The notes under the pieces are model-generated. The model was not told where the DNA came from. It did not search any database and saw nothing but the letters and a program-made list of their open reading frames with translations. From Escherichia coli (lineage in GTDB: Bacteria; Pseudomonadota; Gammaproteobacteria; Enterobacterales; Enterobacteriaceae): a DNA stretch of 64,000 nucleotides. Below are positions 1 through 64,000 of this stretch, one piece after another (position 1 is the first letter of the stretch; each line of letters opens with the position of its first letter). Made by a program: the position numbers and the translations under genes. Where the stretch lies: NCBI RefSeq assembly GCF_030013205.1, contig NZ_CP122648.1; one strand, 5' to 3'.

Positions 1-703
1 GAATAATCGTTCCGCCCAGATGGCGTTCACGCAGCATCAGCCAGATAAGCCCCCAACCGGTGAGCGTTGCCAGTGAGAATAAACTCCCGGCAAACAGCGT
101 ATGGTGCGGATTCTGATTACCGGTTTCCGGCATGGTGGTGATAAATTTTTGCCCGGTATATTGCTGAATGCGCACGCCCATTTTTTCGCTTAGCGGGATA
201 TGTTCGTACCACGCCTGTTGCAGCTGCGCGCACCAGTCGCCGCGATGCAGAATGTCATCCAGAGTGGCGACAGGTTTTATCATCAAAAAATGGCGAATCG
301 GCGTGGTGGTTGGCGTGGTGATTTCTCCCTGATTAACAAACCCCAGCTTGGCGAAAAACTCCACCGCGTCTTCGCGGGCGCTACAGGTCACGCGCTTAAC
401 ACCTTCCTGACGCGCCACAGATTCGAGGGTCATCGCCATCAGCGTTCCTAACCCTTTGTCCTGCACGTCGGGATGAACGGCCATAAAGCGAATGGACGCT
501 TCATTGTCGGCATTAATATACAGTCGGCCTACCGCCACCAGATTACCCTGCTCGTCGACGACCATCTGGTGATGCGCCATCGCATCCCACGCGTCGCGTT
601 CCGAACCTTTCGGTTGATGCAGGGGCTTACGCAACATTTCCCAGCGAAACTGATAGTAACGCTCTAATTCTTCTTCTGTTTGTGGAACCCGAAGGTGATA
701 CAT
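1..703 (-). CDS. yiiD: Acetyltransferase/thioesterase YiiD (FabY), 5' portion only; gene runs off the window start
   Basis: Minus-strand reading frame open from ATG at 701-703 to position 1; translation begins [30 protein letters not shown], recognised as the YiiD N-terminus. Not in the supplied ORF track because no stop lies in the window. Confidence 0.8.
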
Positions 704-747
704 AGCGATACTCTCTCTTGTTTCCCGTGACAACCCTGGAAGCTGGC

Positions 748-1185
748 TCATACCTGCAACCAGAATGTCACGGGGCCATCATTGACCAGCGATACCTGCA
801 TATCCGCAGCGAAGCGTCCTGTTTGCGTGTTCATCTCTTGCTGACGGCAGCGTTCGACGAAATAGTCATATAACGCCTCTGCGCGATCCGGTGATGCACC
901 TTTGGAGAAACTTGGACGCATCCCCCGTTCGGTATCTGCGGCAAGGGTAAACTGGGAAACCACCAGTACACTGCCGCCCGCCTGTTGCACGTTGAGATTC
1001 ATCTTGCCTTCGGCATCGCTAAAGATGCGGTAGCCGAGCACACGCTCGCACAGACGGTTTGCTTTCTGTTCGTCGTCATCCTTTTCGACACCCAATAACA
1101 CCAAAAGTCCCGCGCCAATTTCGCCCGTCACTTCTCCCTCCACGGTGACGCTGGCACGGGTTACGCGTTGAATTAATGCAATCAT
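748..1185 (-). CDS. dtd: D-aminoacyl-tRNA deacylase
   Basis: 145-aa [20 protein letters not shown]...; length and sequence match Dtd as remembered. 4-nt overlap with yihY. Confidence 0.95.
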
Positions 1186-2054
1186 GGTTCGTCGTCTTCT
1201 TCTTGTTCAGCAGCTTGTTTTAATTTGCGGTATTCCCCGAGAGTGACAGTAATTTCCGCGCCAAGCAAGACGATACACCATGTCCAGTAGACCCAAACAA
1301 AGAGAATGGGGATCACCGCCAGCACGCCGTAAATGAGCTGATATGACGGGAACATGGTGATATAAAGCGCGAAACCTTTCTTTCCTGCTTCGAACAGGAG
1401 TGCAGCGACAAACGCGCCGACAATCGCGTCGCGGTTAGGTACGCGGATGGTAGGAACAATGCTGTACAGCAACCAGAAGGAGATCCACGACAACAGCAGC
1501 GGAAAAATACGCAGCACGTTGTCGATGACAGTATTGAGATCGCTCGCCCAGCGCAGGGAGAGCAAATAGGAACTGATCGCCAGACTGGCCCCTGCCAGCA
1601 GCGGCCCCAGCGTTAAAATCATCCAGTACACGGCGAACGAGTAAATTTTTGGTCGAGCTCGTTTACTGCGCCAGATGGTATTCAACGCGCTATCGATGGA
1701 GTACATCAACAATAACGCGGTGACGATCAGCCCGCACGCCCCAACGGCGGTCATCTTGTTGGAATTGGCAACAAATTGTTCGATATACCGCTGAATAACA
1801 TCGCCAGTAGCAGGCAGAAAGTTGGCAAAAATAAAGTGACGCAACTGAATGCTGACGTCGGAAAACATGGGAAAAGCGGCGAAAAGCGCAAAAACAACGG
1901 CAACCAGCGGCACTAATGAGAGCAACGACACATAGGCAAGGTTACCTGCCAAGGTAGTCATGTTGTCCTCATCAATGCGTTGCCAGAGTAGTTTTAGCCA
2001 GGCCCATAGTGGACGGGTACGGTGCCTGGCTTTGTCCTGAATGGTTTTTAGCAT
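1182..2054 (-). CDS. yihY: YihY/BrkB-family inner membrane protein
   Basis: 290-aa hydrophobic ORF; conserved position between yihX and dtd. Confidence 0.9.
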
Positions 2055-2647
2055 AACACCTTCGCGAAATAGCCCGGGATGGTGGTTTTATCTTTCACCA
2101 GAATGCTGGTAATGCCTAGCTGATTAGCTCCTTCTATATTATCGGCGTTATCGTCGAAAAAGACCGTATCGCTGGGTGAAAAACCTTCCGCCTGCAAAAC
2201 ATGCTGGTAAATTCGTGCTTCAGGTTTGCGCATCCCCAGATCTTGCGACAGATAGATATGGTCAGCAGCATCACGAATTTCCGGGTATTCTTCCGGCCAG
2301 AAGGTGGTATGCAGGCGGTTGGTATTGGAAAGCACCACCACGCGATGCCCCTGCTCACGCAGTTTATGCATGATGGCGATCACTTCCGGGCGCAGCGCAA
2401 CAAACACCGCCTGCCAGCCGTGAGAGAACTGCTCATAGCTTAGCGGTAGAGCCATCTCATGACACAGCGCCTCTGCGAACGCTTCGTCGCTAATTTCCCC
2501 ACGCTCATGCTGATGAAACGCCTCGCCCATGTGGAAACTCTTCTTAAGCGTAGCCAGTGGAACACGCGTTAAATCGCTCCAGGCACCCAGCACACGGTTA
2601 AAGTCGATATCGACAATCACATTACCTAAATCAAAGATATAGAGCAT
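2048..2647 (-). CDS. yihX: HAD-family alpha-D-glucose-1-phosphate phosphatase
   Basis: ORF 2048..2668 trimmed to the internal Met giving [15 protein letters not shown] (HAD motif DxD near N-terminus); 199 aa. Confidence 0.9.
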
Positions 2648-2745
2648 TTTTGCCTCCTTTCGCGCCACAAGAAATTAACTGTAGCGGGAAAGGATAGGTT
2701 TGGCTATGTGGTCAGGTATGAAGCAAGGTCAACGGTCACAAAATT

Positions 2746-3531
2746 CTACGCGTCTTCCTGGGGAAGGATGATTTCAATTTGGCTGTCTTGTAAGCGTGAT
2801 TTTAGCGCAGCGGGCGGCAGCTCGTCGGTAAAGAGCGCAGTGACCTGTGCCACGTTACCAATTTCAACCGCCGCCGAAGCATGATACTTAGTGTGATCGG
2901 CGACCAGCAGAATATTTCTCGCGTGCGCCATCATCGTTTTCACCACGTTAGCTTCGTTAACATCAAACTCCATCAACGCGCCATCGCTCTCAATCGCCCC
3001 AACGCTTGTTACCAGATAATCAGCACGAAAATCAGCCACAAAGGACGCCGCTGAAGGGCCAATGATCCCGCTATTATGAGAGCGCAACGTACCGCCGGGC
3101 ACCATCACTTCAAAGCGCGGGTTGTGGTAAAGAATATGCGCCACACGCAGGCTGTTGGTGATTATCCGCAAATGATTGTGGTTAAGTAACGCCCGGGCAA
3201 CATGTTCAACAGTCGTACCGATGGTGATAAATATTGTCGATCCATCAGGAATATAGTCTGCCACCGCTTCGGCAATCGCTTTTTTCTCTTCAGTTTGCGA
3301 AACCTCACGCTGCTCAAACGCCGTATTAACGACGCTGGAGGCCCGACCCGCGCCACCGTGATGGCGCGTGATCAGCCCTTGCTCGCTTAATTTACGAATA
3401 TCCCGGCGGACCGTCTGCGTGGAGACATCCAGCAGATTTGCCAGCTCATCAATATTCATATACCCACGCTCGGCGATCAGCATGAGGAGTTGGTCGTGCC
3501 GCGGGTTACCGGTTAGTTCGGTAAGGCTCAT
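2746..3531 (-). CDS. yihW: DeoR-family transcriptional repressor of sulfoquinovose catabolism (CsqR)
   Basis: ORF 2746..3555 trimmed to MSLTELTGNPRHDQLLMLI...; N-terminal HTH plus DeoR C-terminal sugar-binding domain; 261 aa. Confidence 0.9.
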   Translation of the reverse strand: MSLTELTGNPRHDQLLMLIAERGYMNIDELANLLDVSTQTVRRDIRKLSEQGLITRHHGGAGRASSVVNTAFEQREVSQTEEKKAIAEAVADYIPDGSTIFITIGTTVEHVARALLNHNHLRIITNSLRVAHILYHNPRFEVMVPGGTLRSHNSGIIGPSAASFVADFRADYLVTSVGAIESDGALMEFDVNEANVVKTMMAHARNILLVADHTKYHASAAVEIGNVAQVTALFTDELPPAALKSRLQDSQIEIILPQEDA

Positions 3532-3564
3532 GAAAATTCCTCGAAAAACCATCACCCTGACATT

Positions 3565-4461
3565 TTATACAAAAAGTGACAAAAAAGATCGGGTTTGATC
3601 ACAGTCAGGGATCCCGGCTCGTCCACCGGGACGCGTGCATTTCAACGCCGCTACACCGCTGGCGAAGCGGACTGACTCCGCTAAATCCCCATCTGTTGCC
3701 AGCGCCACCGCCAATGCGCCGTGAAAAACATCACCCGCACCGGTGGTATCTACCACATCAACTTTGAAGGCCGGTTGATGTTGACGCCCGCCATTTTCCA
3801 GCCAGTCACAGCCTGCGCTGCCCTGGGTCACATAGACATGACCATTTGTGAGCGTTTGTGCCTGTTTTAGCGCACTGGCCATCTCTTTCACGCCCGTTAA
3901 GCGTGCCAGACCCGGTTCTGAAAAGGCCGCGTGATCGCTTAATGCCACCAGCTCGCTGATGTCCTGCGGCGTAATGTCCCCGTCCAGAACGGTCATCACG
4001 CCCGCCTGCCGGGCCAGAGTGAAGGCTTTTTTAGCACCGTCGTGCCAGCGTACATCTGCCAGCACAACATCCCACTGAGAGAAATCAATTTCCTCCAACC
4101 ACTCTGCGTCAGGCAGCAGGTCCGGGCTGGGGTAGTTAATGATTATCCGCTCGCCTTTGGCATCCACCATGATGGCGGATTGCGAAGATTTCGCCTGGTT
4201 ATACCGTTTGGTGTAACGGGTGTTAACGCCCCAGGATTCCAGCTCTGCCAGCAGGCTGTTGCCCGTGTCGTCATCACCTACGCGACCAATAAAATCAACC
4301 TGCGCCCCCAGCCTTGCCGCCGCAACCGCTGCCGTCGCCGCTGGCCCGCCACCAACTTCCGTATAATTTCTCGCCACGTATTTACCGCTCTCCGTCGGTA
4401 ATCCTTCCACGTAATAAATACGATCCATCACGGTAATACCTACACAAGCAACACGAATCAT
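3565..4461 (-). CDS. yihV: 6-deoxy-6-sulfofructose kinase (PfkB-family sugar kinase)
   Basis: ORF 3565..4467 trimmed to MIRVACVGITVMD; PfkB motifs (GGGPAATAAVAAARLG, DTTGAGD). Confidence 0.9.
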   Translation of the reverse strand: MIRVACVGITVMDRIYYVEGLPTESGKYVARNYTEVGGGPAATAAVAAARLGAQVDFIGRVGDDDTGNSLLAELESWGVNTRYTKRYNQAKSSQSAIMVDAKGERIIINYPSPDLLPDAEWLEEIDFSQWDVVLADVRWHDGAKKAFTLARQAGVMTVLDGDITPQDISELVALSDHAAFSEPGLARLTGVKEMASALKQAQTLTNGHVYVTQGSAGCDWLENGGRQHQPAFKVDVVDTTGAGDVFHGALAVALATDGDLAESVRFASGVAALKCTRPGGRAGIPDCDQTRSFLSLFV

Positions 4462-4628
4462 GGTCATTCCTTAAGCATTTTGGGATGCGTTCATTTTAAT
4501 TTCACCAATTGTTTAAAAAGTGACGGCTGTCAATTTTTTGACGATAACTTACAAATACGATCAAAAACAGACAAGCAAAGCATGTCATAAATGACAAAAA
4601 GTGACATTACTGTATTCAGGAGAGGGTT

Positions 4629-5525
4629 ATGGCAGCAATCGCGTTTATCGGTTTAGGACAAATGGGTTCGCCAATGGCGAGCAATTTATTGCAGCAAGGG
4701 CATCAACTTCGCGTCTTTGATGTGAACGCCGAAGCTGTGCGGCATCTGGTAGACAAAGGTGCGACTCCCGCCGCCAACCCGGCGCAGGCCGCTAAAGATG
4801 CCGAATTTATCATTACCATGTTGCCGAATGGCGATCTGGTGCGCAGCGTGTTGTTCGGTGAAAACGGCGTTTGCGAAAGCTTATCTACCGATGCGCTGGT
4901 CATCGATATGTCGACCATCCATCCGCTGCAAACCGATAAATTGATTGCCGATATGCAAGCCAAAGGCTTCAGCATGATGGATGTTCCGGTAGGCCGTACT
5001 TCTGCAAATGCCATTACCGGTACTCTGTTACTGCTGGCTGGCGGCACCGCTGAACAAGTTGAACGCGCCACACCGATCCTGATGGCGATGGGCAGTGAGT
5101 TGATCAACGCGGGCGGCCCGGGCATGGGGATCCGCGTTAAGCTCATCAACAACTACATGAGCATCGCGCTCAATGCGCTTTCGGCAGAAGCCGCCGTTTT
5201 GTGCGAAGCCCTGAATCTTCCCTTCGATGTTGCCGTCAAGGTGATGAGCGGCACCGCCGCCGGTAAAGGCCACTTCACCACTTCCTGGCCAAACAAAGTC
5301 CTCAGCGGGGATCTTTCTCCCGCCTTCATGATCGATCTTGCCCATAAGGATCTTGGTATCGCCCTTGATGTCGCCAACCAGCTGCATGTGCCAATGCCGC
5401 TGGGGGCCGCCTCACGGGAGGTTTATAGCCAGGCGCGCGCAGCGGGTCGCGGTCGCCAGGACTGGTCCGCCATTCTGGAACAGGTCCGTGTCAGTGCCGG
5501 GATGACTGCCAAAGTAAAAATGTAA
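4629..5525 (+). CDS. yihU: 3-sulfolactaldehyde reductase (beta-hydroxyacid dehydrogenase family)
   Basis: 298-aa ORF; N-terminal Rossmann motif [14 protein letters not shown]; RBS aggagagg upstream. Confidence 0.9.
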
Positions 5526-5548
5526 CGACTGGATAAAGGAATAAATGA

Positions 5549-6427
5549 ATGAATAAGTACACCATCAACGACATTACACGCGCATCGGGCGGTTTTGCCA
5601 TGCTGGCGGTCGATCAACGCGAAGCCATGCGCATGATGTTTGCCGCGGCTGGGGCACCCGCTCCAGTAGCCGATAGCGTTTTAACTGATTTCAAAGTTAA
5701 CGCTGCAAAGGCCCTCTCGCCTTATGCCTCGGCGATTCTGGTGGATCAGCAATTCTGTTACCGCCAGGTGGTTGAGCAAAACGCGATTGCCAAAAGTTGC
5801 GCCATGATTGTCGCCGCCGATGAGTTCATTCCTGGCAACGGTATTCCGGTAGATAGCGTGGTCATTGACCGCAGAATCAATCCGCTACAAATCAAACAAG
5901 ACGGTGGCAAAGCCTTAAAACTGCTGGTGCTGTGGCGTAGTGATGAAGATGCGCAGCAACGTCTGGATATGGTGAAAGAGTTTAACGAACTGTGCCACTC
6001 ACACGGCCTGGTAAGCATTATTGAGCCAGTCGTCCGCCCACCACGTCGTGGCGATAAATTCGATCGCGAACAAGCGATCATTGATGCCGCCAAAGAACTG
6101 GGCGACAGTGGCGCTGACCTCTACAAAGTTGAAATGCCGCTTTACGGTAAAGGTCCGCAACAAGAGCTTCTCAGTGCTTCACAACGTCTGAATGACCATA
6201 TCAATATGCCGTGGGTGATACTTTCTTCCGGTGTCGACGAAAAACTGTTCCCGCGTGCCGTACGCGTGGCAATGACAGCGGGTGCATCGGGCTTCCTGGC
6301 TGGTCGTGCCGTCTGGGCATCGGTTGTCGGTTTACCAGACAACGAGCTGATGCTGCGTGACGTTTGCGCACCGAAATTACAACAACTTGGCGATATCGTC
6401 GACGAAATGATGGCTAAACGCCGTTAA
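5549..6427 (+). CDS. yihT: 6-deoxy-6-sulfofructose-1-phosphate aldolase
   Basis: 292-aa ORF immediately downstream of yihU; class I aldolase-like; conserved synteny. Confidence 0.9.
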
Positions 6428-6442
6428 GATGGGGATACAAAA

Positions 6443-7684
6443 ATGAAATGGTTTAACACCTTAAGTCACAACCGTTGGCTGGAACAGGAAACCGACCGCA
6501 TCTTTGATTTTGGTAAAAATTCCGTAGTACCGACCGGATTTGGCTGGTTAGGCAATAAAGGGCAAATCAAAGAAGAGATGGGCACCCATCTGTGGATCAC
6601 CGCTCGTATGTTGCACGTTTATTCCGTTGCTGCGGCGATGGGTCGACCTGGCGCTTACTCGTTGGTTGATCACGGTATCAAAGCCATGAACGGCGCACTG
6701 CGCGATAAAAAATATGGCGGTTGGTATGCCTGCGTGAATGACGAGGGCGTGGTGGATGCCTCCAAACAGGGCTATCAACACTTCTTTGCTCTGCTGGGTG
6801 CTGCCAGCGCCGTCACTACCGGTCACCCGGAAGCCCGTAAACTTCTCGATTACGCCATTGAAATTATTGAGAAATACTTCTGGAGCGAAGAAGAGCAGAT
6901 GTGCCTGGAGTCCTGGGACGAAGCCTTCAGCAAAACCGAAGAGTACCGCGGCGGCAATGCCAACATGCACGCGGTGGAAGCCTTCCTGATTGTCTATGAC
7001 GTCACCCATGACAAAAAATGGCTGGATCGCGCGATTCGCGTGGCTTCCGTGATTATCCACGACGTCGCCAGAAATAATCATTATCGCGTTAACGAGCACT
7101 TCGATACCCAGTGGAATCCGCTGCCGGATTACAACAAAGATAACCCGGCGCACCGCTTCCGCGCATTCGGTGGCACGCCGGGCCACTGGATCGAATGGGG
7201 CCGTTTAATGCTGCACATCCACGCGGCCCTGGAAGCCCGTTGTGAACAGCCGCCTGCCTGGCTGCTAGAAGATGCCAAAGGTCTATTTAACGCCACCGTG
7301 CGCGATGCCTGGGCACCCGATGGCGCGGACGGGATTGTTTATACCGTTGACTGGGAAGGCAAACCGGTGGTTCGCGAACGTGTGCGTTGGCCTATCGTCG
7401 AAGCGATGGGTACGGCTTACGCGCTCTACACCGTCACCGGCGATCGCCAGTATGAAACCTGGTATCAGACATGGTGGGACTACTGCATTAAGTACCTGAT
7501 GGACTATGAAAATGGTTCCTGGTGGCAGGAGCTGGATGCGGACAATAAAGTCACCACGAAAGTCTGGGACGGCAAACAGGATATTTATCACCTGCTGCAT
7601 TGCCTGGTGATCCCGCGTATCCCGTTAGCGCCAGGCCTGGCTCCGGCGGTTGCAGCGGGCCTGCTGGACATTAACGCGAAATAA
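6443..7684 (+). CDS. yihS: Sulfoquinovose isomerase (AGE/N-acyl-glucosamine epimerase fold)
   Basis: 413-aa ORF; recognised as YihS; synteny. Confidence 0.9.
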
Positions 7685-7742
7685 CTGAGCTGAAATAACG
7701 GCATATCAGGCTACATGCCGGGTATGTCGTTATTCAATAAAG

Positions 7743-8654
7743 GTGCCTCGTATGCAAATCACCAACATGCATTGCAGTGGACAAACCGTTTCACTTGCCG
7801 CGGGGGATTATCACGCGACTATCGTGACGGTTGGTGCTGGTCTGGCTGAATTAACTTTTCAGGGTTGTCATTTAGTCATCCCACACAAACCCGAAGAGAT
7901 GCCGCTGGCGCATCTGGGTAAAGTGCTTATTCCGTGGCCGAACCGGATCGCCAACGGCTGTTATCGCTATCAGGGGCAGGACTATCAGTTACCCATTAAT
8001 GAACATAGTTCAAAAGCCGCTATTCACGGGCTGCTTGCCTGGCGTGACTGGCAAATTAGCGAATTAACCGCCACCAGCGTTACCCTGACAGCTTTTCTGC
8101 CGCCCAGTTACGGCTATCCGTTTATGCTGGCTTCACAAGTTGTTTATTCGCTCAATGCACGCACGGGTCTTTCCGTTGAGATCGCAAGCCAGAATATTGG
8201 TACTGTGACCGCACCTTATGGTGTGGGTATTCATCCTTATTTAACCTGCAACTTAACATCTGTTGATGACTATCTTTTCCAGCTTCCGGCAGAACAGGTT
8301 TATGCCGTCGATGAGCACGCAAATCCGACAACGCTTCACCACGTTGATGAGTTGGATTTAAATTTCACGCAGGCGAAAAAAATAGCCGCGACAAAAATCG
8401 ACCACACCTTTAAAACCGCTAATGATCTGTGGGAAATGACCATTACCCATCCACAGCATTTGCTTTCGGTGAGCCTCTGTTCCGATCAACCCTGGGTGCA
8501 GGTTTATAGCGGTGAAAAATTACAGCGTCAGGGACTGGCAGTTGAACCTATGAGTTGCCCGCCTGATGCGTTTAATTCCGGCACCGATTTAATATTACTG
8601 CAACCCGGAAAAACACACCGCCTGTTTTTTAATATTTACGGACAGAGAAAATAA
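7743..8654 (+). CDS. yihR: Aldose 1-epimerase family protein (sulfoquinovose mutarotase)
   Basis: 303-aa ORF from a GTG at 7743; an alternative ATG start at 7752 (MQITNMHCSG) has a better-spaced RBS. Start uncertain. Confidence 0.85.
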   Translation: MPRMQITNMHCSGQTVSLAAGDYHATIVTVGAGLAELTFQGCHLVIPHKPEEMPLAHLGKVLIPWPNRIANGCYRYQGQDYQLPINEHSSKAAIHGLLAWRDWQISELTATSVTLTAFLPPSYGYPFMLASQVVYSLNARTGLSVEIASQNIGTVTAPYGVGIHPYLTCNLTSVDDYLFQLPAEQVYAVDEHANPTTLHHVDELDLNFTQAKKIAATKIDHTFKTANDLWEMTITHPQHLLSVSLCSDQPWVQVYSGEKLQRQGLAVEPMSCPPDAFNSGTDLILLQPGKTHRLFFNIYGQRK

Positions 8655-8858
8655 CTTGTATTGATTAGCAGTCAAAATCATTGAAGAACATTTCACTCGC
8701 TAAAGGCAACGTTATGTATCATCAATTTATTAAGTTAAAAACAGCTCAGCTTCTTTAAAGTTTATATATATCAGTTTTATGAGAATCATTTTACATAAGC
8801 CTGTAATAACAATAACAGGAAGGAAACAACCTCGTTCTCAACTCTATGGAGATTATTT

Positions 8859-10895
8859 ATGGATACGCCACGCCCACAGTTATTAGATTTTCAATTTCAT
8901 CAGAATAACGACAGTCTTACCCTACGTTTTCAGGGCCGTCTTATTTTAACCCATAGTAAAGATAATCCTTGTTTATGGATTGGCTCAGGTATAGCGGATA
9001 TCGATATGTTCCGCGGTAATTTCAGCATTAAAGATAAATTGCAGGAGAAGATTGCGCTCACCGACGCTACCGTCAGCCAGTCACCGGATGGCTGGTTAAT
9101 CCATTTCAGCCGTGGTTCTGACATTAGCGCCACGCTGCGTATCTCTGCCGACGAACAGGGCCGTTTATTGCTGGAACTACAAAACGACAACCTTAACCAC
9201 AACCGTATCTGGCTGCGCCTTGCCGCTCAACCAGAGGACCATATCTACGGCTGCGGTGAACAATTCTCCTACTTTGATCTGCGCGGCAAACCGTTCCCGC
9301 TATGGACCAGTGAACAAGGCGTTGGTCGCAACAAGCAAACCTATGTCACCTGGCAGGCCGACTGCAAAGAGAACGCGGGCGGCGACTATTACTGGACTTT
9401 CTTCCCACAGCCTACGTTTGTCAGCACGCAGAAGTATTACTGCCATGTTGATAACAGTTGCTACATGAACTTCGACTTTAGCGCCCCGGAATACCATGAA
9501 CTGGCGCTGTGGGAAGACAAAGCAACGCTGCGTTTTGAATGTGCTGATACATACATCTCCCTGCTGGAAAAATTAACTGCCCTGCTGGGACGCCAGCCAG
9601 AACTGCCCGACTGGATTTATGACGGGGTAACGCTCGGCATTCAGGGCGGGACGGAAGTGTGTCAGAAGAAACTGGACACCATGCGTAACGCGGGTGTGAA
9701 GGTTAACGGCATCTGGGCGCAGGACTGGTCCGGGATCCGTATGACCTCTTTTGGCAAACGCGTAATGTGGAACTGGAAGTGGAACAGCGAAAACTATCCG
9801 CAACTGGACTCACGTATTAAGCAGTGGAACAAAGAGGGCGTGCAGTTCCTGGCCTATATCAACCCGTATGTAGCCAGCGATAAAGATCTCTGCGAAGAGG
9901 CGGCAAAGCGCGGTTATCTGGCAAAAGATGCCTCTGGCGGCGACTATCTGGTGGAGTTTGGCGAGTTCTATGGCGGCGTTGTCGATCTCACCAATCCAGA
10001 AGCCTACGCCTGGTTCAAGGAAGTGATCAAAAAGAACATGATTGAACTTGGCTGCGGCGGCTGGATGGCTGACTTCGGCGAGTATCTGCCCACCGACACG
10101 TACCTGCATAACGGCGTCAGCGCGGAAATTATGCATAACGCCTGGCCCGCGCTGTGGGCGAAATGTAACTACGAAGCCCTTGAAGAAACGGGCAAGCTCG
10201 GCGAGATCCTCTTCTTTATGCGCGCCGGTTCTACCGGTAGCCAGAAATACTCCACCATGATGTGGGCGGGCGACCAGAACGTCGACTGGAGTCTCGACGA
10301 TGGCCTGGCGTCGGTTGTCCCGGCGGCGCTGTCGCTGGCAATGACCGGACATGGCCTGCATCACAGCGACATTGGCGGTTACACCACCCTGTTTGAGATG
10401 AAGCGCAGCAAAGAGCTGCTGCTGCGCTGGTGCGATTTCAGCGCCTTCACGCCGATGATGCGCACCCACGAAGGTAACCGTCCTGGCGACAACTGGCAGT
10501 TTGACGGCGACGCGGAAACCATCGCCCATTTCGCCCGTATGACCACCGTCTTCACCACCCTGAAACCTTATCTGAAAGAGGCCGTCGCGCTGAATGCGAA
10601 GTCCGGTCTGCCGGTCATGCGCCCGCTGTTCCTGCATTACGAAGACGATGCGCACACTTACACCCTGAAATATCAGTACCTGTTAGGTCGCGACATTCTG
10701 GTCGCTCCGGTGCATGAAGAAGGCCGTAGCGACTGGACGCTCTATCTGCCGGAGGATAACTGGGTTCACGTCTGGACGGGTGAAGCGTTCCGGGGCGGGG
10801 AAGTTACCGTTAATGCGCCCATCGGCAAGCCGCCGGTCTTTTATCGCGCCGATAGCGAATGGGCGGCACTGTTCGCGTCGTTAAAAAGCATCTAA
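8859..10895 (+). CDS. yihQ: Sulfoquinovosidase (glycoside hydrolase family 31)
   Basis: 678-aa ORF; GH31-like; preceded by a 204-bp AT-rich intergenic region. Confidence 0.9.
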   Translation: MDTPRPQLLDFQFHQNNDSLTLRFQGRLILTHSKDNPCLWIGSGIADIDMFRGNFSIKDKLQEKIALTDATVSQSPDGWLIHFSRGSDISATLRISADEQGRLLLELQNDNLNHNRIWLRLAAQPEDHIYGCGEQFSYFDLRGKPFPLWTSEQGVGRNKQTYVTWQADCKENAGGDYYWTFFPQPTFVSTQKYYCHVDNSCYMNFDFSAPEYHELALWEDKATLRFECADTYISLLEKLTALLGRQPELPDWIYDGVTLGIQGGTEVCQKKLDTMRNAGVKVNGIWAQDWSGIRMTSFGKRVMWNWKWNSENYPQLDSRIKQWNKEGVQFLAYINPYVASDKDLCEEAAKRGYLAKDASGGDYLVEFGEFYGGVVDLTNPEAYAWFKEVIKKNMIELGCGGWMADFGEYLPTDTYLHNGVSAEIMHNAWPALWAKCNYEALEETGKLGEILFFMRAGSTGSQKYSTMMWAGDQNVDWSLDDGLASVVPAALSLAMTGHGLHHSDIGGYTTLFEMKRSKELLLRWCDFSAFTPMMRTHEGNRPGDNWQFDGDAETIAHFARMTTVFTTLKPYLKEAVALNAKSGLPVMRPLFLHYEDDAHTYTLKYQYLLGRDILVAPVHEEGRSDWTLYLPEDNWVHVWTGEAFRGGEVTVNAPIGKPPVFYRADSEWAALFASLKSI

Positions 10896-10940
10896 TCACA
10901 TCCGCCCGTGGGGAAACTCATGGGCAAAGGGAGAACATCG

Positions 10941-12326
10941 ATGAGTCACATCACAACGGAAGATCCAGCAACTTTACGCCTGCCCTTTAAAGAGAAACTC
11001 TCTTACGGTATCGGCGATCTGGCCTCTAACATCCTGCTGGATATTGGTACGCTTTATCTTTTGAAGTTTTATACCGACGTTCTGGGGCTACCTGGTACCT
11101 ATGGCGGCATTATCTTTTTGATCTCGAAATTCTTTACCGCCTTTACCGATATGGGAACCGGCATCATGTTGGATTCCCGACGCAAGATCGGTCCAAAAGG
11201 TAAGTTCCGTCCTTTTATTCTGTATGCGTCATTCCCGGTCACCTTACTGGCGATCGCCAACTTTGTCGGCACACCGTTTGATGTCACCGGTAAAACGGTG
11301 ATGGCCACTATTCTGTTTATGCTTTACGGACTGTTTTTCAGCATGATGAACTGCTCCTACGGCGCAATGGTCCCCGCTATCACCAAAAACCCCAACGAAC
11401 GCGCCTCACTGGCGGCATGGCGTCAGGGCGGCGCTACGCTGGGCCTGCTGCTGTGCACGGTGGGATTCGTGCCGGTTATGAATCTTATCGAGGGGAATCA
11501 GCAACTTGGCTATATCTTCGCCGCCACGCTGTTTTCACTGTTCGGCCTGCTGTTTATGTGGATCTGCTACTCGGGCGTGAAAGAGCGTTATGTCGAAACC
11601 CAACCTGCTAATCCGGCGCAAAAGCCTGGCCTGTTGCAATCTTTCCGCGCAATTGCCGGTAACCGCCCGCTGTTCATTCTGTGTATTGCTAACCTCTGCA
11701 CCTTAGGGGCGTTTAACGTCAAGCTCGCCATTCAGGTTTATTACACCCAGTACGTGCTTAACGATCCCATCCTGTTGTCATATATGGGATTTTTCAGCAT
11801 GGGCTGTATTTTCATCGGCGTGTTCCTGATGCCTGGCGCAGTCAGACGTTTTGGTAAGAAGAAGGTCTATATCGGCGGCCTGCTGATTTGGGTGCTTGGC
11901 GATCTGCTCAACTATTTCTTTGGCGGCGGTTCGGTCAGCTTCGTGACGTTCTCCTGCCTGGCATTCTTCGGCTCAGCGTTTGTTAACAGCCTGAACTGGG
12001 CGCTGGTTTCCGACACCGTGGAATATGGCGAATGGCGCACCGGCGTGCGTTCGGAAGGGACGGTCTACACCGGTTTCACCTTCTTTCGCAAAGTTTCTCA
12101 GGCGCTGGCTGGTTTCTTCCCCGGCTGGATGCTGACGCAAATCGGCTATGTGCCGAACGTCGCACAGGCTGACCACACCATTGAAGGGTTGCGCCAGCTG
12201 ATCTTCATCTACCCAAGCGCACTGGCAGTAGTCACCATTGTGGCGATGGGTTGCTTCTACAGTCTGAACGAGAAGATGTACGTCCGCATTGTTGAAGAGA
12301 TAGAAGCCCGTAAACGCACGGCGTAA
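10941..12326 (+). CDS. yihP: GPH-family sugar:cation symporter-like transporter (sulfoglycolysis-associated)
   Basis: ORF 10908..12326 trimmed to MSHITTEDPATLRL (RBS agggag 8 nt upstream); 461 aa; paralogous to yihO. Confidence 0.9.
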   Translation: MSHITTEDPATLRLPFKEKLSYGIGDLASNILLDIGTLYLLKFYTDVLGLPGTYGGIIFLISKFFTAFTDMGTGIMLDSRRKIGPKGKFRPFILYASFPVTLLAIANFVGTPFDVTGKTVMATILFMLYGLFFSMMNCSYGAMVPAITKNPNERASLAAWRQGGATLGLLLCTVGFVPVMNLIEGNQQLGYIFAATLFSLFGLLFMWICYSGVKERYVETQPANPAQKPGLLQSFRAIAGNRPLFILCIANLCTLGAFNVKLAIQVYYTQYVLNDPILLSYMGFFSMGCIFIGVFLMPGAVRRFGKKKVYIGGLLIWVLGDLLNYFFGGGSVSFVTFSCLAFFGSAFVNSLNWALVSDTVEYGEWRTGVRSEGTVYTGFTFFRKVSQALAGFFPGWMLTQIGYVPNVAQADHTIEGLRQLIFIYPSALAVVTIVAMGCFYSLNEKMYVRIVEEIEARKRTA

Positions 12327-12368
12327 TTATAATAAACAACGCCCTGCGGGGCGTTATAAGGAGTGATT

Positions 12369-13772
12369 ATGTCTGACCATAATCCACTGACATTAAGACT
12401 GAATCTGCGGGAAAAAATCACCTATGGTATGGGCGACGTCGGTTCGAATTTAATGCTCTGCATCGGTACTCTGTATCTCCTCAAATTTTATACCGATGAA
12501 TTAGGGATGCCTGCTTACTATGGCGGGATTATCTTTCTGGTGGCGAAGTTTTTTACCGCGTTTACCGATATGCTCACCGGATTTTTACTCGACTCGCGGA
12601 AAAATATTGGGCCTAAAGGCAAATTTCGTCCCTTTATTTTATATGCAGCGGTTCCGGCGGCGTTAATTGCAACGCTCCAGTTTATCGCCACCACCTTTAG
12701 TTTGCCGGTTAAAACGACGATTGCCACCGCACTGTTTATGATGTTTGGACTTTCATACAGTCTGATGAACTGCTCGTATGGTGCGATGATCCCGGCAATT
12801 ACCAAAAACCCGAATGAGCGCGCGCAGCTCGCGGCTTACCGCCAGGGTGGTGCAACCATAGGGCTATTGATTTGTACCGTGGCGTTTATTCCGTTGCAGT
12901 CGCTTTTTTCTGACTCCACCGTCGGTTATGCCTGCGCGGCACTGATGTTCTCCATTGGTGGCTTTATTTTTATGATGCTGTGCTACAGAGGCGTCAAAGA
13001 GCATTATGTGGACACGACGCCAACCGGACATAAAGCCAGTATTCTCAAATCTTTTTGCGCGATATTTCGTAATCCGCCATTGCTGGTTTTGTGCATTGCT
13101 AACCTGTGTACCCTGGCGGCATTTAATATCAAACTGGCGATTCAGGTCTATTACACCCAGTATGTGCTGAATGATATTAATTTATTGTCGTGGATGGGAT
13201 TTTTCAGTATGGGATGTATCCTCGTCGGCGTATTACTGGTGCCATTAACTGTAAAATGTTTTGGTAAAAAACAGGTTTATTTAGCTGGCATGGTGCTATG
13301 GGCGGTTGGTGATATCCTGAATTATTTCTGGGGAAGTAACTCTTTCACTTTCGTCATGTTCTCTTGTGTCGCCTTTTTTGGCACGGCCTTTGTAAACAGC
13401 CTGAACTGGGCACTGGTGCCAGATACCGTAGATTACGGTGAATGGAAAACCGGTATTCGTGCCGAAGGTTCTGTTTATACCGGTTATACCTTCTTTCGTA
13501 AAATTTCTGCCGCACTTGCTGGCTTCTTGCCAGGCATTATGCTGACGCAAATCGGTTATGTTCCCAACATCGCGCAAAGTGATGCGACATTACAGGGTTT
13601 GCGTCAGCTCATTTTTATCTGGCCTTGTGCACTGGCAATTATTGCTGCATTGACGATGGGATTCTTTTACACACTCAATGAAAAACGGTTTGCATTGATT
13701 ATTGAGGAAATCAACCAACGCAAAAATAAAGAGATGGCGACAGAAGAAAAAACGGCTTCCGTAACGTTATAA
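12369..13772 (+). CDS. yihO: GPH-family transporter (sulfoquinovose importer)
   Basis: ORF 12363..13772 trimmed to MSDHNPLTLRL (RBS aaggag upstream); 467 aa. Confidence 0.9.
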   Translation: MSDHNPLTLRLNLREKITYGMGDVGSNLMLCIGTLYLLKFYTDELGMPAYYGGIIFLVAKFFTAFTDMLTGFLLDSRKNIGPKGKFRPFILYAAVPAALIATLQFIATTFSLPVKTTIATALFMMFGLSYSLMNCSYGAMIPAITKNPNERAQLAAYRQGGATIGLLICTVAFIPLQSLFSDSTVGYACAALMFSIGGFIFMMLCYRGVKEHYVDTTPTGHKASILKSFCAIFRNPPLLVLCIANLCTLAAFNIKLAIQVYYTQYVLNDINLLSWMGFFSMGCILVGVLLVPLTVKCFGKKQVYLAGMVLWAVGDILNYFWGSNSFTFVMFSCVAFFGTAFVNSLNWALVPDTVDYGEWKTGIRAEGSVYTGYTFFRKISAALAGFLPGIMLTQIGYVPNIAQSDATLQGLRQLIFIWPCALAIIAALTMGFFYTLNEKRFALIIEEINQRKNKEMATEEKTASVTL

Positions 13773-13839
13773 ATGTCAATAGCCGCTATTTCCATCCTGG
13801 TGGGTGGCGGCCTCCCTACGTTTAAAAAATGGACTTATT

Positions 13840-14532
13840 ATGAAAAAGATTCATGCAATAATTTTATTATCTTCTCTGACCTCTGCCTCGGTATTTGCTG
13901 GCGCATACGTCGAAAACAGGGAGGCATATAATCTCGCCTCCGATCAGGGCGAGGTTATGCTACGTGTGGGTTATAACTTCGATATGGGCGCGGGTATTAT
14001 GTTAACCAATACCTATAACTATCAGCGAGAAGATGAACTAAAACATGGATATAACGAAATCGAAGGTTGGTATCCTTTATTTAAACCAACCGATAAATTA
14101 ACCATCCAGCCCGGTGGCTTAATTAATGATAAGAGTATCGGTTCGGGTGGTGCTGTTTATCTGGATGTTAACTACAAATTTACTCCGTGGTTTAACCTGA
14201 CAGTGCGTAATCGCTATAACCATAATAATTACAGTTCTACAGATTTGAGCGGGGAACTGGATAATAATGACACCTATGAAGTTGGCACCTACTGGAATTT
14301 TAAAATCACCGAGAAATTCTCCTATACATTTGAACCACATTACTTCATGCGAGTAAATGACTTTAATAGCAGCAATGGAAAAGATCATCACTGGGAAATC
14401 ACTAACACCTTCCGTTATCGCATTAATGAACACTGGCTGCCTTATTTCGAATTACGCTGGTTAGATCGTAATGTCGAACCGTACCACCGCGAGCAAAACC
14501 AGATTCGTATCGGGACGAAGTATTTCTTCTGA
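13840..14532 (+). CDS. ompL: Outer membrane porin L
   Basis: ORF 13804..14532 trimmed to MKKIHAIILLSSLTSASVFA (signal peptide); 230 aa; aromatic C-terminus ...KYFF typical of beta-barrel OMPs. Confidence 0.9.
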   Translation: MKKIHAIILLSSLTSASVFAGAYVENREAYNLASDQGEVMLRVGYNFDMGAGIMLTNTYNYQREDELKHGYNEIEGWYPLFKPTDKLTIQPGGLINDKSIGSGGAVYLDVNYKFTPWFNLTVRNRYNHNNYSSTDLSGELDNNDTYEVGTYWNFKITEKFSYTFEPHYFMRVNDFNSSNGKDHHWEITNTFRYRINEHWLPYFELRWLDRNVEPYHREQNQIRIGTKYFF

Positions 14533-14540
14533 TGTGAAAC

Positions 14541-14620
<80 letters not shown>

Positions 14621-14624
14621 TAAT

Positions 14625-15305
14625 TGTGCACAGAAAACCCCCAGCTAGGCTGGGGGTTCCGGAAAGCTTTCAGCTTTGAGCCAGTTATTAAAACCCCTTT
14701 TGATTTGTTAAAACACCTTGCGGTCTGGCAACTGCAAGTGTCAAACAAGAAATCAAAAGGGGGTCCCAATGGGGAACGAAAAGAGCTTAGCGCACACCCG
14801 ATGGAACTGTAAATATCACATGGTTTTTGCGCCAAAATACCGAAGACAGGTGTTCTACAGAGAGAAGCGTAGAGCAATAGGCAGTATTTTGAGAAAGCTG
14901 TGTGAGTGGAAAAGCGTACGGATTCTGGAAGCTGAATGCTGTGCAGATCATATCCATATGCTTGTGGAGATCCCGCCTAAAATGAGCGTATCCGGGTTTA
15001 TGGGATATCTGAAAGGGAAAAGCAGTCTGATGCTTTACGAGCAGTTTGGTGATTTGAAATTCAAATACAGGAACAGGGAGTTCTGGTGCAGAGGGTACTA
15101 CGTCGATACAGTGGGTAAGAACACGGCGAAGATACAGGATTACATAAAGCACCAGCTTGAAGAGGATAAAATGGGAGAGCAGTTATCGATTCCCTATCCG
15201 GGCAGCCCGTTTACGGGCCGTAAGTAACGAAGTTGGATGCAAATGTCAGATCGTGTGCGCCTGTTAGGGCGCGGCTGGTAAGAGAGCCTTATAGGCGCAT
15301 TTGAA
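14625..15305 (+). mobile_element. IS200-family (IS200/IS605) insertion element; ends approximate
   Basis: Contains a 152-aa tnpA ORF nearly identical to Salmonella IS200 TnpA as remembered; perfect hairpin cccccag-ctagg-ctggggg at about 14640-14658 upstream of tnpA; K-12 has no such element between ompL and yihN. Exact left and right ends not determinable without an empty-site comparison. Confidence 0.7.
14769..15227 (+). CDS. tnpA: IS200 transposase TnpA (HUH Y1 transposase)
   Basis: MGNEKSLAHTRWNCKYHMVFAPKYRRQVFY...HIHMLVEIPPK...; HUH motif (HIH) and the catalytic-Tyr region recognised; RBS aaagggg upstream. Confidence 0.9.
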   Translation: MGNEKSLAHTRWNCKYHMVFAPKYRRQVFYREKRRAIGSILRKLCEWKSVRILEAECCADHIHMLVEIPPKMSVSGFMGYLKGKSSLMLYEQFGDLKFKYRNREFWCRGYYVDTVGKNTAKIQDYIKHQLEEDKMGEQLSIPYPGSPFTGRK

Positions 15306-15307
15306 AA

Positions 15308-15334
15308 ACCTCCGGCTATGCCGGAGGATATTTA
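15308..15334 (-). terminator. Putative intrinsic terminator of yihN (could alternatively be the IS200 right-end hairpin)
   Basis: Minus-strand hairpin cctccggcatagccggagg followed by ttttt, directly 3' of the yihN stop. Confidence 0.45.
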
Positions 15335-16600
15335 TTAAGCTTCAGCCGCCAGCATCTCTTTCTTACGTTGGCTAATACGCTTAACCAGCATTACGGAAAC
15401 CACCGCACCACAGAATGCGAAGCAGGCCATAATGCCAAACACGATTTTGTAGCCAATAATCCCCGGATTTAAATCCAGAATGTAGCCATACAGACTGAAG
15501 CAGAACATCGCCGGGGCGTAACCAATAAAGCTACCCAACGCCATCGCCGCGCCTGTTTTATTTTCAGCAATTTTTGCTTCGCCGATAGGTGCAAAAAATA
15601 CGGCTCGCTGTGTAAAGACTATCGCGCCAAAGCCCAGCGTACATGCCATCCCTAAATATACCGGCATACTTTCGTGCGGCAGCATAATCAACAGTACGAG
15701 CGCAGCGGTACTGATGATAAAGGTGTAGCATAGATATTTACTCGGCGATTTCAGGATCTTATCTGAAATCATGCCACCAATCGGTCCACCAATCATTTTC
15801 AGACAGTATTGGTTAATGATGCCGTAAGCCCCCACCAGCGCAACGGGCAATAGATAGATGTTTTTCAGGAATGGAATGAAGAATGTCAGGCCACAGTAAA
15901 CCGCGTAAACGAAGAAGACGTTGAAAGCGATAAGCCAGATAGTTTTGTCTTTCAGCACCGAGGTCATACTGGTGTTTTTCGATGCTCCGTCTTCTTTTTT
16001 CACCTCAACGGACGGTGCCTCTTCTTTGTCATTCAGAACAAAGAAAATGATAATGCCTACGGCAATCACAATAAGGGAATAGAACCAGATGCCTGCTTTA
16101 AAACCCAATAAGCCACTGCCAAACCAGGTAAATACTGCCAACGCAGAAAATGCCACCACGGTATCGACAATGCCACGCCCTGTTTCGAAGAAGCCAAACA
16201 ACCGACCTTGTTGTTCGCTATTGCCCAATCGACTTACCGACTTGAGCAAGACCGGCCAGTTCATCATGTCGCAAGTAACGCCAAATAGCGCCCAGACAAA
16301 GAGGATGCCCCAATACCCCGGCATTGTCGTCAAATAAACACCCAGTAATCCTGTCGCAATGAGTGAGAATGACATGGTGTATCTGCGCGGTAGTTTATCG
16401 GCAAAATAAATAGACAGAAAAAAGCCCACTGTCGTGACAAATGAGTTTACCGACATAGCATTACCAATTTGACCATTGGTCAAATGGAAATATTCCTGCA
16501 TCGGGATATAAAACGCATCTTTCAGCGACGGTAATTTATAAATTGTACCGCCACACAATGTTAATAGACTAAATAACGCCCATTTCTTTTTCGTGAGCAT
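15335..16600 (-). CDS. yihN: MFS transporter
   Basis: 421-aa ORF, polytopic hydrophobic; synteny with yihM/yihL. Confidence 0.9.
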   Translation of the reverse strand: MLTKKKWALFSLLTLCGGTIYKLPSLKDAFYIPMQEYFHLTNGQIGNAMSVNSFVTTVGFFLSIYFADKLPRRYTMSFSLIATGLLGVYLTTMPGYWGILFVWALFGVTCDMMNWPVLLKSVSRLGNSEQQGRLFGFFETGRGIVDTVVAFSALAVFTWFGSGLLGFKAGIWFYSLIVIAVGIIIFFVLNDKEEAPSVEVKKEDGASKNTSMTSVLKDKTIWLIAFNVFFVYAVYCGLTFFIPFLKNIYLLPVALVGAYGIINQYCLKMIGGPIGGMISDKILKSPSKYLCYTFIISTAALVLLIMLPHESMPVYLGMACTLGFGAIVFTQRAVFFAPIGEAKIAENKTGAAMALGSFIGYAPAMFCFSLYGYILDLNPGIIGYKIVFGIMACFAFCGAVVSVMLVKRISQRKKEMLAAEA

Positions 16601-16701
16601 AACATCCCCTAAGCGATTTTTAAAATCACTGTTTTAAAGGCAATAAGATACCGACCATTCATATCGAATGGTTTTATTAACTGCGTATGAGTTAAAACTT
16701 A

Positions 16702-17682
16702 TTAGTGGTTCAGAAGATGGTTTGCCTCTTGTTTGATTTGTTGTAGTACGTTACGCACATGATTTATCTGATTAATTGCATCTTCTTTTTCTTTACGTAA
16801 CCGCGCATCCAGTAAATGATTTTCTGGCAATGGTGTTTCACTCATCTGGCGATAAGGGATCCACGGATTATCATCTTCGTCTTCAAAGCGGAACGCCGGC
16901 GCATAGTAATCAACCTCTTCTTCCAGGCCATATGCCGTCACCTGCGGCTCATCATCACCCAGGCATATAAGGTGCGTTAATAACGCTTTGAACGGCATAT
17001 CACCCTGACCTGAAATACAGGCTTTATGACCCAGGCCACCCTCTTCTTTAACGATCAAGGCATCTTTGATATGGACCTGGGTAATATGCGGTGCCATCGT
17101 TTTTAAAGCGTCGATGGGATGCTCATTTGCATTGATCATGTTCGCAAAATCAAACAGTAAGGAAAGAGATTCCATCTCACTTTCTTTGACCAGCGACACC
17201 AGCTCATGGCTTTTTAAATCTTCATGCTGTTCGATCGTAAAAGTCAGGCCGCTGTCCTGATACGTTTCCCGTACATAGGCAATGTCGTTAGCGATGATCG
17301 ATAATACGTCGCGCAAATTACCTTCATAACGTGGATAAAAACGTACGGACGATGCCCCAGTTTTCAACGCAATGGCGACGGCTTCGTCAATAGATGCCTT
17401 ATCTGAAGCGCTGGTTTCAATATGAATATCAAGGTTCAGACGGCGGGCTTTATCCCCAAAGGCAGAGAGTTCTTTATCGTCCATATTACCAAGAGAAAAA
17501 CGCTCGCCATCCAGAACATGGATTTTGACGCCACGTAGATTATTTTCACTTGCGATATCAAGTAAATCAGCAGGCAACACTCTTTCCAGCCGCATATTTA
17601 AATGAAAGGCATAAGCATGTAAATAAAGAGGAAGAGTGTCGACACGTTGTAGAATCTTTCTTGCGTTATTTATTGTCACCAT
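16702..17682 (-). CDS. yihM: Sugar phosphate isomerase/epimerase (xylose-isomerase-like TIM barrel)
   Basis: 326-aa ORF; recognised as YihM. Confidence 0.88.
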   Translation of the reverse strand: MVTINNARKILQRVDTLPLYLHAYAFHLNMRLERVLPADLLDIASENNLRGVKIHVLDGERFSLGNMDDKELSAFGDKARRLNLDIHIETSASDKASIDEAVAIALKTGASSVRFYPRYEGNLRDVLSIIANDIAYVRETYQDSGLTFTIEQHEDLKSHELVSLVKESEMESLSLLFDFANMINANEHPIDALKTMAPHITQVHIKDALIVKEEGGLGHKACISGQGDMPFKALLTHLICLGDDEPQVTAYGLEEEVDYYAPAFRFEDEDDNPWIPYRQMSETPLPENHLLDARLRKEKEDAINQINHVRNVLQQIKQEANHLLNH

Positions 17683-17689
17683 AAAACAC

Positions 17690-18400
17690 CTACAGATTAA
17701 TGATGAGGTCTACGGCCTCAAATCGCCAATATTCAATATCTATCTGGACAATATTGCCTTGCTGGTCGGCGCGATGCTTTTCAATTAAGATCGCTGGCAT
17801 ACCCACAGAACCGCCAAGATACTTGCTGATATCGCCCGGCATTCTGACGGGTTTGAAAATCAATTTTTTTACTACCGTCTCTTTTTGGTAGCACTTTTCC
17901 CAGACTGCAGAAAATGAGTGGTTTTCAAGTTGTTCAATAAAACCCGGAGCAACTTCAGGATTAATATATGTTTCGTGATAGAAAACTTTATGTCCTTCCA
18001 GCGCCCCCCAGCCGGTGATGCGATAGAGTTCAGTTGATGGTGTCACTGCAATCAGTGGCGCGAGCGTCTCGGGAATATCGCTGGTACGGTTTTTCTCGGT
18101 AAACCCCCAGGAAGGCTCTCGTCCTTGCTCAATTGCGGCCCGCTGAAAGCTCGCTGACAGCTCCGGACTGTAATTAAATCGCGGCTGGGTCACGAACCAC
18201 CCCTTACGATCCTTACGGAAGATTTTGGATTCTGCCTCGAGGTTCAACAACGCCTGGCGCAGCGTCATACGTTTAATGCCCAGCAGTTCTCCCAGCTCTC
18301 TTTCTGAAGGGAGTTTTCCACCCGGCGTGGTGATGCCATCTTTCAACCACCGATCCAGTTTCTCTTTTGCATTTTCTACGGTGGATTGATTCTCCGCCAT
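17690..18400 (-). CDS. yihL: GntR-family transcriptional regulator
   Basis: 236-aa ORF; N-terminal GntR wHTH (ERELGELLGIKRMTLRQAL), UTRA-like C-terminus. Confidence 0.9.
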   Translation of the reverse strand: MAENQSTVENAKEKLDRWLKDGITTPGGKLPSERELGELLGIKRMTLRQALLNLEAESKIFRKDRKGWFVTQPRFNYSPELSASFQRAAIEQGREPSWGFTEKNRTSDIPETLAPLIAVTPSTELYRITGWGALEGHKVFYHETYINPEVAPGFIEQLENHSFSAVWEKCYQKETVVKKLIFKPVRMPGDISKYLGGSVGMPAILIEKHRADQQGNIVQIDIEYWRFEAVDLIINL

Positions 18401-18565
18401 TGTTTAATCCTTTTGGTTTAAACCAGACGAAGCATCTTACGCTTACGCCAAAAAAGAAAGCAATTAACGGTGTATGACTTTGCAGATAATTGTGACAAAG
18501 CTCTCTATTGACGTAATCACAGACTTATAAGGGAGATACTCGCATTGGTGTGCGCTCACGACAGG

Positions 18566-18600
18566 TAAAAAAAACCTGCCAGCAATGGCAGGTTTTTTAT
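18566..18600 (-). terminator. Intrinsic terminator downstream of typA
   Basis: Hairpin cctgccagcaatggcagg flanked by an A-run and a T-run (can act on either strand). Confidence 0.6.
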
Positions 18601-18615
18601 GACTGAAAAACGAAA

Positions 18616-20439
18616 TTAATCGTCTTTCGGTGCGCGGTTGGCGCGGCGACGATCGTTTTCCGTCAGGTGACGTTTACGAATACGGATAGAGGTTGGAGTC
18701 ACTTCTACCAGTTCGTCATCATCGATGAACTCCAGAGCTTGTTCCAGAGTCATGCGGATAGGCGGAACCAGAACAACGGCTTCGTCAGTACCGGAAGCAC
18801 GCATGTTGGTCAGTTTCTTACCGGTCAGGCAGTTTACAGTCAGGTCGTTAGAGCGGCTGTGAATACCGATAATCTGACCTTCGTAAACTTCTGCACCGTG
18901 ACCGAGGAACAGCTTACCGCGATCCTGCAGACCGAACAGCGCGAACGCTACCGCTTTACCCTGACCGTTAGAGATCAGTACGCCGTTCTGACGCTGACCC
19001 ACTTCACCCGGACGTACGTCGTCGTAGTGGCTGAAGGTGGAGTACAGCAGACCAGTACCGGAAGTCATGGTCATGAACTCAGAACGGAAGCCAATCAGAC
19101 CACGGCTTGGGATCACGTAGTCGAGACGTACGCGGCCTTTACCGTCTGGATTCATGTTTTTCAGGTCGCCTTTACGTTCGCCCAGCGCCTGCATCACAGA
19201 ACCCTGATGCTGTTCTTCAACGTCCAGCGTCACGTTTTCATACGGCTCTTGTTTACGACCGTCGATTTCACGGAAGATTACTTTCGGACGGGATACCGCC
19301 AGTTCGAAACCTTCACGACGCATGTTTTCGATCAGAACAGACAGGTGCAGTTCGCCACGACCAGAAACGCGGAACGCATCGGCGTCTTCGGTTTCTTCTA
19401 CGCGCAGCGCAACGTTGTGTACCAGTTCTTTGTTCAGACGATCCAGGATCTGACGAGACGTTACGAACTTACCTTCTTTACCGCAGAACGGCGAGGTGTT
19501 AACGCAGAAGAACATAGAAACGGTCGGCTCATCAACGGAGAGTGCCGGCAGCGCTTCAACGTTTTGCGTGTCGCAAACGGTGTCAGAAATGTTCAGTTCG
19601 CCCAGGCCCGTGATCGCCACGATATCGCCAGCTTCCGCCAGATCGGTTTCGATACGTTCCAGACCGAGGTGGCCCAGCACTTTACCGACTTTCGCGTTGC
19701 GGGTTTTGCCTTCGCTATCGATGATAGTAACCTGCTGGTTCGGCTTCACTTTACCGCGCTTGATGCGGCCAATGCCGATAACGCCAACATAGCTGTTGTA
19801 ATCGAGCTGAGAAATCTGCATCTGGAACGGACCGTCAAGGTCAACGTCCGGCGCAGGAACGTGGTCAACAATCGCCTGATACAGCGGGGTCATGTCTTCC
19901 GCCATATCTTCGTGGTCCAGACCCGCGATACCGTTCAGCGCAGAAGCGTAAACGATCGGGAAGTCCAGCTGCTCGTCGGTCGCGTCGAGGTTAACGAACA
20001 GATCGAATACCTGATCCACAACCCAATCAGGACGCGCGCCAGGGCGGTCAACTTTGTTGATAACAACAATCGGCTTCAGGCCGTAAGCAAACGCTTTTTT
20101 GGTTACGAAGCGCGTTTGCGGCATCGGGCCGTCAAATGCGTCAACCACCAGCAGCACTGAGTCTACCATGGACATTACACGTTCAACTTCACCACCGAAG
20201 TCGGCGTGCCCCGGGGTATCAACGATGTTGATACGGTAATCATTCCATTTGATAGCGGTGTTTTTCGCGAGGATGGTAATCCCACGCTCTTTCTCCAAAT
20301 CGTTGGAGTCCATCACGCGCTCTTGGGTTTCGGCACGAGAGTCGAACGTACCGGATTGTTGGAGCAGCTTGTCTACCAGGGTGGTTTTACCATGGTCTAC
20401 GTGCGCGATGATGGCGATATTACGCAATTTTTCGATCAC
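18616..20439 (-). CDS. typA: Ribosome-associated translational GTPase BipA/TypA
   Basis: 607-aa [26 protein letters not shown]...; G1 AHVDHGKTT and G3 DTPGH motifs. Confidence 0.95.
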
Positions 20440-20587
20440 AACTTTGCCTCAGGCATTAGAAATAGCGCGTTATTGTACACGGATTAATCGCACTACAAAA
20501 CAGGATCACAAACATCCTCCGCAAACAAGTATTGCAGAGTCCCTTTGTGATCGCTTTCACGGAGCATAAAAAGGGTTATCCAAAGGT

Positions 20588-20640
20588 CATTGCACCAATA
20601 TGGTGCTTAATGTTTCCATTGAAGCACTATATTGGTGCAA
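20588..20640 (+). promoter_or_regulatory. Tandem NtrC (NRI) binding sites / enhancer upstream of glnA
   Basis: tgcaccaatatggtgc (20591-20606) and gcactatattggtgc (20624-20638), both fitting the NtrC TGCACC-N5-GGTGCA dyad. Confidence 0.65.
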
Positions 20641-20712
20641 CATTCACATCGTGGTGCAGCCCTGTTGCACGATGGTGCGCATGATAACGCCTTTTAGGGG
20701 CAATTTAAAAGT

Positions 20713-20728
20713 TGGCACAGATTTCGCT
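20713..20728 (+). promoter_or_regulatory. Sigma-54 promoter glnAp2
   Basis: tggcacagatttcgct: GG and GC at the -24/-12 spacing, about 85 nt upstream of the glnA ATG. Confidence 0.7.
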
Positions 20729-20811
20729 TTATCTTTTTTACGGCGACACGGCCAAAATAATTGCAGATTTCGTTACCACGACGACCATGACCAATCCAGG
20801 AGAGTTAAAGT

Positions 20812-22221
20812 ATGTCCGCTGAACACGTACTGACGATGCTGAACGAGCACGAAGTGAAGTTTGTTGATTTGCGCTTCACCGATACCAAAGGTAAAGAACA
20901 GCACGTCACTATCCCTGCTCATCAGGTGAATGCTGAATTCTTCGAAGAAGGCAAAATGTTTGACGGCTCCTCGATTGGCGGCTGGAAAGGCATTAACGAA
21001 TCCGACATGGTGCTGATGCCAGACGCATCCACCGCAGTGATTGATCCGTTCTTCGCCGATTCTACCCTGATTATCCGTTGCGACATCCTTGAACCTGGTA
21101 CCCTGCAAGGCTATGACCGTGACCCGCGCTCCATCGCGAAGCGCGCTGAAGATTACCTGCGTTCCACTGGCATTGCCGACACCGTACTGTTCGGGCCAGA
21201 ACCTGAATTCTTCCTGTTCGATGACATCCGTTTCGGATCTTCTATCTCCGGTTCCCACGTTGCTATCGACGATATCGAAGGCGCATGGAACTCCTCCACC
21301 CAATATGAAGGTGGTAACAAAGGTCACCGTCCGGCAGTGAAAGGCGGTTACTTCCCGGTTCCGCCGGTAGACTCTGCTCAGGATATTCGTTCTGAAATGT
21401 GTCTGGTGATGGAACAGATGGGTCTGGTGGTTGAAGCCCATCACCACGAAGTAGCGACTGCTGGTCAGAACGAAGTGGCTACCCGCTTCAATACCATGAC
21501 CAAAAAAGCTGACGAAATTCAGATCTACAAATATGTTGTGCACAACGTAGCGCACCGCTTCGGTAAAACCGCGACCTTTATGCCAAAACCGATGTTCGGT
21601 GATAACGGCTCCGGTATGCACTGCCACATGTCGCTGTCTAAAAACGGCGTCAACCTGTTCGCAGGCGACAAATACGCAGGTCTGTCTGAGCAGGCGCTGT
21701 ACTATATTGGCGGCGTAATCAAACACGCGAAAGCGATTAATGCCCTGGCAAACCCGACCACCAACTCTTACAAGCGTCTGGTCCCGGGCTACGAAGCACC
21801 GGTAATGCTGGCTTACTCTGCACGCAACCGTTCTGCGTCTATCCGTATTCCGGTGGTTTCTTCTCCGAAAGCACGTCGTATCGAAGTACGTTTCCCGGAT
21901 CCGGCGGCTAACCCGTACCTGTGCTTTGCTGCCCTGCTGATGGCCGGTCTTGATGGTATCAAGAACAAGATCCATCCGGGCGAAGCCATGGACAAAAACC
22001 TGTATGACCTGCCGCCGGAAGAAGCGAAAGAGATCCCACAGGTTGCTGGTTCTCTGGAAGAAGCACTGAACGAACTGGATCTGGACCGCGAGTTCCTGAA
22101 AGCCGGTGGCGTGTTCACTGATGAAGCGATCGATGCGTACATCGCTCTGCGTCGCGAAGAAGATGACCGCGTGCGTATGACTCCGCATCCGGTAGAGTTT
22201 GAGCTGTACTACAGCGTCTAA
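20812..22221 (+). CDS. glnA: Glutamine synthetase
   Basis: 469-aa [34 protein letters not shown]...; adenylylation site region NLYDLP present. Confidence 0.97.
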
Positions 22222-22306
22222 TAGTTGAAGTTGTACTACCCGGCGCAACAACGCCGGGATTTAGTTGCCGTGGAAACTTTCAGCCCATCTCTGCATGGGC
22301 TTTTTT
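22222..22306 (+). ncRNA. glnZ: glnA 3'UTR, likely source of the 3'UTR-derived sRNA GlnZ
   Basis: About 85 nt between the glnA stop and an intrinsic terminator (agcccat-ctctgc-atgggct + tttttt, 22282-22306); a GlnZ sRNA processed from the glnA 3'UTR is established in enterics. Exact 5' end not determinable from sequence. Confidence 0.4.
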
Positions 22307-22355
22307 CTCCGTCAATTCTCTGATGCTTCGCGCTTTTTATCCGTAAAAAGCTATA

Positions 22356-22375
22356 ATGCACTAAAATGGTGCAAC
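22356..22375 (+). promoter_or_regulatory. NtrC operator at the glnL promoter
   Basis: tgcactaaaatggtgcaa, an NtrC dyad overlapping a tataat-like -10 upstream of glnL. Confidence 0.55.
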
Positions 22376-22394
22376 CTGTTCAGGAGACTGCTTT

Positions 22395-23444
22395 ATGGCA
22401 ACAGGCACGCAGCCCGATGCTGGGCAGATCCTCAACTCGCTGATTAACAGTATTTTGTTAATCGATGACAACCTGGCGATCCATTACGCCAACCCCGCCG
22501 CGCAACAACTGCTCGCCCAAAGCTCCCGCAAATTGTTTGGTACACCGTTACCGGAACTGTTGAGCTACTTCTCATTAAATATCGAGCTGATGCAAGAAAG
22601 TCTGGAGGCGGGGCAAGGTTTTACTGATAACGAAGTGACGCTGGTCATCGACGGGCGTTCGCATATCCTTTCTGTGACGGCCCAGCGTATGCCGGACGGC
22701 ATGATCCTGCTGGAGATGGCACCGATGGATAACCAGCGCCGCTTAAGTCAGGAACAGCTACAGCACGCCCAGCAGGTTGCTGCCCGTGATTTAGTGCGCG
22801 GCCTGGCACATGAGATTAAAAATCCGCTTGGCGGTTTACGTGGCGCGGCGCAGCTGCTCAGCAAAGCATTACCTGACCCGTCACTACTCGAATATACCAA
22901 AGTGATTATCGAACAGGCGGACCGGCTGCGAAATCTGGTCGACCGTCTGTTGGGACCGCAACTGCCCGGTACGCGCGTTACCGAAAGTATTCATAAAGTG
23001 GCTGAACGCGTGGTGACGCTGGTGTCGATGGAACTGCCGGACAACGTGCGGTTGATTCGTGATTACGACCCCAGCCTGCCGGAACTGGCGCACGACCCGG
23101 ATCAAATTGAGCAAGTGCTCCTGAATATTGTGCGCAATGCGCTACAGGCGCTGGGGCCAGAGGGTGGTGAAATCATTCTGCGTACCCGCACAGCTTTTCA
23201 ACTGACCTTACACGGCGAGCGTTATCGGCTGGCGGCGCGAATTGATGTGGAAGATAACGGGCCAGGTATTCCGCTTCATTTGCAGGATACACTGTTTTAC
23301 CCGATGGTCAGCGGCCGCGAAGGTGGCACCGGGCTTGGCTTATCCATCGCCCGTAATTTGATTGATCAGCATTCAGGCAAAATTGAATTTACCAGTTGGC
23401 CAGGTCATACCGAGTTCTCGGTTTACCTGCCTATCAGGAAATAA
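22395..23444 (+). CDS. glnL: Nitrogen regulation sensor histidine kinase NtrB (NRII)
   Basis: 349-aa ORF; H-box HEIKNPLGG, and N, G1, G2 boxes. Confidence 0.95.
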
Positions 23445-23455
23445 AGGTGACGTTT

Positions 23456-24865
23456 ATGCAACGAGGGATAGTCTGGGTAGTCGATGACGATAGTTCCATC
23501 CGTTGGGTGCTTGAACGTGCGCTCGCTGGAGCGGGTTTAACCTGTACAACATTTGAGAACGGCGCGGAGGTACTGGAGGCGCTGGCGAGCAAAACGCCGG
23601 ATGTGCTGCTTTCAGATATCCGTATGCCGGGAATGGACGGGCTGGCGCTGCTCAAGCAGATTAAACAGCGCCATCCGATGCTTCCGGTCATCATTATGAC
23701 CGCACATTCCGATCTGGATGCTGCCGTCAGCGCCTATCAACAAGGGGCGTTTGATTATCTGCCCAAACCGTTTGATATCGACGAAGCCGTGGCGCTGGTT
23801 GAGCGCGCCATCAGCCATTATCAGGAACAGCAGCAGCCGCGTAATGTTCAGCTTAACGGCCCAACGACCGATATCATCGGCGAAGCGCCAGCCATGCAGG
23901 ACGTGTTCCGTATTATCGGTCGGCTTTCGCGTTCTTCTATTAGCGTGCTGATTAACGGCGAATCCGGCACCGGTAAAGAACTGGTCGCTCATGCCCTGCA
24001 TCGCCACAGTCCGCGAGCCAAAGCGCCATTTATCGCGCTGAATATGGCGGCTATCCCGAAGGATTTGATCGAATCAGAACTGTTTGGTCACGAGAAAGGC
24101 GCGTTTACCGGCGCGAATACCATTCGTCAGGGGCGTTTTGAACAGGCCGATGGTGGCACATTATTCCTCGATGAAATTGGCGATATGCCGCTGGATGTGC
24201 AGACCCGTTTGCTGCGCGTGCTGGCAGACGGTCAGTTTTATCGCGTTGGCGGCTATGCGCCGGTGAAAGTGGATGTGCGGATTATCGCTGCCACTCACCA
24301 GAATCTTGAACAGCGGGTGCAGGAAGGCAAGTTCCGTGAGGATCTGTTCCACCGCCTGAACGTCATCCGCGTTCATCTGCCGCCGCTGCGCGAACGTCGG
24401 GAAGATATTCCCCGTCTGGCACGCCATTTTTTACAGGTTGCCGCGCGCGAACTGGGAGTAGAAGCGAAGTTACTGCATCCGGAAACCGAAGCCGCGCTGA
24501 CGCGTCTGGCTTGGCCAGGCAACGTGCGCCAGCTGGAAAACACCTGCCGCTGGCTAACGGTAATGGCTGCCGGACAGGAAGTGTTGATTCAGGATTTGCC
24601 TGGCGAACTGTTTGAATCAACGGTTGCGGAGAGTACTTCGCAAATGCAACCGGACAGTTGGGCGACGCTGTTAGCGCAGTGGGCAGACAGGGCGCTGCGT
24701 TCCGGTCATCAAAATCTGCTTTCCGAAGCGCAGCCTGAGCTGGAGCGGACGTTACTGACGACCGCGTTGCGACATACGCAAGGGCATAAACAGGAAGCGG
24801 CGCGGCTACTCGGCTGGGGGCGTAACACTCTGACGCGGAAGTTAAAAGAGCTGGGGATGGAGTGA
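23456..24865 (+). CDS. glnG: Nitrogen regulation response regulator NtrC (NRI), sigma-54 activator
   Basis: ORF 23396..24865 trimmed to [20 protein letters not shown]; receiver domain, AAA+ ([14 protein letters not shown]) and C-terminal HTH; 469 aa. Confidence 0.95.
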
Positions 24866-24976
24866 TTCACGGCTTGTGTGTAAAGATTGATTATTGAGCG
24901 CAAATTGCTGGTATTTTGCGCTTTACTGTTCCGATAAGTTCAGTATGATCTTGCCCGGAAAACGGGGAGAGTCATT

Positions 24977-25087
24977 ATGCTGGAATCAATAATTAATCTG
25001 GTATCGAGTGGCGCAGTTGACAGCCACACACCGCAAACTGCTGTTGCTGCCGTGCTGTGTGCCGCGATGATTGGTCTGTTTAGTTGA
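24977..25087 (+). CDS. yshB: Small membrane protein YshB (36 aa)
   Basis: ATG at 24977 preceded by ggggaga; MLESIINLVSSGAVDSHTPQTAVAAVLCAAMIGLFS; recognised as the small protein annotated between glnG and hemN in K-12. Too short for the ORF track. Confidence 0.65.
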   Translation: MLESIINLVSSGAVDSHTPQTAVAAVLCAAMIGLFS

Positions 25088-25121
25088 GTTTCAGATTGCT
25101 GATGAAATGCTCTTTGTTCAT

Positions 25122-25209
25122 GCCGGATGCGGCGTGAACGCCTTATCCGGTCTACAAAAGCAATATTTTCAACAGGTTTTGTAGGCCTGATAAGCGTAGC
25201 GCATCAGGC
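25122..25209. repeat. BIME (pair of REP palindromic units)
   Basis: gccggatgcggcgtgaacgccttatccggtctac ... gtaggcctgataagcgtagcgcatcaggc. Confidence 0.7.
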
Positions 25210-25276
25210 AATCTTGTTCTCAGCACATTGATGGCGCTTTCGTTTTCTACTTTGTAAACGAAGCGCCATTCACTAT

Positions 25277-26650
25277 TTAAATCACCCGTGAGAACTGCTG
25301 CATCCGCGCTTTCTGGCGCAGATAGGTATCAAAGCACATGCAAATGTTGCGGATCAGCAAGCGACCTTTCGCCGTCACCTGAATCCCCTTCTCATCCACA
25401 TCCACCAGCCCATCTTTTGCTAACGGGGCGAGCAGCTTGAGATCTTCCGCAAAGTAATCAGCAAAGTGTAAATCCCACTGTTGCTCAATGGGGGCGTAAT
25501 CCAGACGGAAGTTGCAGATGAGCGACTTAATCACATCGCGGCGAATACAGTCATCACGCGTTAGCGCAATACCACGCCACAGCGCATTGCCTTGTTCATC
25601 CACTTGCTGATAGTAGTGCTTCAACTCTTTCTGGTTCTGCGCGTAGCAGTCGCCAATCATACTGATGGCGGAAACGCCCATCCCCAGCAGATCGGTATCG
25701 CCCTGAGTGGTGTAGCCCTGGAAGTTACGGTGCAGCACGCCTTCACGCTGGGCCACCGCCAGCTCGTCATCAGGACGGGCAAAGTGATCCATACCGATAA
25801 ACTGATAGCCCGATTGCGTCAGGAAGGCGATGGTTTCCTGCAGGATATCGAGTTTTTGCTGCGGACTCGGCAGGTCAGCATCTTTGATTTTGCGCTGAGC
25901 AGCAAAAATGGTCGGCAGATGCGCGTAGTTAAAGACACTCAGACGATCGGGGTTCAGCTCCGCCACACGTTTCAGGGTAAAGGCGAAACTCTCCGGCGTC
26001 TGTTTCGGCAGGCCGTAAATCAGGTCGATGTTGGTGGAGGTAAAGCCAATCTCACGCGCATGGTTAAGCAGTGCAAAGATGAATTCTTCATCCTGCTCGC
26101 GGTTAACCAGACGTTGCACTTCTTTGTTGAAGTCCTGCACGCCCATGCTCAGGCGATTAAAGCCCTCGGCGCGTAAATGATCGAGCACATCCAGTTCGAT
26201 TTCGCGCGGATCGACTTCGATCGAAATCTCCGCATCGGCATTGAACTGGAAGTTTTCGCGCAGCAGCTTCATCAGACGGCTGATTTGCGCTTTGTTCAGA
26301 TACGTCGGCGTACCACCGCCCCAGTGCAGCTGGCTCACCTTGCGCCCGGCAAAAAGCGGTGCACGATGGACGATTTCTTGCTCCAGCGCGTCCAGATACT
26401 GATCGGCCTTGTGCTGCTGGCGAGTAACTATCTTATTGCAACCGCAGAAGTAACAAAGCTTATGGCAGAACGGAATATGTACGTAGAGAGATAATGGACG
26501 CTCAGGATAGCGCGCCACGGCTTGTAAAAACGCCTGTTCGCCGAAGTCTTCTGAAAACTCCAGCGCGGTCGGGTACGAGGTGTATCGTGGCCCGGAATAG
26601 TTGTATTTCTGGATCAGGGCCAGATCCCAGTCGATTTGCTGTACAGACAT
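25277..26650 (-). CDS. hemN: Oxygen-independent coproporphyrinogen III oxidase (radical SAM)
   Basis: ORF 25277..26656 trimmed to MSVQQIDWDLALIQKYNYSG; radical-SAM Cys motif CHKLCYFCGC. Confidence 0.95.
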   Translation of the reverse strand: MSVQQIDWDLALIQKYNYSGPRYTSYPTALEFSEDFGEQAFLQAVARYPERPLSLYVHIPFCHKLCYFCGCNKIVTRQQHKADQYLDALEQEIVHRAPLFAGRKVSQLHWGGGTPTYLNKAQISRLMKLLRENFQFNADAEISIEVDPREIELDVLDHLRAEGFNRLSMGVQDFNKEVQRLVNREQDEEFIFALLNHAREIGFTSTNIDLIYGLPKQTPESFAFTLKRVAELNPDRLSVFNYAHLPTIFAAQRKIKDADLPSPQQKLDILQETIAFLTQSGYQFIGMDHFARPDDELAVAQREGVLHRNFQGYTTQGDTDLLGMGVSAISMIGDCYAQNQKELKHYYQQVDEQGNALWRGIALTRDDCIRRDVIKSLICNFRLDYAPIEQQWDLHFADYFAEDLKLLAPLAKDGLVDVDEKGIQVTAKGRLLIRNICMCFDTYLRQKARMQQFSRVI

Positions 26651-26838
26651 GCTCACTCCTTCCGATGGCGTCTCTGGCGGCTACGGCGTACCGGCGGATG
26701 CCCGTTTCGGGTCATCAGCCGGTTGCGCAGCCACTTTTGTCGCCGCGACAACCGCTGTAGTTTAACGAATAACCACACCAGATAACATATAACCGGAAGG
26801 GTTATCAGCAGAACGGGAAGGCCCACGGCGGCAATCCG

Positions 26839-27348
26839 TTAGTTGCCCCGCAGCAGACGCATCATGTCTTCTTGCTTCTCGTCTTCTTCCTCTTCTTCGT
26901 CATCGTCATAAGAGAGGCCGAGCTTCTGCATCAACTCATCAATACGATCCAGCTTGGCATCCACCCAGGATTGCTCTTCGGCGCTCAGGGTTTCGCCTGC
27001 TTCCAGACGTTCCAGCAGCGCATCCAGACGCTCATCCGTTTCCAGTAACTCCAACTCCGCCTGCGGTGAAAGCATAGGTTTCTCACTCTTCGGTTTGTGC
27101 TGTTTGGTGACTTTTTCAGTCACGCCCAATGGAATAGGGGTTTTACTGCCAATACGTGGATCTTTCGGTGCGTTCTGACCTTTGCTGCCTGACGTGGTGT
27201 TACCGCCCGCTGCGCGGCTGCCCGGCGCATGACCACGACGTTTTTTCTGACGCTTACGGTCACGAGCTTCCTGATCCAGCTCCTCGCGTGTTTTTCGACG
27301 CGCTTTTGCATGACCTTTGCTGCGTGAGTTTGAAGATGATGGTTTCAT
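26839..27348 (-). CDS. yihI: Der GTPase-activating protein YihI
   Basis: ORF 26839..27411 trimmed to [24 protein letters not shown]; highly basic N-terminus, acidic C-terminus; 169 aa. Confidence 0.9.
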
Positions 27349-27413
27349 AATGGTTCGTCTTTTAGCCGTTTTATTCAGTATAGATTTGCGGCGGAATCTA
27401 ACAGAAAGCAAGC

Positions 27414-27659
27414 AAAGAAAAAAGGCGACAGATTACTCTGTCGCCTTTTTTCCTGACTCATAACCCTTAACGGGTCTTACAATCCTTGCAGGCCGCCAAC
27501 ACACCCTGTTTTTCCATTAGCCGGAACAATCCGTGTTGATTCCATTTCCGTTTAATTACGTCTCCGGACGTTTGTCTTCCTGACAATCCTCTGTCTTCGC
27601 CTCCTGGCGCTCCTGACCCTCATCCTGAGTCATTGTTCCTGTTAGCGTCCTCGCTCTAT
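27414..27659 (-). ncRNA. csrC: CsrC small RNA (CsrA-sequestering)
   Basis: Minus strand reads ATAGAGCGAGGACGCTAACAGGAACAATGACTCAGGATGAGGGTCAGGAGCGCCAGGAGG..., with many GGA motifs, ending in the hairpin ggcgacagagtaatctgtcgcc + U-run; matches CsrC as remembered and its known yihA-yihI intergenic location. Confidence 0.85.
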
Positions 27660-27929
27660 GGGTGCTACTTTACGCCTTTGCTTTAAACAAACAATCAACC
27701 GCCATCAGTATTTGCACATTTTCAGAGTTTTATATAAAAGCAATTAACTGATTTATATAGCTTATTTGACATGCATCGCAGAATTTTCTCTGCTATTTCG
27801 CATAAAGACTATCGGCAATGTCTCACAAAGCGTATGGCTTTTACTTACAACGCTCACGCCGAAAAATCCGCCTTTTATTATGGTTCAGGTATAATCGCCG
27901 CAAAGCTTTGACTGACGGAGACGACCGCT

Positions 27930-28562
27930 TTGACTAATTTGAATTATCAACAGACGCATTTTGTGATGAGTGCGCCTGATATTCGCCACCTACCTTCCGA
28001 TACCGGAATTGAAGTGGCTTTTGCAGGCCGTTCCAACGCAGGTAAATCCAGCGCGCTGAACACGCTGACTAACCAGAAAAGCCTGGCTCGTACCTCAAAA
28101 ACCCCAGGGCGCACCCAGCTTATCAACCTGTTTGAAGTGGCTGACGGCAAGCGTCTGGTTGACCTGCCCGGCTATGGCTACGCGGAAGTCCCGGAAGAGA
28201 TGAAGCGCAAATGGCAGCGCGCGCTCGGCGAATACCTCGAAAAACGTCAGAGCCTGCAAGGTCTGGTGGTGCTAATGGATATTCGCCATCCGCTGAAAGA
28301 TTTGGATCAGCAGATGATTGAGTGGGCGGTAGACAGCAATATCGCCGTTCTGGTGCTGCTAACCAAAGCGGACAAACTGGCAAGCGGCGCACGTAAAGCG
28401 CAATTGAATATGGTGCGTGAAGCGGTGCTGGCGTTTAACGGTGATGTGCAGGTTGAAACCTTCTCTTCACTGAAGAAACAAGGCGTGGACAAGCTGCGGC
28501 AGAAACTGGATACCTGGTTTAGCGAGATGCAGCCTGTAGAAGAAACGCAGGACGGCGAATAA
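27930..28562 (+). CDS. engB: Ribosome biogenesis GTPase EngB (YihA/YsxC)
   Basis: 210-aa ORF starting at a TTG; [22 protein letters not shown]...; G1 GRSNAGKSS. Confidence 0.93.
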
Positions 28563-28582
28563 TTTTCTTGCCTTAATGCTTG

Positions 28583-28662
28583 TGCCGGATGTGGCGTATC
28601 CGGCCCGTAAATTCAATAGATTACACTTCTACCGTTGGCCTGATAAACAGGGCGCATCAGGC
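28583..28662. repeat. REP/BIME element
   Basis: gccggatgtggcgtatccggc ... ggcctgataaacagggcgcatcaggc. Confidence 0.6.
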
Positions 28663-28685
28663 ATTACGGATCTTTTCTTTCGCCC

Positions 28686-28796
28686 AATAAAAAACGCCCC
28701 AGTCATTACTGACTGGGGCGGCTAAAATATTCAGCCAAATCCGATTACGTGAAGTAAAAGGTCTGAAAGATAGAACATCTTACCTCTGTACCCTAC
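28686..28796 (-). ncRNA. spf: Spot 42 small RNA
   Basis: Minus strand reads GTAGGGTACAGAGGTAAGATGTTCTATCTTTCAGACC...GCCGCCCCAGTCAGTAATGACTGGGGCGTTTTTTATTGGGCG, matching Spot 42 including its terminator; immediately 3' of polA as in K-12. Confidence 0.9.
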
Positions 28797-28943
28797 GCGA
28801 CTAACTTTACTCTTTTTTGTTCAGTTCAGAAAGCATTTTTTGTAATTTTTTTTCAGTTGTTGCATAGGAATTTCTAATAGCCATCACAAAACGTGACAGC
28901 TTATGTTGCTTACTTACGAAAAAAGGGCATGTTCAGGCGAATC

Positions 28944-31730
28944 TTAGTGCGCCTGATCCCAGTTTTCGCCACTCCCCACTTCCACCAGCAGCGGCACATC
29001 CAGACGGGTACAGTTTTCCATCAGTTGATGAATCTGCTTCGCGACGGCATCGACATCATCTTTATGAACTTCAAATACCAGTTCATCGTGTACCTGCATG
29101 ATCATACGCACACGCGGTTGCTCAGCCTGTAGCCACGCATCAACGGCAATCATCGCCCGTTTGATAATGTCGGCGGCGGTTCCCTGCATTGGCGCGTTAA
29201 TGGCTGCACGTTCAGCCGCTGCACGACGAGCCCCATTGCTGGATTTGATATCCGGCAGATACAGACGGCGTCCGTCCAGCGTTTCAACGTAGCCCTGCTC
29301 TTTCGCCTGAGCACGGGTGCGTTCCATATACTCCAGCACGCCAGGGTAGCGTTCGAAGTAAAGGTCCATGTACTTCTGCGCTTCTTTACGTGGAATGTTC
29401 AATTGCCGCGCCAGACCGAAAGCACTCATGCCATAAATCAGACCAAAGTTGATCGCTTTCGCGCTACGGCGTTGCTCGCTGGTTACGGTTTCCAGTGGCA
29501 AACCAAACACTTCTGCCGCCGTAGCCCGGTGGATATCTTTTCCTTCCGCGAATGCGGTCAGCAAGCCTTTGTCACGCGAGAGATGCGCCATAATGCGCAG
29601 TTCAATCTGCGAGTAGTCCGCCGAGACAATCACATAATCCTCTGGCGCAATAAACGCCTGGCGGATACGACGACCTTCTTCGTTACGCACCGGAATGTTT
29701 TGCAGGTTAGGATCGGTTGACGATAAACGTCCCGTTGCAGTTACTGCCTGGTGATAAGAGGTATGCACACGCCCGGTTTTCGGGTTGATCATCAGCGGCA
29801 GCTTGTCGGTGTAAGTCGATTTCAGCTTCGCCAGACCACGATACTCCAGAATCACTTTTGGCAACGGATAGTCCAGCGCCAGTTCTTCCAGTACCTCTTC
29901 CGACGTTGACGGCGCGCCACCTGGCGTTTTCTTCAGCGGTTTAATGCCCTGTTTTTCAAACAGAATGGTTTGTAACTGCTTGGTGGAAGAAAGGTTAAAC
30001 TCCTCACCTGCAATTTCATGCGCTTTCTTTTCCAGCTCAGCCAGACGAAGAGTGAGCTCTTCAGAATGATTGTGCAGCACTTTCGGATCGATCTTCACAC
30101 CGTTACGTTCAATGCGTGAAAGCACCGGCACTAGCGGCATTTCGATATTCTCGAAGACGTTCAACGGACCTTTGTGTTTTTGCAGATCCGGCCACATTTT
30201 CAGATGCAGCTGCAAGGTGACATCTGCATCTTCGGCGGCGTAACGTCCGGCCTCTTCCAGGGCAATCTGGTTAAAGGTCAGTTGATTTTTACCTTTACCA
30301 GCAATCTCTTCAAAAGTGATGGTTTTGTGCTTCAACCAACGTTCCGCGAGGCTGTCCATATCGTGACGCCCGGCAACGCTATTGAGAATGTAGGACTCCA
30401 GCATGGTATCAAATGCAATCCCACGCAGCTCAATGCCGTAATTCGCCAGAATACCGCGATCGTATTTCAGGTTTTGCCCAACCTTCAGCGCCTTTTCATC
30501 TTCCAGCAGCGGTTTTAGCAACTCGAGTGCACGCTCGCGAGAGATTTGATCGGGCGCATCAAGATAATCATGAGCAACCGGAATATATGCCGCTACGCCT
30601 GGCTCGATAGCAAAAGAAAGCCCGACCAGGTTAGCAGAGATGTTATCAAGGCTGTCGGTTTCGGTATCAAATGCAAATACCGGCGCTTTTTCCAGCTTCG
30701 CAATCCACGCTTTCAGTGTTTCTTCATCAAGGATGGTGACGTAGTTGTCATAAGAAATCACCGTTGCCGTCACCTCTGGCGCTTCGTCTGCAACACTGGT
30801 TTCCTGCGGCCTGGCTGCGGGTTTCGCCCCTTTAGCCTGTAACCATTTGCCCGCTTCGACATCAGCAGTCCAGCGTTTGAACTCATACTTTTTGAACAGC
30901 CCCAACAACTCTTCCGCTGCCGGTTGCTGCACTTCCAGTTGTTCGCAGGTCAGCTCCAGTTCAACGTCGGTTTTAATCGTCGCCAGCTGGTATGAGAGAT
31001 AAGCAACTTCTTTGTTTTGCTCGAGCTTCGCTGCCATTGTTTTCGCGCCACGGAAGCTCAACCCGGCAATTTTTTCTGGCTCGGCATACAGCGTATCCAG
31101 TCCGCCAAGACCTTGCAGCAATGCCTGCGCGGTTTTTTCACCGACGCCCGGTACGCCAGGGATGTTATCGGAGGAGTCACCCATCAGCGCCAGGAAATCG
31201 ATGATCAGTTCTGGCGGCACGCCGTACTTATTCACCACCTCTTCCGGGCCGAGGATGGTATTCGTCATGGTGTTGATAAGCGTAATATTTGGCGTCACCA
31301 GCTGCGCCATATCTTTATCGCCAGTGCTGATCAGCACCGGACGCCCGGCTTTTTCGGCTTCGCGCGCCAGAGTACCGATAACGTCGTCCGCTTCTACGCC
31401 AGAAACCGCCAGCAGCGGCAGTCCCATCGCTTTAACCATCGCGTGCAGAGGTTCGATTTGTGCTCGCAGATCGTCCGGCATTGGCGGGCGATGTGATTTG
31501 TAATGTTCAAACAGTTCATCACGAAAGGTTTTTCCCTTGGCGTCAAAGACCACCGCTGCATGCGTCGGTTTATATTGCATGATCAGACTGCGCAGCATGT
31601 TGAGGACACCATACATCGCACCGGTCGGCTCGCCTGCGCTGTTAGTCAGCGGGGGAAACGCGTGATATGCGCGATAAAGATAAGATGAACCATCTACAAG
31701 GATAAGTGGATTTTGGTGGATCTGAACCAT
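28944..31730 (-). CDS. polA: DNA polymerase I
   Basis: 928-aa [28 protein letters not shown]...; 5'-3' exonuclease, 3'-5' exonuclease and polymerase domains. Confidence 0.97.
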
Positions 31731-32093
31731 AATGTCCGTGCCTGTTTATCAGATTATGGGTAAAGGATGCCACAGACAGGATGAAAACATGAGTTTTTCA
31801 CCGCTTTTCGTGAAAATCTTTTGTAGATCTTCTGGATCGCTCGCAAATCGTCATGTGGATAACTTTGTGCATAAATTATTTACATCGCTTTTAATTTATT
31901 ATCATGCTTTTTACAGCATGATGTTTGTCTTTGTTTTTCATGAAGTTAAAAATAAGACCATCCCTAGTAATTGAGATAATGGGATTTTTTCTAATGTGGA
32001 TAGATATGAATTATTTTTCTCCTTAAGGATCATCCGTTATTTGGGTCGTTTTCTGCTAAAATCTGCGCCTTGCGCTTCTTTAGCGCACTGTCT

Positions 32094-33026
32094 ATGGCTA
32101 ACTTTTTGAATAAATTCATTATGACGAGAATACTCGCTGCGATAACCCTTTTGCTGAGTATCGTATTGACCATTTTGGTCACTATTTTTTGCTCCGTCCC
32201 GATCATCATTGCCGGGATTGTAAAACTATTGCTTCCTGTGCCAGTCATTTGGCGAAAGGTTTCGCGTTTTTGTGATTTTATGATGTATTGCTGGTGCGAA
32301 GGTCTGGCGGTATTACTGCATCTGAACCCACACCTGCAATGGGAAGTTCACGGGCTGGAAGGGTTAAGTAAGAAGAACTGGTATCTGCTTATTTGTAACC
32401 ACCGTAGTTGGGCAGATATTGTCGTACTGTGCGTGCTGTTTCGTAAGCACATTCCGATGAATAAATATTTCCTCAAGCAGCAGCTGGCCTGGGTGCCTTT
32501 TCTTGGCCTGGCGTGCTGGGCGCTGGATATGCCGTTTATGAAGCGTTATTCCCGCGCTTATTTATTACGTCATCCGGAGCGACGTGGTAAAGATGTCGAA
32601 ACCACTCGGCGTTCTTGTGAAAAGTTTCGCCTGCATCCCACCACCATTGTCAATTTCGTTGAAGGCTCCCGTTTCACGCAAGAAAAACATCTGCAAACCC
32701 ACTCCACTTTTCAAAACTTGTTGCCACCAAAGGCGGCAGGCATTGCGATGGCGCTAAATGTACTGGGTAAACAATTCGATAAACTGCTTAATGTTACGCT
32801 GTGTTATCCGGACAATAACCGTCAGCCGTTCTTCGATATGTTAAGCGGTAAACTGACGCGAATTGTCGTACATGTGGATTTGCAGCCTATTTCCGATGAG
32901 TTACATGGCGACTACATCAATGACAAAAGCTTTAAGCGCCATTTTCAGCAATGGCTGAACTCACTGTGGCAGGAAAAAGACCGACTTCTGACGTCGTTGA
33001 TGTCATCACAGCGTCAGAATAAGTAA
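32094..33026 (+). CDS. yihG: PlsC-family acyltransferase YihG
   Basis: ORF 32070..33026 trimmed to [17 protein letters not shown]; acyltransferase H(X4)D motif region (NHRSWADIV); 310 aa. Confidence 0.88.
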
Positions 33027-33031
33027 GTTTT

Positions 33032-33062
33032 ACTCGCCTCTGAATGAGCAGAGGCGAGTGAG
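33032..33062 (+). terminator. Intrinsic terminator between convergent yihG and yihF
   Basis: Hairpin actcgcctctg-aatgag-cagaggcgagt followed by T-rich sequence. Confidence 0.5.
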
Positions 33063-33066
33063 TATT

Positions 33067-34497
33067 TTAATGAACAAAACGTCCGGCACGAGACATAAAT
33101 TCTTCTTCGCTCATTTCCTGTCCGTTAAAAACAACTTTACCCGGTGTATAACGCAGTTGCAGCGAGGCGGTATTGTTGTCAATCGTGATTAACTGAAACA
33201 TCTGACCTAATGTCATCATCCCGCTGATTTGTTTATCAGCCCGCTTTTGCGCTTTTTCAGCATCCATTCCTTCAGATAAATTAAGCTGTTTTGCGGTTTC
33301 TGTGACGACATTAAGCGGTAACTTCACATCAAAATTGAGCGATTTAATATCTTTGTTTGTGGATGATGAGGATTTGGCTGGGTCGGCAATACTGATATCC
33401 AGATTGGCATTTAGTTCGCCGAGTGCATTCTTCCATCTTACCGGTTGTTTAATGGTCGGCTCACTTTTTTGTAATAACGGTAAATACTCTTTGAACAATG
33501 CAGCATTCACTTCTTGCAGAGCAACTTCATCGTTTGCTAACTCAGGGTGTGCAGCAAGCTGCTTCTGCATCGCAATGTTATACTGGATGATAAATTGGCG
33601 CACCGCTGAAGGATCAATAGATTCAGCAATCAATGACCACTCACCACTACCGAGTTGCTGATTCCCTTTTGTTAACTTATCAAGTTCGTAGGTCAGATTG
33701 ACATTGATATAATCTTTGTCTTTAACGCGATCCAGCCTGGTTTTTGCAACGAAAGCATCGATTTGGGCAACGTCTTCCCCGTGATTGATAATGTTAATCT
33801 GATTAAATTTCGACTCGCTTTCACCAACCGGAAATTTCTTTTCTTCTAATCGCGCCAGAGAATCAATGGTAAAACTTTTTGCCGTTACTTTGTTCATTGG
33901 TGATAATTGCAGAACAATATCTTCGACTTTGCCTTCAATATCCAGGTTAGACAATGAACTACCATCACCATTAAAAGTAAACTGGCCCTCACCAAAAGAA
34001 AACTTTCCATACTCTGCAGGGGCAACATCTAATGTCGTAGAGAATGAGCCACCAAACGCGAATCGCAATGTCGCTTCCACGGGCGATTTATTTTTCGCGG
34101 CGATAAATAGCGGTTGTGTCAGTTCATTATTCACTAAGTTCACTTTTGCCGCTGCCAGTGCGGGGATGACATTACCACGCATTAACATTGTGATGGGCAA
34201 CGGACCGTGCTCAACATCCACATCAAATGCAACTTTCTGGCCTGGCTTGATATTGAGATCGGGTGCACCGTTATCAAATGTTATTTGCATTTGAAAATGA
34301 GAATTAAAAAAGCCTTTGTCAAAGTTTTTATAACTTAACGTCATATCGTAGGCATGTTCACCTTTCTTTTTAGCATCGTTAAAATCTTTAATGAACTTTT
34401 CGACACCAGGCTGAATTTGCGTACCTGTGTACCATGTGCCACCACCCCAGATTACGGCAAACGCAACAATAACACCTGTAGCTGACTTACGTATCAT
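33067..34497 (-). CDS. yihF: DUF945-family secreted/periplasmic protein YihF
   Basis: ORF 33067..34539 trimmed to MIRKSATGVIVAFAVIWGGG (signal-anchor-like); about 476 aa. Confidence 0.85.
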   Translation of the reverse strand: MIRKSATGVIVAFAVIWGGGTWYTGTQIQPGVEKFIKDFNDAKKKGEHAYDMTLSYKNFDKGFFNSHFQMQITFDNGAPDLNIKPGQKVAFDVDVEHGPLPITMLMRGNVIPALAAAKVNLVNNELTQPLFIAAKNKSPVEATLRFAFGGSFSTTLDVAPAEYGKFSFGEGQFTFNGDGSSLSNLDIEGKVEDIVLQLSPMNKVTAKSFTIDSLARLEEKKFPVGESESKFNQINIINHGEDVAQIDAFVAKTRLDRVKDKDYINVNLTYELDKLTKGNQQLGSGEWSLIAESIDPSAVRQFIIQYNIAMQKQLAAHPELANDEVALQEVNAALFKEYLPLLQKSEPTIKQPVRWKNALGELNANLDISIADPAKSSSSTNKDIKSLNFDVKLPLNVVTETAKQLNLSEGMDAEKAQKRADKQISGMMTLGQMFQLITIDNNTASLQLRYTPGKVVFNGQEMSEEEFMSRAGRFVH

Positions 34498-34595
34498 ATA
34501 AATATTCCCTGATAAAACAGCAAAACTTTGAATATCCACTTATGCTGAAATAATGTCCAGCGGCAGGATGCATTATCAGAATGTATTTATATTTA

Positions 34596-34630
34596 TAAAA
34601 TAATAAAAAAAGCCCGTGAATATTCACGGG
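34596..34630 (-). terminator. Intrinsic terminator of dsbA
   Basis: Minus-strand hairpin agcccgtgaatattcacgggct followed by a U-run, 3' of the dsbA stop. Confidence 0.6.
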
Positions 34631-34651
34631 CTTTATGTAATTTACATTGAA

Positions 34652-35278
34652 TTATTTTTTCTCGGACAGATATTTCACTGTATCAGCATACTGCTGAACA
34701 AAAACATCCATATTGCTGGTATCCATACCCTGCGGATTCAGCTGATATTTACCGTTAACAAACATCGCCGGAACACCACGCAATTGCACGTCAGCTGCAG
34801 CTTTTTCCTGCTGAGCGACCAGAGATTTCACCACGAAGCTGTTCCACGCCGCGTCGTACTCTTCACCTTTAATACCTGCGTTGATAAATACATCGCGGAT
34901 ATCAGATGCTGAACGAATAGTCTGGGTTTTCTGTACGCCTTCAAACAGCGGAACAGTCACTTTGTCTTCCACGCCCAGCGCCATCGCCACAGCCCATGCC
35001 TGAGTCAGATCTTTGCCCAGATCACCACCCATGAAGTTGACGTGGTATTTAGTCATCTTCACGCCTTCCGGCAGTTTTTTCTTCACGTTATCAGAAATAT
35101 GCAGAACTTCTTCAAACTGATAGCAGTGCGGGCAGAAGAAAGAGAAAAACTCCAGCACTTGCGGCGCGCCAGCTACCGGTTTTTCCAGGGTAGTGTACTG
35201 TTTACCATCTTCATACTGCGCCGCCGATGCGCTAAACGCTAAAACTAAACCAGCCAGCGCCAGCCAAATCTTTTTCAT
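34652..35278 (-). CDS. dsbA: Periplasmic thiol:disulfide oxidoreductase DsbA
   Basis: 208-aa [38 protein letters not shown]...; active site CPHC. Confidence 0.97.
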
Positions 35279-35294
35279 GATCTACTCTCTCCGA

Positions 35295-36281
35295 TTAATA
35301 CATAGGTGTTAATTGCAAAGGGGGTTCTTGTAGAACTTTTGCCTGTTCTATAAAAGTCGCCGTCTGTCGCAGCCAGTAATCTTCCCCGGTTAACCACGGG
35401 AAATTTTTCGGGAACGCGGGATCAGCCCAACGCCGCATTAGCCAGGCAAGATAATAAACCAAACGCATGGCGCGTAAAGGTTCAATCAGTCCGATTTCAG
35501 CGGTGTCGAACTCGCTAAATTCTTCATAAGCTTCAATAATAGTTTCCAGTTGCATCCGCTGCTCGGCTTTATCGCCATTGAGCAACATCCACAAATCCTG
35601 AACGGCTGGACCATTACGTGCATCATCCAGATCAACAAACATTGGACCATCGCGCCAGAGAATATTCCCGGCGTGGCAGTCTCCATGTAGCCGCAGAACG
35701 GTGAAATCTTCCCGCCAGTGTGCTGTAACGGCGGCGATCAGCTCATCTGTCGCTTTCAGGAATGCCGCTTTCAACCCGGAAGGTATCAGTGTAGCGTCCT
35801 CAAACAGCTTGCGTGGCTCAATGAGATATTCATTCAGACCGATGGTCGGGCGATGGATAAAAAGCTGTTTGCGCCCCGTCTGGTGCATACGCCCTAAATA
35901 ACGCCCAACCGCTTCCATTTGATCGATATTATCAGCTTCGAACTGGCGACCACCGACGCTTGGAAAAACAGCGAAATAAAATCCCTGATGATTCAATAAA
36001 GTCTGACCGTTAAAGGCCACAGGTGCTGCGACCGGAACTTCATCGTTAACCAGCTGCAACGCAAATTGATGTTCTTCGAGGATTTGATCGGCTGTCCAAC
36101 GTTCAGGACGATAAAATTTGACGACAAAACGTCGACGATCTTCGTCCTGAAATTGATAGACACGGTTTTCATAGCTGTTAAGCGGGGTAAGACCGGAATC
36201 CACCCGGATCCCTTGCTCAAACAGAGCATCCATGATGGTATCCGGGTGTAGTGTCTGGAAAGTAAAAGCGCTGTTGTTCAT
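35295..36281 (-). CDS. srkA: Stress response Ser/Thr kinase SrkA (YihE/RdoA)
   Basis: 328-aa ORF; kinase-fold motifs (HGDCHAGNILW, DLDD). Confidence 0.93.
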   Translation of the reverse strand: MNNSAFTFQTLHPDTIMDALFEQGIRVDSGLTPLNSYENRVYQFQDEDRRRFVVKFYRPERWTADQILEEHQFALQLVNDEVPVAAPVAFNGQTLLNHQGFYFAVFPSVGGRQFEADNIDQMEAVGRYLGRMHQTGRKQLFIHRPTIGLNEYLIEPRKLFEDATLIPSGLKAAFLKATDELIAAVTAHWREDFTVLRLHGDCHAGNILWRDGPMFVDLDDARNGPAVQDLWMLLNGDKAEQRMQLETIIEAYEEFSEFDTAEIGLIEPLRAMRLVYYLAWLMRRWADPAFPKNFPWLTGEDYWLRQTATFIEQAKVLQEPPLQLTPMY

Positions 36282-36346
36282 CCCATCATCCGGAAAACAT
36301 TACGAATGATGAAGGATATCATTTCACGATGATTTTGGTGGCACCG

Positions 36347-36361
36347 CTTACAAGCTTTTAC
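36347..36361 (-). promoter_or_regulatory. Candidate CpxR box upstream of srkA-dsbA
   Basis: Minus strand reads GTAAA-agctt-GTAAG, resembling the CpxR tandem GTAAA(N5)GTAAA consensus; dsbA is a known Cpx regulon member. Assignment by motif only. Confidence 0.35.
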
Positions 36362-36627
36362 TCTTTAATTACGCCGCGAGCGCGTAACAGCGCCGTTTTG
36401 AAGTCTTCTTCATAATCTTTCTGCAAACCCGGGATCACCGCATCTTTCGCGGAATCACGCATTTTCAGGTGATAGATCAGAATGTCATCCGTCAAATCCG
36501 CCAGTTCGCCGTCAAAACCTGACTCTTTCGCCAGTTTCTGCAAAAATTGCAGCAGGTTAAGGTCTGGCTCTTTTTGCCAGGCTGGCTGGAGGAGTTCAAT
36601 AACTTCATTCAGACGTTTACATTTCAT
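36358..36627 (-). CDS. yihD: DUF1040-family protein YihD
   Basis: ORF 36358..36657 trimmed to [23 protein letters not shown]; 89 aa. Confidence 0.88.
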
Positions 36628-36696
36628 AGTAATGCTCCTTACTCTTGAGACAGACACGTTAGCAGGGTCAATCCCACAATAAAAGAGGCGATATCG

Positions 36697-37281
36697 GTGA
36701 ATCTGATGACGACGATAACAGGCGTTGTGCTGGCGGGCGGTAAAGCCAGACGAATGGGCGGCGTAGATAAAGGATTGCTGGAATTAAATGGCAAACCGCT
36801 GTGGCAACATGTCGCTGACGCGCTTATGACGCAGCTCTCTCACGTCGTGGTTAATGCTAATCGTCATCAGGAAATCTATCAGGCAAGCGGTCTGAAAGTG
36901 ATTGAAGATTCACTGGCGGATTACCCAGGCCCTCTGGCAGGAATGCTTTCAGTAATGCAGCAGGAAGCTGGTGAGTGGTTTTTGTTTTGTCCGTGCGATA
37001 CGCCTTACATTCCCCCAGATTTAGCCGCCCGGCTTAATCATCAGCGCAAAGATGCGCCTGTCGTGTGGGTCCATGACGGTGAACGCGATCACCCGACTAT
37101 TGCTCTGGTAAACCGCGCTATTGAGCCTTTATTACTGGAATATCTGCAAGCAGGAGAACGCCGGGTAATGGCATTTATGCGTCTGGCTGGCGGTCATGCG
37201 GTTGATTTCAGCGATCATAAAGATGCATTTGTTAACGTGAATACGCCAGAGGAGCTTGCCCGATGGCAGGAAAAACGATGA
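36697..37281 (+). CDS. mobA: Molybdenum cofactor guanylyltransferase
   Basis: 194-aa ORF; N-terminal [11 protein letters not shown] nucleotide-binding motif. Confidence 0.95.
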
Positions 37282-37790
37282 TACCGTTACTCGCCTTTGC
37301 CGCGTGGAGTGGTACCGGAAAAACTACGCTTTTGAAAAAACTGATCCCGGCATTATGCGCCAGAGGGATCCGTCCAGGGCTGATTAAGCATACGCACCAT
37401 GATATGGATGTTGATAAGCCAGGCAAAGATAGCTATGAGCTGCGCAAGGCTGGCGCGGCACAAACCATCGTTGCCAGCCAGCAACGATGGGCCTTGATGA
37501 CGGAAACACCAGACGAAGAAGAGCTGGATCTACAGTTTCTCGCAAGTCGAATGGATACCTCAAAGCTGGATTTGATTCTGGTCGAAGGGTTTAAGCATGA
37601 AGAGATCGCAAAGATTGTGCTGTTTCGCGATAGAGCCGGACATCGACCTGAAGAATTAGTGATAGACAGGCATGTTATTGCTGTAGCCAGTGATGTGCCG
37701 CTTAATCTTGATGTCGCATTACTGGATATTAATGATGTTGAGGGGCTGGCTGATTTTGTGGTGGAGTGGATGCAAAAGCAGAACGGATAA
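37278..37790 (+). CDS. mobB: Molybdopterin-guanine dinucleotide biosynthesis adapter MobB
   Basis: ATG overlapping the mobA stop (ATGA); [22 protein letters not shown] (P-loop); about 170 aa. Confidence 0.9.
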
Positions 37791-37797
37791 GCAAGAG

Positions 37798-37833
37798 TAG
37801 GCTGGATAAGACGCGCCAGCGTCGCATCCGGCA
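37798..37833. repeat. REP element
   Basis: taggctggataagacgcgccagcgtcgcatccggca. Confidence 0.5.
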
Positions 37834-37844
37834 TTTTTTTTGCA

Positions 37845-37880
37845 CCAACGCAAAAAGGCCATCCTGACGGATGGCCTTTC
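37845..37880 (-). terminator. rRNA operon terminator (T1-like) 3' of the 5S gene
   Basis: Minus-strand hairpin ggccatccgtcaggatggcc followed by U-rich sequence. Confidence 0.6.
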
Positions 37881-37890
37881 GCTTAATTTG

Positions 37891-38010
37891 ATGCCTGGCA
37901 GTTCCCTACTCTCGCATGGGGAGACCCCACACTACCATCGGCGCTACGGCGTTTCACTTCTGAGTTCGGCATGGGGTCAGGTGGGACCACCGCGCTAAGG
38001 CCGCCAGGCA
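37891..38010 (-). rRNA. rrfA: 5S ribosomal RNA
   Basis: Minus strand reads TGCCTGGCGGCC...GGAACTGCCAGGCAT over 120 nt, matching E. coli 5S rRNA with at most one mismatch to my recollection. Confidence 0.95.
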
Positions 38011-38102
38011 AATTCTGTTTCATCAGACCGCTTCTGCGTTCTGATTTAATCTGTATCAGGCTGAAAATCTTCTCTCATCCGCCAAAACATCTTCGGCGTT
38101 GT

Positions 38103-41007
<2,905 letters not shown>

Positions 41008-41190
41008 TCACAACCCGAAGATGTTTCTTTCGATTCATCATCGTGTTGCGAAAATTTGAGAGACTCACGAACAACTTTCGTTGTTCAGTGTTTCAATTTT
41101 CAGCTTGATCCAGATTTTTAAAGAGCAAAACTTCGCAGTGAACCTTTGCAGGTACACTCTGAAGTATTTTTTATTTAATCACTACAGAGA

Positions 41191-41266
41191 TGGTGGAGCT
41201 ATGCGGGATCGAACCGCAGACCTCCTGCGTGCAAAGCAGGCGCTCTCCCAGCTGAGCTATAGCCCC
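41191..41266 (-). tRNA. alaT: tRNA-Ala (anticodon UGC), rRNA spacer
   Basis: Minus strand reads GGGGCTATAGCTCAGCTGGGAGAGCGCCTGCTTTGCACGCAGGAGGTCTGCGGTTCGATCCCGCATAGCTCCACCA. Confidence 0.95.
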
Positions 41267-41308
41267 ATAACATGTAGTTAAAACCTCTTCAAATTTGCCG
41301 TGCAAATT

Positions 41309-41385
<77 letters not shown>

Positions 41386-41453
41386 GTAGAGGTTTTACTG
41401 CTCATTTTCATCAGACAATCTGTGTGAGCACTTCAAAGAACGCTTCTTTAAGG

Positions 41454-42995
<1,542 letters not shown>

Positions 42996-43125
42996 AAAAG
43001 TTTGATGCTCAAAGAATTAAACTTCGTAATGAATTACGTGTTCACTCTTGAGACTTGGTATTCATTTTTCGTCTTGCGACGTTAAGAATCCGTATCTTCG
43101 AGTGCCCACACAGATTGTCTGATAA

Positions 43126-43139
43126 ATTGTTAAAGAGCA
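43126..43139 (-). promoter_or_regulatory. rrn leader boxA antitermination element
   Basis: Minus strand reads TGCTCTTTAACAATTT in the 16S leader. Confidence 0.6.
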
Positions 43140-43169
43140 GTGCCGCTTCGCTTTTTCTCAGCGGCGCGG

Positions 43170-43210
43170 GGTGTGCATAATACGCTTTCCCGCTACAGAG
43201 TCAAGCATTT
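43170..43210 (-). promoter_or_regulatory. rRNA promoter P2
   Basis: Minus strand: -35 TTGACT (43199-43204), 16-bp spacer, -10 TATTAT (43177-43182). Confidence 0.6.
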
Positions 43211-43289
43211 TTTTTGCTTTTCCCTGTTGAGATTCTCAGGAGAACCCCGCTGACCCGGCGGCGTGTTTGCCGTTGTTCCGTGTCAGTGG

Positions 43290-43345
43290 TGGCGCATTAT
43301 AGGGAGTTATTCCGGCCTGACAAGAGGAAATTTAAAATAATTTTC
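43290..43345 (-). promoter_or_regulatory. rRNA promoter P1 with UP element
   Basis: Minus strand reads AGAAAATTATTTTAAATTTCCTCTTGTCAGGCCGGAATAACTCCCTATAATGCGCCACCACTG: AT-rich UP element, -35 TTGTCA, 16-bp spacer, -10 TATAAT. Confidence 0.7.
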
Positions 43346-43373
43346 TGACCGCGCATTTTTTTATTCTTTATGC

Positions 43374-43919
43374 TTATTTCAGCGTCGGTTTGTCGGTTAA
43401 ATGGGCGATTTCTCGGGCGAAATTCGCCACCTGCTCCCAATCGGTATAGACAACTTCTTTGCGCGTATCCGTTTCACCGCCTGACATCTTCATAATCAGC
43501 TTGATCATAAAACGGTCGTACCAGCGATAACGTGGGTAACGCAGCGCCCCGGCAATGACCGCGCAGCGATCGGGACGCCATTGCGAGTTCATCAGAAACT
43601 TCCGCGCGTAGCTGTTGGTCTGTGGAGTACGCTTCTCCGGTTTGCGCGCCACCAGGTTTACGGAATAAAAGGCGCTCGGCATCGAATTCAGTCGCGTCGC
43701 ATGTTTTTTGACAAATTCCTGGAACGCAGAGTGGTAGTGACCATAGCGAATAGAAGCACCAATGACCACACGGTCATAGTTTTCCCATTGTGGTTCTTCA
43801 ATGCGGTGCACATTGGCGACATCCGTCTGGATCCCCAGTTCTTTCAGTTCCGAAGCCAAGTAGGAGGCAATCTCGCGCGTTTGTCCGTCCCTTGTTGAGA
43901 AAAGAATTAATGTTTTCAC
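43374..43919 (-). CDS. hemG: Protoporphyrinogen IX dehydrogenase (flavodoxin-like, menaquinone-dependent)
   Basis: 181-aa [32 protein letters not shown]...; sits directly upstream of the rRNA operon as in K-12 rrnA. Confidence 0.95.
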
Positions 43920-43930
43920 GTATTACTCCA

Positions 43931-45382
43931 TCATTCACGCCAGAAAGTCGGGGTAAAGAGCACCAGCAATGTAAAGACCTCAAGACGACCAAACAGCATG
44001 TTGGCAATCAGGATCCATTTAGCCACCGGGTTCATACTGGTAAAGTTATCAGCAACCACGCCAAGCCCTGGCCCCAGGTTATTCAATGTCGCAACAACTG
44101 AGGCAAAGGCAGAAAAGTCATCCACGCCCGTGGCGATAATCGCCAGCATACTGACAATAAACACCAATGCATAGGCGGAGAAAAATCCCCAAACGGCTTC
44201 GAGGATACGTTCCGGCAGTGCGCGATTCCCCAGCTTAATGCTATAGACGGCGTTCGGATGCACCAGTCGTTTCAGCTCACGGTTCCCCTGCTTAAACAGC
44301 AGCAGGATGCGGATCACTTTCAGGCCACCGCCCGTTGACCCGGCACAACCGCCGATAAAAGCTGAACATAAGAGCAGTACCGGCAAAAAGAGCGGCCAGC
44401 GGGCAATGCTGTCAGTCGTAAACCCGGCGGTTGTCGCCATCGACACCACCTGGAAAAACGCCTGGTTAATTGTCATCAGCGCCGAACTATAGACATTATG
44501 AAACCACAGCACGAGGGTACAAATAATCACCAGCGTAAACTGTACGCCGATAAACATGCGAAATTCCGGATCGCGCCAATAAACCTTCAGACTACGCCCA
44601 CTTAACAGCGAAAAGTGCAGACCGTAGTTACAGCCGGAGATCAACAGGAAGATAGCAATGATAGTGTTAATTGTCGGGCTGTCGAAATAACCGATACTGG
44701 CATCATGTGTCGAGAAGCCGCCAATAGCGATAGTCGCAAAGCTATGGCCGATGGCATCAAAGGCATCCATTCCGGCAAACCACAACGCCAGCGCACAGGC
44801 GACGGTCAGCAAGACATAAATCAACCACAGGGTTTTCGCCGTTTCCGCAATTCGCGGGCGCATTTTGTTATCTTTCAGCGGGCCGGGCATTTCTGCGCGA
44901 TAGAGCTGCATCCCACCCACGCCGAGGATAGGCAGTATCGCAACCGCCAACACGATGATCCCCATCCCGCCAAACCATTGCAGCATCTGGCGATAAAAGA
45001 GGATGGCGTGAGGGAGCGAATCCAGCCCCACCAGCGTAGTGGCCCCCGTGGTGGTCAGGCCAGAGAAAGATTCAAAAAACGCATCGGTAATCGTGAGGTT
45101 CGGGCTTTCCGAGAAGATAAAAGGGAGCGCACCGACGCTACCCAGCACGGTCCAGAACAGCACCACTATCAGAAACCCCTCACGGGATTTCAGTTCGCCC
45201 TTCTCTTTACGGTTCGGCCACCACAGCATAGAGCCAATGGCGAGGGCGACAAAAAAGGTCTGGGTAAAAGCGCGGCCCGCTCCATCCCGGTAGATGAGTG
45301 CTACCAGTCCAGGGATAATCATGGTCCCTGAAAATAAGATGACCAGTAGTCCAACGATTCGGGTAATGGCGCGAAAATGCAT
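43931..45382 (-). CDS. trkH: Trk potassium uptake protein TrkH
   Basis: 483-aa polytopic ORF, MHFRAITRIVGLLVILFSGTM.... Confidence 0.95.
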   Translation of the reverse strand: MHFRAITRIVGLLVILFSGTMIIPGLVALIYRDGAGRAFTQTFFVALAIGSMLWWPNRKEKGELKSREGFLIVVLFWTVLGSVGALPFIFSESPNLTITDAFFESFSGLTTTGATTLVGLDSLPHAILFYRQMLQWFGGMGIIVLAVAILPILGVGGMQLYRAEMPGPLKDNKMRPRIAETAKTLWLIYVLLTVACALALWFAGMDAFDAIGHSFATIAIGGFSTHDASIGYFDSPTINTIIAIFLLISGCNYGLHFSLLSGRSLKVYWRDPEFRMFIGVQFTLVIICTLVLWFHNVYSSALMTINQAFFQVVSMATTAGFTTDSIARWPLFLPVLLLCSAFIGGCAGSTGGGLKVIRILLLFKQGNRELKRLVHPNAVYSIKLGNRALPERILEAVWGFFSAYALVFIVSMLAIIATGVDDFSAFASVVATLNNLGPGLGVVADNFTSMNPVAKWILIANMLFGRLEVFTLLVLFTPTFWRE

Positions 45383-45420
45383 CTCTGCCGCTTCCTTAGT
45401 TCTGCAAAACGAAGTGGGGA

Positions 45421-46038
45421 TTATTCTTCAATCGCTAACAATTGCAATGAACCACGGCTAAAATCCGCCAGCTTTGCGGAAAATTCAGCCACTTTCGCCG
45501 CCGGAAGCGCCACCCGCAGCAGAACGAATGCCTGATAATCACTGTTGATAATTTTGCCGTCACACTGCCCCAGCAACGCTTCAATGCCGGTTAACTGACT
45601 ATATTCACATTGCAAAGTATATTCGGTTAATGGCGTCTTGCGTTGGGTCGTTAGCTGGCGCAGCGCCTGATTCACGCCGCCACCATACGCTTTCACTAAC
45701 CCACCGGTGCCAAGCAATATGCCACCGTAGTAGCGCACTACCACAGCGGTAATTTCCCCGACGCCGCTGCCCATTAGCTGGGCGAGCATCGGTTTACCTG
45801 CCGTTCCCGCCGGCTCCCCATCGTCAGAGAAACCCAGCTGTTGAGAATCATCCGGCGCACCCGCCACCCACGCCACGCAATGGTGGCGGGCATCGGGGTG
45901 TTCTGCTCGCACCGATTCAACAAACGCTTTCGCCGCCTCAACGCCATCGGTATGCGCCAACATCGTTATGAAGCGGCTCTTTTTGATCTCTTCAACGACC
46001 GTGACTGGTGCCGCAGGAATTAACCAGCTTTCCATCAC
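45421..46038 (-). CDS. yigZ: IMPACT-family protein YigZ
   Basis: About 204-aa ORF; start codon overlaps the pepQ stop. Confidence 0.9.
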
Positions 46039-47366
46039 GCCAGTTTCAGATCCCGGGTCATGTTTTCCACGTTGTTTTCGTGGATCACCACGTTGTCTTC
46101 GATACGAATGCCGCCGAACGGTTTCAGTGCTTCAATTTTCTGCCAGTTAAAGTGTTTACTGAACTGCCCTTCACGCCACGGTGCCAGTAGCGATTCGATG
46201 AAGTAGATACCCGGCTCGATGGTTAACACCATGCCCGGCTGGAGAATACGGGTGCAGCGCAGGTACGGATATTTTGCCGGTGCCGCGAGGTGCGTACCGC
46301 TATCATCCTGCATAAAACCGGCTACGTCATGCACCTGCAGGCCCAGCGGATGGCCGATACCGTGCGGCATAAACGGTCCGGTGAGATCGTTTTCGACCAT
46401 CGCTTCTTCACTCATATCGGTGATGATTTGATGTTTACGCAGCAATTTGGCGATGCGCTGATGGAACTGGATGTGGTAATCCACATAGCTGACGCCAGCT
46501 TTCATGGTGGCGATCAGCGCAAGTTGTTCATCATTTACGTCTTTCACCAGCTGTGCGTAGTCGTTGTCGCTTTTTGCCGACCAGGTACGGGTCAGGTCAG
46601 CCGCATAGCCGTTATATTCGGCCCCGGCATCCAGCAGGAAGCTACGCATCTCTTCCGGTGCCTGGTGGTCCAGTTTGGTGTAATGCAGCACCGCAGCGTG
46701 TTCGTTAAGCGCCACAATGTTGCTGTAAGGTACGTCGGTATCACGATGACCGGTCGCGGTCAGATAGGCAATGTTGATATCGAACTCGCTCATGCCAGAA
46801 CGGAACGCTTCTTCTGCCGCGCGATGACCGTTGACCGCCATTTTCTGCGCTTCACGCATACAGGCCAGTTCGTACTCGGTTTTGAAGGAGCGATAGTAAT
46901 GCAGGTAGTCGATCACCCCTTTCGGGTTGATGTTGCTGGCCTCAATACCCAGTTGCAGCGCACGTTCCGGCACCGGACCGATATAACCGATATTGCCGCG
47001 CGCAGCAGGCAACAGACTACCAATGCCATCGGCTTTCGGCAGCGCGATCACTTCCACATCTTCAGTCCAGAAGGAGGTCGGCAGCGGTTCGACGTTGTGC
47101 CAGTAATCAACCGGCAGATAGAACCACAGTTTCGGCTTATTCACGCCATCCACCAGCAGCCAGCAGTTTGGCACCTGAGTTACCGGCACCCACGCTTTAA
47201 ATTGCGGGTTCACTTTAAACGGATAGGGATGATCGTCGAGAAAAACGTTGAACAGTTCGCCGGAGTGAATAAGTAACGCATCCAGCTTGAAGCGCGCCAG
47301 CGCATCGCGAGTCCGTTCTTGTAAGGTAGCTATATGATTTTTATAGAGTGAGGCCAGTGATTCCAT
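46035..47366 (-). CDS. pepQ: Xaa-Pro dipeptidase (prolidase)
   Basis: 443-aa [29 protein letters not shown]...; M24B metal-ligand region [13 protein letters not shown]. Confidence 0.95.
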
Positions 47367-47513
47367 TTTTTACCCTTCTGTTTTTTTGACCTTAAGTCTC
47401 CGCATCTTAGCACATCGTTCATCCAGAGCGTGATTTCTGCCGAGCGTGATCAGATCGGCATTTCTTTAATCTTTTATTTGCATATTTTTAACACAAAACA
47501 CACACTTCGATGC

Positions 47514-47530
47514 ATCTGGTACGACCAGAT
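47514..47530 (+). promoter_or_regulatory. FadR operator in the fadBA promoter
   Basis: atctggtacgaccagat, a perfect palindrome fitting the FadR ANCTGGTCNGACCTNNT consensus, about 26 nt upstream of the fadB ATG. Confidence 0.65.
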
Positions 47531-47555
47531 CACCTTGCGGATTCAGGAGACTGAC

Positions 47556-49745
47556 ATGCTTTACAAAGGCGACACCCTGTACCTTGACTGGCTGGAAGAT
47601 GGCATTGCCGAACTGGTATTTGATGCCCCAGGTTCAGTTAATAAACTCGACACTGCCACCGTCGCCAGCCTCGGCGAGGCCATCGGCGTGCTGGAACAGC
47701 AATCAGATCTAAAAGGGCTGCTGCTGCGTTCGAACAAAGCAGCCTTTATCGTCGGTGCTGATATCACCGAATTTTTGTCCCTGTTCCTCGTTCCTGAAGA
47801 ACAGTTAAGCCAGTGGCTACATTTTGCCAATAGCGTGTTTAATCGCCTGGAAGATCTGCCGGTGCCGACCATTGCTGCCGTCAACGGCTATGCGCTGGGC
47901 GGTGGCTGCGAATGCGTGCTGGCGACCGATTATCGTCTGGCGACGCCGGATCTGCGCATCGGTCTGCCGGAAACCAAACTGGGCATCATGCCGGGCTTTG
48001 GCGGTTCTGTACGTATGCCACGTATGCTGGGCGCTGACAGTGCGCTGGAAATCATTGCCGCCGGTAAAGATGTCGGCGCGGATCAAGCGCTGAAAATCGG
48101 TCTGGTGGATGGCGTAGTCAAAGCAGAAAAACTGATTGAAGGGGCGATGGCGATTTTACGCCAGGCCATTAACGGCGACCTCGACTGGAAAGCGAAACGT
48201 CAGCCGAAGCTGGAACCGCTAAAACTGAGCAAGATTGAAGCCACCATGAGCTTCACCATCGCTAAAGGGATGGTCGCGCAAACGGCGGGGAAACATTATC
48301 CGGCCCCCATCACCGCAGTAAAAACCATTGAAGCGGCGGCCCGTTTTGGTCGTGAAGAAGCATTAAATCTGGAAAACAAAAGCTTTGTCCCGCTGGCGCA
48401 CACCAACGAAGCCCGCGCACTGGTCGGCATTTTCCTTAACGATCAATATGTAAAAGGCAAAGCGAAGAAACTCACCAAAGACGTTGAAACACCGAAACGG
48501 GCCGCTGTGCTGGGCGCAGGCATTATGGGCGGCGGCATCGCTTACCAGTCTGCGTGGAAAGGCGTGCCGGTTGTCATGAAAGATATCAACGACAAGTCGT
48601 TAACCCTCGGCATGACCGAAGCCGCGAAACTGCTGAACAAGCAGCTTGAGCGCGGCAAGATCGATGGTCTGAAACTGGCTGGCGTGATCTCCACGATCCA
48701 CCCAACGCTCGATTACTCTGGTTTTGACCGCGTAGATGTTGTGGTAGAAGCGGTTGTCGAAAACCCGAAAGTGAAAAAAGCCGTACTGGCAGAAACCGAA
48801 CAAAAAGTACGCCCGAATACCGTGCTTGCGTCTAACACTTCAACCATTCCTATCAGCGAACTGGCCAACGCGCTGGAGCGTCCGGAAAACTTCTGCGGGA
48901 TGCACTTCTTTAACCCGGTCCACCGAATGCCGTTGGTGGAAATTATTCGCGGCGAGAAAAGCTCCGACGAAACCATCGCGAAAGTTGTCGCCTGGGCGAG
49001 CAAGATGGGCAAAACGCCGATTGTGGTTAACGACTGCCCCGGATTCTTCGTTAACCGCGTGCTGTTCCCCTACTTCGCGGGTTTCAGCCAGCTGCTGCGC
49101 GACGGCGCGGATTTCCGCAAGATCGATAAAGTGATGGAAAAACAGTTTGGCTGGCCGATGGGGCCGGCATATCTGCTGGACGTTGTGGGGATTGATACCG
49201 CGCATCACGCTCAGGCGGTGATGGCAGCAGGCTTCCCGCAGCGGATGCAGAAAGATTACCGCGATGCCATCGACGCGCTGTTTGATGCCAACCGCTTTGG
49301 TCAGAAGAACGGCCTCGGTTTCTGGCGTTATAAAGAAGACAGTAAAGGCAAGCCGAAGAAAGAAGAAGATGCCGTCGTTGACGACCTGCTGGCAGAAGTG
49401 AGCCAGCCGAAGCGCGATTTCAGCGAAGAAGAGATTATCGCCCGCATGATGATCCCGATGGTCAACGAAGTGGTGCGCTGTCTGGAAGAAGGCATTATCG
49501 CCACTCCGGCAGAAGCGGATATGGCGCTGGTCTACGGCCTGGGCTTCCCTCCGTTCCACGGTGGTGCGTTCCGCTGGCTGGACACCCTCGGTAGCGCAAA
49601 ATACCTCGATATGGCACAGCAATATCAGCACCTCGGCCCGCTGTATGAAGTGCCGGAAGGTCTGCGTAATAAAGCGCGTCATAACGAACCGTACTATCCC
49701 CCGGTTGAGCCAGCCCGTCCGGTTGGCGACCTGAAAACGGCTTAA
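47556..49745 (+). CDS. fadB: Fatty acid oxidation complex alpha subunit (enoyl-CoA hydratase / 3-hydroxyacyl-CoA dehydrogenase)
   Basis: ORF 47430..49745 trimmed to [23 protein letters not shown] (RBS aggag 7 nt upstream); 729 aa. Confidence 0.95.
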
Positions 49746-50918
<1,173 letters not shown>

Positions 50919-50924
50919 CCACTT

Positions 50925-51035
50925 GCCGAATGCGGCGTGAACGCCTTATCCGGTCTACCGATCCGGCACCAATGTAGGCCTGATAAGACGCGCCAGCGTC
51001 GCATCAGGCATCGTGTGCCGAATGCCGGATGCGAC
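50925..51035. repeat. BIME cluster (three REP units)
   Basis: gccgaatgcggcgtgaacgccttatccggtctac, gtaggcctgataagacgcgccagcgtcgcatcaggc, gccgaatgccggatgcgac. Confidence 0.7.
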
Positions 51036-51078
51036 ATAGATCTAAATGCCACTGTATAAAGTTTTAGTTGCCGTTCTT

Positions 51079-51103
51079 CCCGCCTGTCAGGGGCGGGTTT
51101 TTT
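51079..51103 (+). terminator. Intrinsic terminator downstream of fadBA
   Basis: cccgcc-tgtcag-gggcggg followed by tttttt. Confidence 0.6.
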
Positions 51104-51108
51104 ATATC

Positions 51109-51810
51109 TCAGATAAATGCAAACGCATCGCCAAACAGGCGATCTTCCCGCGCATTACGCTCACTGCAAAACAGGTCACGGGCAATTTTCGCCATCTCAA
51201 AACGTCCGGCAATATAGATATCATGCTCTGCCAGCGTACCATGATCCTGCAATACCGCCGTTAACACGGTGCCAGTACGCCCACGCCAGCCCGCTTCCGG
51301 TTGTTCAACCACCGGCACCACTTGCAAACCTGGATGCTTAAGCGAAAGCGCCTCAAGCTCGGAGAGATCATAAAGATGCTGCTCTTCACGCCCGCCCCAG
51401 TAAATGGTGATATCACGGTTTGGGTTACGCGCCAGCGCCGTCAGCAAAATCGAGCGCGCATAAGAGAACCCGGTGCCGCCCGCGATGAGAATCATTGGAC
51501 GTTCTTCATCATCGCGCAGCCATGCCTCACCGTGCGGAATATCGACCACGATTTGATGATCTTTAAGAATGCGGTCCATGACTGCTTTCGCGTAAAGGTT
51601 GATTTCAGAAGCGCCAATATGCAGCTCGATAAACCCTTTTTCATCCGGCGTCGAGGCCATTGAGAACGGACGTTTGTCGCGCTCATCCATCACTACCATC
51701 AAATACTGACCAGCACGAAAAGAAAAGGCCGCGTCTGGCACGATGCGGACACGATATACGGTATCCGTGATAGCTTCTACCGAGGTCACTTTACAGCTTA
51801 AGGTTGTCAT
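51109..51810 (-). CDS. fre: NAD(P)H-flavin reductase
   Basis: ORF 51109..51843 trimmed to [23 protein letters not shown]; 233 aa. Confidence 0.93.
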
Positions 51811-51855
51811 GCGCTTTCTCTGTCGGATCGATAAATAGGGCAAAACAAACGCGCA

Positions 51856-53349
51856 TCAGGCGCTTTTACCGTTGTTAAAAATAGCCAGTTCATCCCAGAT
51901 GGCGTCAATATGCGCGACAACATCTGGATCTTTTTTGATGGGACGTCCCCATTCACGCTGGGTTTCCCCCGGCCATTTATTCGTGGCATCCAGCCCCATT
52001 TTTGAACCCAGCCCGGAGACAGGCGAGGCAAAATCCAGATAATCAATAGGCGTATTTTCTACCAGAACAGTATCCCGCGCCGGGTCCATACGGGTAGTAA
52101 TCGCCCAAATCACATCGTTCCAGTCGCGTGCGTTGACGTCATCATCGCAAACGATCACAAACTTAGTGTACATAAACTGGCGTAAGAACGACCAGACGCC
52201 CATCATGACGCGCTTCGCGTGTCCGGCGTACTGTTTTTTGATCGTCACTACCGCCAGACGATAAGAACAGCCTTCCGGCGGCAGGTAAAAATCGACAATT
52301 TCCGGGAACTGTTTTTGCAGAATCGGCACAAACACTTCGTTCAACGCCACGCCCAGTACCGCAGGCTCATCAGGCGGACGCCCGGTATAGGTGGAATGGT
52401 AAATCGCATCTTCACGCTGGGTAATATGCGTCACGGTGAATACCGGGAAACTATCAACTTCGTTATAGTAACCGGTGTGGTCGCCATACGGCCCTTCCGG
52501 CGCAGTTTCGCCTTGTTCGATATACCCTTCCAGCACAATCTCCGCACTGGCGGGCACTTCGAGATCATTGGAAATACACTTTACTACTTCGGTTTTGGTG
52601 CCGCGTAGCAATCCGGCAAACGCATACTCTGAAAGCGTATCCGGAACGGGGGTGACTGCACCGAGAATCGTGGCGGGATCGGCACCCAGCGCCACAGAAA
52701 CCGGGAAACGTTCGCCCGGATGCGCCACACACCACTCCTGATAATCCAGCGCGCCGCCGCGATGCGACAGCCAGCGCATAATCAGTTTGTTTTTACCAAT
52801 CAGCTGCTGGCGATAAATGCCCAGATTCTGCCGCTCTTTATGCGGGCCGCGCGTCACTGTCAGCCCCCAGGTAATCAGCGGCGCGGCATCTTCCGGCCAG
52901 CAGGTCATAATGGGGATACGGTGAAGATCGACGTCATCGCCGGAGATAATTTTTTGCTGACACGGCGCACCACGCAGTCGCTTTGTCGGCATGTTCAATA
53001 CTTGCTTGAACTGCGGCAGTTTATCAAACAGGTCGCGGAAACCTTTTGGCGGCTCCGGCTCTTTCAGAAACGCCAATAATTTACCAACTTCACGCAGCGC
53101 CGAAACATCTTCCTGCCCCATGCCCATCGCCACGCGCTTTGGCGTACCGAACAGGTTGCACAGCACCGGCATTGAGTAGCCTTTAGGGTTTTCGAACAAC
53201 AGCGCAGGCCCACCGGCACGCAAAGTGCGGTCAGCAATTTCAGTGATTTCCAGATGCGGATCCACCGGGAGCGTGATACGTTTTAGCTCACCCTGCTGTT
53301 CAAGCAGCGTCAGGAAGTCGCGTAAATCGTTATATTTCATGGCGTCCAT
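51856..53349 (-). CDS. ubiD: 3-octaprenyl-4-hydroxybenzoate decarboxylase
   Basis: 497-aa [28 protein letters not shown].... Confidence 0.95.
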
Positions 53350-53470
53350 TGTAGCCTCTTAATCTGCGCCCATTATACGGCGTTCATCTTTGCGATGCTG
53401 TAAATTTGTTAAATTAGCGTGAACTCTGACGGTATAACGCAAACCGGGGAATATAATTAACTTAGCGTAA

Positions 53471-54783
<1,313 letters not shown>

Positions 54784-54824
54784 CCTGTACTCCATATGAC
54801 AACCGCCCTGACGGGCGGTTGAAT

Positions 54825-55601
54825 TTATTCTTCAGTTTTTTCGCTTTCTGCTTCAGCGTCGTTTTCCTCTTCCCGATTTCGCCCTTTACCAACGTAAAAG
54901 CGTGAGAAGAAGACACCGATTTCAAACAGGCAATACATCGGGATCGCCAGCAGCGTTTGCGAGAAGACATCCGGCGGCGTCAGCAGCATCCCGACAACAA
55001 ATGCGCCAACCAGCACATACGGACGTTTTTTGCGTAAGTCTTCTGGCGAGGTAATTCCCATCCAGCACAGCAGCACTATTGCCACAGGCACTTCAAAGGA
55101 GACACCAAACGCCATAAACAGCGCCATAACGAAGCTTAAATAGCTCGCGATGTCGGTGGATACCTGTACCCCTTCCGGCGCGGTATTGGCAAGGAAGCCA
55201 AATGCCAGCGGAAAGACCACAAAGTAGGCGAACGCCATGCCGATATAAAACAACAGAGAGCTGGAAACCAGCAGCGGCACCACCAGGCGACGTTCATGCT
55301 TATACAGCGCTGGGGCGATAAACGCCCACACCTGATAGAGAATCACCGGCGCTGACAGAATCAGCGACACCATAAAGGTCAGCTTGATCGGCGTAAAGAA
55401 CGGCGAGGCCACGTCGGTGGCGATCATCGTTGAACCTTGCGGCAACTGCTTGATCAATGGCGCGGATACCAGGTGATAGATGTCATTGGCGAAATAGACC
55501 AGACACAGGAATATCACGATCACCGCGATAATGCAGTTCAGCAGACGCTTACGCAGCTCAATCAGATGCGTGATAAGCGGTTGAGTATCTTCTACAGACA
55601 T
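54825..55601 (-). CDS. tatC: Twin-arginine translocase subunit TatC
   Basis: 258-aa polytopic [24 protein letters not shown].... Confidence 0.95.
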
Positions 55602-55603
55602 GT

Positions 55604-56119
55604 TTACGGTTTATCACTCGACGAAGGGGAAGGTGCAGCGGTTTTCGGTTCAGCGTCCGCAGCAGGTTTTACCACCGGCTCTGGCGTGGTTTCTGGCTTC
55701 TGTTCCGGCGAACTGGCCTGCGTTTGTGCAGCAGCAGGCGTTACGCCTTCATGCGCAGTTTCATTGTCTTTCACCACCGGGTTGTGGATGGTGTGCGCTT
55801 CATCGCTCGCCTTTTCAGGATCGTTTGCAACGTAGGAACGCTTCATCGACTCCGCGGCCTGGCGTAGTTCATCCATCGACGCTTTCAGTTCGGGCGTCAG
55901 GTTAGTGAGGCTCGCCTTTTCAACCTTTTTCAGACTGTCCTGAAACTCCTGGAGTTTTAACTCCTGGGTCAGTTCGTTCTGCACCGTTGTCGCCAGTGAA
56001 CGCAACGCGCGAATCCAGCCCGCGACCGTTTTTACCGCCACAGGCAGTCGTTGCGGCCCCAGAACGACGAGGCCGATGATGAACACCAATAGCAGTTCGC
56101 TAAAACCGATATCAAACAC
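55604..56119 (-). CDS. tatB: Twin-arginine translocase subunit TatB
   Basis: 171-aa [29 protein letters not shown].... Confidence 0.95.
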
Positions 56120-56122
56120 GGA

Positions 56123-56392
56123 TTACACCTGCTCTTTATCGTGGCGCTTCGCGTCTTCTGTTTTAGCCTGTTCCTGATTCGTATCCGCCTGCTTATCGGC
56201 GATAGTTTTCGCAGTAAAATCAGCATCCTGACTGGTTTTATCCTGCTTTGGTTCATCATCGCTCATTGCTTTTTTAAAGCCTTTGATCGACGCACCAAGA
56301 TCGGAACCGATGGAGCCGAGCTTTTTGGTGCCAAAAAGCAGTACAACGATGACGGCAATAATCAATAACTGCCAAATACTGATACCACCCAT
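56123..56392 (-). CDS. tatA: Twin-arginine translocase subunit TatA
   Basis: ORF 56123..56434 trimmed to [25 protein letters not shown]; 89 aa. Confidence 0.93.
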
Positions 56393-56470
56393 ACATGTTC
56401 CTCTGTGGTAGATGATGATTAAACAAGACCGCATTATACGTTACACGGCCCGCCTTGAGCGATGAAAAAA

Positions 56471-58713
<2,243 letters not shown>

Positions 58714-58726
58714 TTCCGGTCTCCTG

Positions 58727-59482
58727 TCAGAACTTATAACCACGATGCAACGCCACAACCCCTGCCGTCAGATTGTAGTAGTCGACACTTTCGAATCCGG
58801 CATCCTGCATCATGGCTTTCAGGGTATCCTGATCGGGATGCATACGGATGGATTCTGCCAGATAACGATAGCTGTCGGCGTCGTTCGCGACCAGTGAGCC
58901 AATACGCGGCAGCACATGGAAGGAGTATGCATCATAGGCTTTGCTCAGCGGCTCGATAATCGGCTTCGAGAACTCAAGCACCAGCAGGCGGCCGCCGGGT
59001 TTCAGCACGCGATACATTGAACGCAGTGCTTTATCTTTGTCGGTGACGTTACGCAGACCAAACGAAATGGTGATGCAATCAAAGGTGTTATCCGGGAACG
59101 GCAGCGCCTCAGCGTTCGCTTGAACATACTCAACGTTGCCAATCACACCGATATTACGCAGCTTCTCGCGTCCCATTTTGAGCATGGATTCATTGATATC
59201 AGCAAGGACCACTTTGCCAGTTTCTCCGACCAGGCGGGAGAATTTCGCTGTCAGGTCGCCGGTGCCACCAGCCAGATCCAGCACGGTCTGCCCGCGGCGT
59301 ACGCCGCTGCAATCAATCGTGAATCGCTTCCACAAACGATGAATACCGAATGACATCAAATCATTCATGACATCGTATTTTGATGCCACGGAATGGAAAA
59401 CGTGAGCGACCATATCCGCTTTTTGTTCCTTCGCGACGGTCTGAAAACCAAAGTGCGTCGTTTCTTGTGACTTATCCACCAT
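58727..59482 (-). CDS. ubiE: Ubiquinone/menaquinone C-methyltransferase
   Basis: 251-aa ORF; SAM-binding motif [10 protein letters not shown]. Confidence 0.95.
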
Positions 59483-59576
59483 CTCAATGCCTGCTCATCA
59501 AAAAATTGTTCCAGAAGTGTAACAGATTGGGCGTCGATGCCCTAGATTTCTACCCGGCTTAACTACCCCCAATGGG

Positions 59577-61004
59577 CTAGCGCGACTGCTGATTATATTC
59601 ATCATCGCGTTGATAAGCTTCATCATTCGGCTGCTCCGGAACCGACCGCAGTCGATACTCTTCATCCTGGCTCACCGCCTGTTCAGCCAAATCCGGATTA
59701 ATCTCGCGTTTAATTTCTACCCCTAAACCGCGAAACGCTTCTGCCTGCGCCAGCACATTTCCGCGACCTGAAGAGAGTTTTTTCATTGCCTGGCGGTAGT
59801 TATCCTGCGCTTTGTCGAGACTTTGACCAATCGCGGACATGTCATCGATGAACAAACGCATCTTGTCGTACAGCTTGCTGGCACGATCGGCGATTTGCTG
59901 GGCGTTGCGGCTTTGATGCTCATAACGCCACAGGTTGGCGATAGTGCGCAGCGCCACCAGCAGCGTAGTCGGGCTAACCAGCATGATATTGTTTTTCAAC
60001 GCTTCGGTGATCAGCTCCGGCTGGCGGTCAAGCGCCAGTAAAAAAGCGGGTTCAACGGGAATAAACATCAGCACGTAATCCAGGGTTCGCAGCCCCGGCA
60101 GCTGTTGATAATCTTTGCGTCCCAGCAAACGGATATGGTTACGCACCGACGCGATATGTTCCTGTAGCGCGCTTTCGCGGGTGTAGTCATCTTCGGCGTT
60201 GAAATAGCGTTCATAGGCGACCAGCGTCATTTTGGCGTCGATCACCACATCTTTTCCCTGCGGCAACCGCACGATGACATCCGGCTGCATCCGCGAGCGG
60301 GCGTCATTTTCGATGCTGACCTGGGTTTCATATTCATACCCTTCACGCAGACCGGAAGCCTCCAGCACCCGCGTCAATACTACCTCGCCCCAGTTGCCCT
60401 GGGTTTTATTGTCGCCTTTCAGCGCGCGCGTCAGGTTGATCGCTTCCTGGGCCATTTGCGCGTTGAGCTGCTGGAGATTGCGAATTTCGTGGGTCAGGGT
60501 ATGGCGTTCTTGTGCTTCTTTACCAAAGCTGTCCTGAACCTGACGGCGGAAACCGTCCAGTTGTTCACGTAGCGGCGACAACAGGCTGTTCAGACTCTGA
60601 CGGTTTTGCTCATCAACCCGGCGATTGCTGTGCTCAAAAATACGGTTGGCGAGGTTTTCAAACTGCTCACTGAGGCGCTGCTCGCTGTTAATCATCTGGC
60701 GAATTTTATCGTCAGCATGTTGCTGTGCGGCTTCCATCCGCGTGGTTACTTCACGCAGATCGGCCTCCAGAGAGGTGTTAATACTTTGCAGGCTGCGCAC
60801 TTCGTTATTGAGTAACTCGCACTCAGCGCGCCAGTGCTCGCTTTGGGTAATTTGTTGTTTTGCCGCGCTTAACTCCGCGACCATCTCTTCACGTTCAGCT
60901 AATTGCTCGGCTTTTTGCTGCGCATGTTGATAACTGGCAAACAGCCAGCCAATTGCCACACCCACCAACGCAATAACTGCGTAAACCATGATTGAGAAAT
61001 CCAC
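59577..61004 (-). CDS. rmuC: DNA recombination protein RmuC
   Basis: 475-aa ORF with N-terminal TM segment and long coiled-coil region. Confidence 0.9.
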   Translation of the reverse strand: MDFSIMVYAVIALVGVAIGWLFASYQHAQQKAEQLAEREEMVAELSAAKQQITQSEHWRAECELLNNEVRSLQSINTSLEADLREVTTRMEAAQQHADDKIRQMINSEQRLSEQFENLANRIFEHSNRRVDEQNRQSLNSLLSPLREQLDGFRRQVQDSFGKEAQERHTLTHEIRNLQQLNAQMAQEAINLTRALKGDNKTQGNWGEVVLTRVLEASGLREGYEYETQVSIENDARSRMQPDVIVRLPQGKDVVIDAKMTLVAYERYFNAEDDYTRESALQEHIASVRNHIRLLGRKDYQQLPGLRTLDYVLMFIPVEPAFLLALDRQPELITEALKNNIMLVSPTTLLVALRTIANLWRYEHQSRNAQQIADRASKLYDKMRLFIDDMSAIGQSLDKAQDNYRQAMKKLSSGRGNVLAQAEAFRGLGVEIKREINPDLAEQAVSQDEEYRLRSVPEQPNDEAYQRDDEYNQQSR

Positions 61005-61106
61005 AACGCCTCCTGACGCAACAACTTACCCGCACAAAATAGAATTGTGCTGTACAAACGTCCAGTTGGAAAGGCATTTCCTGCGAGGCGCTACGCAAAA
61101 ATACAA

Positions 61107-61127
61107 AAGGCCGAACGCGTCGGCCTT
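61107..61127 (-). terminator. Intrinsic terminator of udp
   Basis: Minus-strand hairpin aaggccga-cgcgt-tcggcctt followed by T-rich sequence, 3' of the udp stop. Confidence 0.5.
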
Positions 61128-61144
61128 CAGACAGGAGAAGAGGA

Positions 61145-61906
61145 TTACAGCAGACGACGCGCCGCTTCCACCACGATTTTCACCGCTTGGCTTTCAGTTT
61201 GTTTCATCGTCTCAGCATTCGGGATCTCTTGCTGGGTGCGGTTAACGATAACGCCCGCCACCATACCCGCACGCAGGCCCTGACTTGCACACATGGTCAG
61301 CAGGGTTGCAGATTCCATTTCATAGTTCATTACGCCCATCGCCTGCCACTCTTCCATAGAACCTTTAAAGTGACGAACTACGCGACCAGAGTAAGTATCG
61401 TAACGTTCCTGACCTGGGTAGAAGGTATCAGAAGAAGCCGTCACGCCAACGTGAGTCGTCGCGCCAATGGATTTCGCCGCTTCAACCAGAGCAGTCGTAC
61501 ATTCGAAATCAGCGACAGCCGGGAATTCCAGCGGTGCGAAGTGCAAGCTCGCGCCATCCAGACGAACAGACGCCGTGGTAACCAGAACATCGCCAACATT
61601 AATATGCGGCTGAATAGCGCCCGTTGTACCGATACGCAGGAAGGTGCGAATGCCCAGCTGTGCCAGCTCTTCAACAGCAATAGAGGTAGACGGGCCGCCG
61701 ATACCGGTAGAGCAGACGATAACAGGTTTACCATCCAGCTCTGCACGCCAGGTGGTGAATTCGCGGTGAGATGCCAGCTTAACCGGCTTATCCATCAGCG
61801 CGGCGATCTTTTCCACACGATCCGGGTCGCCAGGGACGATGGCAAGCGTAGCCCCTTGTAAATCGTTTTTAGTGAGGCCGAGATGAAAAACATCAGACTT
61901 GGACAT
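61145..61906 (-). CDS. udp: Uridine phosphorylase
   Basis: ORF 61145..61912 trimmed to [31 protein letters not shown]; 253 aa. Confidence 0.95.
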
Positions 61907-61978
61907 ATACAACTCCTCTGTGAATCGGTTTAGTCAGAAGAAGCAAAAAGACACTTTACCGAAGGGTTTAACATTTTT

Positions 61979-62047
61979 TCGTGATGCTCATCACCATGAC
62001 GCAAATGCGTTGCATAAATTTACCCATCAAAAGTGATGCAAATCACA
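61979..62047 (-). promoter_or_regulatory. udp promoter region with tandem CRP sites (CytR-type architecture)
   Basis: Two CRP-like dyads, tcGTGATgctcaTCACc (61979-61996) and aaGTGATgcaaaTCACAt (62031-62047), centres about 52 bp apart, matching the known -41.5/-93.5 arrangement of the udp promoter. Confidence 0.55.
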
Positions 62048-62167
62048 TAAATCACTCTTCATTCTGCAGGACTGCATAAAAGATGAGCCGATTCAGGCAA
62101 TGTGATTTGTTGCATGCTGACTATAGTTAACATTGCGCAACATTTTTATAAGGGTACGGAGAATACC

Positions 62168-62980
62168 ATGGCAACAACACAACAATCTGGATTTGCACCT
62201 GTTGCATCGCCTCTCGCTTCGACCATCGTTCAGACCCCGGACGACGCGATTGCGGCGGGCTTCACCTCTATCCCCTCACAAGGGGATAACATGCCTGCTT
62301 ACCATGCCAGACCAAAGCAGAGCGATGGCCCACTGCCAGTGGTCATTGTAGTGCAGGAAATTTTTGGCGTGCATGAACATATCCGCGACATTTGTCGCCG
62401 TCTGGCGCTGGAGGGGTATCTGGCTATCGCACCTGAACTTTACTTCCGCGAAGGCGATCCGAATGATTTTGCCGATATCCCCACGTTGCTTAGCGGTCTG
62501 GTAGCAAAAGTGCCTGACTCGCAGGTGCTGGCCGATCTCGATCATGTCGCCAGTTGGGCTTCCCGCAACGGCGGCGATGTTCATCGTTTAATGATCACCG
62601 GATTCTGCTGGGGTGGACGTATCACCTGGCTGTATGCTGCGCATAACCCGCAACTGAAAGCGGCGGTGGCATGGTACGGCAAACTGACGGGCGATAAGTC
62701 GCTGAATTCACCGAAACAACCTGTTGATATCGCAACCGATCTTAACGCGCCGGTTCTCGGCTTATATGGCGGTCAGGATAACAGCATTCCGCAGGAGAGC
62801 GTTGAAACCATGCGCCAGGCGCTGCGGGCTGCTAATGCGAAAGCAGAGATTATCGTCTACCCGGATGCCGGGCATGCATTCAACGCCGATTATCGCCCGA
62901 GCTATCATGCCGAATCTGCGAAAGATGGCTGGCAGCGAATGCTGGAGTGGTTTAAGCAGTATGGAGGGAAGCGGAGTTAG
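62168..62980 (+). CDS. ysgA: Dienelactone hydrolase-family protein (carboxymethylenebutenolidase homologue)
   Basis: ORF 62102..62980 trimmed to MATTQQSGFAPVASPLAS (RBS ggag upstream); alpha/beta hydrolase with nucleophile elbow GFCWGG; 271 aa. Confidence 0.9.
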   Translation: MATTQQSGFAPVASPLASTIVQTPDDAIAAGFTSIPSQGDNMPAYHARPKQSDGPLPVVIVVQEIFGVHEHIRDICRRLALEGYLAIAPELYFREGDPNDFADIPTLLSGLVAKVPDSQVLADLDHVASWASRNGGDVHRLMITGFCWGGRITWLYAAHNPQLKAAVAWYGKLTGDKSLNSPKQPVDIATDLNAPVLGLYGGQDNSIPQESVETMRQALRAANAKAEIIVYPDAGHAFNADYRPSYHAESAKDGWQRMLEWFKQYGGKRS

Positions 62981-63371
62981 TTTCCTCTTAGTCTATATTT
63001 GAGATGGTGAGTGAACGAGTGCGTTTTGCTGCCATCTCTGTCCCCCAAAAAATAATCAGTATGAATTGATTGGAGAGCACGACTCCGCTATTTGACCTTA
63101 AGAAAGTCGGCAAGTAATAGTCATAAGTGAGTCTCTTCACTGGCAGACACCTTAGAGATTTACCATCAACTCCCATTCTCAAACAAACATTAATTATTAT
63201 CAACACATTCACATTAATTATAAATTATCTCAGACCTTCCTGATAAAAAGATATTAAAGTGAAACATTTTGTTTTTCACATTTTAGTTCATCCCTTTTAG
63301 GCGTAAATAAAGGTAAAAAATAACAATACTATTTTTCTTTCACAAAAGAATTAACAAAAGGTTTTTCAAGG

Positions 63372-64000
63372 ATGAGTGATATTATTTACCTGAACATAAC
63401 CGGAGAACAACAAGGATGTATTTCCTCTCGTTGTGGAACGAGCGCATCAATAGGTAATCGCTGGCAGATTGGCCATGAAGATGAAATCTTCGCGTTCTCG
63501 CTCTCTAATAGTATTACGAATACAGGCAAAGGGTCACAATTGCATGGCCTTAGTTTCTGTAAATTGATTGACAAAAGCTCCCCGTTACTTATTAACGCTA
63601 TTAACAATAACGAGCAGTTGTTCATGGAGTTTGACTTCTATCGGATCAATAGATTTGGTCGATGGGAGAAATATTACAACATTCAACTTCGCGGCGCGCT
63701 CTTATCAGCAATCAATCACCTGTTTACTGAGAACAATCTGGATACAGAAACCATCACTGTCAGTTATGAATATATACTCTCCAGGCATCTGATTGCTAAT
63801 ACTGAATTTAGTTATTTGGCATTTCCCGATAACTACAACCGTCTGTTTATACCACGGCCAAAAACTAAAGATGATAATGGCCTCAAAACACTCAATAGTA
63901 AAGCGGTTGGCAGACTGCTTGCTGCTGGCGGCATATACAATGGGAATATCGAAGGATTCAGGGAAACAGCAAACAAGTTGGGAGGAGATGCACCTGCTGG
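63372..64000 (+). CDS. Hcp-like (type VI secretion tube protein family) ORF with C-terminal extension; 3' end beyond the window
   Basis: ATG at 63372, open to the window end (at least 209 codons, checked codon by codon). N-terminus MSDIIYLNITGEQQGCISSRCGTSASIGNRWQIGHEDE... and internal LSFCKLIDKSSPLLINAINNNEQLFMEFDFYRINRFGRWEKYY match Hcp hallmarks (GHEDE, KxIDKSSPxL, FxFYRIN). An Hcp domain is normally complete by about 150-160 aa; this ORF continues (…IPRPKTKDDNGLKTLNSKAVGRLLAAGGIYNGNIEGFRETANKLGGDAPA…). Low-GC relative to flanking core genes. Not in the ORF track because no stop lies in the window. Confidence 0.7.
   Translation, partial: MSDIIYLNITGEQQGCISSRCGTSASIGNRWQIGHEDEIFAFSLSNSITNTGKGSQLHGLSFCKLIDKSSPLLINAINNNEQLFMEFDFYRINRFGRWEKYYNIQLRGALLSAINHLFTENNLDTETITVSYEYILSRHLIANTEFSYLAFPDNYNRLFIPRPKTKDDNGLKTLNSKAVGRLLAAGGIYNGNIEGFRETANKLGGDAPA

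Follow-up and report, generated by a model that had tools for sequence, protein, structure and literature searches.

A predicted long, K-12-type sulfoglycolysis gene cluster in a swine-associated lineage of Escherichia coli

The yih locus described here is, judging from comparison with characterized sequences, very probably a long, K-12-type Escherichia coli sulfo-EMP (sulfoglycolysis) cluster. It is part of a 64,000-nucleotide stretch of E. coli chromosome (contig NZ_CP122648.1, in the following the window), in which it is located between yihX and yihN as in K-12, and positions 2000-15000 of the window are 100% identical to swine ETEC/O139:H1 E. coli chromosomes. Position, gene order, protein identity, protein families and active-site residues as well as the repressor and its operator region all agree with K-12, which bears out the sulfoglycolytic (sulfo-EMP) interpretation proposed in a first-pass annotation of this DNA. 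No evidence against the long sulfo-EMP reading was found in the sequence and, with 95-100% protein identity to the named K-12 genes, chance is not an issue. The cluster was rightly filed under established knowledge, since it is already known and near-identical to the K-12 version, and the finding is correct but ordinary. The use of the analysis lies in a corrected gene count with coordinates and in placing the cluster as the long, K-12-type form. It confirms that the standard, apparently functional pathway for sulfoquinovose, the head-group sugar of plant sulfolipids, is retained in an E. coli lineage associated with swine.

Gene content and integrity of the locus

Positions 2746-13772 contain nine genes in K-12 order, csqR (yihW), yihV, yihU, yihT, yihS, yihR, yihQ, yihP and yihO. 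The first-pass annotation had counted ten genes in this interval, although its own list of roles also comes to nine; the published cluster consists of ompL and yihO-W (PMC8006165), and ompL, as its tenth gene, follows intact outside the interval (Table 1). The same ten genes (csqR, yihV, yihU, yihT, yihS, yihR, yihQ, yihP, yihO and ompL) are annotated in a RefSeq record of the same sequence. csqR and yihV are encoded on the minus strand, divergently from yihU-T-S-R-Q-P-O-ompL on the plus strand, and both the order, claimed to be conserved, and the orientation match those of K-12.

Table 1. Coordinates of the sulfoglycolysis genes, their spacers and the adjoining insertion sequence in the window
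Feature	Position	Strand	Description
csqR (yihW)	2746..3531	-	DeoR-family repressor of the cluster, 261 aa
yihV	3565..4461	-	sulfofructose kinase (PfkB family), 298 aa
yihV/yihU control region	4462..4628		divergent spacer; main CsqR binding target in K-12
yihU	4629..5525	+	NADH-dependent sulfolactaldehyde 3-reductase, 298 aa
yihT	5549..6427	+	class I sulfofructose-1-phosphate aldolase, 292 aa
yihS	6443..7684	+	sulfoquinovose-sulfofructose isomerase, 413 aa
yihS-yihR spacer	7685..7751		strain-variable; 22-nt hairpin at 7699-7720
yihR	7752..8654	+	aldose 1-epimerase, putative sulfoquinovose mutarotase, 300 aa
yihR-yihQ spacer	8655..8858		204 bp, non-coding, K-12-type allele without TauE/SafE gene
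yihQ	8859..10895	+	GH31 sulfoquinovosidase, 678 aa
yihP	10941..12326	+	GPH-family transporter, proposed DHPS exporter, 461 aa
yihO	12369..13772	+	GPH-family transporter, proposed SQ/SQ-glycerol importer, 467 aa
ompL	13840..14532	+	KdgM-family outer-membrane porin, 230 aa; tenth gene of the published cluster (PMC8006165)
IS200C	14626..15329	+	tnpA at 14769-15227; adjoins the cluster, outside the pathway

The mechanically derived open reading frames of the nine genes (2746-3555 and 3565-4467 on the minus strand as well as 4629-5525, 5549-6427, 6443-7684, 7743-8654, 8859-10895, 10908-12326 and 12363-13772) are in several cases longer than the genes annotated in the identical RefSeq record, in which csqR starts at 3531, yihV at 4461, yihR at 7752, yihP at 10941, yihO at 12369 and ompL at 13840. 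The longer csqR frame, for example, extends to a GTG at 3555. All six of these annotated starts are ATG codons, and upstream of most there is a purine-rich stretch resembling a Shine-Dalgarno sequence, which is weak for ompL. None of the ten proteins has an internal stop and each is full length, so that the genes are intact as first described and the premature stops or frameshifts that had been named as possible refutation were not seen. Protein lengths equal those of K-12 except for yihR (300 aa here vs 308 aa annotated in K-12).

The K-12 MG1655 cluster ompL-yihOPQRSTUV-csqR (b3875-b3884; Denger et al. 2014; the "long" cassette) has the same ten genes, order, orientation and position and likewise no TauE gene. 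Comparison at the protein level, which the first-pass annotation had recommended for YihO-YihW, revealed 95.3-100% identity across the ten proteins, while DNA identity was only 94.4-98.7% per gene in a fine mosaic. Aligned with blastn, the locus and K-12 form three collinear blocks of 96.3-99.0% DNA identity, and the only breaks in this collinearity are a replacement in the yihS-yihR spacer and the insertion of IS200C, an element that is missing between ompL and yihN in K-12.

Long antisense open reading frames were considered as genes as well. Those of 281 aa in yihQ and 212 aa in yihS are both broken by stops in O157:H7, the former also by stop codons in AHB30, and hence no hidden overlapping genes rival the cluster reading here. 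A third antisense frame, of 149 aa in yihU, stays open in all four strains under comparison and was dismissed solely because it is not annotated and lies opposite a conserved gene.

Enzymes, transporters and predicted pathway

NCBIfam and Pfam assignments fit the role of each protein, comprising a DeoR regulator, a PfkB kinase, a sulfolactaldehyde 3-reductase equivalog, a DeoC/LacD aldolase, an isomerase of the GlcNAc-2-epimerase fold, an aldose 1-epimerase, a GH31 hydrolase, two GPH symporters and a KdgM-family porin. Equivalog-level NCBIfam matches above cut-off were obtained for YihU, YihR, YihQ and OmpL, and YihO and YihP matched at the level of the GPH subfamily. Crystal structures have revealed dedicated sulfonate pockets in YihQ, YihS, YihV, YihT and YihU (PMC8006165), and all 31 functional residues checked in these five enzymes, 28 of them named in the same publication, are conserved. 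Similarly, no substitution relative to K-12 affects a published catalytic or sulfonate-binding residue of YihS, YihV, YihT or YihU. Closer inspection of the individual enzymes revealed that YihV (296/298 identical to K-12, with T101A and S257D; Pfam PfkB) kept the sulfonate triad K27-N109-R138 and the base D244, YihT (290/292; Pfam DeoC/LacD) the Schiff-base residue K193 together with R253, S226 and S227, and YihS (410/413; Pfam GlcNAc_2-epim) H248, H383, R55, Q362 and Q379. YihU (296/298; NF012005, 603 bits with a cut-off of 348) retained R123, N174 and S178 as well as K171, which we take to be a functional position. YihQ, with 668 of its 678 residues identical to K-12, matched the solved E. 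coli YihQ structures 5AED, 5AEE and 5AEG end to end (E = 0). D405 and D472, presumably the catalytic aspartates and reportedly described as such by Speciale and colleagues in 2016, are both present. The sulfonate pocket Arg301-Trp304-Tyr508 of this enzyme is kept (residues from PMC8006165).

Of the ten genes, yihR has diverged most from K-12, its product being identical at 286 of the 300 positions shared. YihR matched NF011719 over positions 1-300 of 300 (612 bits) as well as Pfam Aldose_epim and carries the motifs of His92, His161 and Glu265 (IHG, IHPY and VEP), while no solved structure, of Salmonella YihR or any other protein, matched at E <= 1e-10. Sulfoquinovose (SQ) mutarotase activity has been shown only for a Herbaspirillum enzyme that shares just 19% of its residues with E. 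coli YihR, and we infer the same activity for the E. coli protein.

The presence of two GPH-family transporters, as first annotated, was evident from TIGR00792 (gph) scores of 536 bits for YihP (458/461 identical to K-12) and 528 bits for YihO (463/467), both above the cut-off of 231. yihO and yihP are tandem paralogues with 63% protein identity, and a repeat search of the locus returned only this paralogy and short matches of a kind that often arises by chance. The assignment of YihO to import and YihP to export is a proposal, worded as "putative" in the K-12 annotation. OmpL (225/230 identical to K-12) matched the NCBIfam equivalog NF007434 with 467 bits as well as Pfam KdgM.

The mechanism of the pathway was established in K-12 and is transferred to the window by orthology. 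SQ or sulfoquinovosyl glycerol would cross the outer membrane via OmpL, as proposed, and the inner membrane via a GPH symporter, for which YihO has been proposed. YihQ would hydrolyze the glycoside to alpha-SQ, YihR would accelerate the interconversion of the SQ anomers, and YihS would isomerize SQ, yielding sulfofructose and, as a by-product, sulforhamnose. Following phosphorylation of sulfofructose by YihV with ATP, YihT would cleave sulfofructose-1-phosphate to yield sulfolactaldehyde and DHAP, the latter entering glycolysis, and YihU would reduce the sulfolactaldehyde to 2,3-dihydroxypropanesulfonate (DHPS) for export, proposedly via YihP. Such an SQ pathway supplies DHPS to sulfite- and sulfide-producing gut bacteria.

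A main role other than SQ catabolism, either in a lactose-related pathway or in a Salmonella-type O-antigen capsule function, appears highly improbable. Gibson and colleagues reportedly linked Salmonella yihU-yshA and yihVW to the O-antigen capsule in 2006, which we counted in favor of such a role. A 2018 comparative study tied the cassette to lactose degradation (PMC5816610), and expression of CsqR responds to several sugars (PMC10991401). Against these observations stand the sulfonate-pocket residues, which are conserved here in all of YihQ, YihS, YihV, YihT and YihU, and the CsqR effectors demonstrated so far, which are SQ and its derivatives (PMC8249747, PMC8006165).

Control region and growth on sulfoquinovose

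CsqR is identical to its K-12 counterpart in all 261 residues, with Pfam matches to HTH_DeoR and DeoRC, and includes Met25, the reported alternative start (PMC10991401). The yihV/yihU spacer is identical to that of K-12 at 164 of 167 positions. In K-12, CsqR binds this spacer and is released from it by SQ, SQ-glycerol or sulforhamnose (PMC8249747, PMC8006165). By extension, CsqR of the window's strain is expected to bind the yihV/yihU spacer and would repress the cluster from there until one of these three compounds releases it. A consensus promoter scan returned 10 sites compared to 14.8 +/- 3.8 in shuffled sequence and thus no excess, so promoters were assigned from K-12 identity only. Terminator-like sites were mildly enriched (22 vs 14.7 +/- 3.5 in shuffles), and neither scan helped in delimiting transcription units. 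An Rfam scan of positions 2000-16800 (E <= 0.1) yielded nothing inside the cluster, its only matches being a REP-derived naRNA4 below the threshold and, within IS200C, STnc490.

Expression of the genes, growth of the strain on SQ and excretion of DHPS are likewise what we would infer from K-12, whose long cassette is induced by SQ with a Log2 fold change of five or more (Kaznadzey et al. 2025). The description of growth on SQ as probable is reasonable by this analogy, while its value as a diagnostic is weaker in view of Nissle 1917. This strain lacks yihO-S and carries only yihTUVW, and its reported growth on SQ is roughly equal to that of K-12 without induction of its yih genes (Kaznadzey et al. 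2025), indicating that growth on SQ may be reached by routes other than this cluster; the growth of both strains was described as low in the same study. We considered on these grounds the reading that the cluster, though intact, does not determine SQ growth, either as a cryptic locus of this lineage or because a second route makes it redundant, so that its presence would reveal little about the phenotype; this reading appears distinctly unlikely. The SQ induction of the K-12 long cassette and the high selectivity of the enzymes for sulfosugars (PMC8006165) argue against it, as do a repressor and operator essentially identical to those of K-12 and the position of IS200C, which lies downstream of ompL and outside every gene.

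Structural variation of the yih locus

To place the window among other E. coli, we compared it to 5,426 complete genomes of the species. The long form of the cluster was found in approximately 71% of these, while yihS-ompL was missing entirely, without any match, in 1,400 genomes (approximately 26%), in agreement with the published short form. The short cassette yihTUVW (Nissle 1917, many B2/ExPEC; Kaznadzey et al. 2025) occupies the same locus with homologous aldolase, reductase, kinase and regulator genes. It is inverted, has none of yihS, R, Q, P, O and ompL, shows no induction by SQ and encodes a YihW only 72% identical to CsqR. The window does not belong to this type, as all six genes are present and oriented to their flanks as in K-12.

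Two spacers vary between strains. Between yihS and yihR, 26 bp (7696-7721) stand where K-12 has about 100 bp including a GC-rich repeat element, leaving K-12 with approximately 74 extra bases. A 4-bp indel places the ATG annotated as start of K-12 yihR, which is annotated 8 codons longer, out of frame in the window; the conserved ATG at 7752, preceded by the Shine-Dalgarno-like sequence AAGGTG, yields the 300-aa form. The yihR-yihQ spacer is identical to K-12 at 191 of 204 positions and AT-rich (30% G+C over 8663-8840), and its type was found in 2,515-2,633 of the surveyed genomes.

Approximately 1,290 of the 5,426 genomes (about 24%) carry an additional TauE/SafE permease gene between yihR and yihQ that is present in neither the window nor K-12. 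Strains with this eleven-gene variant (among them O157:H7 RM8376, AR_0015 and XJ5.2) share the other ten genes, their order and position with the window, and AR_0015 is 99-100% identical to it over much of yihS, yihR, yihQ and yihO. They differ in a 1,018-bp segment with the 876-nt TauE/SafE gene, which stands where the window has the final three codons of yihR and an AT-rich spacer of 178 bp. Since the window's spacer (8655-8858) has no similarity to this segment of O157:H7, the window is not of the eleven-gene type. The O157:H7 gene is intact and encodes 291 aa matching Pfam PF01925 (E = 8e-35). The cluster of the window had been called complete, which is accurate relative to K-12, whereas this eleventh gene is present at the locus in roughly one in four E. 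coli genomes.

It is conceivable, though we regard it as doubtful, that the yih locus is a three-state polymorphism (short, long, and long with TauE) of which the window represents one allele, and that TauE is a pathway component exporting DHPS or sulfite. The 2025 survey of yih cassettes describes short and long forms only (Kaznadzey et al. 2025), and none of the papers whose text was searched, this survey included, mentions a TauE gene in the yih cluster. If TauE were a real component, K-12-type clusters would be a reduced version and the exporter role of YihP would need re-examination. The related view that the cluster of the window is incomplete, having been reduced from the eleven-gene version by loss of this TSUP-family permease with altered exit of DHPS or sulfite, seems unlikely. 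It would be consistent with the intact gene in O157:H7 and its presence in so many genomes, with tauE homologues of 75-86% identity in or beside the sulfo-EMP clusters of Superficieibacter, Kluyvera, Citrobacter freundii, Pantoea and Enterobacter, where they occur at three different positions, and with the exporter function for organosulfonates or sulfite proposed for TauE-type permeases in other sulfoglycolysis clusters. However, K-12, in which the pathway and its SQ induction were established, is also devoid of tauE, which is consequently not required. A blastn search (word size 7) detected no tauE remnant in the window's 178-bp spacer and no homology of this spacer in 80 loci of other species; deletion is accordingly not demonstrated and insertion into other lineages equally possible. 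Furthermore, tauE is missing within 7 kb in Citrobacter youngae and Klebsiella spallanzanii, whose loci have the YihQ of highest similarity. The common TauE-containing variant lies outside the window and, as a candidate organosulfonate/sulfite exporter, may be of note to sulfoglycolysis specialists.

Clusters of other Enterobacterales (Citrobacter, Klebsiella spallanzanii, Pectobacterium, Enterobacter, Kluyvera, Pantoea, Serratia and Hafnia) have the core csqR-yihV/yihU-T-S-(R)-Q-P-O-(ompL) in common with the K-12-type cluster of the window, and most genes encode proteins that are 70-95% identical. The Serratia and Hafnia loci gave no match to yihT or yihS, and yihR is missing in several genera and, where present, only 54-71% identical compared to 80-95% for the flanking genes. 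tauE is present or absent in these clusters and its position varies.

The IS200C element that adjoins the cluster is not found in K-12, and RefSeq annotates its IS200C tnpA. It sits between a REP element downstream of ompL and the stop codon of yihN, and this placement rules out that it breaks or fuses a gene. Rfam STnc490 matched positions 14636-14759 within the element (146 bits). The junction is lineage-specific, occurring in 17 of the 5,426 complete E. coli genomes.

Gene content and integrity of the sulfoquinovose cluster

Chromosomes of swine E. coli (K_EC180, a series of ETEC isolates and O139:H1) matched window positions 2000-15000 over the full length at 100% identity. Between 14076 and the end, three mismatches and a single 1-bp indel separated K_EC180 from the window. 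Gene annotation was taken from the identical RefSeq record, whose positions minus 4,815,424 give window positions. The first-pass annotation had placed ten intact genes of the sulfoquinovose (SQ) pathway within 2746-13772. The published 10-gene cluster comprises ompL and yihO-W (PMC8006165). Nine genes lie in that interval, matching the nine roles that had been named, while the tenth, ompL, is intact just past its end; thus "all ten present and intact" holds for the locus, not for the interval. The ORF list contained all nine described ORFs and none of the ten proteins carried an internal stop.

Features of the window and of compared loci. Genes from csqR to yihO are from the ORF list and the identical RefSeq record; K-12 identity is in amino acid residues against NC_000913.3; catalytic and sulfonate-pocket residues, all kept in the window, are those of Sharma et al. 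2021 (PMC8006165).
Feature	Position	Strand	Identical to K-12	Residues kept
csqR (yihW)	2746-3531	-	261/261	
yihV	3565-4461	-	296/298	K27, N109, R138, D244, D13, S95, D162
yihU	4629-5525	+	296/298	R123, N174, S178
yihT	5549-6427	+	290/292	K193, R253, S226, S227, A26
yihS	6443-7684	+	410/413	H248, H383, R55, Q362, Q379, F239, W316, W51, R238, W375
Hairpin, 22 nt	7699-7720			
yihR	7752-8654	+	286/300	
Window site of TauE/SafE gene	8655-8858			
yihQ	8859-10895	+	668/678	R301, W304, Y508
yihP	10941-12326	+	458/461	
yihO	12369-13772	+	463/467	
ompL	13840-14532		225/230	
REP-type palindromic elements	14536-14620			
IS200C, 704 bp	14626-15329			
STnc490 (Rfam)	14636-14759			
tnpA	14769-15227			
tssD, cut by window end	~63372-64000			
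TauE/SafE gene, O157:H7	L003 6772-7647			
TauE/SafE gene, retrieved locus	L086 7273-8148			
TauE/SafE gene, XJ5.2	L004 8274-9149			

Every cluster protein was compared with its counterpart in K-12 (NC_000913.3 4060000-4082000), and YihO-YihW as well as OmpL were all near-identical and stop-free. No differences from K-12 were found at the checked residues, and the YihQ catalytic aspartates D405 and D472 as well as K171 of YihU were also kept. Family searches identified CsqR (HTH_DeoR and DeoRC domains), YihV (PfkB kinase), YihT (DeoC/LacD aldolase) and YihS (GlcNAc-2-epimerase fold), while YihU scored 603 bits against the sulfolactaldehyde 3-reductase equivalog. YihQ is a GH31 protein that aligned over its full length with solved structures of the E. 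coli sulfoquinovosidase, YihP and YihO passed the GPH-family model, and OmpL passed its own equivalog as well as the KdgM porin family. YihR matched the aldose-1-epimerase equivalog across all 300 positions and retained the His/His/Glu motifs of aldose 1-epimerases; a search for a solved structure of a close relative found none. The SQ mutarotase role of E. coli YihR rests on a characterised Herbaspirillum enzyme of only 19% identity.

The sulfoglycolysis reading is thus backed by orthology at each level testable from sequence, which supports the published sulfo-EMP pathway as the predicted mechanism. SQ or SQ-glycerol would enter via OmpL and YihO (both proposed), YihQ would hydrolyse the glycoside and YihR, whose role is inferred, would equilibrate the SQ anomers. 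Isomerisation to sulfofructose by YihS, phosphorylation by YihV and aldol cleavage by YihT would yield DHAP and sulfolactaldehyde, the latter being reduced by YihU to 2,3-dihydroxypropanesulfonate (DHPS) for proposed export by YihP, with CsqR as the SQ-responsive repressor. In K-12, the yihV/yihU spacer is a binding target of CsqR, and SQ, SQ-glycerol and sulforhamnose act as effectors that release the repressor (PMC8249747, PMC8006165). The window CsqR is identical to that of K-12, including Met25, a reported alternative start (PMC10991401), and only three positions of the 167-bp spacer differ, so K-12-like regulation is a reasonable expectation; a consensus promoter scan of the region added no support. 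We infer that the cluster is expressed and that the source strain grows on SQ. Nissle 1917, whose yih genes are limited to yihTUVW, is reported to roughly equal K-12 in growth on SQ with those genes uninduced (Kaznadzey et al. 2025), so presence of the cluster is not a clean predictor of SQ growth. Overall, the first-pass annotation was essentially correct, and the biology was already known.

At the DNA level, window and K-12 aligned in three collinear blocks of 96.3-99.0% identity with only two breaks, one being a 704-bp insertion in the ompL-yihN interval and the other lying in the yihS-yihR spacer, where 26 bp of the window stand in place of ~100 bp of K-12. The K-12 spacer has ~74 additional bases of a GC-rich repeat, whereas the window has a 22-nt hairpin. 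This spacer (7685-7760) differs among strains. Because a 4-bp indel places the annotated K-12 yihR ATG out of frame in the window, the conserved ATG at 7752, which corresponds to codon 9 in K-12 numbering and is preceded by AAGGTG, is probably the real yihR start in both.

Cassette variants and the yihR-yihQ interval

Kaznadzey et al. 2025 define long (ompL-yihOPQRSTUVW) and short (yihTUVW) cassettes, and the window corresponds to their long form. Of 5,426 complete E. coli genomes surveyed, 3,878 (71.5%) carried yihS-ompL in one piece over at least 80% of its length, 1,400 had no match to it and 148 a partial one. XJ5.2 (L004 12748-14327), one of the partial cases, carries an IS1 directly 3' of yihP and lacks yihO, ompL, yihN and part of yihM at this site. 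Across yihS-ompL, identity to the window reached 99% or more in only 33 genomes and was near 96% in most. In a 500-bp sliding comparison of window 2000-16700 with K-12, O157:H7, AR_0015 and AHB30, identity to each of the four references alternated between ~89% and 100% along the cluster, giving a fine mosaic (notably at 8500-9000 and 14000-14500) whose most polymorphic stretch was the ompL interior (14000-14500; 88.6-96.8%). This pattern points to frequent recombination at the locus and agrees with the published view of it as recombination-prone (Kaznadzey et al. 2025).

Many long-form genomes are longer by ~840 bases. This extra sequence is, in O157:H7, AR_0015 and XJ5.2, an intact 876-nt gene between yihR and yihQ that is annotated as "sulfite exporter TauE/SafE family protein" and whose product matched Pfam PF01925 (E = 8e-35). 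The window and K-12 lack this gene, and at its site both show a 178-bp AT-rich spacer unrelated to it; no similarity between the two alleles was detectable from the last three yihR codons to ~18 bp upstream of yihQ. The TauE segment was present in 1,288-1,297 of the 5,426 genomes (~24%) and the spacer shared by window and K-12 in 2,515-2,633, counts that jointly cover the long-form genomes. Among 80 loci of other species retrieved with YihQ, other Enterobacterales (L013, L015, L016, L018, L029, L031) carried TauE homologues of 75-86% identity inside or beside the sulfo-EMP cluster at three positions (yihR-yihQ, yihQ-yihP and upstream of csqR), and other close relatives lacked the gene. This distribution suggests that TauE belongs to the cluster as a mobile accessory component. 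For other sulfoglycolysis clusters, permeases of the TauE type have been proposed to export organosulfonates or sulfite. The term "TauE" appeared in none of three papers searched by text, the 2025 yih cassette survey included, nor, by per-term counts, in any of the E. coli-focused papers of a TauE literature search. The window cluster, described initially as complete, holds the whole K-12 gene set, a description qualified by the TauE-containing variant of other E. coli; the verdict on the window is unchanged since, like K-12, it lacks the gene. This variant of related genomes is the single lead worth passing on.

YihR was 54-61% identical to its counterparts in Citrobacter, Klebsiella, Kluyvera and Pantoea (L005-L031), compared with 80-93% for the flanking proteins, and Pectobacterium, Leclercia, Enterobacter and Rahnella had no yihR at their loci. 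The interval from yihS to yihQ resembles a gene-replacement hot spot. The Serratia, Hafnia and Chimaeribacter loci (L020-L023, L030) contained csqR, yihV, yihU, yihQ, yihP and yihO, and at the thresholds used no yihT or yihS homologues were detectable in them. Isomerisation and aldol cleavage at these loci may depend on other enzymes, with the aldolase possibly of the class II type.

IS200C and other features of the window

The 704-bp insertion is an IS200C element immediately 3' of the yihN stop codon, downstream of a REP element after the convergently oriented ompL. It interrupts no reading frame, and its right-end hairpin, followed by a T-run (minus strand), comes directly after yihN. Only 17 of the 5,426 complete genomes shared the junction, and all of these appear to belong to the swine ETEC/O139 lineage. 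REP-type palindromic elements were observed downstream of ompL, one of which scored 40.6 bits against Rfam naRNA4, below the gathering score of 59.5. Queries containing REP sequence had a median of 22-29 matching places per genome, probably due to these elements.

Inside the cluster, the Rfam scan found no RNA families, and long antisense ORFs in yihQ and yihS were rejected as genes since they are interrupted in other strains. The tandem paralogy of yihP and yihO (63% protein identity) was the sole repeat of note. At the far end of the window, a 1,134-nt gene is labelled "type VI secretion system tube protein TssD" in the near-identical RefSeq record; this length is much greater than that of a plain Hcp, so the product may represent a C-terminally extended Hcp.

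Follow-up and report, generated by a model that had tools for sequence, protein, structure and literature searches.

The 64 kb window (the whole stretch of DNA analysed here) contains the yih (sulfoquinovose) cluster of E. coli. Few organosulfur compounds are as abundant as sulfoquinovose, and for gut bacteria the yih cluster is the model pathway by which it is broken down; the DeoR/GlpR family, to which the cluster's repressor belongs, is poorly characterised. Three genes frame the region of interest, and the identities given to them in a preliminary description of this DNA were correct when compared with the RefSeq annotation of 100%-identical genomes.

2746–3531, minus strand: csqR (yihW), gene for a DeoR/GlpR-family repressor (open reading frame and translation; RefSeq annotation of 100%-identical genomes; Pfam HTH_DeoR and DeoRC on homologues)
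3565–4461, minus strand: yihV, sulfofructose kinase gene, stop codon included (open reading frame and RefSeq annotation)
4629–5525, plus strand: yihU, sulfolactaldehyde reductase gene, first gene of the rightward operon (open reading frame and RefSeq annotation)

Control of the yih genes by CsqR has been described before (Shimada et al. 2019, Microbiology 165:78; Kaznadzey et al. 2018, PMC5816610; Sharma et al. 2021, PMC8006165; Gao et al. 2021, PMC8464067), and the locus, the regulator and the bound regions are the same as those discussed here. The passages on CsqR in PMC8006165, PMC8249747 and PMC12608037, each citing Shimada 2019, report SELEX and gel shifts showing binding to the yihU/yihV spacer and to CsqR's own promoter at fragment resolution. 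On both regions binding is cooperative and is released by sulfosugars (PMC8006165, PMC12608037). Transcription starts have been mapped at −27/−28 from the csqR ATG, at −25/−27 for yihV (4486–4488 in the window) and at −15, −25 and −35 for yihU (PMC5816610). The regulator, the locus, the two bound regions and release by sulfoquinovose were thus already known, and our finding is a refinement of a known system and not a new one; what we worked out is a unit made of an A-run and TGACA, its copies, their positions on the promoters and their conservation. In the CsqR literature besides Shimada 2019 and Supplementary Figure S4 of Gao 2021 (PMC8464067), binding is located to whole fragments or to a 41-base peak and we found no base-level motif; a CsqR motif may already be shown in either of those two sources.

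The preliminary description had pointed to a 10-mer, AAAAAGTGAC, present three times in the non-coding DNA around yihV and not an obvious feature elsewhere. There are exactly three copies in the window, all on the plus strand, and the count, the coordinates and the absence elsewhere hold up; the non-coding location does not for copy 1, which lies in the final four yihV codons (S-L-F-V; stop TAA at 3567..3565).

3571–3580, plus strand: copy 1 of AAAAAGTGAC, in yihV codons 295–298 (extended form CAAAAAGTGACA, 3570–3581)
4515–4524, plus strand: copy 2, covering roughly −27 to −38 of the yihV promoter (start 4486–4488)
4528–4538, minus strand: AAAAATTGACA, inverted partner of copy 2 with one mismatch (sequence comparison)
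4562–4573, plus strand: degenerate copy CAAAAACAGACA, 10/12 identical to CAAAAAGTGACA (repeat search), inside the ChIP-exo peak discussed below
4587–4596, plus strand: ATAAATGACA, upstream member of a conserved TGACA-N5-TGACA pair
4596–4605, plus strand: copy 3, overlapping the proximal yihU promoters
4529–4542: inverted repeat 1, GTCAA (4529–4533), TTTT, TTGAC (4538–4542) (sequence and conservation)
4582–4597: inverted repeat 2, ATGTCAT (4582–4588), AA, ATGACA (4591–4596) (sequence)

Shuffling gave an expectation of 0.22 copies, and none of 100 shuffles reached three. The region is 65% A+T and shuffled versions of the two regions had words of 10 bases or more in common in 11 of 300 trials, so a chance repeat in AT-rich intergenic DNA has something to recommend it. 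The 13-mer common to copies 1 and 3, however, exceeds what was seen in all 300 shuffles, and copies 1 and 2 are deeply conserved, synonymous sites included. Chance is effectively refuted by the conservation data described below, and we regard it as highly improbable.

AAAAAGTGAC is the closest match to a looser unit in which an A-run adjoins TGACA (roughly AAAAAnTGACA). Three of its relatives, AAAAATTGACA, CAAAAACAGACA and ATAAATGACA, do not appear in the preliminary description. Matches with up to two mismatches are at chance level window-wide (67 found, 61 expected), with five clustered in 4516–4606 and one at 3572, and four of the six matches with at most one mismatch fall inside the two CsqR-bound regions. 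The shorter words TGACA/TGTCA occur six times in the E. coli regulatory DNA where 0.51 are expected (P = 1.6e-5), and across 12 lineages they are 8.4-fold denser than in the flanking genes. Related units number six in the yihV/yihU spacer and at least one at csqR, some of them exactly 10 bases apart (4539, 4549, 4559 and 4569; 4592 and 4602). Lag-10 autocorrelation is weak over 4510–4610 (z = 1.6) and reaches 3.1 only for a sub-segment picked post hoc, so the 10-base periodicity, being statistically weak and segment-dependent, is a suggestion and not a result. Copy 2 and its inverted partner together read AAAAAGTGAC-N4-GTCAATTTTT, in which the arms are at least 90% conserved and the four central bases, at 50–90%, are free to vary.

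The two inverted repeats of the spacer, also taken from the preliminary description, fared differently. Inverted repeat 1 is real and kept in nearly all orthologous spacers. E. coli has inverted repeat 2, but conservation fails in the left arm (columns 4582–4588 have 0–60% identity to E. coli) and for that reason the repeat is probably fortuitous.

Using the mapped starts (PMC5816610), each copy of AAAAAGTGAC overlaps a core element of a promoter and is placed to block RNA polymerase. In the csqR promoter copy 1 spans roughly −12 to −22 and abuts the −10 element TATAAA (3569..3564) on its upstream side, so the same bases double as its −10/−35 spacer. Copy 2 covers the yihV positions given above, and copy 3 covers −9 to −18 of the yihU start at 4614 and spans the start at 4604 (−8 to +2).

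A rival reading has the words kept as promoter architecture and not as a repressor site, with TGACA as a −35-like element and the A-runs as UP-like or curvature elements of the many overlapping divergent promoters here. At least six start sites are mapped within ~130 bases here, TGACA is five-sixths of the −35 consensus, A/T runs recur at roughly whole helical turns (by eye), and inverted repeat 1 can be read as back-to-back −35-like hexamers, TTGACA (minus strand, 4533..4528) and TTGACG (plus strand, 4538–4543). Against this, a promoter scan found no −35/−10 pair reaching 9/12 in the yihV/yihU spacer, and no −10 to match those two hexamers. Nor do the copies stand 16–18 bases upstream of the −10s that the mapped starts predict: a −10/−35 spacer is filled by copy 1, and copy 3 overlaps −10/+1. 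Base-level conservation is unusual in the DNA that separates a −35 from its −10, whereas the −10/−35 spacer at copy 1 is ~95% conserved, even at synonymous codon positions. We consider promoter architecture quite unlikely to account for the words. An Rfam scan of 3300–4900 gave no match, which leaves a structured-RNA explanation of the conserved core unsupported. No terminator was found in a scan between yihV and csqR, and when other spacers of the cluster were searched the yihR/yihQ spacer held no motif cluster. Likenesses to IHF, PhoP and PhoB boxes (by eye) were rejected, as none fits all copies or the promoter geometry.

Conservation was examined in about 60 Enterobacterales loci, copy 1 being scored in 61 and copies 2 and 3 in 56; the spacer alignment contains 57 distinct spacers, namely the window and 56 other species. 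It delimits two blocks.

4491–4572: near-invariant core of the yihV/yihU spacer, 82 bases (per-column conservation, 57 spacers)
3561–3609, minus strand: conserved csqR promoter block in the 3′ end of yihV, holding the −10, copy 1 and a CRP-like site (per-column conservation)

Almost all columns of the spacer core are at least 80% identical and most are at least 90% identical, the exceptions being 4505–4506, 4509, 4525–4528, 4543 and 4548. Copy 1 is exact in 38 of the 61 orthologous loci, within one mismatch in 55 and keeps its TGAC end in 57. For copy 2 the figures are 44 of 56 exact and 54 of 56 within one mismatch, and the degenerate CAAAAACAGACA is identical in 37 of 56 species. Only four of 56 species have an exact copy 3, with TGAC kept in 49 of 56; it persists as TGACA-N5-TGACA. 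The motif is thus conserved in orthologous spacers for copies 1 and 2, and for copy 3 as a TGAC core though not as an exact 10-mer. Judged from these alignments, the exact 10-mer is not the conserved unit; TGACA with its adjacent A-run is what persists. The coding location of copy 1 provides a further measure, as the synonymous sites beneath it are 0.94–1.0 conserved compared with 0.42–0.47 across yihV. Over the last 13 codons (286–298) the values are 0.80–1.0, with a single codon at 0.31, which makes some 90% overall compared with roughly 45% for the gene.

In the short cassette, Edaphovirga and Dongshaea the regulators are 68–72% identical, copy 1 is retained as ATAAAGTGACA or ATAAACTGACA, and the CsqR recognition helix, VSTQTVRRDIRKLS, is almost invariant. 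The Klebsiella-type homologue has an altered recognition helix and copy 1 is also absent. The short-cassette spacer of strain QA-1986 630 is without the exact 10-mer, and the spacer of E. coli Nissle, likewise of the short-cassette type, is shifted by K-12 CsqR as well as the K-12 spacer is (PMC12608037). In single diverged lineages the best words common to both regions were rarely or barely above shuffled controls, and were usually copy 1 with a TGACA element. A V-to-I change in the recognition helix (lineage L049, Dongshaea) seemed tied to a G-to-T/C change in copy 1, but Pantoea breaks the pattern and we dropped the idea of co-variation. A fourth exact copy, ~2.5 kb beyond csqR in Citrobacter and Enterobacter, lies inside a 329-residue open reading frame and was dismissed as chance. 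Given the relatedness of the species in the comparison and a core that is frozen throughout, the protein or promoter element responsible cannot be read from conservation.

YihW (CsqR) has a strong in vivo ChIP-exo peak, the sole base-resolution result from living cells that we found, at NC_000913.2 4071641–4071681 with a signal-to-noise ratio of 168 (Dataset S4, PMC8464067), which we projected onto the window through the NC_000913.3 annotation and alignment.

4542–4582: YihW (CsqR) ChIP-exo peak, projected, accurate to ~2 bases

The peak falls between copies 2 and 3, in or overlapping the spacer core, and covers only the degenerate copy CAAAAACAGACA; exact copies 2 and 3 are 14–18 bases outside it. 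The same dataset lists no separate YihW peak at the csqR promoter. Published CsqR binding and the motif agree on the same two regions at fragment level, but the peak lies over no exact copy. The second-strongest YihW peak, a minor one, is in the glpA control region (PMC8464067), where it adjoins AAAAAACGAAC and a run of xCGAA units spaced 10 bases apart.

The exclusion of copy 2 from the peak favours another reading, in which copy 2, alone among the three, serves chiefly as the left half-site of a class-II CRP (or FNR) element, AGTGA-N6-TCAAT, for the yihV promoter, its likeness to copies 1 and 3 is coincidental, and CsqR binds the central block under the peak. Class-II CRP/FNR sites (TGTGA-N6-TCACA or TTGAT-N4-ATCAA) lie near −41.5, and copy 2 with its partner gives GTGA-N6-TCAA ~40 bases upstream of the yihV start; the centre of the AGTGA-N6-TCAAT match, 4526.5, is at −38.5 to −40.5 from the mapped start, and this holds for copy 2 only. 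The invariant arms and freely varying centre of the copy 2 palindrome would also suit such a site. The match improves to AGTGA-N6-TCACT in Leminorella (8/10; one of the 57 aligned spacers) and in Edaphovirga (by eye), and CRP shifts a yihU/V fragment and affects yihV expression (PMC5816610). On the other side, copy 2 and its partner score just 7/10 against TGTGA-N6-TCACA, a level at which the window holds 184 matches. In L049 the change from GTGAC to TTGAC loses a key CRP position and gains a perfect TTGAC-N4-GTCAA palindrome, and copy 1 of that lineage is changed alike. Unlike class-II sites, copies 1 and 3 are without a second half-site; their right halves score at most 2/5 (by eye) and their totals at most 6/10, so they cannot be CRP sites; copy 1 all the same matches copy 2 letter for letter and is no less conserved. 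The csqR promoter has its own reported CRP site at −41.5 (PMC5816610), and a CRP-like site, TTTGA-N6-TCAGG (3594–3609), lies near −42 of that promoter with a score of 7/10. That copy 2 is mainly a CRP/FNR half-site, with CsqR binding elsewhere, we consider rather unlikely. The CRP reading and CsqR binding are not mutually exclusive; GlpR operators O1–O4 at glpFK overlap CRP sites (PMC4117983), and the overlapping roles of copy 2 would resemble that arrangement. Besides the CsqR role proposed here, copy 2 probably also serves as one half of a class-II CRP/FNR-type site.

CsqR half-sites remain the reading we prefer for the three copies, and the paralogue GlpR offers the closest comparison. The DNA-binding regions of CsqR and GlpR are 43% identical with a near-identical recognition helix. 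The tandem glp operators, at glpFK and in the divergent glpTQ-glpACB control region, are also laid out like the proposed yih sites, with neighbouring sites over divergent or core promoters, overlapping CRP sites, and a sugar derivative that releases the repressor. The half-site core of GlpR is CGAAC(A), compared with GTGAC(A) in the yih units, and the 10-base-spaced xCGAA units of the glpA region resemble the xxACA/TGACA units at 4539–4573 and 4592–4606.

The 10-mer is most likely part of a CsqR site because it is real, deeply conserved and found on three promoters known to be under CsqR control. The preliminary description's candidate CsqR operator is in this sense partly supported by the bound regions, the conservation and the overlap with promoters, and it needs correction in that the exact 10-mer is not the conserved unit and the ChIP-exo peak misses the exact copies. 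We favour, with a probability of roughly 0.55, the three 10-mers being the best members of a family of A-run + TGACA units that are most likely half-sites for the CsqR winged-helix domain. Several CsqR subunits would occupy adjacent units in a cooperative manner and overlie the core promoters: at copy 1 the −10/−35 spacer of csqR, at copy 2 with its inverted partner the −35 region of yihV, at the degenerate units beneath the ChIP-exo peak the central yihU promoters, and at copy 3 with its upstream twin ATAAATGACA the proximal yihU starts. Sulfoquinovose, its glycerol glycoside or sulforhamnose, all of them established effectors, would then release CsqR. We infer TGACA with the A-run as the contacted sequence, and likewise the stoichiometry and order of binding.

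A broader reading joins these observations, with CsqR polymerising on units spaced ~10 bases apart over an 82-base core frozen throughout Enterobacterales, the unit at the end of yihV autoregulating csqR, and CsqR also touching glpA and ssuE. Taken as a whole we find it rather unlikely. If true, the C-terminal codons of yihV would double as an operator and the yih control region would be an unusually rigid regulatory module. CsqR at GlpR operators (glpA) and at the ssuE sulfonate-utilisation promoter, by way of the common recognition helix, would tie the breakdown of sulfosugars to the metabolism of glycerol and of sulfonates. With an operator defined at the base level one could build clean de-repressed or sulfoquinovose-responsive reporter constructs, predict CsqR regulons in other genomes, and explain why there is no induction by sulfoquinovose in short-cassette strains, Nissle among them. 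What is already known of the system would stand as before, and the DeoR/GlpR family would gain a defined half-site.

The window is the yih (sulfoquinovose, sulfo-EMP) cluster of E. coli. Several swine ETEC chromosomes are 100% identical to bases 2700-5600 and are annotated there as csqR, yihV, yihU and yihT, and the region is present in 4035 of 5426 complete E. coli genomes. The genes are laid out as follows:

2746-3531, minus strand: csqR
3565-4461, minus strand: yihV, stop codon TAA at 3567..3565
4629-5525, plus strand: yihU, then yihT, yihS, yihR and yihQ

The 10-mer AAAAAGTGAC occurs at 3571-3580 (copy 1), 4515-4524 (copy 2) and 4596-4605 (copy 3), always on the plus strand and nowhere else in the 64 kb. 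A chance repeat is effectively excluded, with three copies observed against 0.22 expected and three never reached in shuffles. The preliminary description took all three as non-coding and proposed them, together with two inverted repeats, as a candidate CsqR operator; copy 1 is in fact coding and makes up the four C-terminal codons of yihV (S-L-F-V), directly before the stop.

Passages on CsqR (YihW) in PMC8006165, PMC8249747 and PMC12608037, citing Shimada 2019, describe a DeoR-family repressor that, by genomic SELEX and gel shifts, binds both the yihU/yihV spacer and the DNA upstream of its own gene, and whose large cooperative complexes are dissolved by sulfoquinovose, sulfoquinovosyl glycerol and sulforhamnose. 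No base-level CsqR motif was found in the literature searched, Shimada 2019 lying outside that search. Kaznadzey et al. (PMC5816610) placed the csqR start at -27/-28 relative to the ATG and gave this promoter a CRP site at -41.5; they mapped yihV starts at -25/-27, and yihU starts at -15, -25, -35, -62/-63 and -82/-92. Projected onto the window, these starts set copy 1 roughly between -12 and -22 in the csqR promoter, immediately upstream of the -10, and copy 2 roughly between -27 and -38 in the yihV promoter, while copy 3 straddles the -10 and the start site of the proximal yihU promoters. YihW ChIP-exo found a single strong in vivo site (NC_000913.2 4071641-4071681, S/N 168), all remaining sites having S/N <14 (Gao et al., PMC8464067 Dataset S4). 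Using the NC_000913.3 annotation, a 1975-1977 base offset from the Kaznadzey U00096.2 coordinate and a K-12/window alignment, which showed three spacer differences and none within the motif copies, this peak projects to 4542-4582 (+/-2 bases). The earlier observation is confirmed with one correction and its interpretation partly supported: the copies do sit in CsqR-bound regions, but the in vivo peak falls between copies 2 and 3 and off both.

A one-genome-per-species scan gave 63 Enterobacterales loci whose CsqR is 74-99% identical, and the order yihU, spacer, yihV, csqR was constant wherever enough flanking DNA was available. Copies 1 and 2 stood up well to phylogenetic footprinting over these loci, the check proposed in the preliminary description (exact in 38/61 and 44/56, with at most one mismatch in 55/61 and 54/56), but copy 3 was exact in only 4/56; TGAC is retained there in 49/56, the conserved form being TGACA-N5-TGACA. 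The functional unit is looser than the exact 10-mer. Among 57 distinct spacers, 4491-4572 was almost invariant, with exceptions at 4505-4506, 4509, 4525-4528 (four bases), 4543, where the base is specific to E. coli, and 4548. At 4548, within the projected peak, the A found in K-12 and in each of the 56 other species is replaced by C in this strain alone. A largely conserved, overlapping palindrome pair (TTTCACCAATTG / CAATTGTTTAAA, 4500-4517, CAATTG centre) lies between the yihV -10 and copy 2. Because the whole core is frozen, conservation alone cannot assign words to CsqR over CRP or RNA polymerase.

Copy 2 and its inverted partner (AAAAAGTGAC-N4-GTCAATTTTT, arms invariant and centre free) also read as AGTGA-N6-TCAAT, a possible CRP or FNR site whose centre precedes the yihV start by 38.5-40.5 bases, the class-II position. 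CRP shifts the yihU/V fragment (PMC5816610). The CRP match is only 7/10, however, with 184 such matches in the window, and neither copy 1 nor copy 3 has a second half-site. One lineage has GTGAC changed to TTGAC at both copies 1 and 2, which weakens the CRP reading, and it is plausible that copy 2 serves both CsqR and CRP/FNR. The first proposed inverted repeat (GTCAA-TTTT-TTGAC, 4529-4542) was confirmed and is conserved, whereas the second (ATGTCAT-AA-ATGACA, 4582-4597), though present in E. coli, has a left arm that is unconserved among orthologous spacers. The first can be read as TTGACA and TTGACG back to back, which fits promoter architecture, with TGACA as a -35-like element and A-runs as curvature elements, but this reading does not suit where the three copies lie with respect to the mapped starts.

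The unit AAAAGTGACA is not enriched window-wide (67 matches with at most two mismatches vs 61 by chance). Five of these matches lie within 4516-4606 and one at 3572, and 4 of the 6 with at most one mismatch are inside the two CsqR-bound regions. The family members are:

3570: CAAAAAGTGACA
4514: TAAAAAGTGACG
4528-4538, minus strand: AAAAATTGACA
4562: CAAAAACAGACA, inside the ChIP-exo peak
4587: ATAAATGACA
4595: CAAAAAGTGACA

Over 248 bases of regulatory DNA from E. coli, TGACA/TGTCA occurs 6 times vs 0.51 expected (P = 1.6e-5), and across 12 lineages its density is 8.4-fold above that of the flanking genes. Several cores fall at exact ten-base steps (4539, 4549, 4559, 4569; 4592, 4602; 3577, 3587, 3597), the autocorrelation for this spacing being weak (z = 1.6 over the full core; a sub-segment picked post hoc alone reaches 3.1).

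With a probability of roughly 0.55, slightly better than even, we propose that these units are CsqR half-sites. The winged-helix domain would contact them, neighbouring units would be bound cooperatively so that the csqR, yihV and yihU core promoters are occluded, and a sulfosugar would release the repressor. Binding has been shown for whole fragments, as have the effectors, the start sites, one in vivo peak, the conservation and the enrichment; the contacted bases and stoichiometry are what we infer here. As a working model the paralogue GlpR comes closest: its DNA-binding region is 43% identical to that of CsqR (recognition helices VSTQTVRRD and VSPQTIRRD). Four GlpR operators are found at glpFK, of which two are overlapped by CRP sites and one covers the -10 (PMC4117983), and the glpA control region carries xCGAA units at ten-base intervals. 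The runner-up YihW peak (S/N 13.7; Gao 2021, PMC8464067) lies there, among the GlpR operators, adjoining AAAAAACGAAC and 11-17 bases ahead of the glpA ATG (NC_000913.3 ~2352630, L074). Another minor peak from the same study (S/N 8.2) maps to CGGTCAGTCTGTCGGAGAGACA, 36-66 bases ahead of the sulfonate-utilisation gene ssuE (NC_000913.3 ~997548-997578, L073). CsqR may cross-talk with the glpA and ssuE promoters.

Copy 1 is mostly kept in more distant lineages, immediately upstream of the regulator's -10. It takes the form ATAAAGTGACA in the short cassette, a variant yih region in 1327 complete E. coli genomes (~67% DNA identity, 60-80%), and in Edaphovirga (regulator 71% identical), and ATAAACTGACA in Dongshaea (Aeromonadales, 68%); the central TTACAAATA...TCAAAA block is likewise preserved in all three. 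The exact 10-mer is absent from the short-cassette spacer of strain QA-1986 630, and gel shifts with K-12 CsqR work as well on the short-cassette spacer of Nissle as on that of K-12 (PMC12608037). In QA-1986 630 (L069, 5100-5290) the yihU-proximal repeats are three TGTCA, opposite in orientation to TGACA. We rejected the short-cassette TTGTCATTATTTTGTCAAT as a Pho promoter, since it is Pho-box-like with 11-base spacing but too near the yihU start codon. The Klebsiella-type homologue (L071, Klebsiella pneumoniae complex, 71% identical) lacks the copy-1 motif and promoter block, its gene begins 30 bases after the kinase, and it alone among the lineages compared has a changed recognition helix and wing (RRDIYKLS, TRQRGGASR), which suggests co-transcription with the kinase and possibly a shifted DNA specificity. 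An extra exact AAAAAGTGAC about 2.5 kb past csqR in Citrobacter and Enterobacter (~7262-7296 in L007, L013, L022, L023, L026, L028, L031, L034 and L055) sits within a 329-residue ORF and was judged chance. An 885-base contig labelled Bacillus coahuilensis m4-4 (L054, NZ_ABFU01000106.1) encodes CsqR residues 52-261 at 100% identity to E. coli and is almost certainly E. coli contamination of that assembly.

Neutral divergence is large, with third-codon positions of yihV 0.47 and four-fold sites 0.42 identical to E. coli. Over codons 286-298 (3568-3606), which hold the csqR -10, copy 1 and the CRP-like site, third positions were 0.80-1.0 identical across 54 species apart from one codon at 0.31 (~0.9 overall), and no stretch of the gene is more constrained than its last ten codons. 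The end of yihV doubles as the csqR promoter and a candidate operator. The regulator, targets, effectors and in vivo site of this system are already known; to this the analysis adds a candidate family of half-sites, with its position on the promoters and the depth of its conservation, and the use of the end of yihV as the csqR promoter and putative operator.

What the first reader, a model, noticed from the sequence alone, without database searches (positions are those of the whole stretch)
8655..8858. Unusually AT-rich 204-bp spacer inside the SQ cluster between yihR and yihQ
Most gene junctions in the cluster are tight, but yihR-yihQ is separated by a long, very AT-rich spacer containing tatata-like elements. 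This suggests an internal promoter for yihQPO and possibly nucleoid-protein binding.
Basis: seen in the sequence. Interest (0 to 1): 0.2.

Follow-up and report, generated by a model that had tools for sequence, protein, structure and literature searches.

The report
Scar of a lost sulfonate-exporter gene
The long AT-rich gap between yihR and yihQ is real, but it is best explained as the leftover flanking DNA of a TauE-type permease gene that about half of sequenced E. coli (including K-12) have lost from the sulfoquinovose cluster; whether it also holds a promoter for yihQ is still unproven.

Summary
Observation confirmed. Window 8655-8858 is a 204-bp non-coding gap between yihR and yihQ with 30% G+C. 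It is three or more times longer than any other junction in the cluster, and only 0.4% of 204-bp windows in the 64 kb have as low a G+C.

Origin. In 1288 of 5426 complete E. coli genomes, and in every close outgroup examined (Salmonella, Citrobacter farmeri, Superficieibacter, and an unnamed lineage whose YihR is 84% identical), an 876-bp TauE/SafE permease gene lies exactly here. In 2514 genomes, including K-12 and this window, it is missing. The 204 bp can be divided completely into relics:
- two decayed copies of the yihR-tauE intergenic region, each carrying the first ~6 tauE codons (relic ATGs at 8714 and 8779);
- the conserved yihQ-proximal 63 bp of the tauE-yihQ intergenic region.

The AT-richness is inherited from those intergenic regions (25-36% G+C).

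Promoter reading: only partly supported. No sigma-70 match exceeds chance, and the 'tatata' run lacks the key -10 positions. CsqR and RNA polymerase in-vitro screens report no site here. There is no terminator either. Published K-12 RNA-seq shows read density rising 2.2-fold from yihR to yihQ on sulfoquinovose and near zero on glucose, which is compatible with a weak inducible start. H-NS binding could not be tested.

Low interest: an ordinary gene-loss scar with a modest new detail.

The parts
7743..8654 (+). yihR (sulfoquinovose mutarotase / aldose-1-epimerase), upstream gene
   Evidence: ORF. Pfam PF01263, E=1.9e-59. RefSeq annotation of the identical strain.
8655..8858 (+). The 204-bp AT-rich spacer, here read as the scar left by loss of a TauE/SafE permease gene
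   Evidence: G+C 0.299, 0.4th percentile of 204-bp windows. The same position holds an 876-bp tauE gene in O157:H7 and 1287 other complete E. coli genomes and in Salmonella, C. farmeri, Superficieibacter and an unnamed lineage with 84%-identical YihR.
8655..8735 (+). Relic unit U1: decayed copy of the yihR-tauE intergenic region plus about 20 nt of the tauE 5' end. It has a Shine-Dalgarno-like AAGG at 8703-8706 and a relic start codon at 8714-8716, which opens a 14-codon ORF (MYHQFIKLKTAQLL*) ending at 8758.
   Evidence: Colinear with the stop-IGR-RBS-ATG-codons 2-7 stretch of all tauE+ relatives in alignment A3. Global alignment z = 2.3-3.2, with 5-21 of 1000 dinucleotide shuffles reaching the score against Superficieibacter, O157, the 84% lineage and Salmonella. 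Local alignment: 3/500 against Superficieibacter and 9/500 against the 84% lineage.
8726..8795 (+). Relic unit U2: second decayed copy of the same unit (O157-type yihR-tauE intergenic region plus tauE codons 1 to about 7). The relic ATG is at 8779-8781 and its ribosome-binding site is lost. U2 contains the 'tatata' run at 8763-8771.
   Evidence: Global alignment to the O157 unit scores 18.5 against a null of 1.2 +/- 3.5 (z = 4.9, 0/1000 shuffles). Local alignment: at most 1/500.
8796..8858 (+). Part C: the retained yihQ-proximal part of the ancestral tauE-yihQ intergenic region. It holds the yihQ Shine-Dalgarno GGAG at 8848-8851 and a conserved upstream block.
   Evidence: Significant local alignments to the tauE-yihQ intergenic region of O157 and the 84% lineage (0/200), Salmonella (1/200) and C. 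farmeri (3/200). Multiple alignment A2.
8800..8819 (.). Palindrome CCTGT..ACAGG. It reads CCTGTAATAACAGG in K-12 and O157 and CCTGTAACAACAGG in the 84% lineage. In this window's haplotype it is split by a tandem 6-bp duplication, AATAAC x2, at 8805-8816.
   Evidence: Pairwise alignment with a K-12-like strain. Alignment A2. Its function is unknown.
8859..10895 (+). yihQ (sulfoquinovosidase), downstream gene
   Evidence: ORF. Annotation.

Best explanation
The spacer is a gene-loss scar. The ancestral order in the Escherichia/Salmonella type of sulfo-EMP cluster was yihS-yihR-tauE-yihQ, where tauE encodes a TauE/SafE (TSUP-family) permease.

In one E. coli lineage the tauE body was removed, from about codon 7 to about 45 bp past its stop. 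That haplotype is now found in about 46% of complete genomes, including K-12 and this window. What remains is only AT-rich flanking DNA:
- two decayed tandem copies of the unit 'yihR-tauE intergenic region plus first ~6 tauE codons' (8655-8735 and 8726-8795);
- the yihQ-proximal 63 bp of the tauE-yihQ intergenic region (8796-8858).

This accounts for both the length and the 30% G+C.

Functional inference. The spacer is transcribed as part of a sulfoquinovose-induced mRNA that reads through from the CsqR-controlled yihU promoter and the yihS/R promoter, because no terminator lies in the way. The last 63 bp supply the yihQ translation-initiation region. An additional weak, sulfoquinovose-dependent start in or near the spacer is possible (I put it at about 35-40%) and would explain the roughly 2-fold higher yihQ read density.

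Shown: the presence/absence polymorphism, the polarity of the change, and the homology of the pieces. Inferred: the order of events (duplication, then deletion) and the mode of transcription.
For: Polymorphism. 2514 of 5426 complete E. coli genomes carry the gene-less spacer at full length. 1288 of 5426 carry yihR-tauE-yihQ at full length (annotated loci). The gene is an intact 291-aa PF01925 TauE protein (E=8e-35).

Polarity. All the nearest YihR relatives have tauE between yihR and yihQ:
- the lineage with 84%-identical YihR, L089/L090;
- Salmonella enterica, L091;
- Citrobacter farmeri, L092;
- Superficieibacter, L032, whose TauE is 86% identical, in line with the neighbouring genes.

Pieces.
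- U2 against the O157 unit: z=4.9, 0/1000.
- U1 against four relatives: 5-21/1000, with RBS, ATG and first codons aligned column for column (A3).
- Part C against the tauE-yihQ intergenic regions: 0-3/200 (A2).
- The three pieces tile the 204 bp with a 10-bp overlap at the U1/U2 boundary, which contains the shared TTTATT at 8726-8731.

Single event. All gene-less genomes share one junction, covering the full query at 90-100% identity.

Composition. The intergenic regions flanking tauE in tauE+ strains are 25-36% G+C, whereas tauE itself is 49%.

Read-through. There is no terminator-like site on the + strand in the spacer, the RNA fold is no more stable than shuffles (z=+0.89), and there is no Rfam match. 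All long-cassette genes on both sides of the gap are induced on sulfoquinovose and are near zero on glucose (PMC12608037, Table S3).
Against: - U1 and U2 are not significantly alike (z=1.0), so a simple recent tandem duplication is not demonstrated. Either old divergence or illegitimate recombination between two different alleles has to be assumed.
- The U1 matches are only moderately significant, and the four comparisons are not independent of one another.
- No internal tauE coding remnant is detectable (tblastn best E=0.5), so the 'relic' status rests on the flanks and about 20 nt of the 5' end.
- The RNA-seq step-up from yihR to yihQ (2.2-fold, a few hundred reads) fits an internal start better than pure read-through, although differential mRNA stability could also give it.
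Confidence: 0.8

Rival explanations
1. One reading: the spacer exists as a regulatory region. It carries an internal promoter that drives yihQPO-ompL independently of yihU, and its AT-richness recruits H-NS or other nucleoid proteins. This is compatible with the scar origin. The rivalry is over what the DNA does now.
For: - PlatProm predicted a promoter for yihQ, and qRT-PCR suggested that yihR and yihQ respond differently from yihS/T to carbon sources (PMC5816610).
- Read density rises 2.2-fold from yihR to yihQ on sulfoquinovose.
- A CRP-like core, TGAGA-N6-TTACA (8 of 10 positions), lies at 8780-8795.
- The 63 bp next to yihQ are conserved out to Salmonella.
- 30% G+C is in the range H-NS prefers (general knowledge).
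Against: - No + strand sigma-70 site passes the consensus scan.
- The best PWM score is no better than shuffles (49% reach it) and has G at -10 position 2.
- The TATATATAT run contains no TAnnnT hexamer (read directly from the sequence).
- yihQ gave only 3 and 1 reads on glucose, so there is no constitutive activity.
- CsqR SELEX found only the yihU/V spacer. No word sharing with the yihU/V operator region exceeds chance.
- RNA polymerase SELEX tables list yihS/R but not yihR/Q.
- No H-NS data could be found.
Confidence: 0.35
2. Reverse polarity: the 204-bp spacer is the ancestral empty site, and tauE was inserted into it in the O157-type lineages.
For: - tauE is a movable member of these clusters. 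It lies after yihQ in Kluyvera, Pantoea stewartii, C. freundii M-21 and strain RIT691, and is absent in Klebsiella spallanzanii and the C. youngae group.
- No internal tauE coding remnant is present in the spacer.
Against: - Every lineage whose YihR is closest to E. coli's (68-84% identity) has tauE at this exact site.
- TauE divergence matches that of its neighbours (86% identity in Superficieibacter, against 85% for YihQ and 84% for YihP).
- The spacer contains relic copies of the tauE ribosome-binding site, start codon and first codons. An empty site would not have these.
- In taxa without tauE at this site the junction upstream of yihQ is only 25-60 bp.
Confidence: 0.05
3. The spacer encodes something of its own: a small protein or leader peptide (the 14-codon ORF at 8714-8758 with a well-spaced AAGG, or the 35-codon ORF at 8779-8886), or a structured RNA element.
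For: The 14-codon ORF keeps a Shine-Dalgarno-like AAGG 7 nt upstream of its ATG. It stays open in K-12 with one amino-acid change and one synonymous change.
Against: - Both ATGs align with the tauE start codon of relatives, so they are inherited relics.
- No Pfam hit and no Rfam hit even at E<=1.
- The RNA fold is no more stable than shuffles.
- The ATG at 8779 has lost its ribosome-binding site (alignment).
Confidence: 0.05

Closest known systems
Gene-deletion scars / relic intergenic DNA in bacterial operons (presence/absence polymorphism of an accessory operon gene)
   Same: The orthologous site is occupied by an intact gene in conspecific strains and outgroups. Both flanks of the gap are homologous to the gene's two intergenic regions. 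A short 5' remnant of the gene, including its start codon, survives. All gene-less genomes share a single junction.
   Different: The scar holds two decayed copies of the upstream flank rather than one, so the event was not a single clean deletion. None of the papers on the yih cluster that I could search or read mentions it. Kaznadzey et al. 2025 (PMC12608037) describe only 'long' and 'short' cassettes, and my term searches of it returned no passage about a tauE gene (that paper was not searched for the word 'TauE' itself). The 2026 review PMC12890257 does not mention TauE at all.
TauE/SafE (TSUP family, PF01925) permeases co-encoded with sulfoglycolysis genes, such as SftE of the sulfo-TAL clusters and the TauE of Arthrobacter sulfo-EMP clusters
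   Same: The missing gene is a PF01925 protein sitting inside a sulfoquinovose cluster. This is the context in which such permeases are predicted to export sulfolactate or DHPS (PMC7491151, PMC8873060).
   Different: No substrate has been shown for the enterobacterial protein. In K-12, DHPS export is ascribed to the MFS protein YihP (annotation; PMC12890257).
Internal operon promoters in long intergenic gaps of catabolic operons
   Same: A long AT-rich gap in front of a downstream gene block, with higher mRNA density downstream than upstream.
   Different: No promoter-like match exceeds chance, no mapped start site was found, and no regulator is known to bind here.

Membership tests
Gene-loss scar (relic of tauE) | The orthologous position is occupied by an intact gene in conspecifics | tested here: met
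   An 876-bp PF01925 gene lies between yihR and yihQ in 1288 of 5426 complete E. coli genomes.
Gene-loss scar (relic of tauE) | Outgroups show that the gene-present state is ancestral | tested here: met
   Salmonella, C. farmeri, Superficieibacter and the lineage with 84%-identical YihR all have yihR-tauE-yihQ.
Gene-loss scar (relic of tauE) | The gap is homologous to both flanks of the gene | tested here: met
   Left flank: U2 z=4.9 (0/1000) and U1 5-21/1000. Right flank: 0-3/200.
Gene-loss scar (relic of tauE) | Residual coding sequence of the lost gene | tested here: inconclusive
   Only the start codon and about 6 codons align. There is no internal TauE similarity (tblastn best E=0.5).
Sigma-70 promoter | -35 and -10 hexamers with 16-18 bp spacing, with A at -10 position 2 and T at position 6, matching better than chance | tested here: not met
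   No + strand site was found. The best PWM hit is equalled in 49% of shuffles and has G at position 2.
Sigma-70 promoter | A mapped primary 5' end, or RNA polymerase binding | not testable with these tools
   Start-site tables were not held. RNA polymerase SELEX tables list yihS/R only. The RNA-seq step-up of 2.2-fold is indirect evidence.
H-NS / nucleoid-protein bound region | An AT-rich tract of 100 bp or more | tested here: met
   30% G+C over 204 bp.
H-NS / nucleoid-protein bound region | ChIP occupancy, or derepression in an hns mutant | not testable with these tools
   No usable data were found in the library.
CsqR (DeoR-family) operator | Binding by CsqR, or a sequence shared with the yihU/V operator region | tested here: not met
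   Genomic SELEX gave a single peak, at yihU/V (PMC8249747). Shared words with the yihU/V spacer are at or below chance.
Intrinsic terminator / structured RNA element | A G+C-rich hairpin followed by a T-run, or an Rfam family match | tested here: not met
   No terminator-like site on the + strand in the spacer. Fold z=+0.89. No Rfam hit at E<=1.
Repeated extragenic element (REP/BIME/IS remnant) | Several copies per genome | tested here: not met
   The median is one place per genome and the maximum is two.

The most novel reading that the evidence does not exclude
The tauE presence/absence polymorphism is functionally meaningful. tauE+ strains (O157:H7, Salmonella and about a quarter of E. coli) would export a sulfonate end product (DHPS, sulfolactate) or sulfite through TauE. 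The tauE- strains, K-12 included, would have rewired both export (to YihP) and yihQPO-ompL expression, because the deletion fused relic upstream DNA to the conserved yihQ-proximal region. That fusion would have created a new, sulfoquinovose-responsive hybrid promoter or an upstream ORF. If so, K-12, the model for sulfoglycolysis, would be a derived variant and not representative of the pathway in enteric pathogens.
Probability: 0.15. Interest if true: 0.45.

Novelty: new member of a known kind. Interest (0 to 1): 0.2.

Why it matters
The practical consequences are modest.

1. The length and AT-richness of this K-12 intergenic region should not be taken as evidence of regulation, because they are inherited from a lost gene's flanks.

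2. The textbook ten-gene sulfo-EMP cluster of K-12 is a derived form. The ancestral Escherichia/Salmonella cluster has an eleventh gene, a TauE-type permease, still present in O157:H7 and about a quarter of complete E. coli genomes. The E. coli sulfoquinovose papers I could read do not discuss it. This bears on which protein exports DHPS.

3. The relic layout shows where a yihQ promoter could sit (the conserved 63 bp plus relic U2), which is useful for designing reporter fusions.

Tried and rejected
- **Consensus promoter and terminator scans of the spacer and my own PWM scan with shuffles.** Nothing exceeded chance on the + strand.
- **RNA folding and Rfam at E<=1.** No structure and no family match.
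- **Small ORFs against Pfam.** No hits.
- **TauE protein against the spacer by permissive tblastn.** No coding remnant.
- **Search for CsqR-operator-like words shared with the yihU/V spacer, and for CRP cores.** Word sharing was at or below chance. There is one 8/10 CRP-like core at 8780-8795 and another at 8802-8817; the second depends on the 6-bp duplication specific to this haplotype. Neither was pursued, because 8/10 cores are common in AT-rich DNA.
- **Self-alignment of the two relic units.** Not significant, so a recent tandem duplication is not claimed.
- **Aligning the 26-nt stretch 8770-8795 on its own to the tauE 5' end.** Not significant. It becomes significant only as part of the full U2 unit.
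- **First MAFFT alignment of whole intervals.** It forced the spacer onto tauE coding sequence. I replaced it with region-restricted alignments.
- **Literature supplements for start sites and H-NS ChIP.** Cappable-seq supplements held no matching coordinates. Thomason 2015 is not held. No supplementary text is held for Conway 2014 or Kahramanoglou 2011.
- **Hairpins just after tauE in tauE+ relatives.** These were seen by eye. They do not qualify as intrinsic terminators because they lack a T-run, so no operon boundary is claimed there.

Full report
**1. Observation**

Window 8655-8858 lies between the stop codon of yihR (ORF 7743-8654) and the ATG of yihQ (8859). The region is 100% identical to E. 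coli strain 118UI. That strain's RefSeq annotation gives csqR-yihV on one strand and yihU-yihT-yihS-yihR-yihQ-yihP-yihO-ompL on the other.

The gap is 204 bp with G+C 0.299, against 0.508 for the whole window. Only 0.4% of 204-bp windows in the 64 kb are as AT-rich. The other junctions of the cluster are 12-58 bp by longest ORF, or 15-67 bp as annotated.

**2. What occupies this position elsewhere**

A megablast of the spacer with 100 bp of each flank against 5426 complete E. coli genomes gave three classes:
- 2514 genomes with the whole query;
- about 1400 that match only the yihQ end;
- about 1500 with nothing. I infer, but did not check, that these are mostly the 'short cassette' strains of PMC12608037.

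In the second class (O157:H7 and others) an annotated 876-bp 'sulfite exporter TauE/SafE family protein' gene lies between yihR and yihQ. It is an intact PF01925 protein (E=8e-35). The yihR-tauE-yihQ interval is present at full length in 1288 of 5426 genomes. Those copies are 94-100% identical to one another, so the haplotype is old. The gene-less genomes all share one junction. The K-12 spacer differs from this window's by seven substitutions and a 6-bp indel.

**3. Polarity**

A scan of one genome per species with YihQ as query shows that tauE is an optional, movable member of enterobacterial sulfo-EMP clusters:
- between yihR and yihQ in Superficieibacter;
- after yihQ in Kluyvera, Pantoea stewartii, C. 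freundii M-21 and strain RIT691;
- absent in Klebsiella spallanzanii and the C. youngae group;
- yihR itself is absent in Enterobacter, Leclercia, Pectobacterium and Rahnella.

In all those other taxa the junction upstream of yihQ is short, with about 25-60 bp of non-coding DNA.

The lineages whose YihR is closest to E. coli's were fetched through a protein search and context look-ups. They are an unnamed lineage with 84% identity, Salmonella enterica (69-71%), Citrobacter farmeri (72%) and Superficieibacter (71%). All have yihS-yihR-tauE-yihQ.

TauE is about as diverged as its neighbours: 86% in Superficieibacter, against 85% for YihQ and 84% for YihP. The gene-present state is therefore ancestral, and the K-12-type spacer is derived by loss.

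**4. Anatomy of the 204 bp**

*Part C (8796-8858).* It aligns with the yihQ-proximal part of the tauE-yihQ intergenic region of every tauE+ relative: 0/200 shuffles reach the score for O157 and the 84% lineage, 1/200 for Salmonella and 3/200 for C. farmeri (alignment A2). It contains:
- the yihQ Shine-Dalgarno sequence (GGAG, 8848-8851);
- a block conserved out to Salmonella;
- an Escherichia-specific palindrome, CCTGTAATAACAGG. In this window's haplotype it is split by a tandem AATAAC duplication at 8805-8816.

*Unit U2 (8726-8795).* It aligns end to end with the O157 unit 'yihR-tauE intergenic region plus first 21 nt of tauE'. The global score is 18.5 against 1.2 +/- 3.5 for dinucleotide shuffles (z=4.9, 0/1000). 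The ATG at 8779 falls on the tauE start codon, and the ribosome-binding site has been lost.

*Unit U1 (8655-8735).* It aligns colinearly with the same unit in Superficieibacter (5/1000), O157 and the 84% lineage (15/1000 each) and Salmonella (21/1000) (local alignments 3/500 and 9/500; alignment A3). A Shine-Dalgarno-like AAGG (8703-8706) lies 7 nt before the ATG at 8714. The following TCATCAATTTATT matches tauE codons 3-7.

*Overall.* The three pieces tile the spacer, with a 10-bp overlap between U1 and U2 that includes a shared TTTATT. U1 and U2 are not significantly similar to each other (z=1.0), so the duplication is either old or arose by recombination between divergent alleles. I leave the order of events open. 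No internal TauE coding similarity remains.

The intergenic regions flanking tauE in tauE+ genomes are 25-36% G+C, while tauE is 49%. The AT-richness of the spacer is therefore simply that of its source DNA. The 'tatata' run (8763-8771) lies in U2, where O157 has GTTGTATTTACACA.

**5. Does it hold a promoter?**

Sequence:
- The consensus scan finds no + strand sigma-70 site and no terminator in the spacer.
- My PWM scan's best + strand candidate is ATGAGA (8779) - 17 bp - TGTAAT (8802). It is matched by 49% of shuffles and has G at the critical second -10 position.
- By inspection, the only + strand TAnnnT hexamers are TATCAT (8717), TAAGTT and TAAAGT. None lies in the 'tatata' run.

RNA:
- The fold is no more stable than shuffles and there is no Rfam match.

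Regulators:
- CsqR genomic SELEX gave one target, the yihU/V spacer (PMC8249747).
- The yihU/V spacer is rich in TGTCA/TGACA repeats that the yihR/Q spacer lacks, and shared words are at or below chance.
- RNA polymerase holoenzyme SELEX lists peaks in the yihS/R spacer for three minor sigma factors. No yih gene name occurs in the main text of the RpoD paper.
- Kaznadzey et al. [quoted passage not shown] They report no experiment on yihR/Q.

Expression (PMC12608037, Table S3). Raw counts for K-12 on sulfoquinovose, converted by me to reads per kb:

| gene | reads/kb |
|---|---|
| yihU | 192 |
| yihT | 336 |
| yihS | 467 |
| yihR | 156 |
| yihQ | 338 |
| yihP | 150 |
| yihO | 113 |
| ompL | 27 |

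On glucose all are near zero (0-8 reads per gene). There is thus no constitutive promoter. Both sides of the gap are induced together. Density rises 2.2-fold across the gap, which fits either a weak inducible start or differing mRNA stability.

I put the chance of a real start site in or near the spacer at about 35-40%. H-NS binding could not be assessed.

**6. Comparison with what is known**

The feature belongs to a familiar kind: the scar of an accessory gene lost from an operon. TauE-type (TSUP) permeases are known companions of sulfoglycolysis clusters and are predicted to export sulfolactate or DHPS (PMC7491151, PMC8873060).

The papers on the E. coli yih cluster that I could search describe ten genes, and 'long' and 'short' cassettes. 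My searches of them turned up no mention of a tauE-bearing variant or of this origin for the spacer. RefSeq annotation does show the gene. The specific point is therefore apparently undescribed, but unsurprising.

**7. Verdict**

- The regulatory interpretation is only partly supported.
- The best explanation for the length and composition is gene loss (confidence about 0.8).
- Interest is low (0.2). The feature is a new instance of a known kind.

Noticed in passing
window 7685-7742 (yihS-yihR junction); K-12 locus L086, reverse strand, between yihS and yihR: K-12 carries an extra insert of about 70 bp in the yihS-yihR junction that is absent from this window and from O157. It is G+C-rich and palindromic (gggttttcccctctccctaaccctctccccaaaggggcgaggggacc...). 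Window-to-K-12 identity drops to 0.55 over 7651-7800. It looks like a dispersed repeat element. It coincides with the yihS/R spacer where RNA polymerase SELEX peaks and band shifts were reported.
   Followed up: partly
L003 (E. coli DETEC-P61), positions 3019-3925: In this tauE+ strain an IS1A element truncates yihQ after about 21 codons. The rest of the cluster is missing: yihL follows directly.
   Followed up: no
L006-L009, L018, L020, L025, L027 (Klebsiella spallanzanii, Citrobacter spp., Pectobacterium), about 20-45 bp upstream of yihQ: A conserved motif, ATTACCGAATTACCCTAyaTTTACGGAGAC, with a repeated TTACC, lies just upstream of the yihQ ribosome-binding site in several genera. Kluyvera and Pantoea have a related CTTACCCTACAAC. 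E. coli lacks it. It could be an operator or a leader element.
   Followed up: no
window 4468-4628 (yihV/yihU divergent spacer): This spacer has 33.5% G+C and several TGTCA/TGACA inverted repeats (TGTCAATTTTTTGACG at 4528, TGTCATAAATGACA at 4583, GTGAC at 4520 and 4601). These are likely the CsqR operator repeats.
   Followed up: no
window 63078-63470, 31751-32124, 34447-34775, 16587-16823: These are the four other AT-rich troughs in the window, each with G+C of 0.33 or less over 204 bp. The deepest reaches 0.23, at 63185-63388.
   Followed up: no
window 8633-8642 and 8854-8863: A 10-nt direct repeat, TATTTACGGA / TATTTATGGA, brackets the spacer at the end of yihR and the start of yihQ. It is probably chance.
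   Followed up: no

What the first reader, a model, noticed from the sequence alone, without database searches (positions are those of the whole stretch)
14625..15305. IS200-family element inserted between ompL and yihN
A tnpA encoding a near-canonical IS200 transposase lies in the ompL-yihN spacer. K-12 has no IS200, so this marks the strain as non-K-12. The element sits next to REP palindromes, in line with the known relationship of IS200/IS605 elements to REP-like hairpin DNA, and has the typical perfect hairpin upstream of tnpA. It separates ompL from the yihNML cassette and could alter read-through between them. IS200 is also known to encode a small antisense RNA against the tnpA 5'UTR.
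Basis: partly seen in the sequence, partly recalled or inferred. Interest (0 to 1): 0.45.

Follow-up and report, generated by a model that had tools for sequence, protein, structure and literature searches.

The report
IS200C insertion after ompL terminator hairpin
This is an ordinary, already catalogued 711-bp IS200C insertion sequence sitting between ompL and yihN in a pig-associated E. coli lineage, and like its relatives in many bacteria it has landed immediately after a hairpin followed by a T-rich tail (a terminator-like structure).

Summary
A 711-bp IS200C element occupies window 14626-15336. tnpA (14769-15227, +) encodes an intact 152-aa Y1/HUH transposase. The 5' region is a full-length Rfam STnc490 match.

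K-12 and most E. coli carry the precise empty site (GGCCATTAATT|AAGCTT). Only 17 of 5,426 complete genomes have this insertion, all from pigs. That lineage carries 19-23 IS200C copies per chromosome, against a median of 1.

ompL and yihN are convergent, so operon-style read-through between them does not apply. The yihN stop codon is regenerated. The element carries terminator-like hairpins at both ends.

The REP neighbourhood is better explained by target choice. In 130 independent IS200-group insertions from 26 taxa, 86% lie 5-9 nt after a hairpin with a T-rich tail (target TTNTT). The control figures are 0.7% at random positions and 14% at TTNTT positions. This site fits, with a weak variant (TAATT).

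The element and this insertion are already annotated in RefSeq. A recent preprint reports the terminator enrichment statistically. Interest is low.

The parts
14626..15336 (+). IS200C insertion sequence, 711 bp. It has no terminal inverted repeats and no target duplication beyond a 3-nt ATT microhomology, so 14623-15333 is formally equivalent.
   Evidence: Empty-site alignments with S51 and K-12. Copies at other loci are 100% identical over all 711 bp. RefSeq annotates it as 'IS200/IS605-like element IS200C family transposase'.
14769..15227 (+). tnpA, encoding a 152-aa Y1 HUH transposase. The HUH motif is H61-I-H63, the catalytic Tyr is Y125 and the associated Gln is Q129.
   Evidence: Pfam Y1_Tnp 129.4 bits and NCBIfam transpos_IS200 147.2 bits. 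Alignment to solved TnpA structures 2ec2, 2f4f, 2a6m/2vjv (IS608) and 2xm3 (ISDra2). Residue positions.
14636..14658 (+). Left-end subterminal hairpin, AA-CCCCCAGC-tag-GCTGGGGG-TT. It is the presumed TnpA-binding hairpin in single-stranded DNA. In Salmonella IS200 the equivalent hairpin is described as a bidirectional Rho-independent terminator that blocks impinging transcription.
   Evidence: DNA fold. Rfam STnc490 helix 1. Function in Salmonella IS200, nt 12-34, from PMC4513863 and PMC5435999. Inferred here by homology.
14633..14637 (+). GAAAA run immediately 5' of the left-end hairpin foot. It is the candidate guide sequence that would pair with the T-rich target.
   Evidence: Inference by analogy with IS608 and ISDra2, where a guide tetranucleotide lies 5' of the hairpin foot (PMC3333891, PMC6006769). 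The sequence is shown. Not tested.
14636..14759 (+). Structured tnpA 5' region, matching Rfam STnc490 full length at 146.4 bits. [quoted passage not shown]
   Evidence: model positions 1-124 of 124; gathering score 56. Fold with z = -6.38. SD-sequestering stem at nt 69-138 in PMC4513863.
14688..14777 (-). [quoted passage not shown]
   Evidence: Placed only by homology with Salmonella IS200 as described in PMC4513863. No promoter-like site was found on this strand by the simple scan. Expression was not tested.
15309..15327 (+). Right-end subterminal hairpin, CCTCCGGC-tat-GCCGGAGG, followed by the 9-nt tail ATATTTATT (15328-15336) that ends the element. On the minus strand the hairpin is followed by TTTTTC, giving a terminator-like site for yihN transcripts.
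   Evidence: DNA folds on both strands. Terminator-like on both strands.
15303..15308 (+). GAAAAA run immediately 5' of the right-end hairpin foot. It is the candidate right-end guide, complementary to the TTATT cleavage site at the element's 3' end.
   Evidence: Sequence. Analogy with IS608. Inferred.
14594..14625 (+). Host target: REP-like hairpin (T)GGCCGGAT-loop-ATCCGGCC(A) plus the tail ATTAATT. The element's first base follows directly.
   Evidence: Fold. Terminator-like. Present unchanged in the empty sites apart from one loop base. It matches the general target pattern.
14541..14575 (+). Canonical y-type REP, with the GTAG tetranucleotide on the minus strand. It is a host element and not part of the IS.
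   Evidence: Match to the first REP of the REP-derived naRNA4 model at 40.6 bits. REP definition from PMC3333891. It is the site of an IS1397 insertion in strain EC556.
13840..14532 (+). ompL, the upstream neighbour, co-oriented with tnpA.
   Evidence: NCBIfam porin OmpL 467 bits. Annotation.
15335..16600 (-). yihN, the convergent neighbour. Its stop codon TAA (15335-15337) overlaps the last 2 nt of the element and is regenerated by it. The protein is unchanged.
   Evidence: ORF list. The same protein accession, WP_000956312.1, is annotated in carrier K_EC180 and in strain HS, which lacks the IS. Junction sequence.

Best explanation
This is a structurally intact copy of IS200C, a tnpA-only member of the IS200 group of the IS200/IS605 family. 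It inserted once, recently, into the ompL-yihN intergenic spacer of a pig-associated E. coli lineage (ETEC / O139:H1) in which IS200C has expanded to about 20 copies.

Shown here: the identity of the element, its exact ends, the empty site, the intact HUH/Tyr transposase, the hairpins at both ends, the conserved 5'UTR structure, its distribution among genomes, and the insertion-site pattern.

Inferred from the family's established mechanism ('peel and paste', worked out on IS608 and ISDra2): TnpA binds the two subterminal hairpins on the top strand as single-stranded DNA. It excises that strand as a circle and pastes it 3' of a short target that is recognised by base pairing with a guide sequence just 5' of the hairpin foot.

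For IS200C I propose that the guide is the A-run (GAAAA / GAAAAA) that precedes both hairpins. The target would be TTNTT, the same motif that ends the element itself (TTATT). In practice this target is used when it is the T-tract 5-9 nt after a GC-rich hairpin, that is, the coding-strand image of an intrinsic terminator. At this locus the REP-like hairpin at 14594-14619 plus ATTAATT served as that target.

Consequences here (inferred). Neither neighbouring protein is altered. ompL keeps its 3' hairpins and now also runs into the element's left-end terminator. yihN loses direct contact with the shared REP hairpins but acquires the right-end hairpin plus TTTTTC as a terminator about 10 nt past its stop codon. 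By homology, tnpA itself is kept nearly silent by the upstream terminators, the SD-sequestering stem-loop and the art200 antisense RNA.
For: Identity and ends: and 100% identity to other IS200C copies.

Catalytic motifs.

Hairpins.

5'UTR RNA structure.

Recent single insertion: 17 of 5,426 genomes carry it, all porcine. Fourteen of them are 100% identical over 1,101 bp. The window is 99.992% identical to K_EC180 over 50 kb.

Expansion: carriers have 19-23 copies, against a median of 1 and a maximum of 35. PMC4513863 gives an average of 2.9 per E. coli genome.

Target pattern: all 19 independent E. coli sites and 112 of 130 sites from 26 taxa have a hairpin within 12 nt plus a T-rich tail abutting the first base of the element. 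The figures for controls are 0.7% at random positions and 14% at TTNTT positions. T is present at -5, -4 and -2 in 126, 114 and 127 of the 130 sites. The distance from hairpin foot to junction is mostly 5-9 nt. None of 18 E. coli right flanks is terminator-like.

A second empty-site check, at exbD-yghA, places the insertion exactly at the end of the terminator's T-run.

Guide principle and lagging-strand bias: PMC3333891 and PMC6006769.

Regulatory elements: PMC4513863 and PMC5435999.

Against: The A-run guide / T-run target pairing is untested. My search pattern required AAAA before the hairpin, so no natural guide variants were available for a covariation test.

The T at -1 is enforced by my boundary rule. 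The TT at -1/-2 cannot be assigned to the target rather than the element from filled sites alone; only two empty sites were examined.

This site has a weak target (TAATT, 2 of 130 sites).

The element's top strand here lies on the leading-strand template. tnpA is head-on to replication, as shown by the minus-strand rrn operon and by GC skew of -0.035. The family normally prefers the lagging-strand template.

The hairpin association could partly reflect purifying selection that leaves only neutral insertions.

No expression or transposition data exist for this copy.
Confidence: 0.85

Rival explanations
1. The target is only the short T-rich motif (TTNTT). The hairpin next to it is a passenger. 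T-runs are concentrated in intrinsic terminators, and insertions elsewhere (in genes or promoters) are removed by selection, so surviving copies merely appear to be homing to terminators.
For: In IS608 and ISDra2 the target is a 4-5 nt motif with no hairpin requirement (PMC3333891, PMC6006769). 16 of 19 E. coli sites lie between convergent genes, the most neutral location.
Against: Only 14% of TTNTT positions in the same loci have a hairpin in the right place, against 86-92% of real sites. The hairpin-to-junction distance is tightly distributed at 5-9 nt. The pattern holds in 26 taxa, including lineages with recent bursts and identical copies, where selection has had little time to act.
Confidence: 0.2
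2. The element is ancestral at this locus and was precisely lost from K-12 and most other E. coli. On this view it is not a recent insertion.
For: Peel-and-paste elements excise precisely, so an empty site does not by itself give the polarity of the event (family knowledge).
Against: Only 17 of 5,426 genomes carry it. All are from pigs and 14 are identical over 1,101 bp. Empty sites are found in very diverse strains. The copy is 100% identical to copies at other loci in the same genomes.
Confidence: 0.02
3. The gene is a REP-associated tyrosine transposase (RAYT / TnpA-REP) forming a REPtron with the neighbouring REPs, not a mobile IS.
For: A REP and a REP-like hairpin lie directly to its left. 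RAYTs are Y1 transposases related to IS200 TnpA.
Against: The NCBIfam RAYT model scores 31.5 bits against a cut-off of 80, while the IS200 model scores 147 against a cut-off of 55. There is no REP on the right side. The unit is present at dozens of unrelated loci with identical 711-bp ends. The E. coli RAYT sits at a single fixed locus between yafL and fhiA (PMC3333891).
Confidence: 0.01
4. Single-stranded target DNA is supplied by transcription rather than by replication. RNA polymerase pausing at a terminator exposes the non-template strand (hairpin plus T-tract) in the bubble, and the excised IS circle integrates there. This would explain how the head-on ompL site was used.
For: The strand receiving the element is by definition the non-template strand of the terminated gene at every site. 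The ompL copy lies on the leading-strand template, where lagging-strand ssDNA is not available.
Against: Using record coordinates and K-12 map positions from my own knowledge, I estimate that 14 of 15 E. coli sites are co-directional with replication, against about 55% expected from gene orientation (binomial p = 0.0017). This fits the known replication coupling. No direct data exist.
Confidence: 0.1

Closest known systems
IS200C (E. coli member of the IS200 group, as named in RefSeq/PGAP annotation)
   Same: It is identical. All 711 bp match annotated IS200C copies at 100%. This very insertion is annotated in K_EC180 and 16 other genomes.
   Different: Nothing at the level of the element. The TnpA allele here (WP_025210499.1) has Met18 where the commonest allele (WP_000526135.1) has Ile18.
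Salmonella IS200 and Yersinia IS1541
   Same: They share the same architecture: about 707-711 bp, tnpA only, a left-end terminator hairpin, an SD-sequestering 5'UTR stem-loop and the art200/STnc490 region (PMC4513863). The 33 Y. pestis copies analysed show the same hairpin plus T-tract target.
   Different: They are different species variants; the first 8 nt are GTGCACAG here and GTGCCCAG in Y. pestis. The roles of the RNAs in Salmonella virulence regulation (PMC5435999) cannot be assumed in E. coli.
IS608 (Helicobacter pylori) and ISDra2 (Deinococcus radiodurans), the mechanistic models of the IS200/IS605 family
   Same: They share a homologous Y1 HUH TnpA (E-values 1e-18 and 2e-16 to solved structures), subterminal hairpins, absence of inverted repeats and target duplication, and insertion 3' of a short motif on one strand.
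   Different: IS608 and ISDra2 also carry tnpB. Their targets are TTAC and TTGAT (my own knowledge; not checked in a paper I could read), with no reported hairpin requirement. The IS200C target is a T-tract after a hairpin. No biochemistry exists for IS200C.
RAYT / TnpA-REP and REPtrons
   Same: The protein fold is related, and they use REP-like hairpins as substrates (PMC3333891).
   Different: This protein fails the RAYT model. It is mobile as a defined 711-bp unit and is not flanked by REPs on both sides.
Other mobile elements that home to hairpins: IS1397 (REP loops) and bacterial class C group II introns (intrinsic terminators)
   Same: They target extragenic hairpins, which minimises damage to the host. 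In strain EC556, IS1397 sits in the REP loop of this same spacer.
   Different: The enzymes and mechanisms are unrelated: a DDE transposase for IS1397 and a retroelement for the introns. The comparison rests on my own knowledge of those elements and is a functional analogy only.

Membership tests
IS200/IS605 family, IS200 group | Encodes a Y1 (single-tyrosine) HUH transposase. | tested here: met
   Pfam Y1_Tnp 129.4 bits (cut-off 23) over the full profile. NCBIfam transpos_IS200 147.2 bits (cut-off 55). HUH at 61-63, Tyr125 and Gln129, aligned to solved TnpA structures.
IS200/IS605 family, IS200 group | tnpA is the only gene (no tnpB) and the element is about 0.7 kb. | tested here: met
   The element is 711 bp with a single 152-aa ORF matching a family.
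IS200/IS605 family, IS200 group | No terminal inverted repeats; subterminal hairpins at both ends. | tested here: met
   Left-end hairpin at 14636-14658 and right-end hairpin at 15309-15327. The termini GTGCACAG... and ...ATATTTATT are not inverted repeats of each other.
IS200/IS605 family, IS200 group | No target-site duplication on insertion. | tested here: met
   Comparison of empty and filled sites at ompL-yihN shows only a 3-nt ATT microhomology. At exbD-yghA there are only ambiguous Ts.
IS200/IS605 family, IS200 group | Insertion 3' of a specific short motif that abuts the left end, with no conservation on the right flank. | tested here: met
   TTNTT abuts the left end in 130 sites. Right flanks are unrelated, and 0 of 18 are terminator-like.
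IS200/IS605 family, IS200 group | Strand-specific transposition through a single-stranded circular intermediate, with guide/cleavage-site base pairing. | not testable with these tools
   Only the sequence prerequisites are seen: A-runs 5' of both hairpin feet, and T-rich cleavage sites. Biochemistry is needed.
IS200/IS605 family, IS200 group | Preference for the lagging-strand template. | tested here: inconclusive
   This copy is on the leading-strand template: the rrn operon is on the minus strand and GC skew is negative. I estimate that 14 of 15 E. coli sites sampled are co-directional, but this uses K-12 map positions from my own knowledge.
IS200 regulatory RNA module (STnc490 / art200 / 5'tnpA) | Conserved structured 5' region of tnpA. 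| tested here: met
   Rfam RF01405 at 146.4 bits (gathering score 56), model positions 1-124 of 124, on the tnpA-sense strand.
IS200 regulatory RNA module (STnc490 / art200 / 5'tnpA) | Expression of the antisense RNA art200 and processing of a 5'tnpA sRNA. | not testable with these tools
   Described for Salmonella IS200 in PMC4513863 and PMC5435999. No transcript data are available here, and the simple promoter scan found nothing on the antisense strand.
RAYT / TnpA-REP (REPtron) | The protein matches the REP-associated tyrosine transposase model. | tested here: not met
   NF047646 scores 31.5 bits against a cut-off of 80.
RAYT / TnpA-REP (REPtron) | The gene is flanked by REP/BIME on both sides at a fixed chromosomal locus. 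| tested here: not met
   REPs lie only to the left; yihN abuts the right end. The unit occurs at many loci.

The most novel reading that the evidence does not exclude
IS200-group elements across many bacterial phyla may be dedicated 'terminator-homing' single-strand transposons. An A-run guide at both ends would read the T-tract (TTNTT) that follows a host hairpin, a target that mimics the element's own right end (hairpin, about 9 nt, TTATT). This would explain the element's harmlessness, its very wide distribution and its silence. Use of a head-on gene's terminator, as at ompL, would hint that ssDNA exposed outside the lagging strand (for example in paused transcription bubbles) can also serve as a target. 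I found no base-resolution statement of this rule in the papers I could search. A 2025-26 preprint reports the statistical enrichment of terminator-like sequences, and older literature that I could not reach may already describe the rule.
Probability: 0.3. Interest if true: 0.5.

Novelty: already known. Interest (0 to 1): 0.2.

Why it matters
For this window it matters little. The insertion is a useful lineage marker for a pig-associated ETEC / O139:H1 clade with an unusual IS200C expansion. It leaves both neighbouring genes intact and probably transcriptionally insulated.

The wider point is that IS200, usually described as dormant and without a defined target, shows a sharp and phylogenetically broad insertion rule: immediately after a hairpin plus T-tract. 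If that rule is confirmed biochemically, it would give a simple explanation for the element's low cost to the host. It would also offer a predictable 'safe-harbour' targeting logic for a very small ssDNA transposase.

Tried and rejected
1. RAYT/REPtron reading. Rejected on the model score and on context.

2. Other copies in the window. None found.

3. First crude hairpin detector. It under-called obvious terminators where A/T pairs extend the stem. It was replaced.

4. Boundary rules. The regex mis-set about 15 boundaries (GTTGTG...). The rule overshot by 2 nt into GTGC... families. One search uses a fixed offset anchored on the empty-site-verified E. coli boundary. The hairpin and T-rich fractions changed little across versions (104-115 of 130).

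5. Pseudomonas and Pantoea matches to the left-end hairpin pattern (L029, L052, L084, L091). These are host bidirectional terminators, not IS200, and were excluded by requiring ...GGGGGTTC.

6. Literature. I looked for a stated IS200 target or terminator rule and found only the statistical enrichment in the preprint. The He et al. 2015 review, Siguier et al. 2014 and Barabas et al. 2008 are not held.

7. Genome-wide absence of IS200 from K-12 could not be tested with the tools. Only the locus was tested, and no explicit statement was found in PMC4513863.

9. Structure prediction and large protein searches were not used. Sequence matches to solved TnpA structures were already decisive.

Full report
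**Observation**

The region contains a 152-aa ORF at 14769-15227 (+), between ompL (13840-14532, +) and yihN (15335-16600, -). The protein matches Pfam Y1_Tnp over the whole profile at 129.4 bits. It matches the NCBIfam IS200 equivalog at 147.2 bits, against a cut-off of 55. The REP-associated transposase model scores only 31.5 bits against a cut-off of 80.

Alignment to solved TnpA structures (2ec2, 2f4f, IS608 2a6m/2vjv, ISDra2 2xm3) lines up the HUH motif (H61-I-H63), the catalytic Tyr125 and Gln129. ompL is confirmed by its equivalog model at 467 bits.

**Ends and empty site**

Megablast against 5,426 complete E. coli genomes shows that most have ompL and yihN joined without the element. 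Alignment with strain S51 and with K-12 MG1655 gives the empty site ...GGCCATTAATT|AAGCTTCAGC....

The filled site reads ...GGCCATTAATT|GTGCACAG...GGAGGATATTTATT|AAGCTTCAGC. The insert is therefore 711 bp, window 14626-15336, with a 3-nt ATT ambiguity and no target duplication.

The yihN stop codon (TAA, 15335-15337 on the minus strand) straddles the junction and is regenerated. The same YihN protein accession is annotated in a carrier and in a strain without the IS.

**Anatomy**

- Left end: GTGCACA-GAAAA-[CCCCCAGC tag GCTGGGGG]-TTCC...
- A small hairpin follows at 14663-14677.
- A long stem-loop at about 14694-14762 buries the Shine-Dalgarno sequence before the ATG at 14769.
- Rfam STnc490 matches 14636-14759 full length at 146.4 bits, against a gathering score of 56.
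- Right end: ...TTT-GAAAAA-[CCTCCGGC tat GCCGGAGG]-ATATTTATT.
- On the minus strand the right-end hairpin is followed by TTTTTC and scores as terminator-like.

For Salmonella IS200, the literature describes the left-end hairpin as a bidirectional Rho-independent terminator that stops about 85% of incoming transcripts. It also describes the SD-sequestering stem-loop, the 90-nt antisense RNA art200 (formerly STnc490) and a processed 5'tnpA sRNA (PMC4513863, PMC5435999). These functions are inferred here by homology. They were not tested.

**Distribution**

The exact insertion is present in 17 of 5,426 genomes, all from pigs (ETEC and O139:H1 strains). Fourteen of them are 100% identical over the 1,101-bp query. 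The window is 99.992% identical to strain K_EC180 over 50 kb.

Full-length IS200C is common, occurring in 2,063 genomes. The median copy number among genomes with any match is 1 and the maximum is 35. The carriers of this insertion have 19-23 copies per chromosome, many of them 100% identical. This indicates a recent expansion of an element usually regarded as nearly dormant.

**Neighbourhood**

A canonical y-type REP lies at 14541-14575 (definition). A second, REP-like hairpin at 14594-14619 is followed by ATTAATT, and the first base of the element comes next.

ompL and yihN are convergent. With terminator-like hairpins facing both ways, the element should insulate its neighbours.

**Why next to a hairpin**

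I extracted the flanks of independent copies encoding the same TnpA or the commonest allele. I also extracted about 120 matches to the left-end hairpin from one-genome-per-species contigs.

In nearly every case the DNA immediately 5' of the element is a GC-rich hairpin followed by a T-run. This is the coding-strand image of an intrinsic terminator, usually that of a co-oriented upstream gene. In E. coli the upstream genes appear to include rho, icd, exbD, guaA, galU, fabF and kdsA. Only exbD is taken from a record annotation. The other names are my reading of the Pfam domains and product lengths.

The quantified result covers 130 unique sites from 26 taxa (per-taxon breakdown):

| Measure | Real sites (n = 130) | Random positions (n = 3,000) | TTNTT positions (n = 2,000) |
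|---|---|---|---|
| Hairpin ending within 12 nt of the junction | 120 | 636 (21%) | 353 (18%) |
| T-rich tail (at least 5 T in the last 8 nt) | 122 | 136 (4.5%) | 1,578 (79%) |
| Both | 112 (86%) | 21 (0.7%) | 281 (14%) |

- The target consensus is T(-5) T(-4) N T(-2) T(-1), with T in 126, 114, 127 and 130 of 130 sites. The -1 T is enforced by my boundary rule.
- The distance from hairpin foot to junction is mostly 5-9 nt.
- None of 18 E. coli right flanks is terminator-like.
- At exbD-yghA the empty allele reads GGGCATTTTTTT|AACC, and the element sits exactly at the end of the T-run.

The element's own right end has the same form: a hairpin, 9 nt, ending in TTATT. Both hairpins are preceded by an A-run.

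The family's known mechanism uses a guide sequence 5' of the hairpin foot that pairs with the cleavage or target site. By analogy, I propose that the A-run is the guide and TTNTT the target. This is an inference.

The ompL-yihN site fits the rule with a weak tail, TAATT (2 of 130 sites).

[quoted passage not shown] I found no base-resolution statement of the rule. Several key reviews were not available.

**Replication strand**

The rrn operon in the window is on the minus strand and GC skew is negative. tnpA and ompL are therefore head-on to replication, and the element's active strand is the leading-strand template. This is atypical for the family.

Using record coordinates and K-12 map positions from my own knowledge, 14 of 15 other E. 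coli sites are co-directional (p = 0.0017 against 55%). This copy is the exception. A transcription-bubble source of ssDNA is a speculative rival explanation.

**Verdict**

The finding is real and the core interpretation is right. It is an already annotated IS200C insertion and a lineage marker of modest interest.

The corrections are:
- the right boundary;
- the convergent arrangement of the neighbouring genes;
- the reason for the REP adjacency, which reflects target choice and not the REP/RAYT relationship.

The most interesting by-product is the sharp, cross-phylum hairpin plus T-tract insertion rule for IS200-group elements. It is partly anticipated in the literature and awaits biochemical testing.

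Noticed in passing
L146 (E. coli EC556, AP027440) 1121-2469 and 2571-3281; corresponds to window 14559/14560 and 14626-15336: In three Japanese pig isolates (EC556, EC571, EC581) the same spacer holds two hairpin-seeking ISs. An IS1397 (IS3 family) is inserted in the loop of the canonical REP (GCGGCGTAAAC|IS1397|AAACGCC). IS200C is at the identical position but carries the commoner tnpA allele, with 2 nt differences. This could be one insertion event or two independent hits on the same target.
   Followed up: partly
window 14822 (element nt 197); tnpA codon 18: The TnpA allele in the window (WP_025210499.1, Met18) differs by a single residue from the commonest IS200C allele (WP_000526135.1, Ile18). 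The Met18 allele is the one found in the high-copy pig lineages (19-31 copies). Whether it is more active is unknown.
   Followed up: partly
L026-L145: The 25-nt left-end hairpin AAAACCCCCAGCnnnGCTGGGGGTT is conserved exactly in IS200-group copies from Ruminococcus, Peptococcaceae, other Bacillota, Enterococcus, Vibrio, Mailhella/Desulfovibrio, Oxalobacter, Saccharibacteria, Elusimicrobiaceae, Yersinia pestis, Dickeya, Edwardsiella and others. The 8-10 nt between it and the element's tip vary by lineage. This implies very strong constraint or recent horizontal spread.
   Followed up: partly
L111, L112, L114 (Yersinia pestis NCTC5923): These loci show head-to-tail RE-LE junctions (...ggaggatatttatt|gtgcccag...). 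Either one copy inserted directly after the right-end hairpin plus T-rich tail of another, or a circle-junction-like tandem was retained.
   Followed up: no
L094 695-721 (Dickeya undicola): A solo extended palindrome, TTGTCTATAG-AAAACCCCCAGC-cta-GCTGGGGGTTTT-CTATAGACAA, is flanked on both sides by host terminator hairpins and has no tnpA. It looks like a MITE-like derivative built from two inverted IS200 left ends.
   Followed up: no
window 14636-14759 (+): The Rfam model RF01405 (STnc490) matches the tnpA-sense strand. The literature describes STnc490/art200 as antisense to the tnpA 5'UTR (PMC4513863). As built, the Rfam model therefore appears to represent the 5'tnpA sense RNA, and the strand of an automated annotation would mislead.
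   Followed up: partly
window 14607-14608: The loop of the target hairpin has one extra C relative to K-12 and S51 (TTAAGCCAC against TTAAGCAC).
   Followed up: no
L004 (E. coli HS, NC_009800): In strain HS the DNA to the left of the spacer is not ompL but a DeoR/GlpR-family regulator gene. The ompL side of this junction therefore varies between strains independently of the IS.
   Followed up: no
window 27406-27659 (-): The CsrC sRNA (Rfam 277.9 bits) coincides with a RefSeq 'hypothetical protein, frameshifted; internal stop' pseudogene annotated in K_EC180 (27468-27634). That annotation is probably an artefact over a non-coding RNA gene.
   Followed up: no
E. coli loci L003-L025: 16 of 19 independent IS200C sites lie between convergent genes, with tnpA co-oriented with the upstream gene. 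The element's right-end hairpin plus TTTTTC on the bottom strand would supply a replacement terminator for the convergent downstream gene each time.
   Followed up: partly

What the first reader, a model, noticed from the sequence alone, without database searches (positions are those of the whole stretch)
15335..18400. yihL-yihM-yihN cassette of unknown substrate next to the SQ cluster
A GntR-family regulator, a xylose-isomerase-like TIM-barrel enzyme and an MFS transporter, transcribed together on the minus strand, form a compact regulator-enzyme-transporter unit whose substrate is, to my knowledge, still unassigned in E. coli. Here it is separated from ompL and the SQ genes by the IS200 insertion.
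Basis: inference. Interest (0 to 1): 0.3.

Follow-up and report, generated by a model that had tools for sequence, protein, structure and literature searches.

The report
Orphan yihLMN regulator-enzyme-transporter operon
This is the real, intact E. coli yihL-yihM-yihN operon (repressor, TIM-barrel enzyme, membrane importer), whose substrate is still unknown; it is not part of the neighbouring sulfoquinovose pathway and probably handles a small amine-bearing, sugar-like compound.

Summary
Window 15335-18400 (minus strand) holds yihN (MFS, 421 aa), yihM (xylose-isomerase-fold TIM barrel, 326 aa) and yihL (GntR/UTRA, 236 aa). A 709-bp IS200C (14626-15334) abuts the yihN stop codon. I found no substrate assignment in the searchable literature or in the RefSeq names.

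New here:
- YihL's strongest published ChIP-exo site maps onto a perfect palindrome, TGGTTTAAACCA (18414-18425), 13 nt upstream of yihL. The palindrome holds this position in 47 loci (one-base variants in 7 more), and recurs in 4 with a YihL-like regulator (41-44% identical). The operon is therefore autoregulated.
- The cassette is independent of the SQ genes. It travels alone in Aeromonas, Morganella, Serratia and Photobacterium. About 19% of complete E. coli genomes lack yihM; one lacks the cassette yet keeps the SQ genes.
- All three genes are under strong purifying selection (dN/dS 0.02-0.09).
- Relatives of YihM (44-63% identical) sit beside MocR-type regulators, RidA, agmatinase-like genes and histidinol-phosphatase-like phosphatases of two unrelated folds.

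My inference is that the substrate is an amine-bearing, sugar-like compound that YihM converts in one metal-dependent step. This is an ordinary kind of system and a known orphan. Interest is modest.

The parts
17690..18400 (-). yihL: HutC-subfamily GntR repressor (wHTH plus UTRA effector domain), 236 aa. First gene of the operon.
   Evidence: ORF. Pfam GntR and UTRA. Nearest curated family is PhnR at 181.6 bits, below its cut-off of 296.75. It is 34% identical to Salmonella/Klebsiella PhnR. ChIP-exo shows it binds its own upstream region.
16702..17682 (-). yihM: xylose-isomerase-fold (beta/alpha)8 barrel enzyme, 326 aa, with a C-terminal extension (about residues 255-326) that ends in a long helix.
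15335..16600 (-). yihN: major-facilitator transporter, 421 aa, presumed importer.
   Evidence: Pfam MFS_1, 95 bits. Weak best match to the OPA/PgtP family (72 bits against a cut-off of 408). The GlpT Arg45/Arg269 equivalents are absent. A yihN knockout accumulates less of many dyes (PMC8131027).
18414..18425 (.). YihL operator: the perfect 12-bp palindrome TGGTTTAAACCA, 13 nt upstream of the yihL ATG.
   Evidence: It is the only match in the 64-kb window with up to one mismatch. In K-12 it lies inside the strongest YihL ChIP-exo footprint (S/N 60.46). The exact 12-mer lies 19-30 nt (73 nt in Acinetobacter) upstream of the yihL orthologue in 47 loci, with one-base variants in 7 more. It occurs in 2-4 copies in the Marinobacterium, Oceanospirillaceae and Rhodobacterales loci.
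18426..18463 (-). Probable yihL promoter (inferred): TTGCTT (18463-18458), 18-nt spacer, TAAGAT (18439-18434). This would place the operator at about +2 of the transcript.
   Evidence: Read directly from the sequence. It falls below the threshold of the consensus scan, so it is an inference only.
18566..18598 (-). Intrinsic terminator of typA, which separates yihLMN from the upstream gene.
   Evidence: A 13-bp stem followed by a U-run, -17.7 kcal/mol, z = -4.43. Sequence.
14626..15334 (+). IS200C insertion (tnpA at 14769-15227). It marks the downstream boundary of the cassette in this strain and is not part of the cassette. Its terminal hairpin (15309-15327) now lies directly after the yihN stop codon.
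   Evidence: Alignment with K-12, annotation and hairpin. The junction occurs in 17 of 5426 genomes.

Best explanation
yihLMN is a self-contained, substrate-inducible uptake-and-conversion operon.

Shown or strongly supported:
- YihL, a HutC-type GntR repressor, binds the palindrome TGGTTTAAACCA just upstream of its own start codon, so it controls the single yihL-yihM-yihN transcription unit.
- The unit is conserved, mobile as a block, under purifying selection, and independent of the sulfoquinovose genes next to it.

Inferred:
- An effector, either the imported compound or its product, releases YihL from the operator.
- YihN imports the compound.
- YihM uses the canonical single-metal site of the xylose-isomerase fold (E151, D178, H204, E252) plus family-specific H153, E154, K206, R114, R265 and R278. 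It converts the compound in one step into something housekeeping pathways can use.
- The compound is most likely a small, amine-bearing, sugar-like carbonyl compound, such as an amino sugar or a vicinal amino-alcohol/amino-ketone derivative, possibly with an anionic group.
- The step is most likely an aldose-ketose-type isomerisation or a beta-elimination that passes through an enamine/imine and releases ammonia. A plain epimerisation is the fallback.
- In other phyla the same enzyme is also fed by ABC importers coupled to histidinol-phosphatase-like phosphatases. This suggests the phosphate ester of the same compound is a second source, dephosphorylated before YihM acts.
For: Regulation:
- The ChIP-exo table for YihL gives three sites. 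The dominant one has S/N 60.46 and its nearest gene is yihL.
- After the 1977-bp shift between K-12 genome versions, that site covers the palindrome found at K-12 positions 4060422-4060433.
- The exact 12-mer holds the same position in 47 loci (one-base variants in 7 more) across Enterobacterales, Aeromonas, Photobacterium, Neisseriaceae and Acinetobacter. It is multiplied in the Marinobacterium, Oceanospirillaceae and Rhodobacterales loci.

Unit character:
- 54 of 80 genome loci keep the regulator-barrel-MFS order.
- The neighbourhoods in Aeromonas and Morganella are unrelated to each other and to E. coli.
- dN/dS is 0.02-0.09.

Enzyme:
- The invariant residues are listed.

Amine clue:
- MocR-type (PLP/aminotransferase-domain) regulators replace YihL next to YihM plus YihN-like pairs in Pseudomonas, two Actinomycetota, Paracoccus and Rhizobiales.
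- A RidA (enamine/imine deaminase family) gene sits between the yihM and yihN homologues in three Photobacterium species.
- Agmatinase-like genes directly follow YihM-like genes in three loci from Rhodobacterales and Granulosicoccus.
- YihL's nearest solved relatives are the amino-sugar repressors NagR and DasR, and its nearest curated family is the 2-aminoethylphosphonate sensor PhnR.

Phosphate-ester side route:
- IMPase-fold HisN-like phosphatases (254 bits, cut-off 275) occur in four lineages.
- An unrelated HAD-IB histidinol-phosphatase-like enzyme plus a Na/Pi-PhoU transporter sit in the Pseudogulbenkiania operon, whose YihM is 63% identical to E. coli's.
- In every case the phosphatase comes with an ABC importer. 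The secondary carriers (YihN-type MFS or NCS1) pair with YihM itself.

One enzyme only: the triplet cassettes carry no further recurrent gene, so the product must feed existing pathways.
Against: - No substrate, effector or activity has been measured. The amine inference rests on neighbours of homologues only 44-63% identical, or on one lineage in the case of RidA.
- More distant relatives (29-40% identical) sit in clearly different contexts: an ery-like kinase/dehydrogenase/aldolase cluster, glycoside hydrolase clusters and an amino-acid ABC system. The family is therefore not isofunctional, and transferring function to E. coli is risky.
- YihL lacks the Arg-x-Arg pair that binds phosphate in NagR and is retained in PhnR; YihL has Gly-Trp-Gly there. 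YihN lacks the OPA arginines. Nothing in the E. coli cassette itself points to phosphate.
- The conserved arginines of YihM would fit a plain sugar acid equally well.
- Mapping the ChIP-exo site onto the operator assumes the published coordinates are in the older genome version. This is inferred from the gene assignment and the 1977-bp difference in genome length.
Confidence: 0.45

Rival explanations
1. A nitrogen-free sugar or sugar-acid 'adapter' cassette. YihN imports a rare keto-sugar or keto-acid. YihM epimerises, isomerises or dehydrates it into an intermediate of the hexuronate, aldonate or ketose pathways, as FrlC, UlaE, OtnI and UxuA do in their own systems.
For: - The fold and its nearest structures are sugar isomerases, epimerases and dehydratases.
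- NCBIfam gives faint matches to IolE and to L-ribulose-5-P 3-epimerase.
- YihN has a weak match to the D-galactonate transporter family.
- The conserved Arg114, Arg265 and Arg278 fit a carboxylate.
- One 45%-identical homologue lies between a TAXI-TRAP binding protein and a shikimate-dehydrogenase-like gene.
- HutC-type regulators commonly control sugar operons.
Against: It does not explain the repeated replacement of YihL by MocR regulators, the RidA insertion, the agmatinase-like neighbours, or the histidinol-phosphatase-like genes of two different folds.
Confidence: 0.25
2. An organophosphate or phosphonate catabolic module. The imported compound is itself a phosph(on)ate, either 2-aminoethylphosphonate-like or an amino-alcohol phosphate mono- or diester. 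YihM acts directly on it, for example by beta-eliminating phosphate or cleaving a phosphodiester, and releases the group that the phosphatases then hydrolyse.
For: - PhnR is YihL's nearest curated family.
- PhnS/PhnT2-like ABC systems flank YihM homologues (PhnT2 scores 435 bits against a cut-off of 458).
- Phosphatases of two folds and a Na/Pi-PhoU transporter lie in the same operons.
- YihN's best family match is the OPA family.
- Endonuclease IV and beta-eliminases belong to the same fold superfamily.
Against: - YihL has lost the Arg-x-Arg phosph(on)ate site that NagR uses and PhnR keeps.
- YihN lacks GlpT Arg45 and Arg269 and is only 18-23% identical to GlpT and UhpT.
- YihM lacks the extra His ligands of the trinuclear endonuclease IV site; only the E-D-H-E tetrad is conserved.
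- None of the 54 triplet cassettes carries a phosphatase.
- No phnW/X/A/Z-type C-P enzyme was seen next to any homologue.
Confidence: 0.12
3. An accessory module of the sulfoquinovose (sulfo-EMP) pathway next door, for example uptake or conversion of an SQ-related sugar.
For: Physical adjacency to ompL and yihO-yihW in Escherichia and in some Citrobacter. The shared 'yih' names only reflect map position.
Against: - No SQ gene lies within 8 kb in more than 45 loci outside Enterobacteriaceae.
- Pseudocitrobacter, Enterobacter sp. JUb54, Raoultella and Citrobacter sp. NCU1 have typA-yihLMN-yihX with no SQ genes.
- About 19% of complete E. coli genomes lack yihM; in the one examined (WB61) the cassette is deleted and the adjacent SQ genes are intact.
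- YihL's ChIP-exo sites include no SQ promoter.
Confidence: 0.03
4. A cryptic or decaying cassette with no specific substrate in E. coli. The dye-uptake phenotype of the yihN knockout would then reflect non-specific permeation.
For: It is lost from about one fifth of E. coli genomes, and IS elements (IS30, IS1) disrupt it in a few strains. No phenotype is reported beyond reduced dye accumulation.
Against: - dN/dS is 0.02-0.09 for all three genes.
- The reading frames are intact in about 77% of genomes at 95-100% identity.
- The operator is perfectly conserved over large phylogenetic distances.
- YihL is expressed and DNA-bound in K-12.
Confidence: 0.05

Closest known systems
phnR-phnSTUV-phnWX, the 2-aminoethylphosphonate regulon of Salmonella and Klebsiella
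   Same: - PhnR is the closest curated family to YihL (181.6 bits; 34% identity).
- Both are HutC-type repressors placed next to a transporter and catabolic genes.
- The putative PhnR boxes I read on a Salmonella plasmid (TGGTCTATACCA and TGGTCTACACCA) share the TGGT-N4-ACCA frame with the YihL operator.
- PhnS/PhnT-like ABC systems flank YihM homologues in Rhizobiales and Pseudogulbenkiania.
   Different: - YihL scores below the PhnR cut-off and has Gly-Trp-Gly where PhnR keeps Arg-x-Arg.
- The centre of the operator differs (TTAA versus CTAT/CTAC).
- The enzyme is a TIM barrel, not a PhnW transaminase or PhnX phosphonatase.
- The E. coli transporter is an MFS, not an ABC system.
frlABCDR, the fructoselysine/psicoselysine operon of E. 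coli (from established knowledge; not analysed here)
   Same: A GntR/UTRA repressor (FrlR), a transporter and a xylose-isomerase-fold enzyme (FrlC, a 3-epimerase) together convert an amine-bearing sugar derivative into the substrate of an existing route. This is the 'adapter' logic I propose for YihM.
   Different: The frl operon also encodes a kinase and a deglycase, whereas yihLMN has one enzyme only. YihM shows no close sequence relation to any defined subfamily. The frl transporter belongs to a different family.
NagR (YvoA) and DasR, the amino-sugar repressors, and their dre operators
   Same: They are the nearest solved structures to YihL (E = 6.5e-13 and 2.4e-11). They have the same two-domain build. 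Their operator, TGGTCTAGACCA (from established knowledge), is a close variant of TGGTTTAAACCA.
   Different: NagR binds the phosphate of GlcN-6-P and GlcNAc-6-P with Arg133 and Arg135 (PMC4333415). YihL has Gly130 and Gly132 at those positions, so its effector is bound differently and need not be phosphorylated.
Art22 isomerase (PDB 8z1i) and the unassigned Planctomyces barrels 4ovx and 3tva
Organophosphate:phosphate antiporters GlpT, UhpT, PgtP, and the 2AEP permease AepP
   Same: This is the best-scoring curated family for YihN (72 bits). AepP shows that a GlpT-like MFS can carry an aminophosphonate (PMC8316502).
   Different: YihN scores far below the family cut-off of 408. It is 18-23% identical to GlpT and UhpT, and has Pro24 and a Tyr (about residue 234) where GlpT has Arg45 and Arg269.
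Brucella eryABCD, the erythritol operon (from established knowledge)
   Same: One distant YihM relative (37% identical) lies in a DeoR regulator / FGGY kinase / GlpD-like dehydrogenase / class II aldolase cluster with the same logic. There the barrel would isomerise a keto-polyol phosphate.
   Different: That context is absent from E. coli and from all homologues at 44% identity or above. It shows only that the wider family works on keto-sugar-like substrates.

Membership tests
GntR family, HutC (UTRA) subfamily repressors | N-terminal GntR winged helix-turn-helix plus C-terminal UTRA (chorismate-lyase-fold) effector domain | tested here: met
   Pfam GntR scores 70.2 bits and UTRA 77.3 bits, both above their cut-offs.
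GntR family, HutC (UTRA) subfamily repressors | Binds a short palindromic operator (TGGT-N4-ACCA type) at the controlled promoter | tested here: met
   The published ChIP-exo peak (S/N 60.46) lies upstream of yihL and coincides with TGGTTTAAACCA. The exact site is conserved in 47 orthologous loci, with one-base variants in 7 more.
GntR family, HutC (UTRA) subfamily repressors | DNA binding is relieved by a small-molecule effector | not testable with these tools
   This needs EMSA or reporter assays with candidate ligands.
PhnR (2-aminoethylphosphonate regulator, TIGR03337 equivalog) | Score at or above the curated cut-off | tested here: not met
   181.6 bits against a cut-off of 296.75. Identity to annotated PhnR is 34%.
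PhnR (2-aminoethylphosphonate regulator, TIGR03337 equivalog) | Arg-x-Arg pair on strand betaE2, which binds the phosph(on)ate group in NagR and is retained in PhnR | tested here: not met
   The YihL family has Gly-Trp-Gly, whereas PhnR has Arg-Leu-Arg. NagR Arg133 and Arg135 align to YihL Gly130 and Gly132.
PhnR (2-aminoethylphosphonate regulator, TIGR03337 equivalog) | Adjacent to phnSTUV and phnWX | tested here: not met
   The E. coli neighbours are yihM, yihN and typA. The Salmonella plasmid control shows the genuine arrangement.
Xylose isomerase-like TIM barrel (PF01261, AP_endonuc_2) | Profile match above the gathering score | tested here: met
   35.9 bits against 31.1, covering residues 44-238.
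Xylose isomerase-like TIM barrel (PF01261, AP_endonuc_2) | (beta/alpha)8 fold superposable on solved members | tested here: met
Xylose isomerase-like TIM barrel (PF01261, AP_endonuc_2) | Glu-Asp-His-Glu metal tetrad at the C-terminal ends of strands 5-8 | tested here: met
   E151, D178 and H204 are invariant. E252 is conserved except for Gln in 4 distant sequences. All four sit at the predicted strand ends. Metal binding itself was not measured.
Functionally defined subfamilies of that fold (IolE, UlaE/SgbU, D-tagatose 3-epimerase, AsbF) | Score at or above the equivalog cut-off, or clear sequence similarity | tested here: not met
   IolE scores 17.3 bits against 290, and L-ribulose-5-P 3-epimerase 16.7 against 200. 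PDB E-values are 0.11 for AsbF and 0.74 for DTE.
Major facilitator superfamily | MFS_1 profile across the 12-TM core | tested here: met
   95 bits, covering residues 33-364.
Organophosphate:Pi antiporter (OPA) family | Family score at or above the cut-off, and the two substrate-binding arginines (GlpT Arg45 and Arg269) | tested here: not met
   72.4 bits against 407.75. Pro24 and a Tyr (about residue 234) occupy the two positions in the alignment with GlpT and UhpT.
Sulfoquinovose (sulfo-EMP) gene cluster yihO-yihW/ompL | Co-inheritance with the SQ genes across genomes | tested here: not met
   The cassette occurs without SQ genes in most loci, and in E. coli strain WB61 the SQ genes occur without it.
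Sulfoquinovose (sulfo-EMP) gene cluster yihO-yihW/ompL | Common regulation | tested here: inconclusive
   YihL's three ChIP-exo sites (in glucose M9) include no SQ promoter. CsqR binding to yihL and SQ induction were not examined.

The most novel reading that the evidence does not exclude
YihM founds an undescribed enzyme activity: a PLP-independent, metal-dependent isomerase-deaminase or lyase of the xylose-isomerase fold. It would convert an amino-sugar-like or vicinal amino-alcohol/amino-ketone compound into a central metabolite plus ammonia. The phosphate ester of the same compound would be salvaged in other phyla by recruited paralogues of each lineage's own histidinol phosphatase. This would be a carbon/nitrogen salvage route present in about 80% of E. 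coli and widely across Proteobacteria and Actinomycetota.
Probability: 0.22. Interest if true: 0.6.

Novelty: new member of a known kind. Interest (0 to 1): 0.33.

Why it matters
yihLMN is one of the remaining fully orphan regulator-enzyme-transporter units of E. coli K-12. It is conserved from Aeromonas to Actinomycetota. Naming its substrate would remove three y-genes, define a new specificity (possibly a new reaction) in a large enzyme superfamily, and add a nutrient to the list that distinguishes gut Enterobacterales.

This work does not solve that, but it makes the question directly testable:
- It supplies a defined operator and promoter for a reporter.
- It shows that the SQ pathway is a red herring.
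- It narrows the candidates to amine-bearing, sugar-like compounds and their phosphate esters.
- It points to tractable binding proteins (SBP_bac_6, MocR, YihL-UTRA) for ligand screens.

Tried and rejected
- **Link to the SQ pathway.** Rejected on distribution.
- **YihN as a canonical organophosphate:Pi antiporter.** Rejected. The score is far below the cut-off and both signature arginines are missing. My earlier argument that Pi antiport would replace a Pi exporter therefore has no support in E. coli.
- **YihL as a phosph(on)ate sensor like PhnR or NagR.** Weakened. The Arg-x-Arg pair is replaced by Gly-Trp-Gly.
- **Choline or phosphocholine link through 'betA'.** In an annotated plasmid copy of the Rhizobiales-type cluster (L101) the GMC oxidoreductase follows an NCS1 permease rather than betB. 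A GMC oxidoreductase also occurs near the Marinobacterium and Rhodobacterales clusters, where an aldehyde dehydrogenase accompanies it. The link may be real, but it is absent from all triplet cassettes. Left open.
- **Quinate/shikimate or inositol link.** It rests on a single metagenomic locus (L007). Not pursued.
- **Histidine-pathway link.** HutF and HutG-like neighbours were seen in one or two loci only. Not pursued.
- **Distant homologues (29-40% identical).** Their contexts are heterogeneous, so I used them only to say the wider family handles keto-sugar-like substrates.
- **Literature.** Searches for the gene names, the b-numbers, 'yihLMN', Art22 and a TIM-barrel/phosphonate combination gave no functional assignment.
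- **Consensus promoter scan.** It found nothing convincing upstream of yihL, so the promoter I give is read by eye.
- **Specific candidates I considered but cannot support beyond chemical plausibility.** These are aminouronates, 2-amino-2-deoxy-aldonates, O-phosphoserine, serine-ethanolamine phosphodiester and lombricine, and 6-deoxy-amino sugars. I do not claim any of them.

Full report
**1. What is in the window**

The DNA is 100% identical to pig ETEC and O139:H1 chromosomes, where RefSeq calls the genes yihN (MFS transporter), yihM (sugar phosphate isomerase/epimerase family protein) and yihL (GntR family transcriptional regulator).

Pfam agrees. It finds MFS_1 for YihN, AP_endonuc_2 (xylose-isomerase-like TIM barrel) for YihM, and GntR plus UTRA for YihL.

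The flanks are as follows.
- Upstream lies typA (18616-20439, minus strand). It ends in a textbook terminator with a 13-bp stem, a U-run, -17.7 kcal/mol and z = -4.4.
- Downstream, alignment with K-12 shows a 709-bp IS200C at 14626-15334 inserted right at the yihN stop codon.
- The coding sequence is untouched. The terminal hairpin of the IS (15309-15327) now lies directly behind yihN.
- This junction exists in only 17 of 5426 complete E. coli genomes, and all eight listed come from pigs. It is a lineage marker with no bearing on function.

**2. The genes are functional and form one unit**

dN/dS against orthologues in Pseudocitrobacter, Citrobacter, Raoultella and Morganella is 0.02-0.09 for all three genes. 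The yihL-yihM gap is 7 nt and the yihM-yihN gap is 101 nt.

In a scan of one genome per species, 54 of 80 loci that encode a YihM relative keep the order regulator-barrel-MFS. Two more loci are cut off at the regulator. These loci come from Enterobacterales, Aeromonas, Photobacterium, Neisseriaceae and Acinetobacter. In Aeromonas and Morganella the surrounding genes are unrelated to those in E. coli, so the triplet moves as a block.

**3. Regulation**

A published ChIP-exo study of uncharacterised E. coli transcription factors (PMC8464067) lists three YihL sites in its supplement. Two are weak (S/N about 5). The third has S/N 60.46 at 4058436-4058459, with yihL as the nearest gene.

In the current K-12 record yihL starts at 4060447. 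The two K-12 genome versions differ in length by 1977 bp; the current length comes and the older length from established knowledge. With that shift the footprint becomes 4060413-4060436. This covers the perfect palindrome TGGTTTAAACCA at 4060422-4060433.

In the window the palindrome is at 18414-18425, 13 nt upstream of the yihL ATG. It is the only match in 64 kb even with one mismatch allowed.

Its conservation across loci is as follows.
- The exact 12-mer lies 19-30 nt upstream of the yihL orthologue in 46 loci, and at -73 in Acinetobacter (47 in all).
- Single-base variants occur in six loci of a paralogous cassette (TGGTTTATACCA) and in Budvicia (AGGTTTAAACCA).
- Three or four exact copies (plus one one-base variant in L068) lie in the divergent intergenic regions of the Marinobacterium and Oceanospirillaceae loci, and two in a Rhodobacterales locus.
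- The regulators in those last lineages are only 41-44% identical to YihL.

The operator is therefore established by one experiment plus deep conservation, and the operon is autoregulated. A weak promoter can be read by eye: TTGCTT, 18 nt, TAAGAT (18463-18434). It would put the operator at about +2, which fits repression by occlusion. This is inference only, because the consensus scan did not report the promoter.

**4. Relation to the sulfoquinovose cluster**

- SQ genes flank the cassette only in Escherichia and some Citrobacter.
- Pseudocitrobacter, Enterobacter sp. JUb54, Raoultella and Citrobacter sp. NCU1 have typA-yihLMN followed by yihX-yihY-dtd-fabY, with no SQ genes (in NCU1 about 1.8 kb lies between yihN and yihX).
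- More than 45 loci outside the Enterobacteriaceae have no SQ gene within 8 kb.
- Within E. coli, the cassette is complete (at least 80% covered) in 4238 of 5426 genomes. yihM is detectable in 4386 genomes (81%), and there are no divergent copies.
- Strain WB61 shows a clean deletion. It leaves 66 nt of the yihN 3' end between ompL and typA, and the adjacent SQ genes yihR-yihO and ompL are intact.
- The SQ cluster looks like an insertion between yihN and yihX.

**5. The three proteins**

*YihL.* Its closest curated family is PhnR, the 2-aminoethylphosphonate regulator, at 181.6 bits. That is well above every other family (52 bits or less) but below the PhnR cut-off of 296.75. Identity to annotated PhnR is 34%. 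Its closest solved relatives are the amino-sugar repressors NagR and DasR.

In NagR the effector's phosphate is held by Arg133 and Arg135 (PMC4333415). PhnR keeps Arg-x-Arg at that position, but all YihL orthologues have Gly-Trp-Gly. The YihL effector is therefore not bound in the NagR/PhnR phosphate mode.

*YihN.* Its best family match is the organophosphate:Pi antiporters, but at 72 bits against a cut-off of 408. It is 18-23% identical to GlpT and UhpT and lacks both signature arginines. It forms its own MFS family with conserved Lys22, Lys27, an Arg in the ETGRG motif, and an Arg near residue 340. A yihN knockout takes up less of many dyes (PMC8131027). That fits an importer but says nothing specific.

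*YihM.*
- It has no close solved relative. The best sequence matches are E = 5e-6 to the unassigned barrel 3tva and 3e-5 to the isomerase Art22.
- The family is small, with 47 representatives at E below 1e-30 among 1.84 billion cluster representatives.
- An AlphaFold model built on 28 homologues is confident (pLDDT 95.8).
- Invariant residues are E151, D178 and H204, which with E252 form the canonical metal tetrad. The family-specific residues are H153, E154, E160, N181, R114, S91, R265, S281 and E298, with K206 and R278 nearly invariant. Several of these lie in a roughly 70-residue C-terminal extension.
- The trinuclear-zinc histidines of endonuclease IV are absent.

**6. Clues to the substrate from relatives**

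Where the E. coli-type triplet is not kept, homologues 44-63% identical to YihM sit in a limited set of arrangements.

| Lineage | Arrangement |
|---|---|
| Pseudomonas sp., an Actinomycetota MAG, an Arthrobacter plasmid, a high-GC contig filed under Sporosarcina, Paracoccus | MocR-type regulator (GntR HTH fused to an aminotransferase-like domain), YihM, YihN-like MFS |
| Rhizobiales (13 genome loci plus plasmids) | NCS1 permease and GMC oxidoreductase; MocR; SBP_bac_6 ABC system resembling PhnS/PhnT2 (PhnT2 435 bits against cut-off 458); YihM; IMPase-fold phosphatase closest to histidinol-phosphatase HisN (254 bits against cut-off 275) |
| Marinobacterium and Oceanospirillaceae | One operon with a Dpp-type ABC system and the HisN-like phosphatase. 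A divergent operon with the YihL-like regulator, YihM and an NCS1 permease. Three or four YihL boxes lie between them |
| Pseudogulbenkiania (YihM 63% identical to E. coli's) | HutC-type regulator; SBP_bac_6 ABC; HAD-IB phosphatase whose best matches are the Pseudomonas- and Neisseria-type histidinol phosphatases (196 and 190 bits); Na/Pi cotransporter with a PhoU domain; YihM |
| Two Rhodobacterales loci and a Granulosicoccus MAG | An agmatinase-like gene directly follows YihM |
| Three Photobacterium species | A RidA-family gene sits between the yihM and yihN homologues |

From this I infer three things.

*An amine.* MocR effectors are amino compounds (established knowledge). RidA proteins hydrolyse enamines and imines. 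Ureohydrolases unmask amines. PhnR, NagR and DasR all sense amino compounds.

*A phosphate ester as a second source.* Two unrelated phosphatase folds have been recruited, and each is nearest to histidinol phosphatase, whose substrate is a 2-aminoalkyl phosphate. In every case the phosphatase comes with an ABC importer, and once with a likely Pi exporter. The secondary carriers (YihN or NCS1) pair with YihM itself. The simplest reading has two steps. ABC systems bring in the phosphate ester, which is dephosphorylated. The free compound, which YihN imports directly in E. coli, is what YihM acts on. This also fits the missing phosphate-binding residues in YihL and YihN.

*A single conversion step.* The triplet carries only one enzyme, so its product must be an ordinary metabolite. 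The fold works by metal-assisted deprotonation next to a carbonyl. An aldose-ketose-type isomerisation or a beta-elimination through an enamine/imine, with loss of ammonia, is therefore the best guess. That would also explain RidA.

**7. Limits**

Nothing here measures a substrate. RidA represents a single evolutionary event. The MocR and phosphatase contexts belong to proteins about 45% identical to YihM.

More distant relatives (29-40% identical) sit in quite different settings: an ery-like kinase/dehydrogenase/aldolase cluster, glycoside-hydrolase clusters, an amino-acid ABC system, and DAO/AlaDH neighbours. The wider family is therefore not isofunctional.

A nitrogen-free sugar-acid adapter remains a serious rival (0.25). 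Direct action on a phosph(on)ate is less likely (0.12). A role in SQ metabolism (0.03) and a decaying cassette (0.05) are both unlikely.

**8. Comparison with known systems, and novelty**

In architecture this is an ordinary substrate-inducible operon of the frl, nag or phn type. It meets the definitions of HutC-type repressor, PF01261 barrel and MFS. It fails the tests for PhnR, for the OPA family, for every functionally defined barrel subfamily, and for membership of the SQ cluster (see the table).

The genes are long-known orphans, and YihL's binding site was already in a public supplement. What this work adds is the following:
- identification of the operator, and its conservation;
- the independence from the SQ genes;
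- the presence/absence pattern within E. coli;
- the comparative-genomic narrowing of the substrate class.

I rate it a new member of a known kind, of modest interest (0.33). There is about a 0.2 chance that YihM turns out to catalyse a reaction not yet described for this fold.

Noticed in passing
window 14626-15334: An IS200C copy is inserted exactly at the yihN stop codon. The junction occurs in only 17 of 5426 complete E. coli genomes, and all eight listed are pig isolates (ETEC, O139:H1). These genomes carry 19-33 matches to the probe, consistent with an IS200 expansion in this lineage.
   Followed up: yes
L097 7001-7066 (E. coli WB61); window equivalent 15335-15400: About 19% of complete E. 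coli genomes lack yihM. In strain WB61 a clean deletion leaves a 66-nt remnant of the yihN 3' end between ompL and typA, with the adjacent SQ genes yihR-yihO and ompL intact. I did not determine which phylogroups carry the deletion.
   Followed up: partly
L043-L046, L050, L054-L056, L058-L060, L063, L066: A second, paralogous cassette exists in Citrobacter, Buttiauxella, Shimwellia, Silvania and Entomohabitans; the Photobacterium cassettes (L049, L051-L053) show similar divergence. YihM is about 60% identical, YihN about 52% and YihL about 46%. Some genomes carry both copies: Citrobacter sp. R56 (L013 and L050), sp. Awk 4 (L014 and L054), sp. NCU1 (L064 and L058), and a Buttiauxella agrestis assembly flagged UNVERIFIED_ORG (L034 and L055). 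Six of these loci use the operator variant TGGTTTATACCA. This suggests two related substrates.
   Followed up: partly
L012, L021, L061, L064, L074 versus window 1-14532: Where the SQ cluster is absent, yihN is followed by yihX-yihY-dtd-fabY in the same orientation (directly, or after about 1.8 kb in L064). The whole ompL/yihO-csqR block therefore looks like an insertion between yihN and yihX in Escherichia and some Citrobacter.
   Followed up: partly
window 18667-20160 (+) and 20773-22251 (-): Very long ORFs (497 aa and 492 aa) run antisense to typA and glnA. They are probably the frame artefacts often seen opposite highly expressed genes.
   Followed up: no
window 14536-14625: REP-type palindromic repeats (GCCGGATGCGGCGTAAACGCCTTATCCGGCCTAC and its partner) fill the ompL-yihN intergenic space. 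The IS200 is inserted just past them.
   Followed up: no
L102 5831-5842 and 6813-6824 (Salmonella plasmid pCFSAN076215): A complete phnR-phnSTUV / phnWX 2-aminoethylphosphonate regulon sits on a conjugative plasmid. Putative PhnR boxes TGGTCTATACCA (phnW-phnR spacer) and TGGTCTACACCA (upstream of phnS) are present, and a RidA-family gene lies at the edge of the locus.
   Followed up: partly
L079 (Sporosarcina beigongshangi scaffold18) and L101 (Roseateles sp. XES5 plasmid): The 'Sporosarcina' contig has 67% G+C, which is far from what I would expect for a Firmicute. The 'Roseateles' plasmid is flagged UNVERIFIED_ORG and its genes are 85-96% identical to Ensifer/Sinorhizobium ones. Both are probably misassigned or contaminant sequences.
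   Followed up: no
L005/L006 8514-9986 (Morganella morganii): In Morganella the cassette lies divergently next to the end of the ethanolamine-utilisation (eut) microcompartment operon. This may be coincidence, or it may be a hint of an ethanolamine-type product.
   Followed up: no
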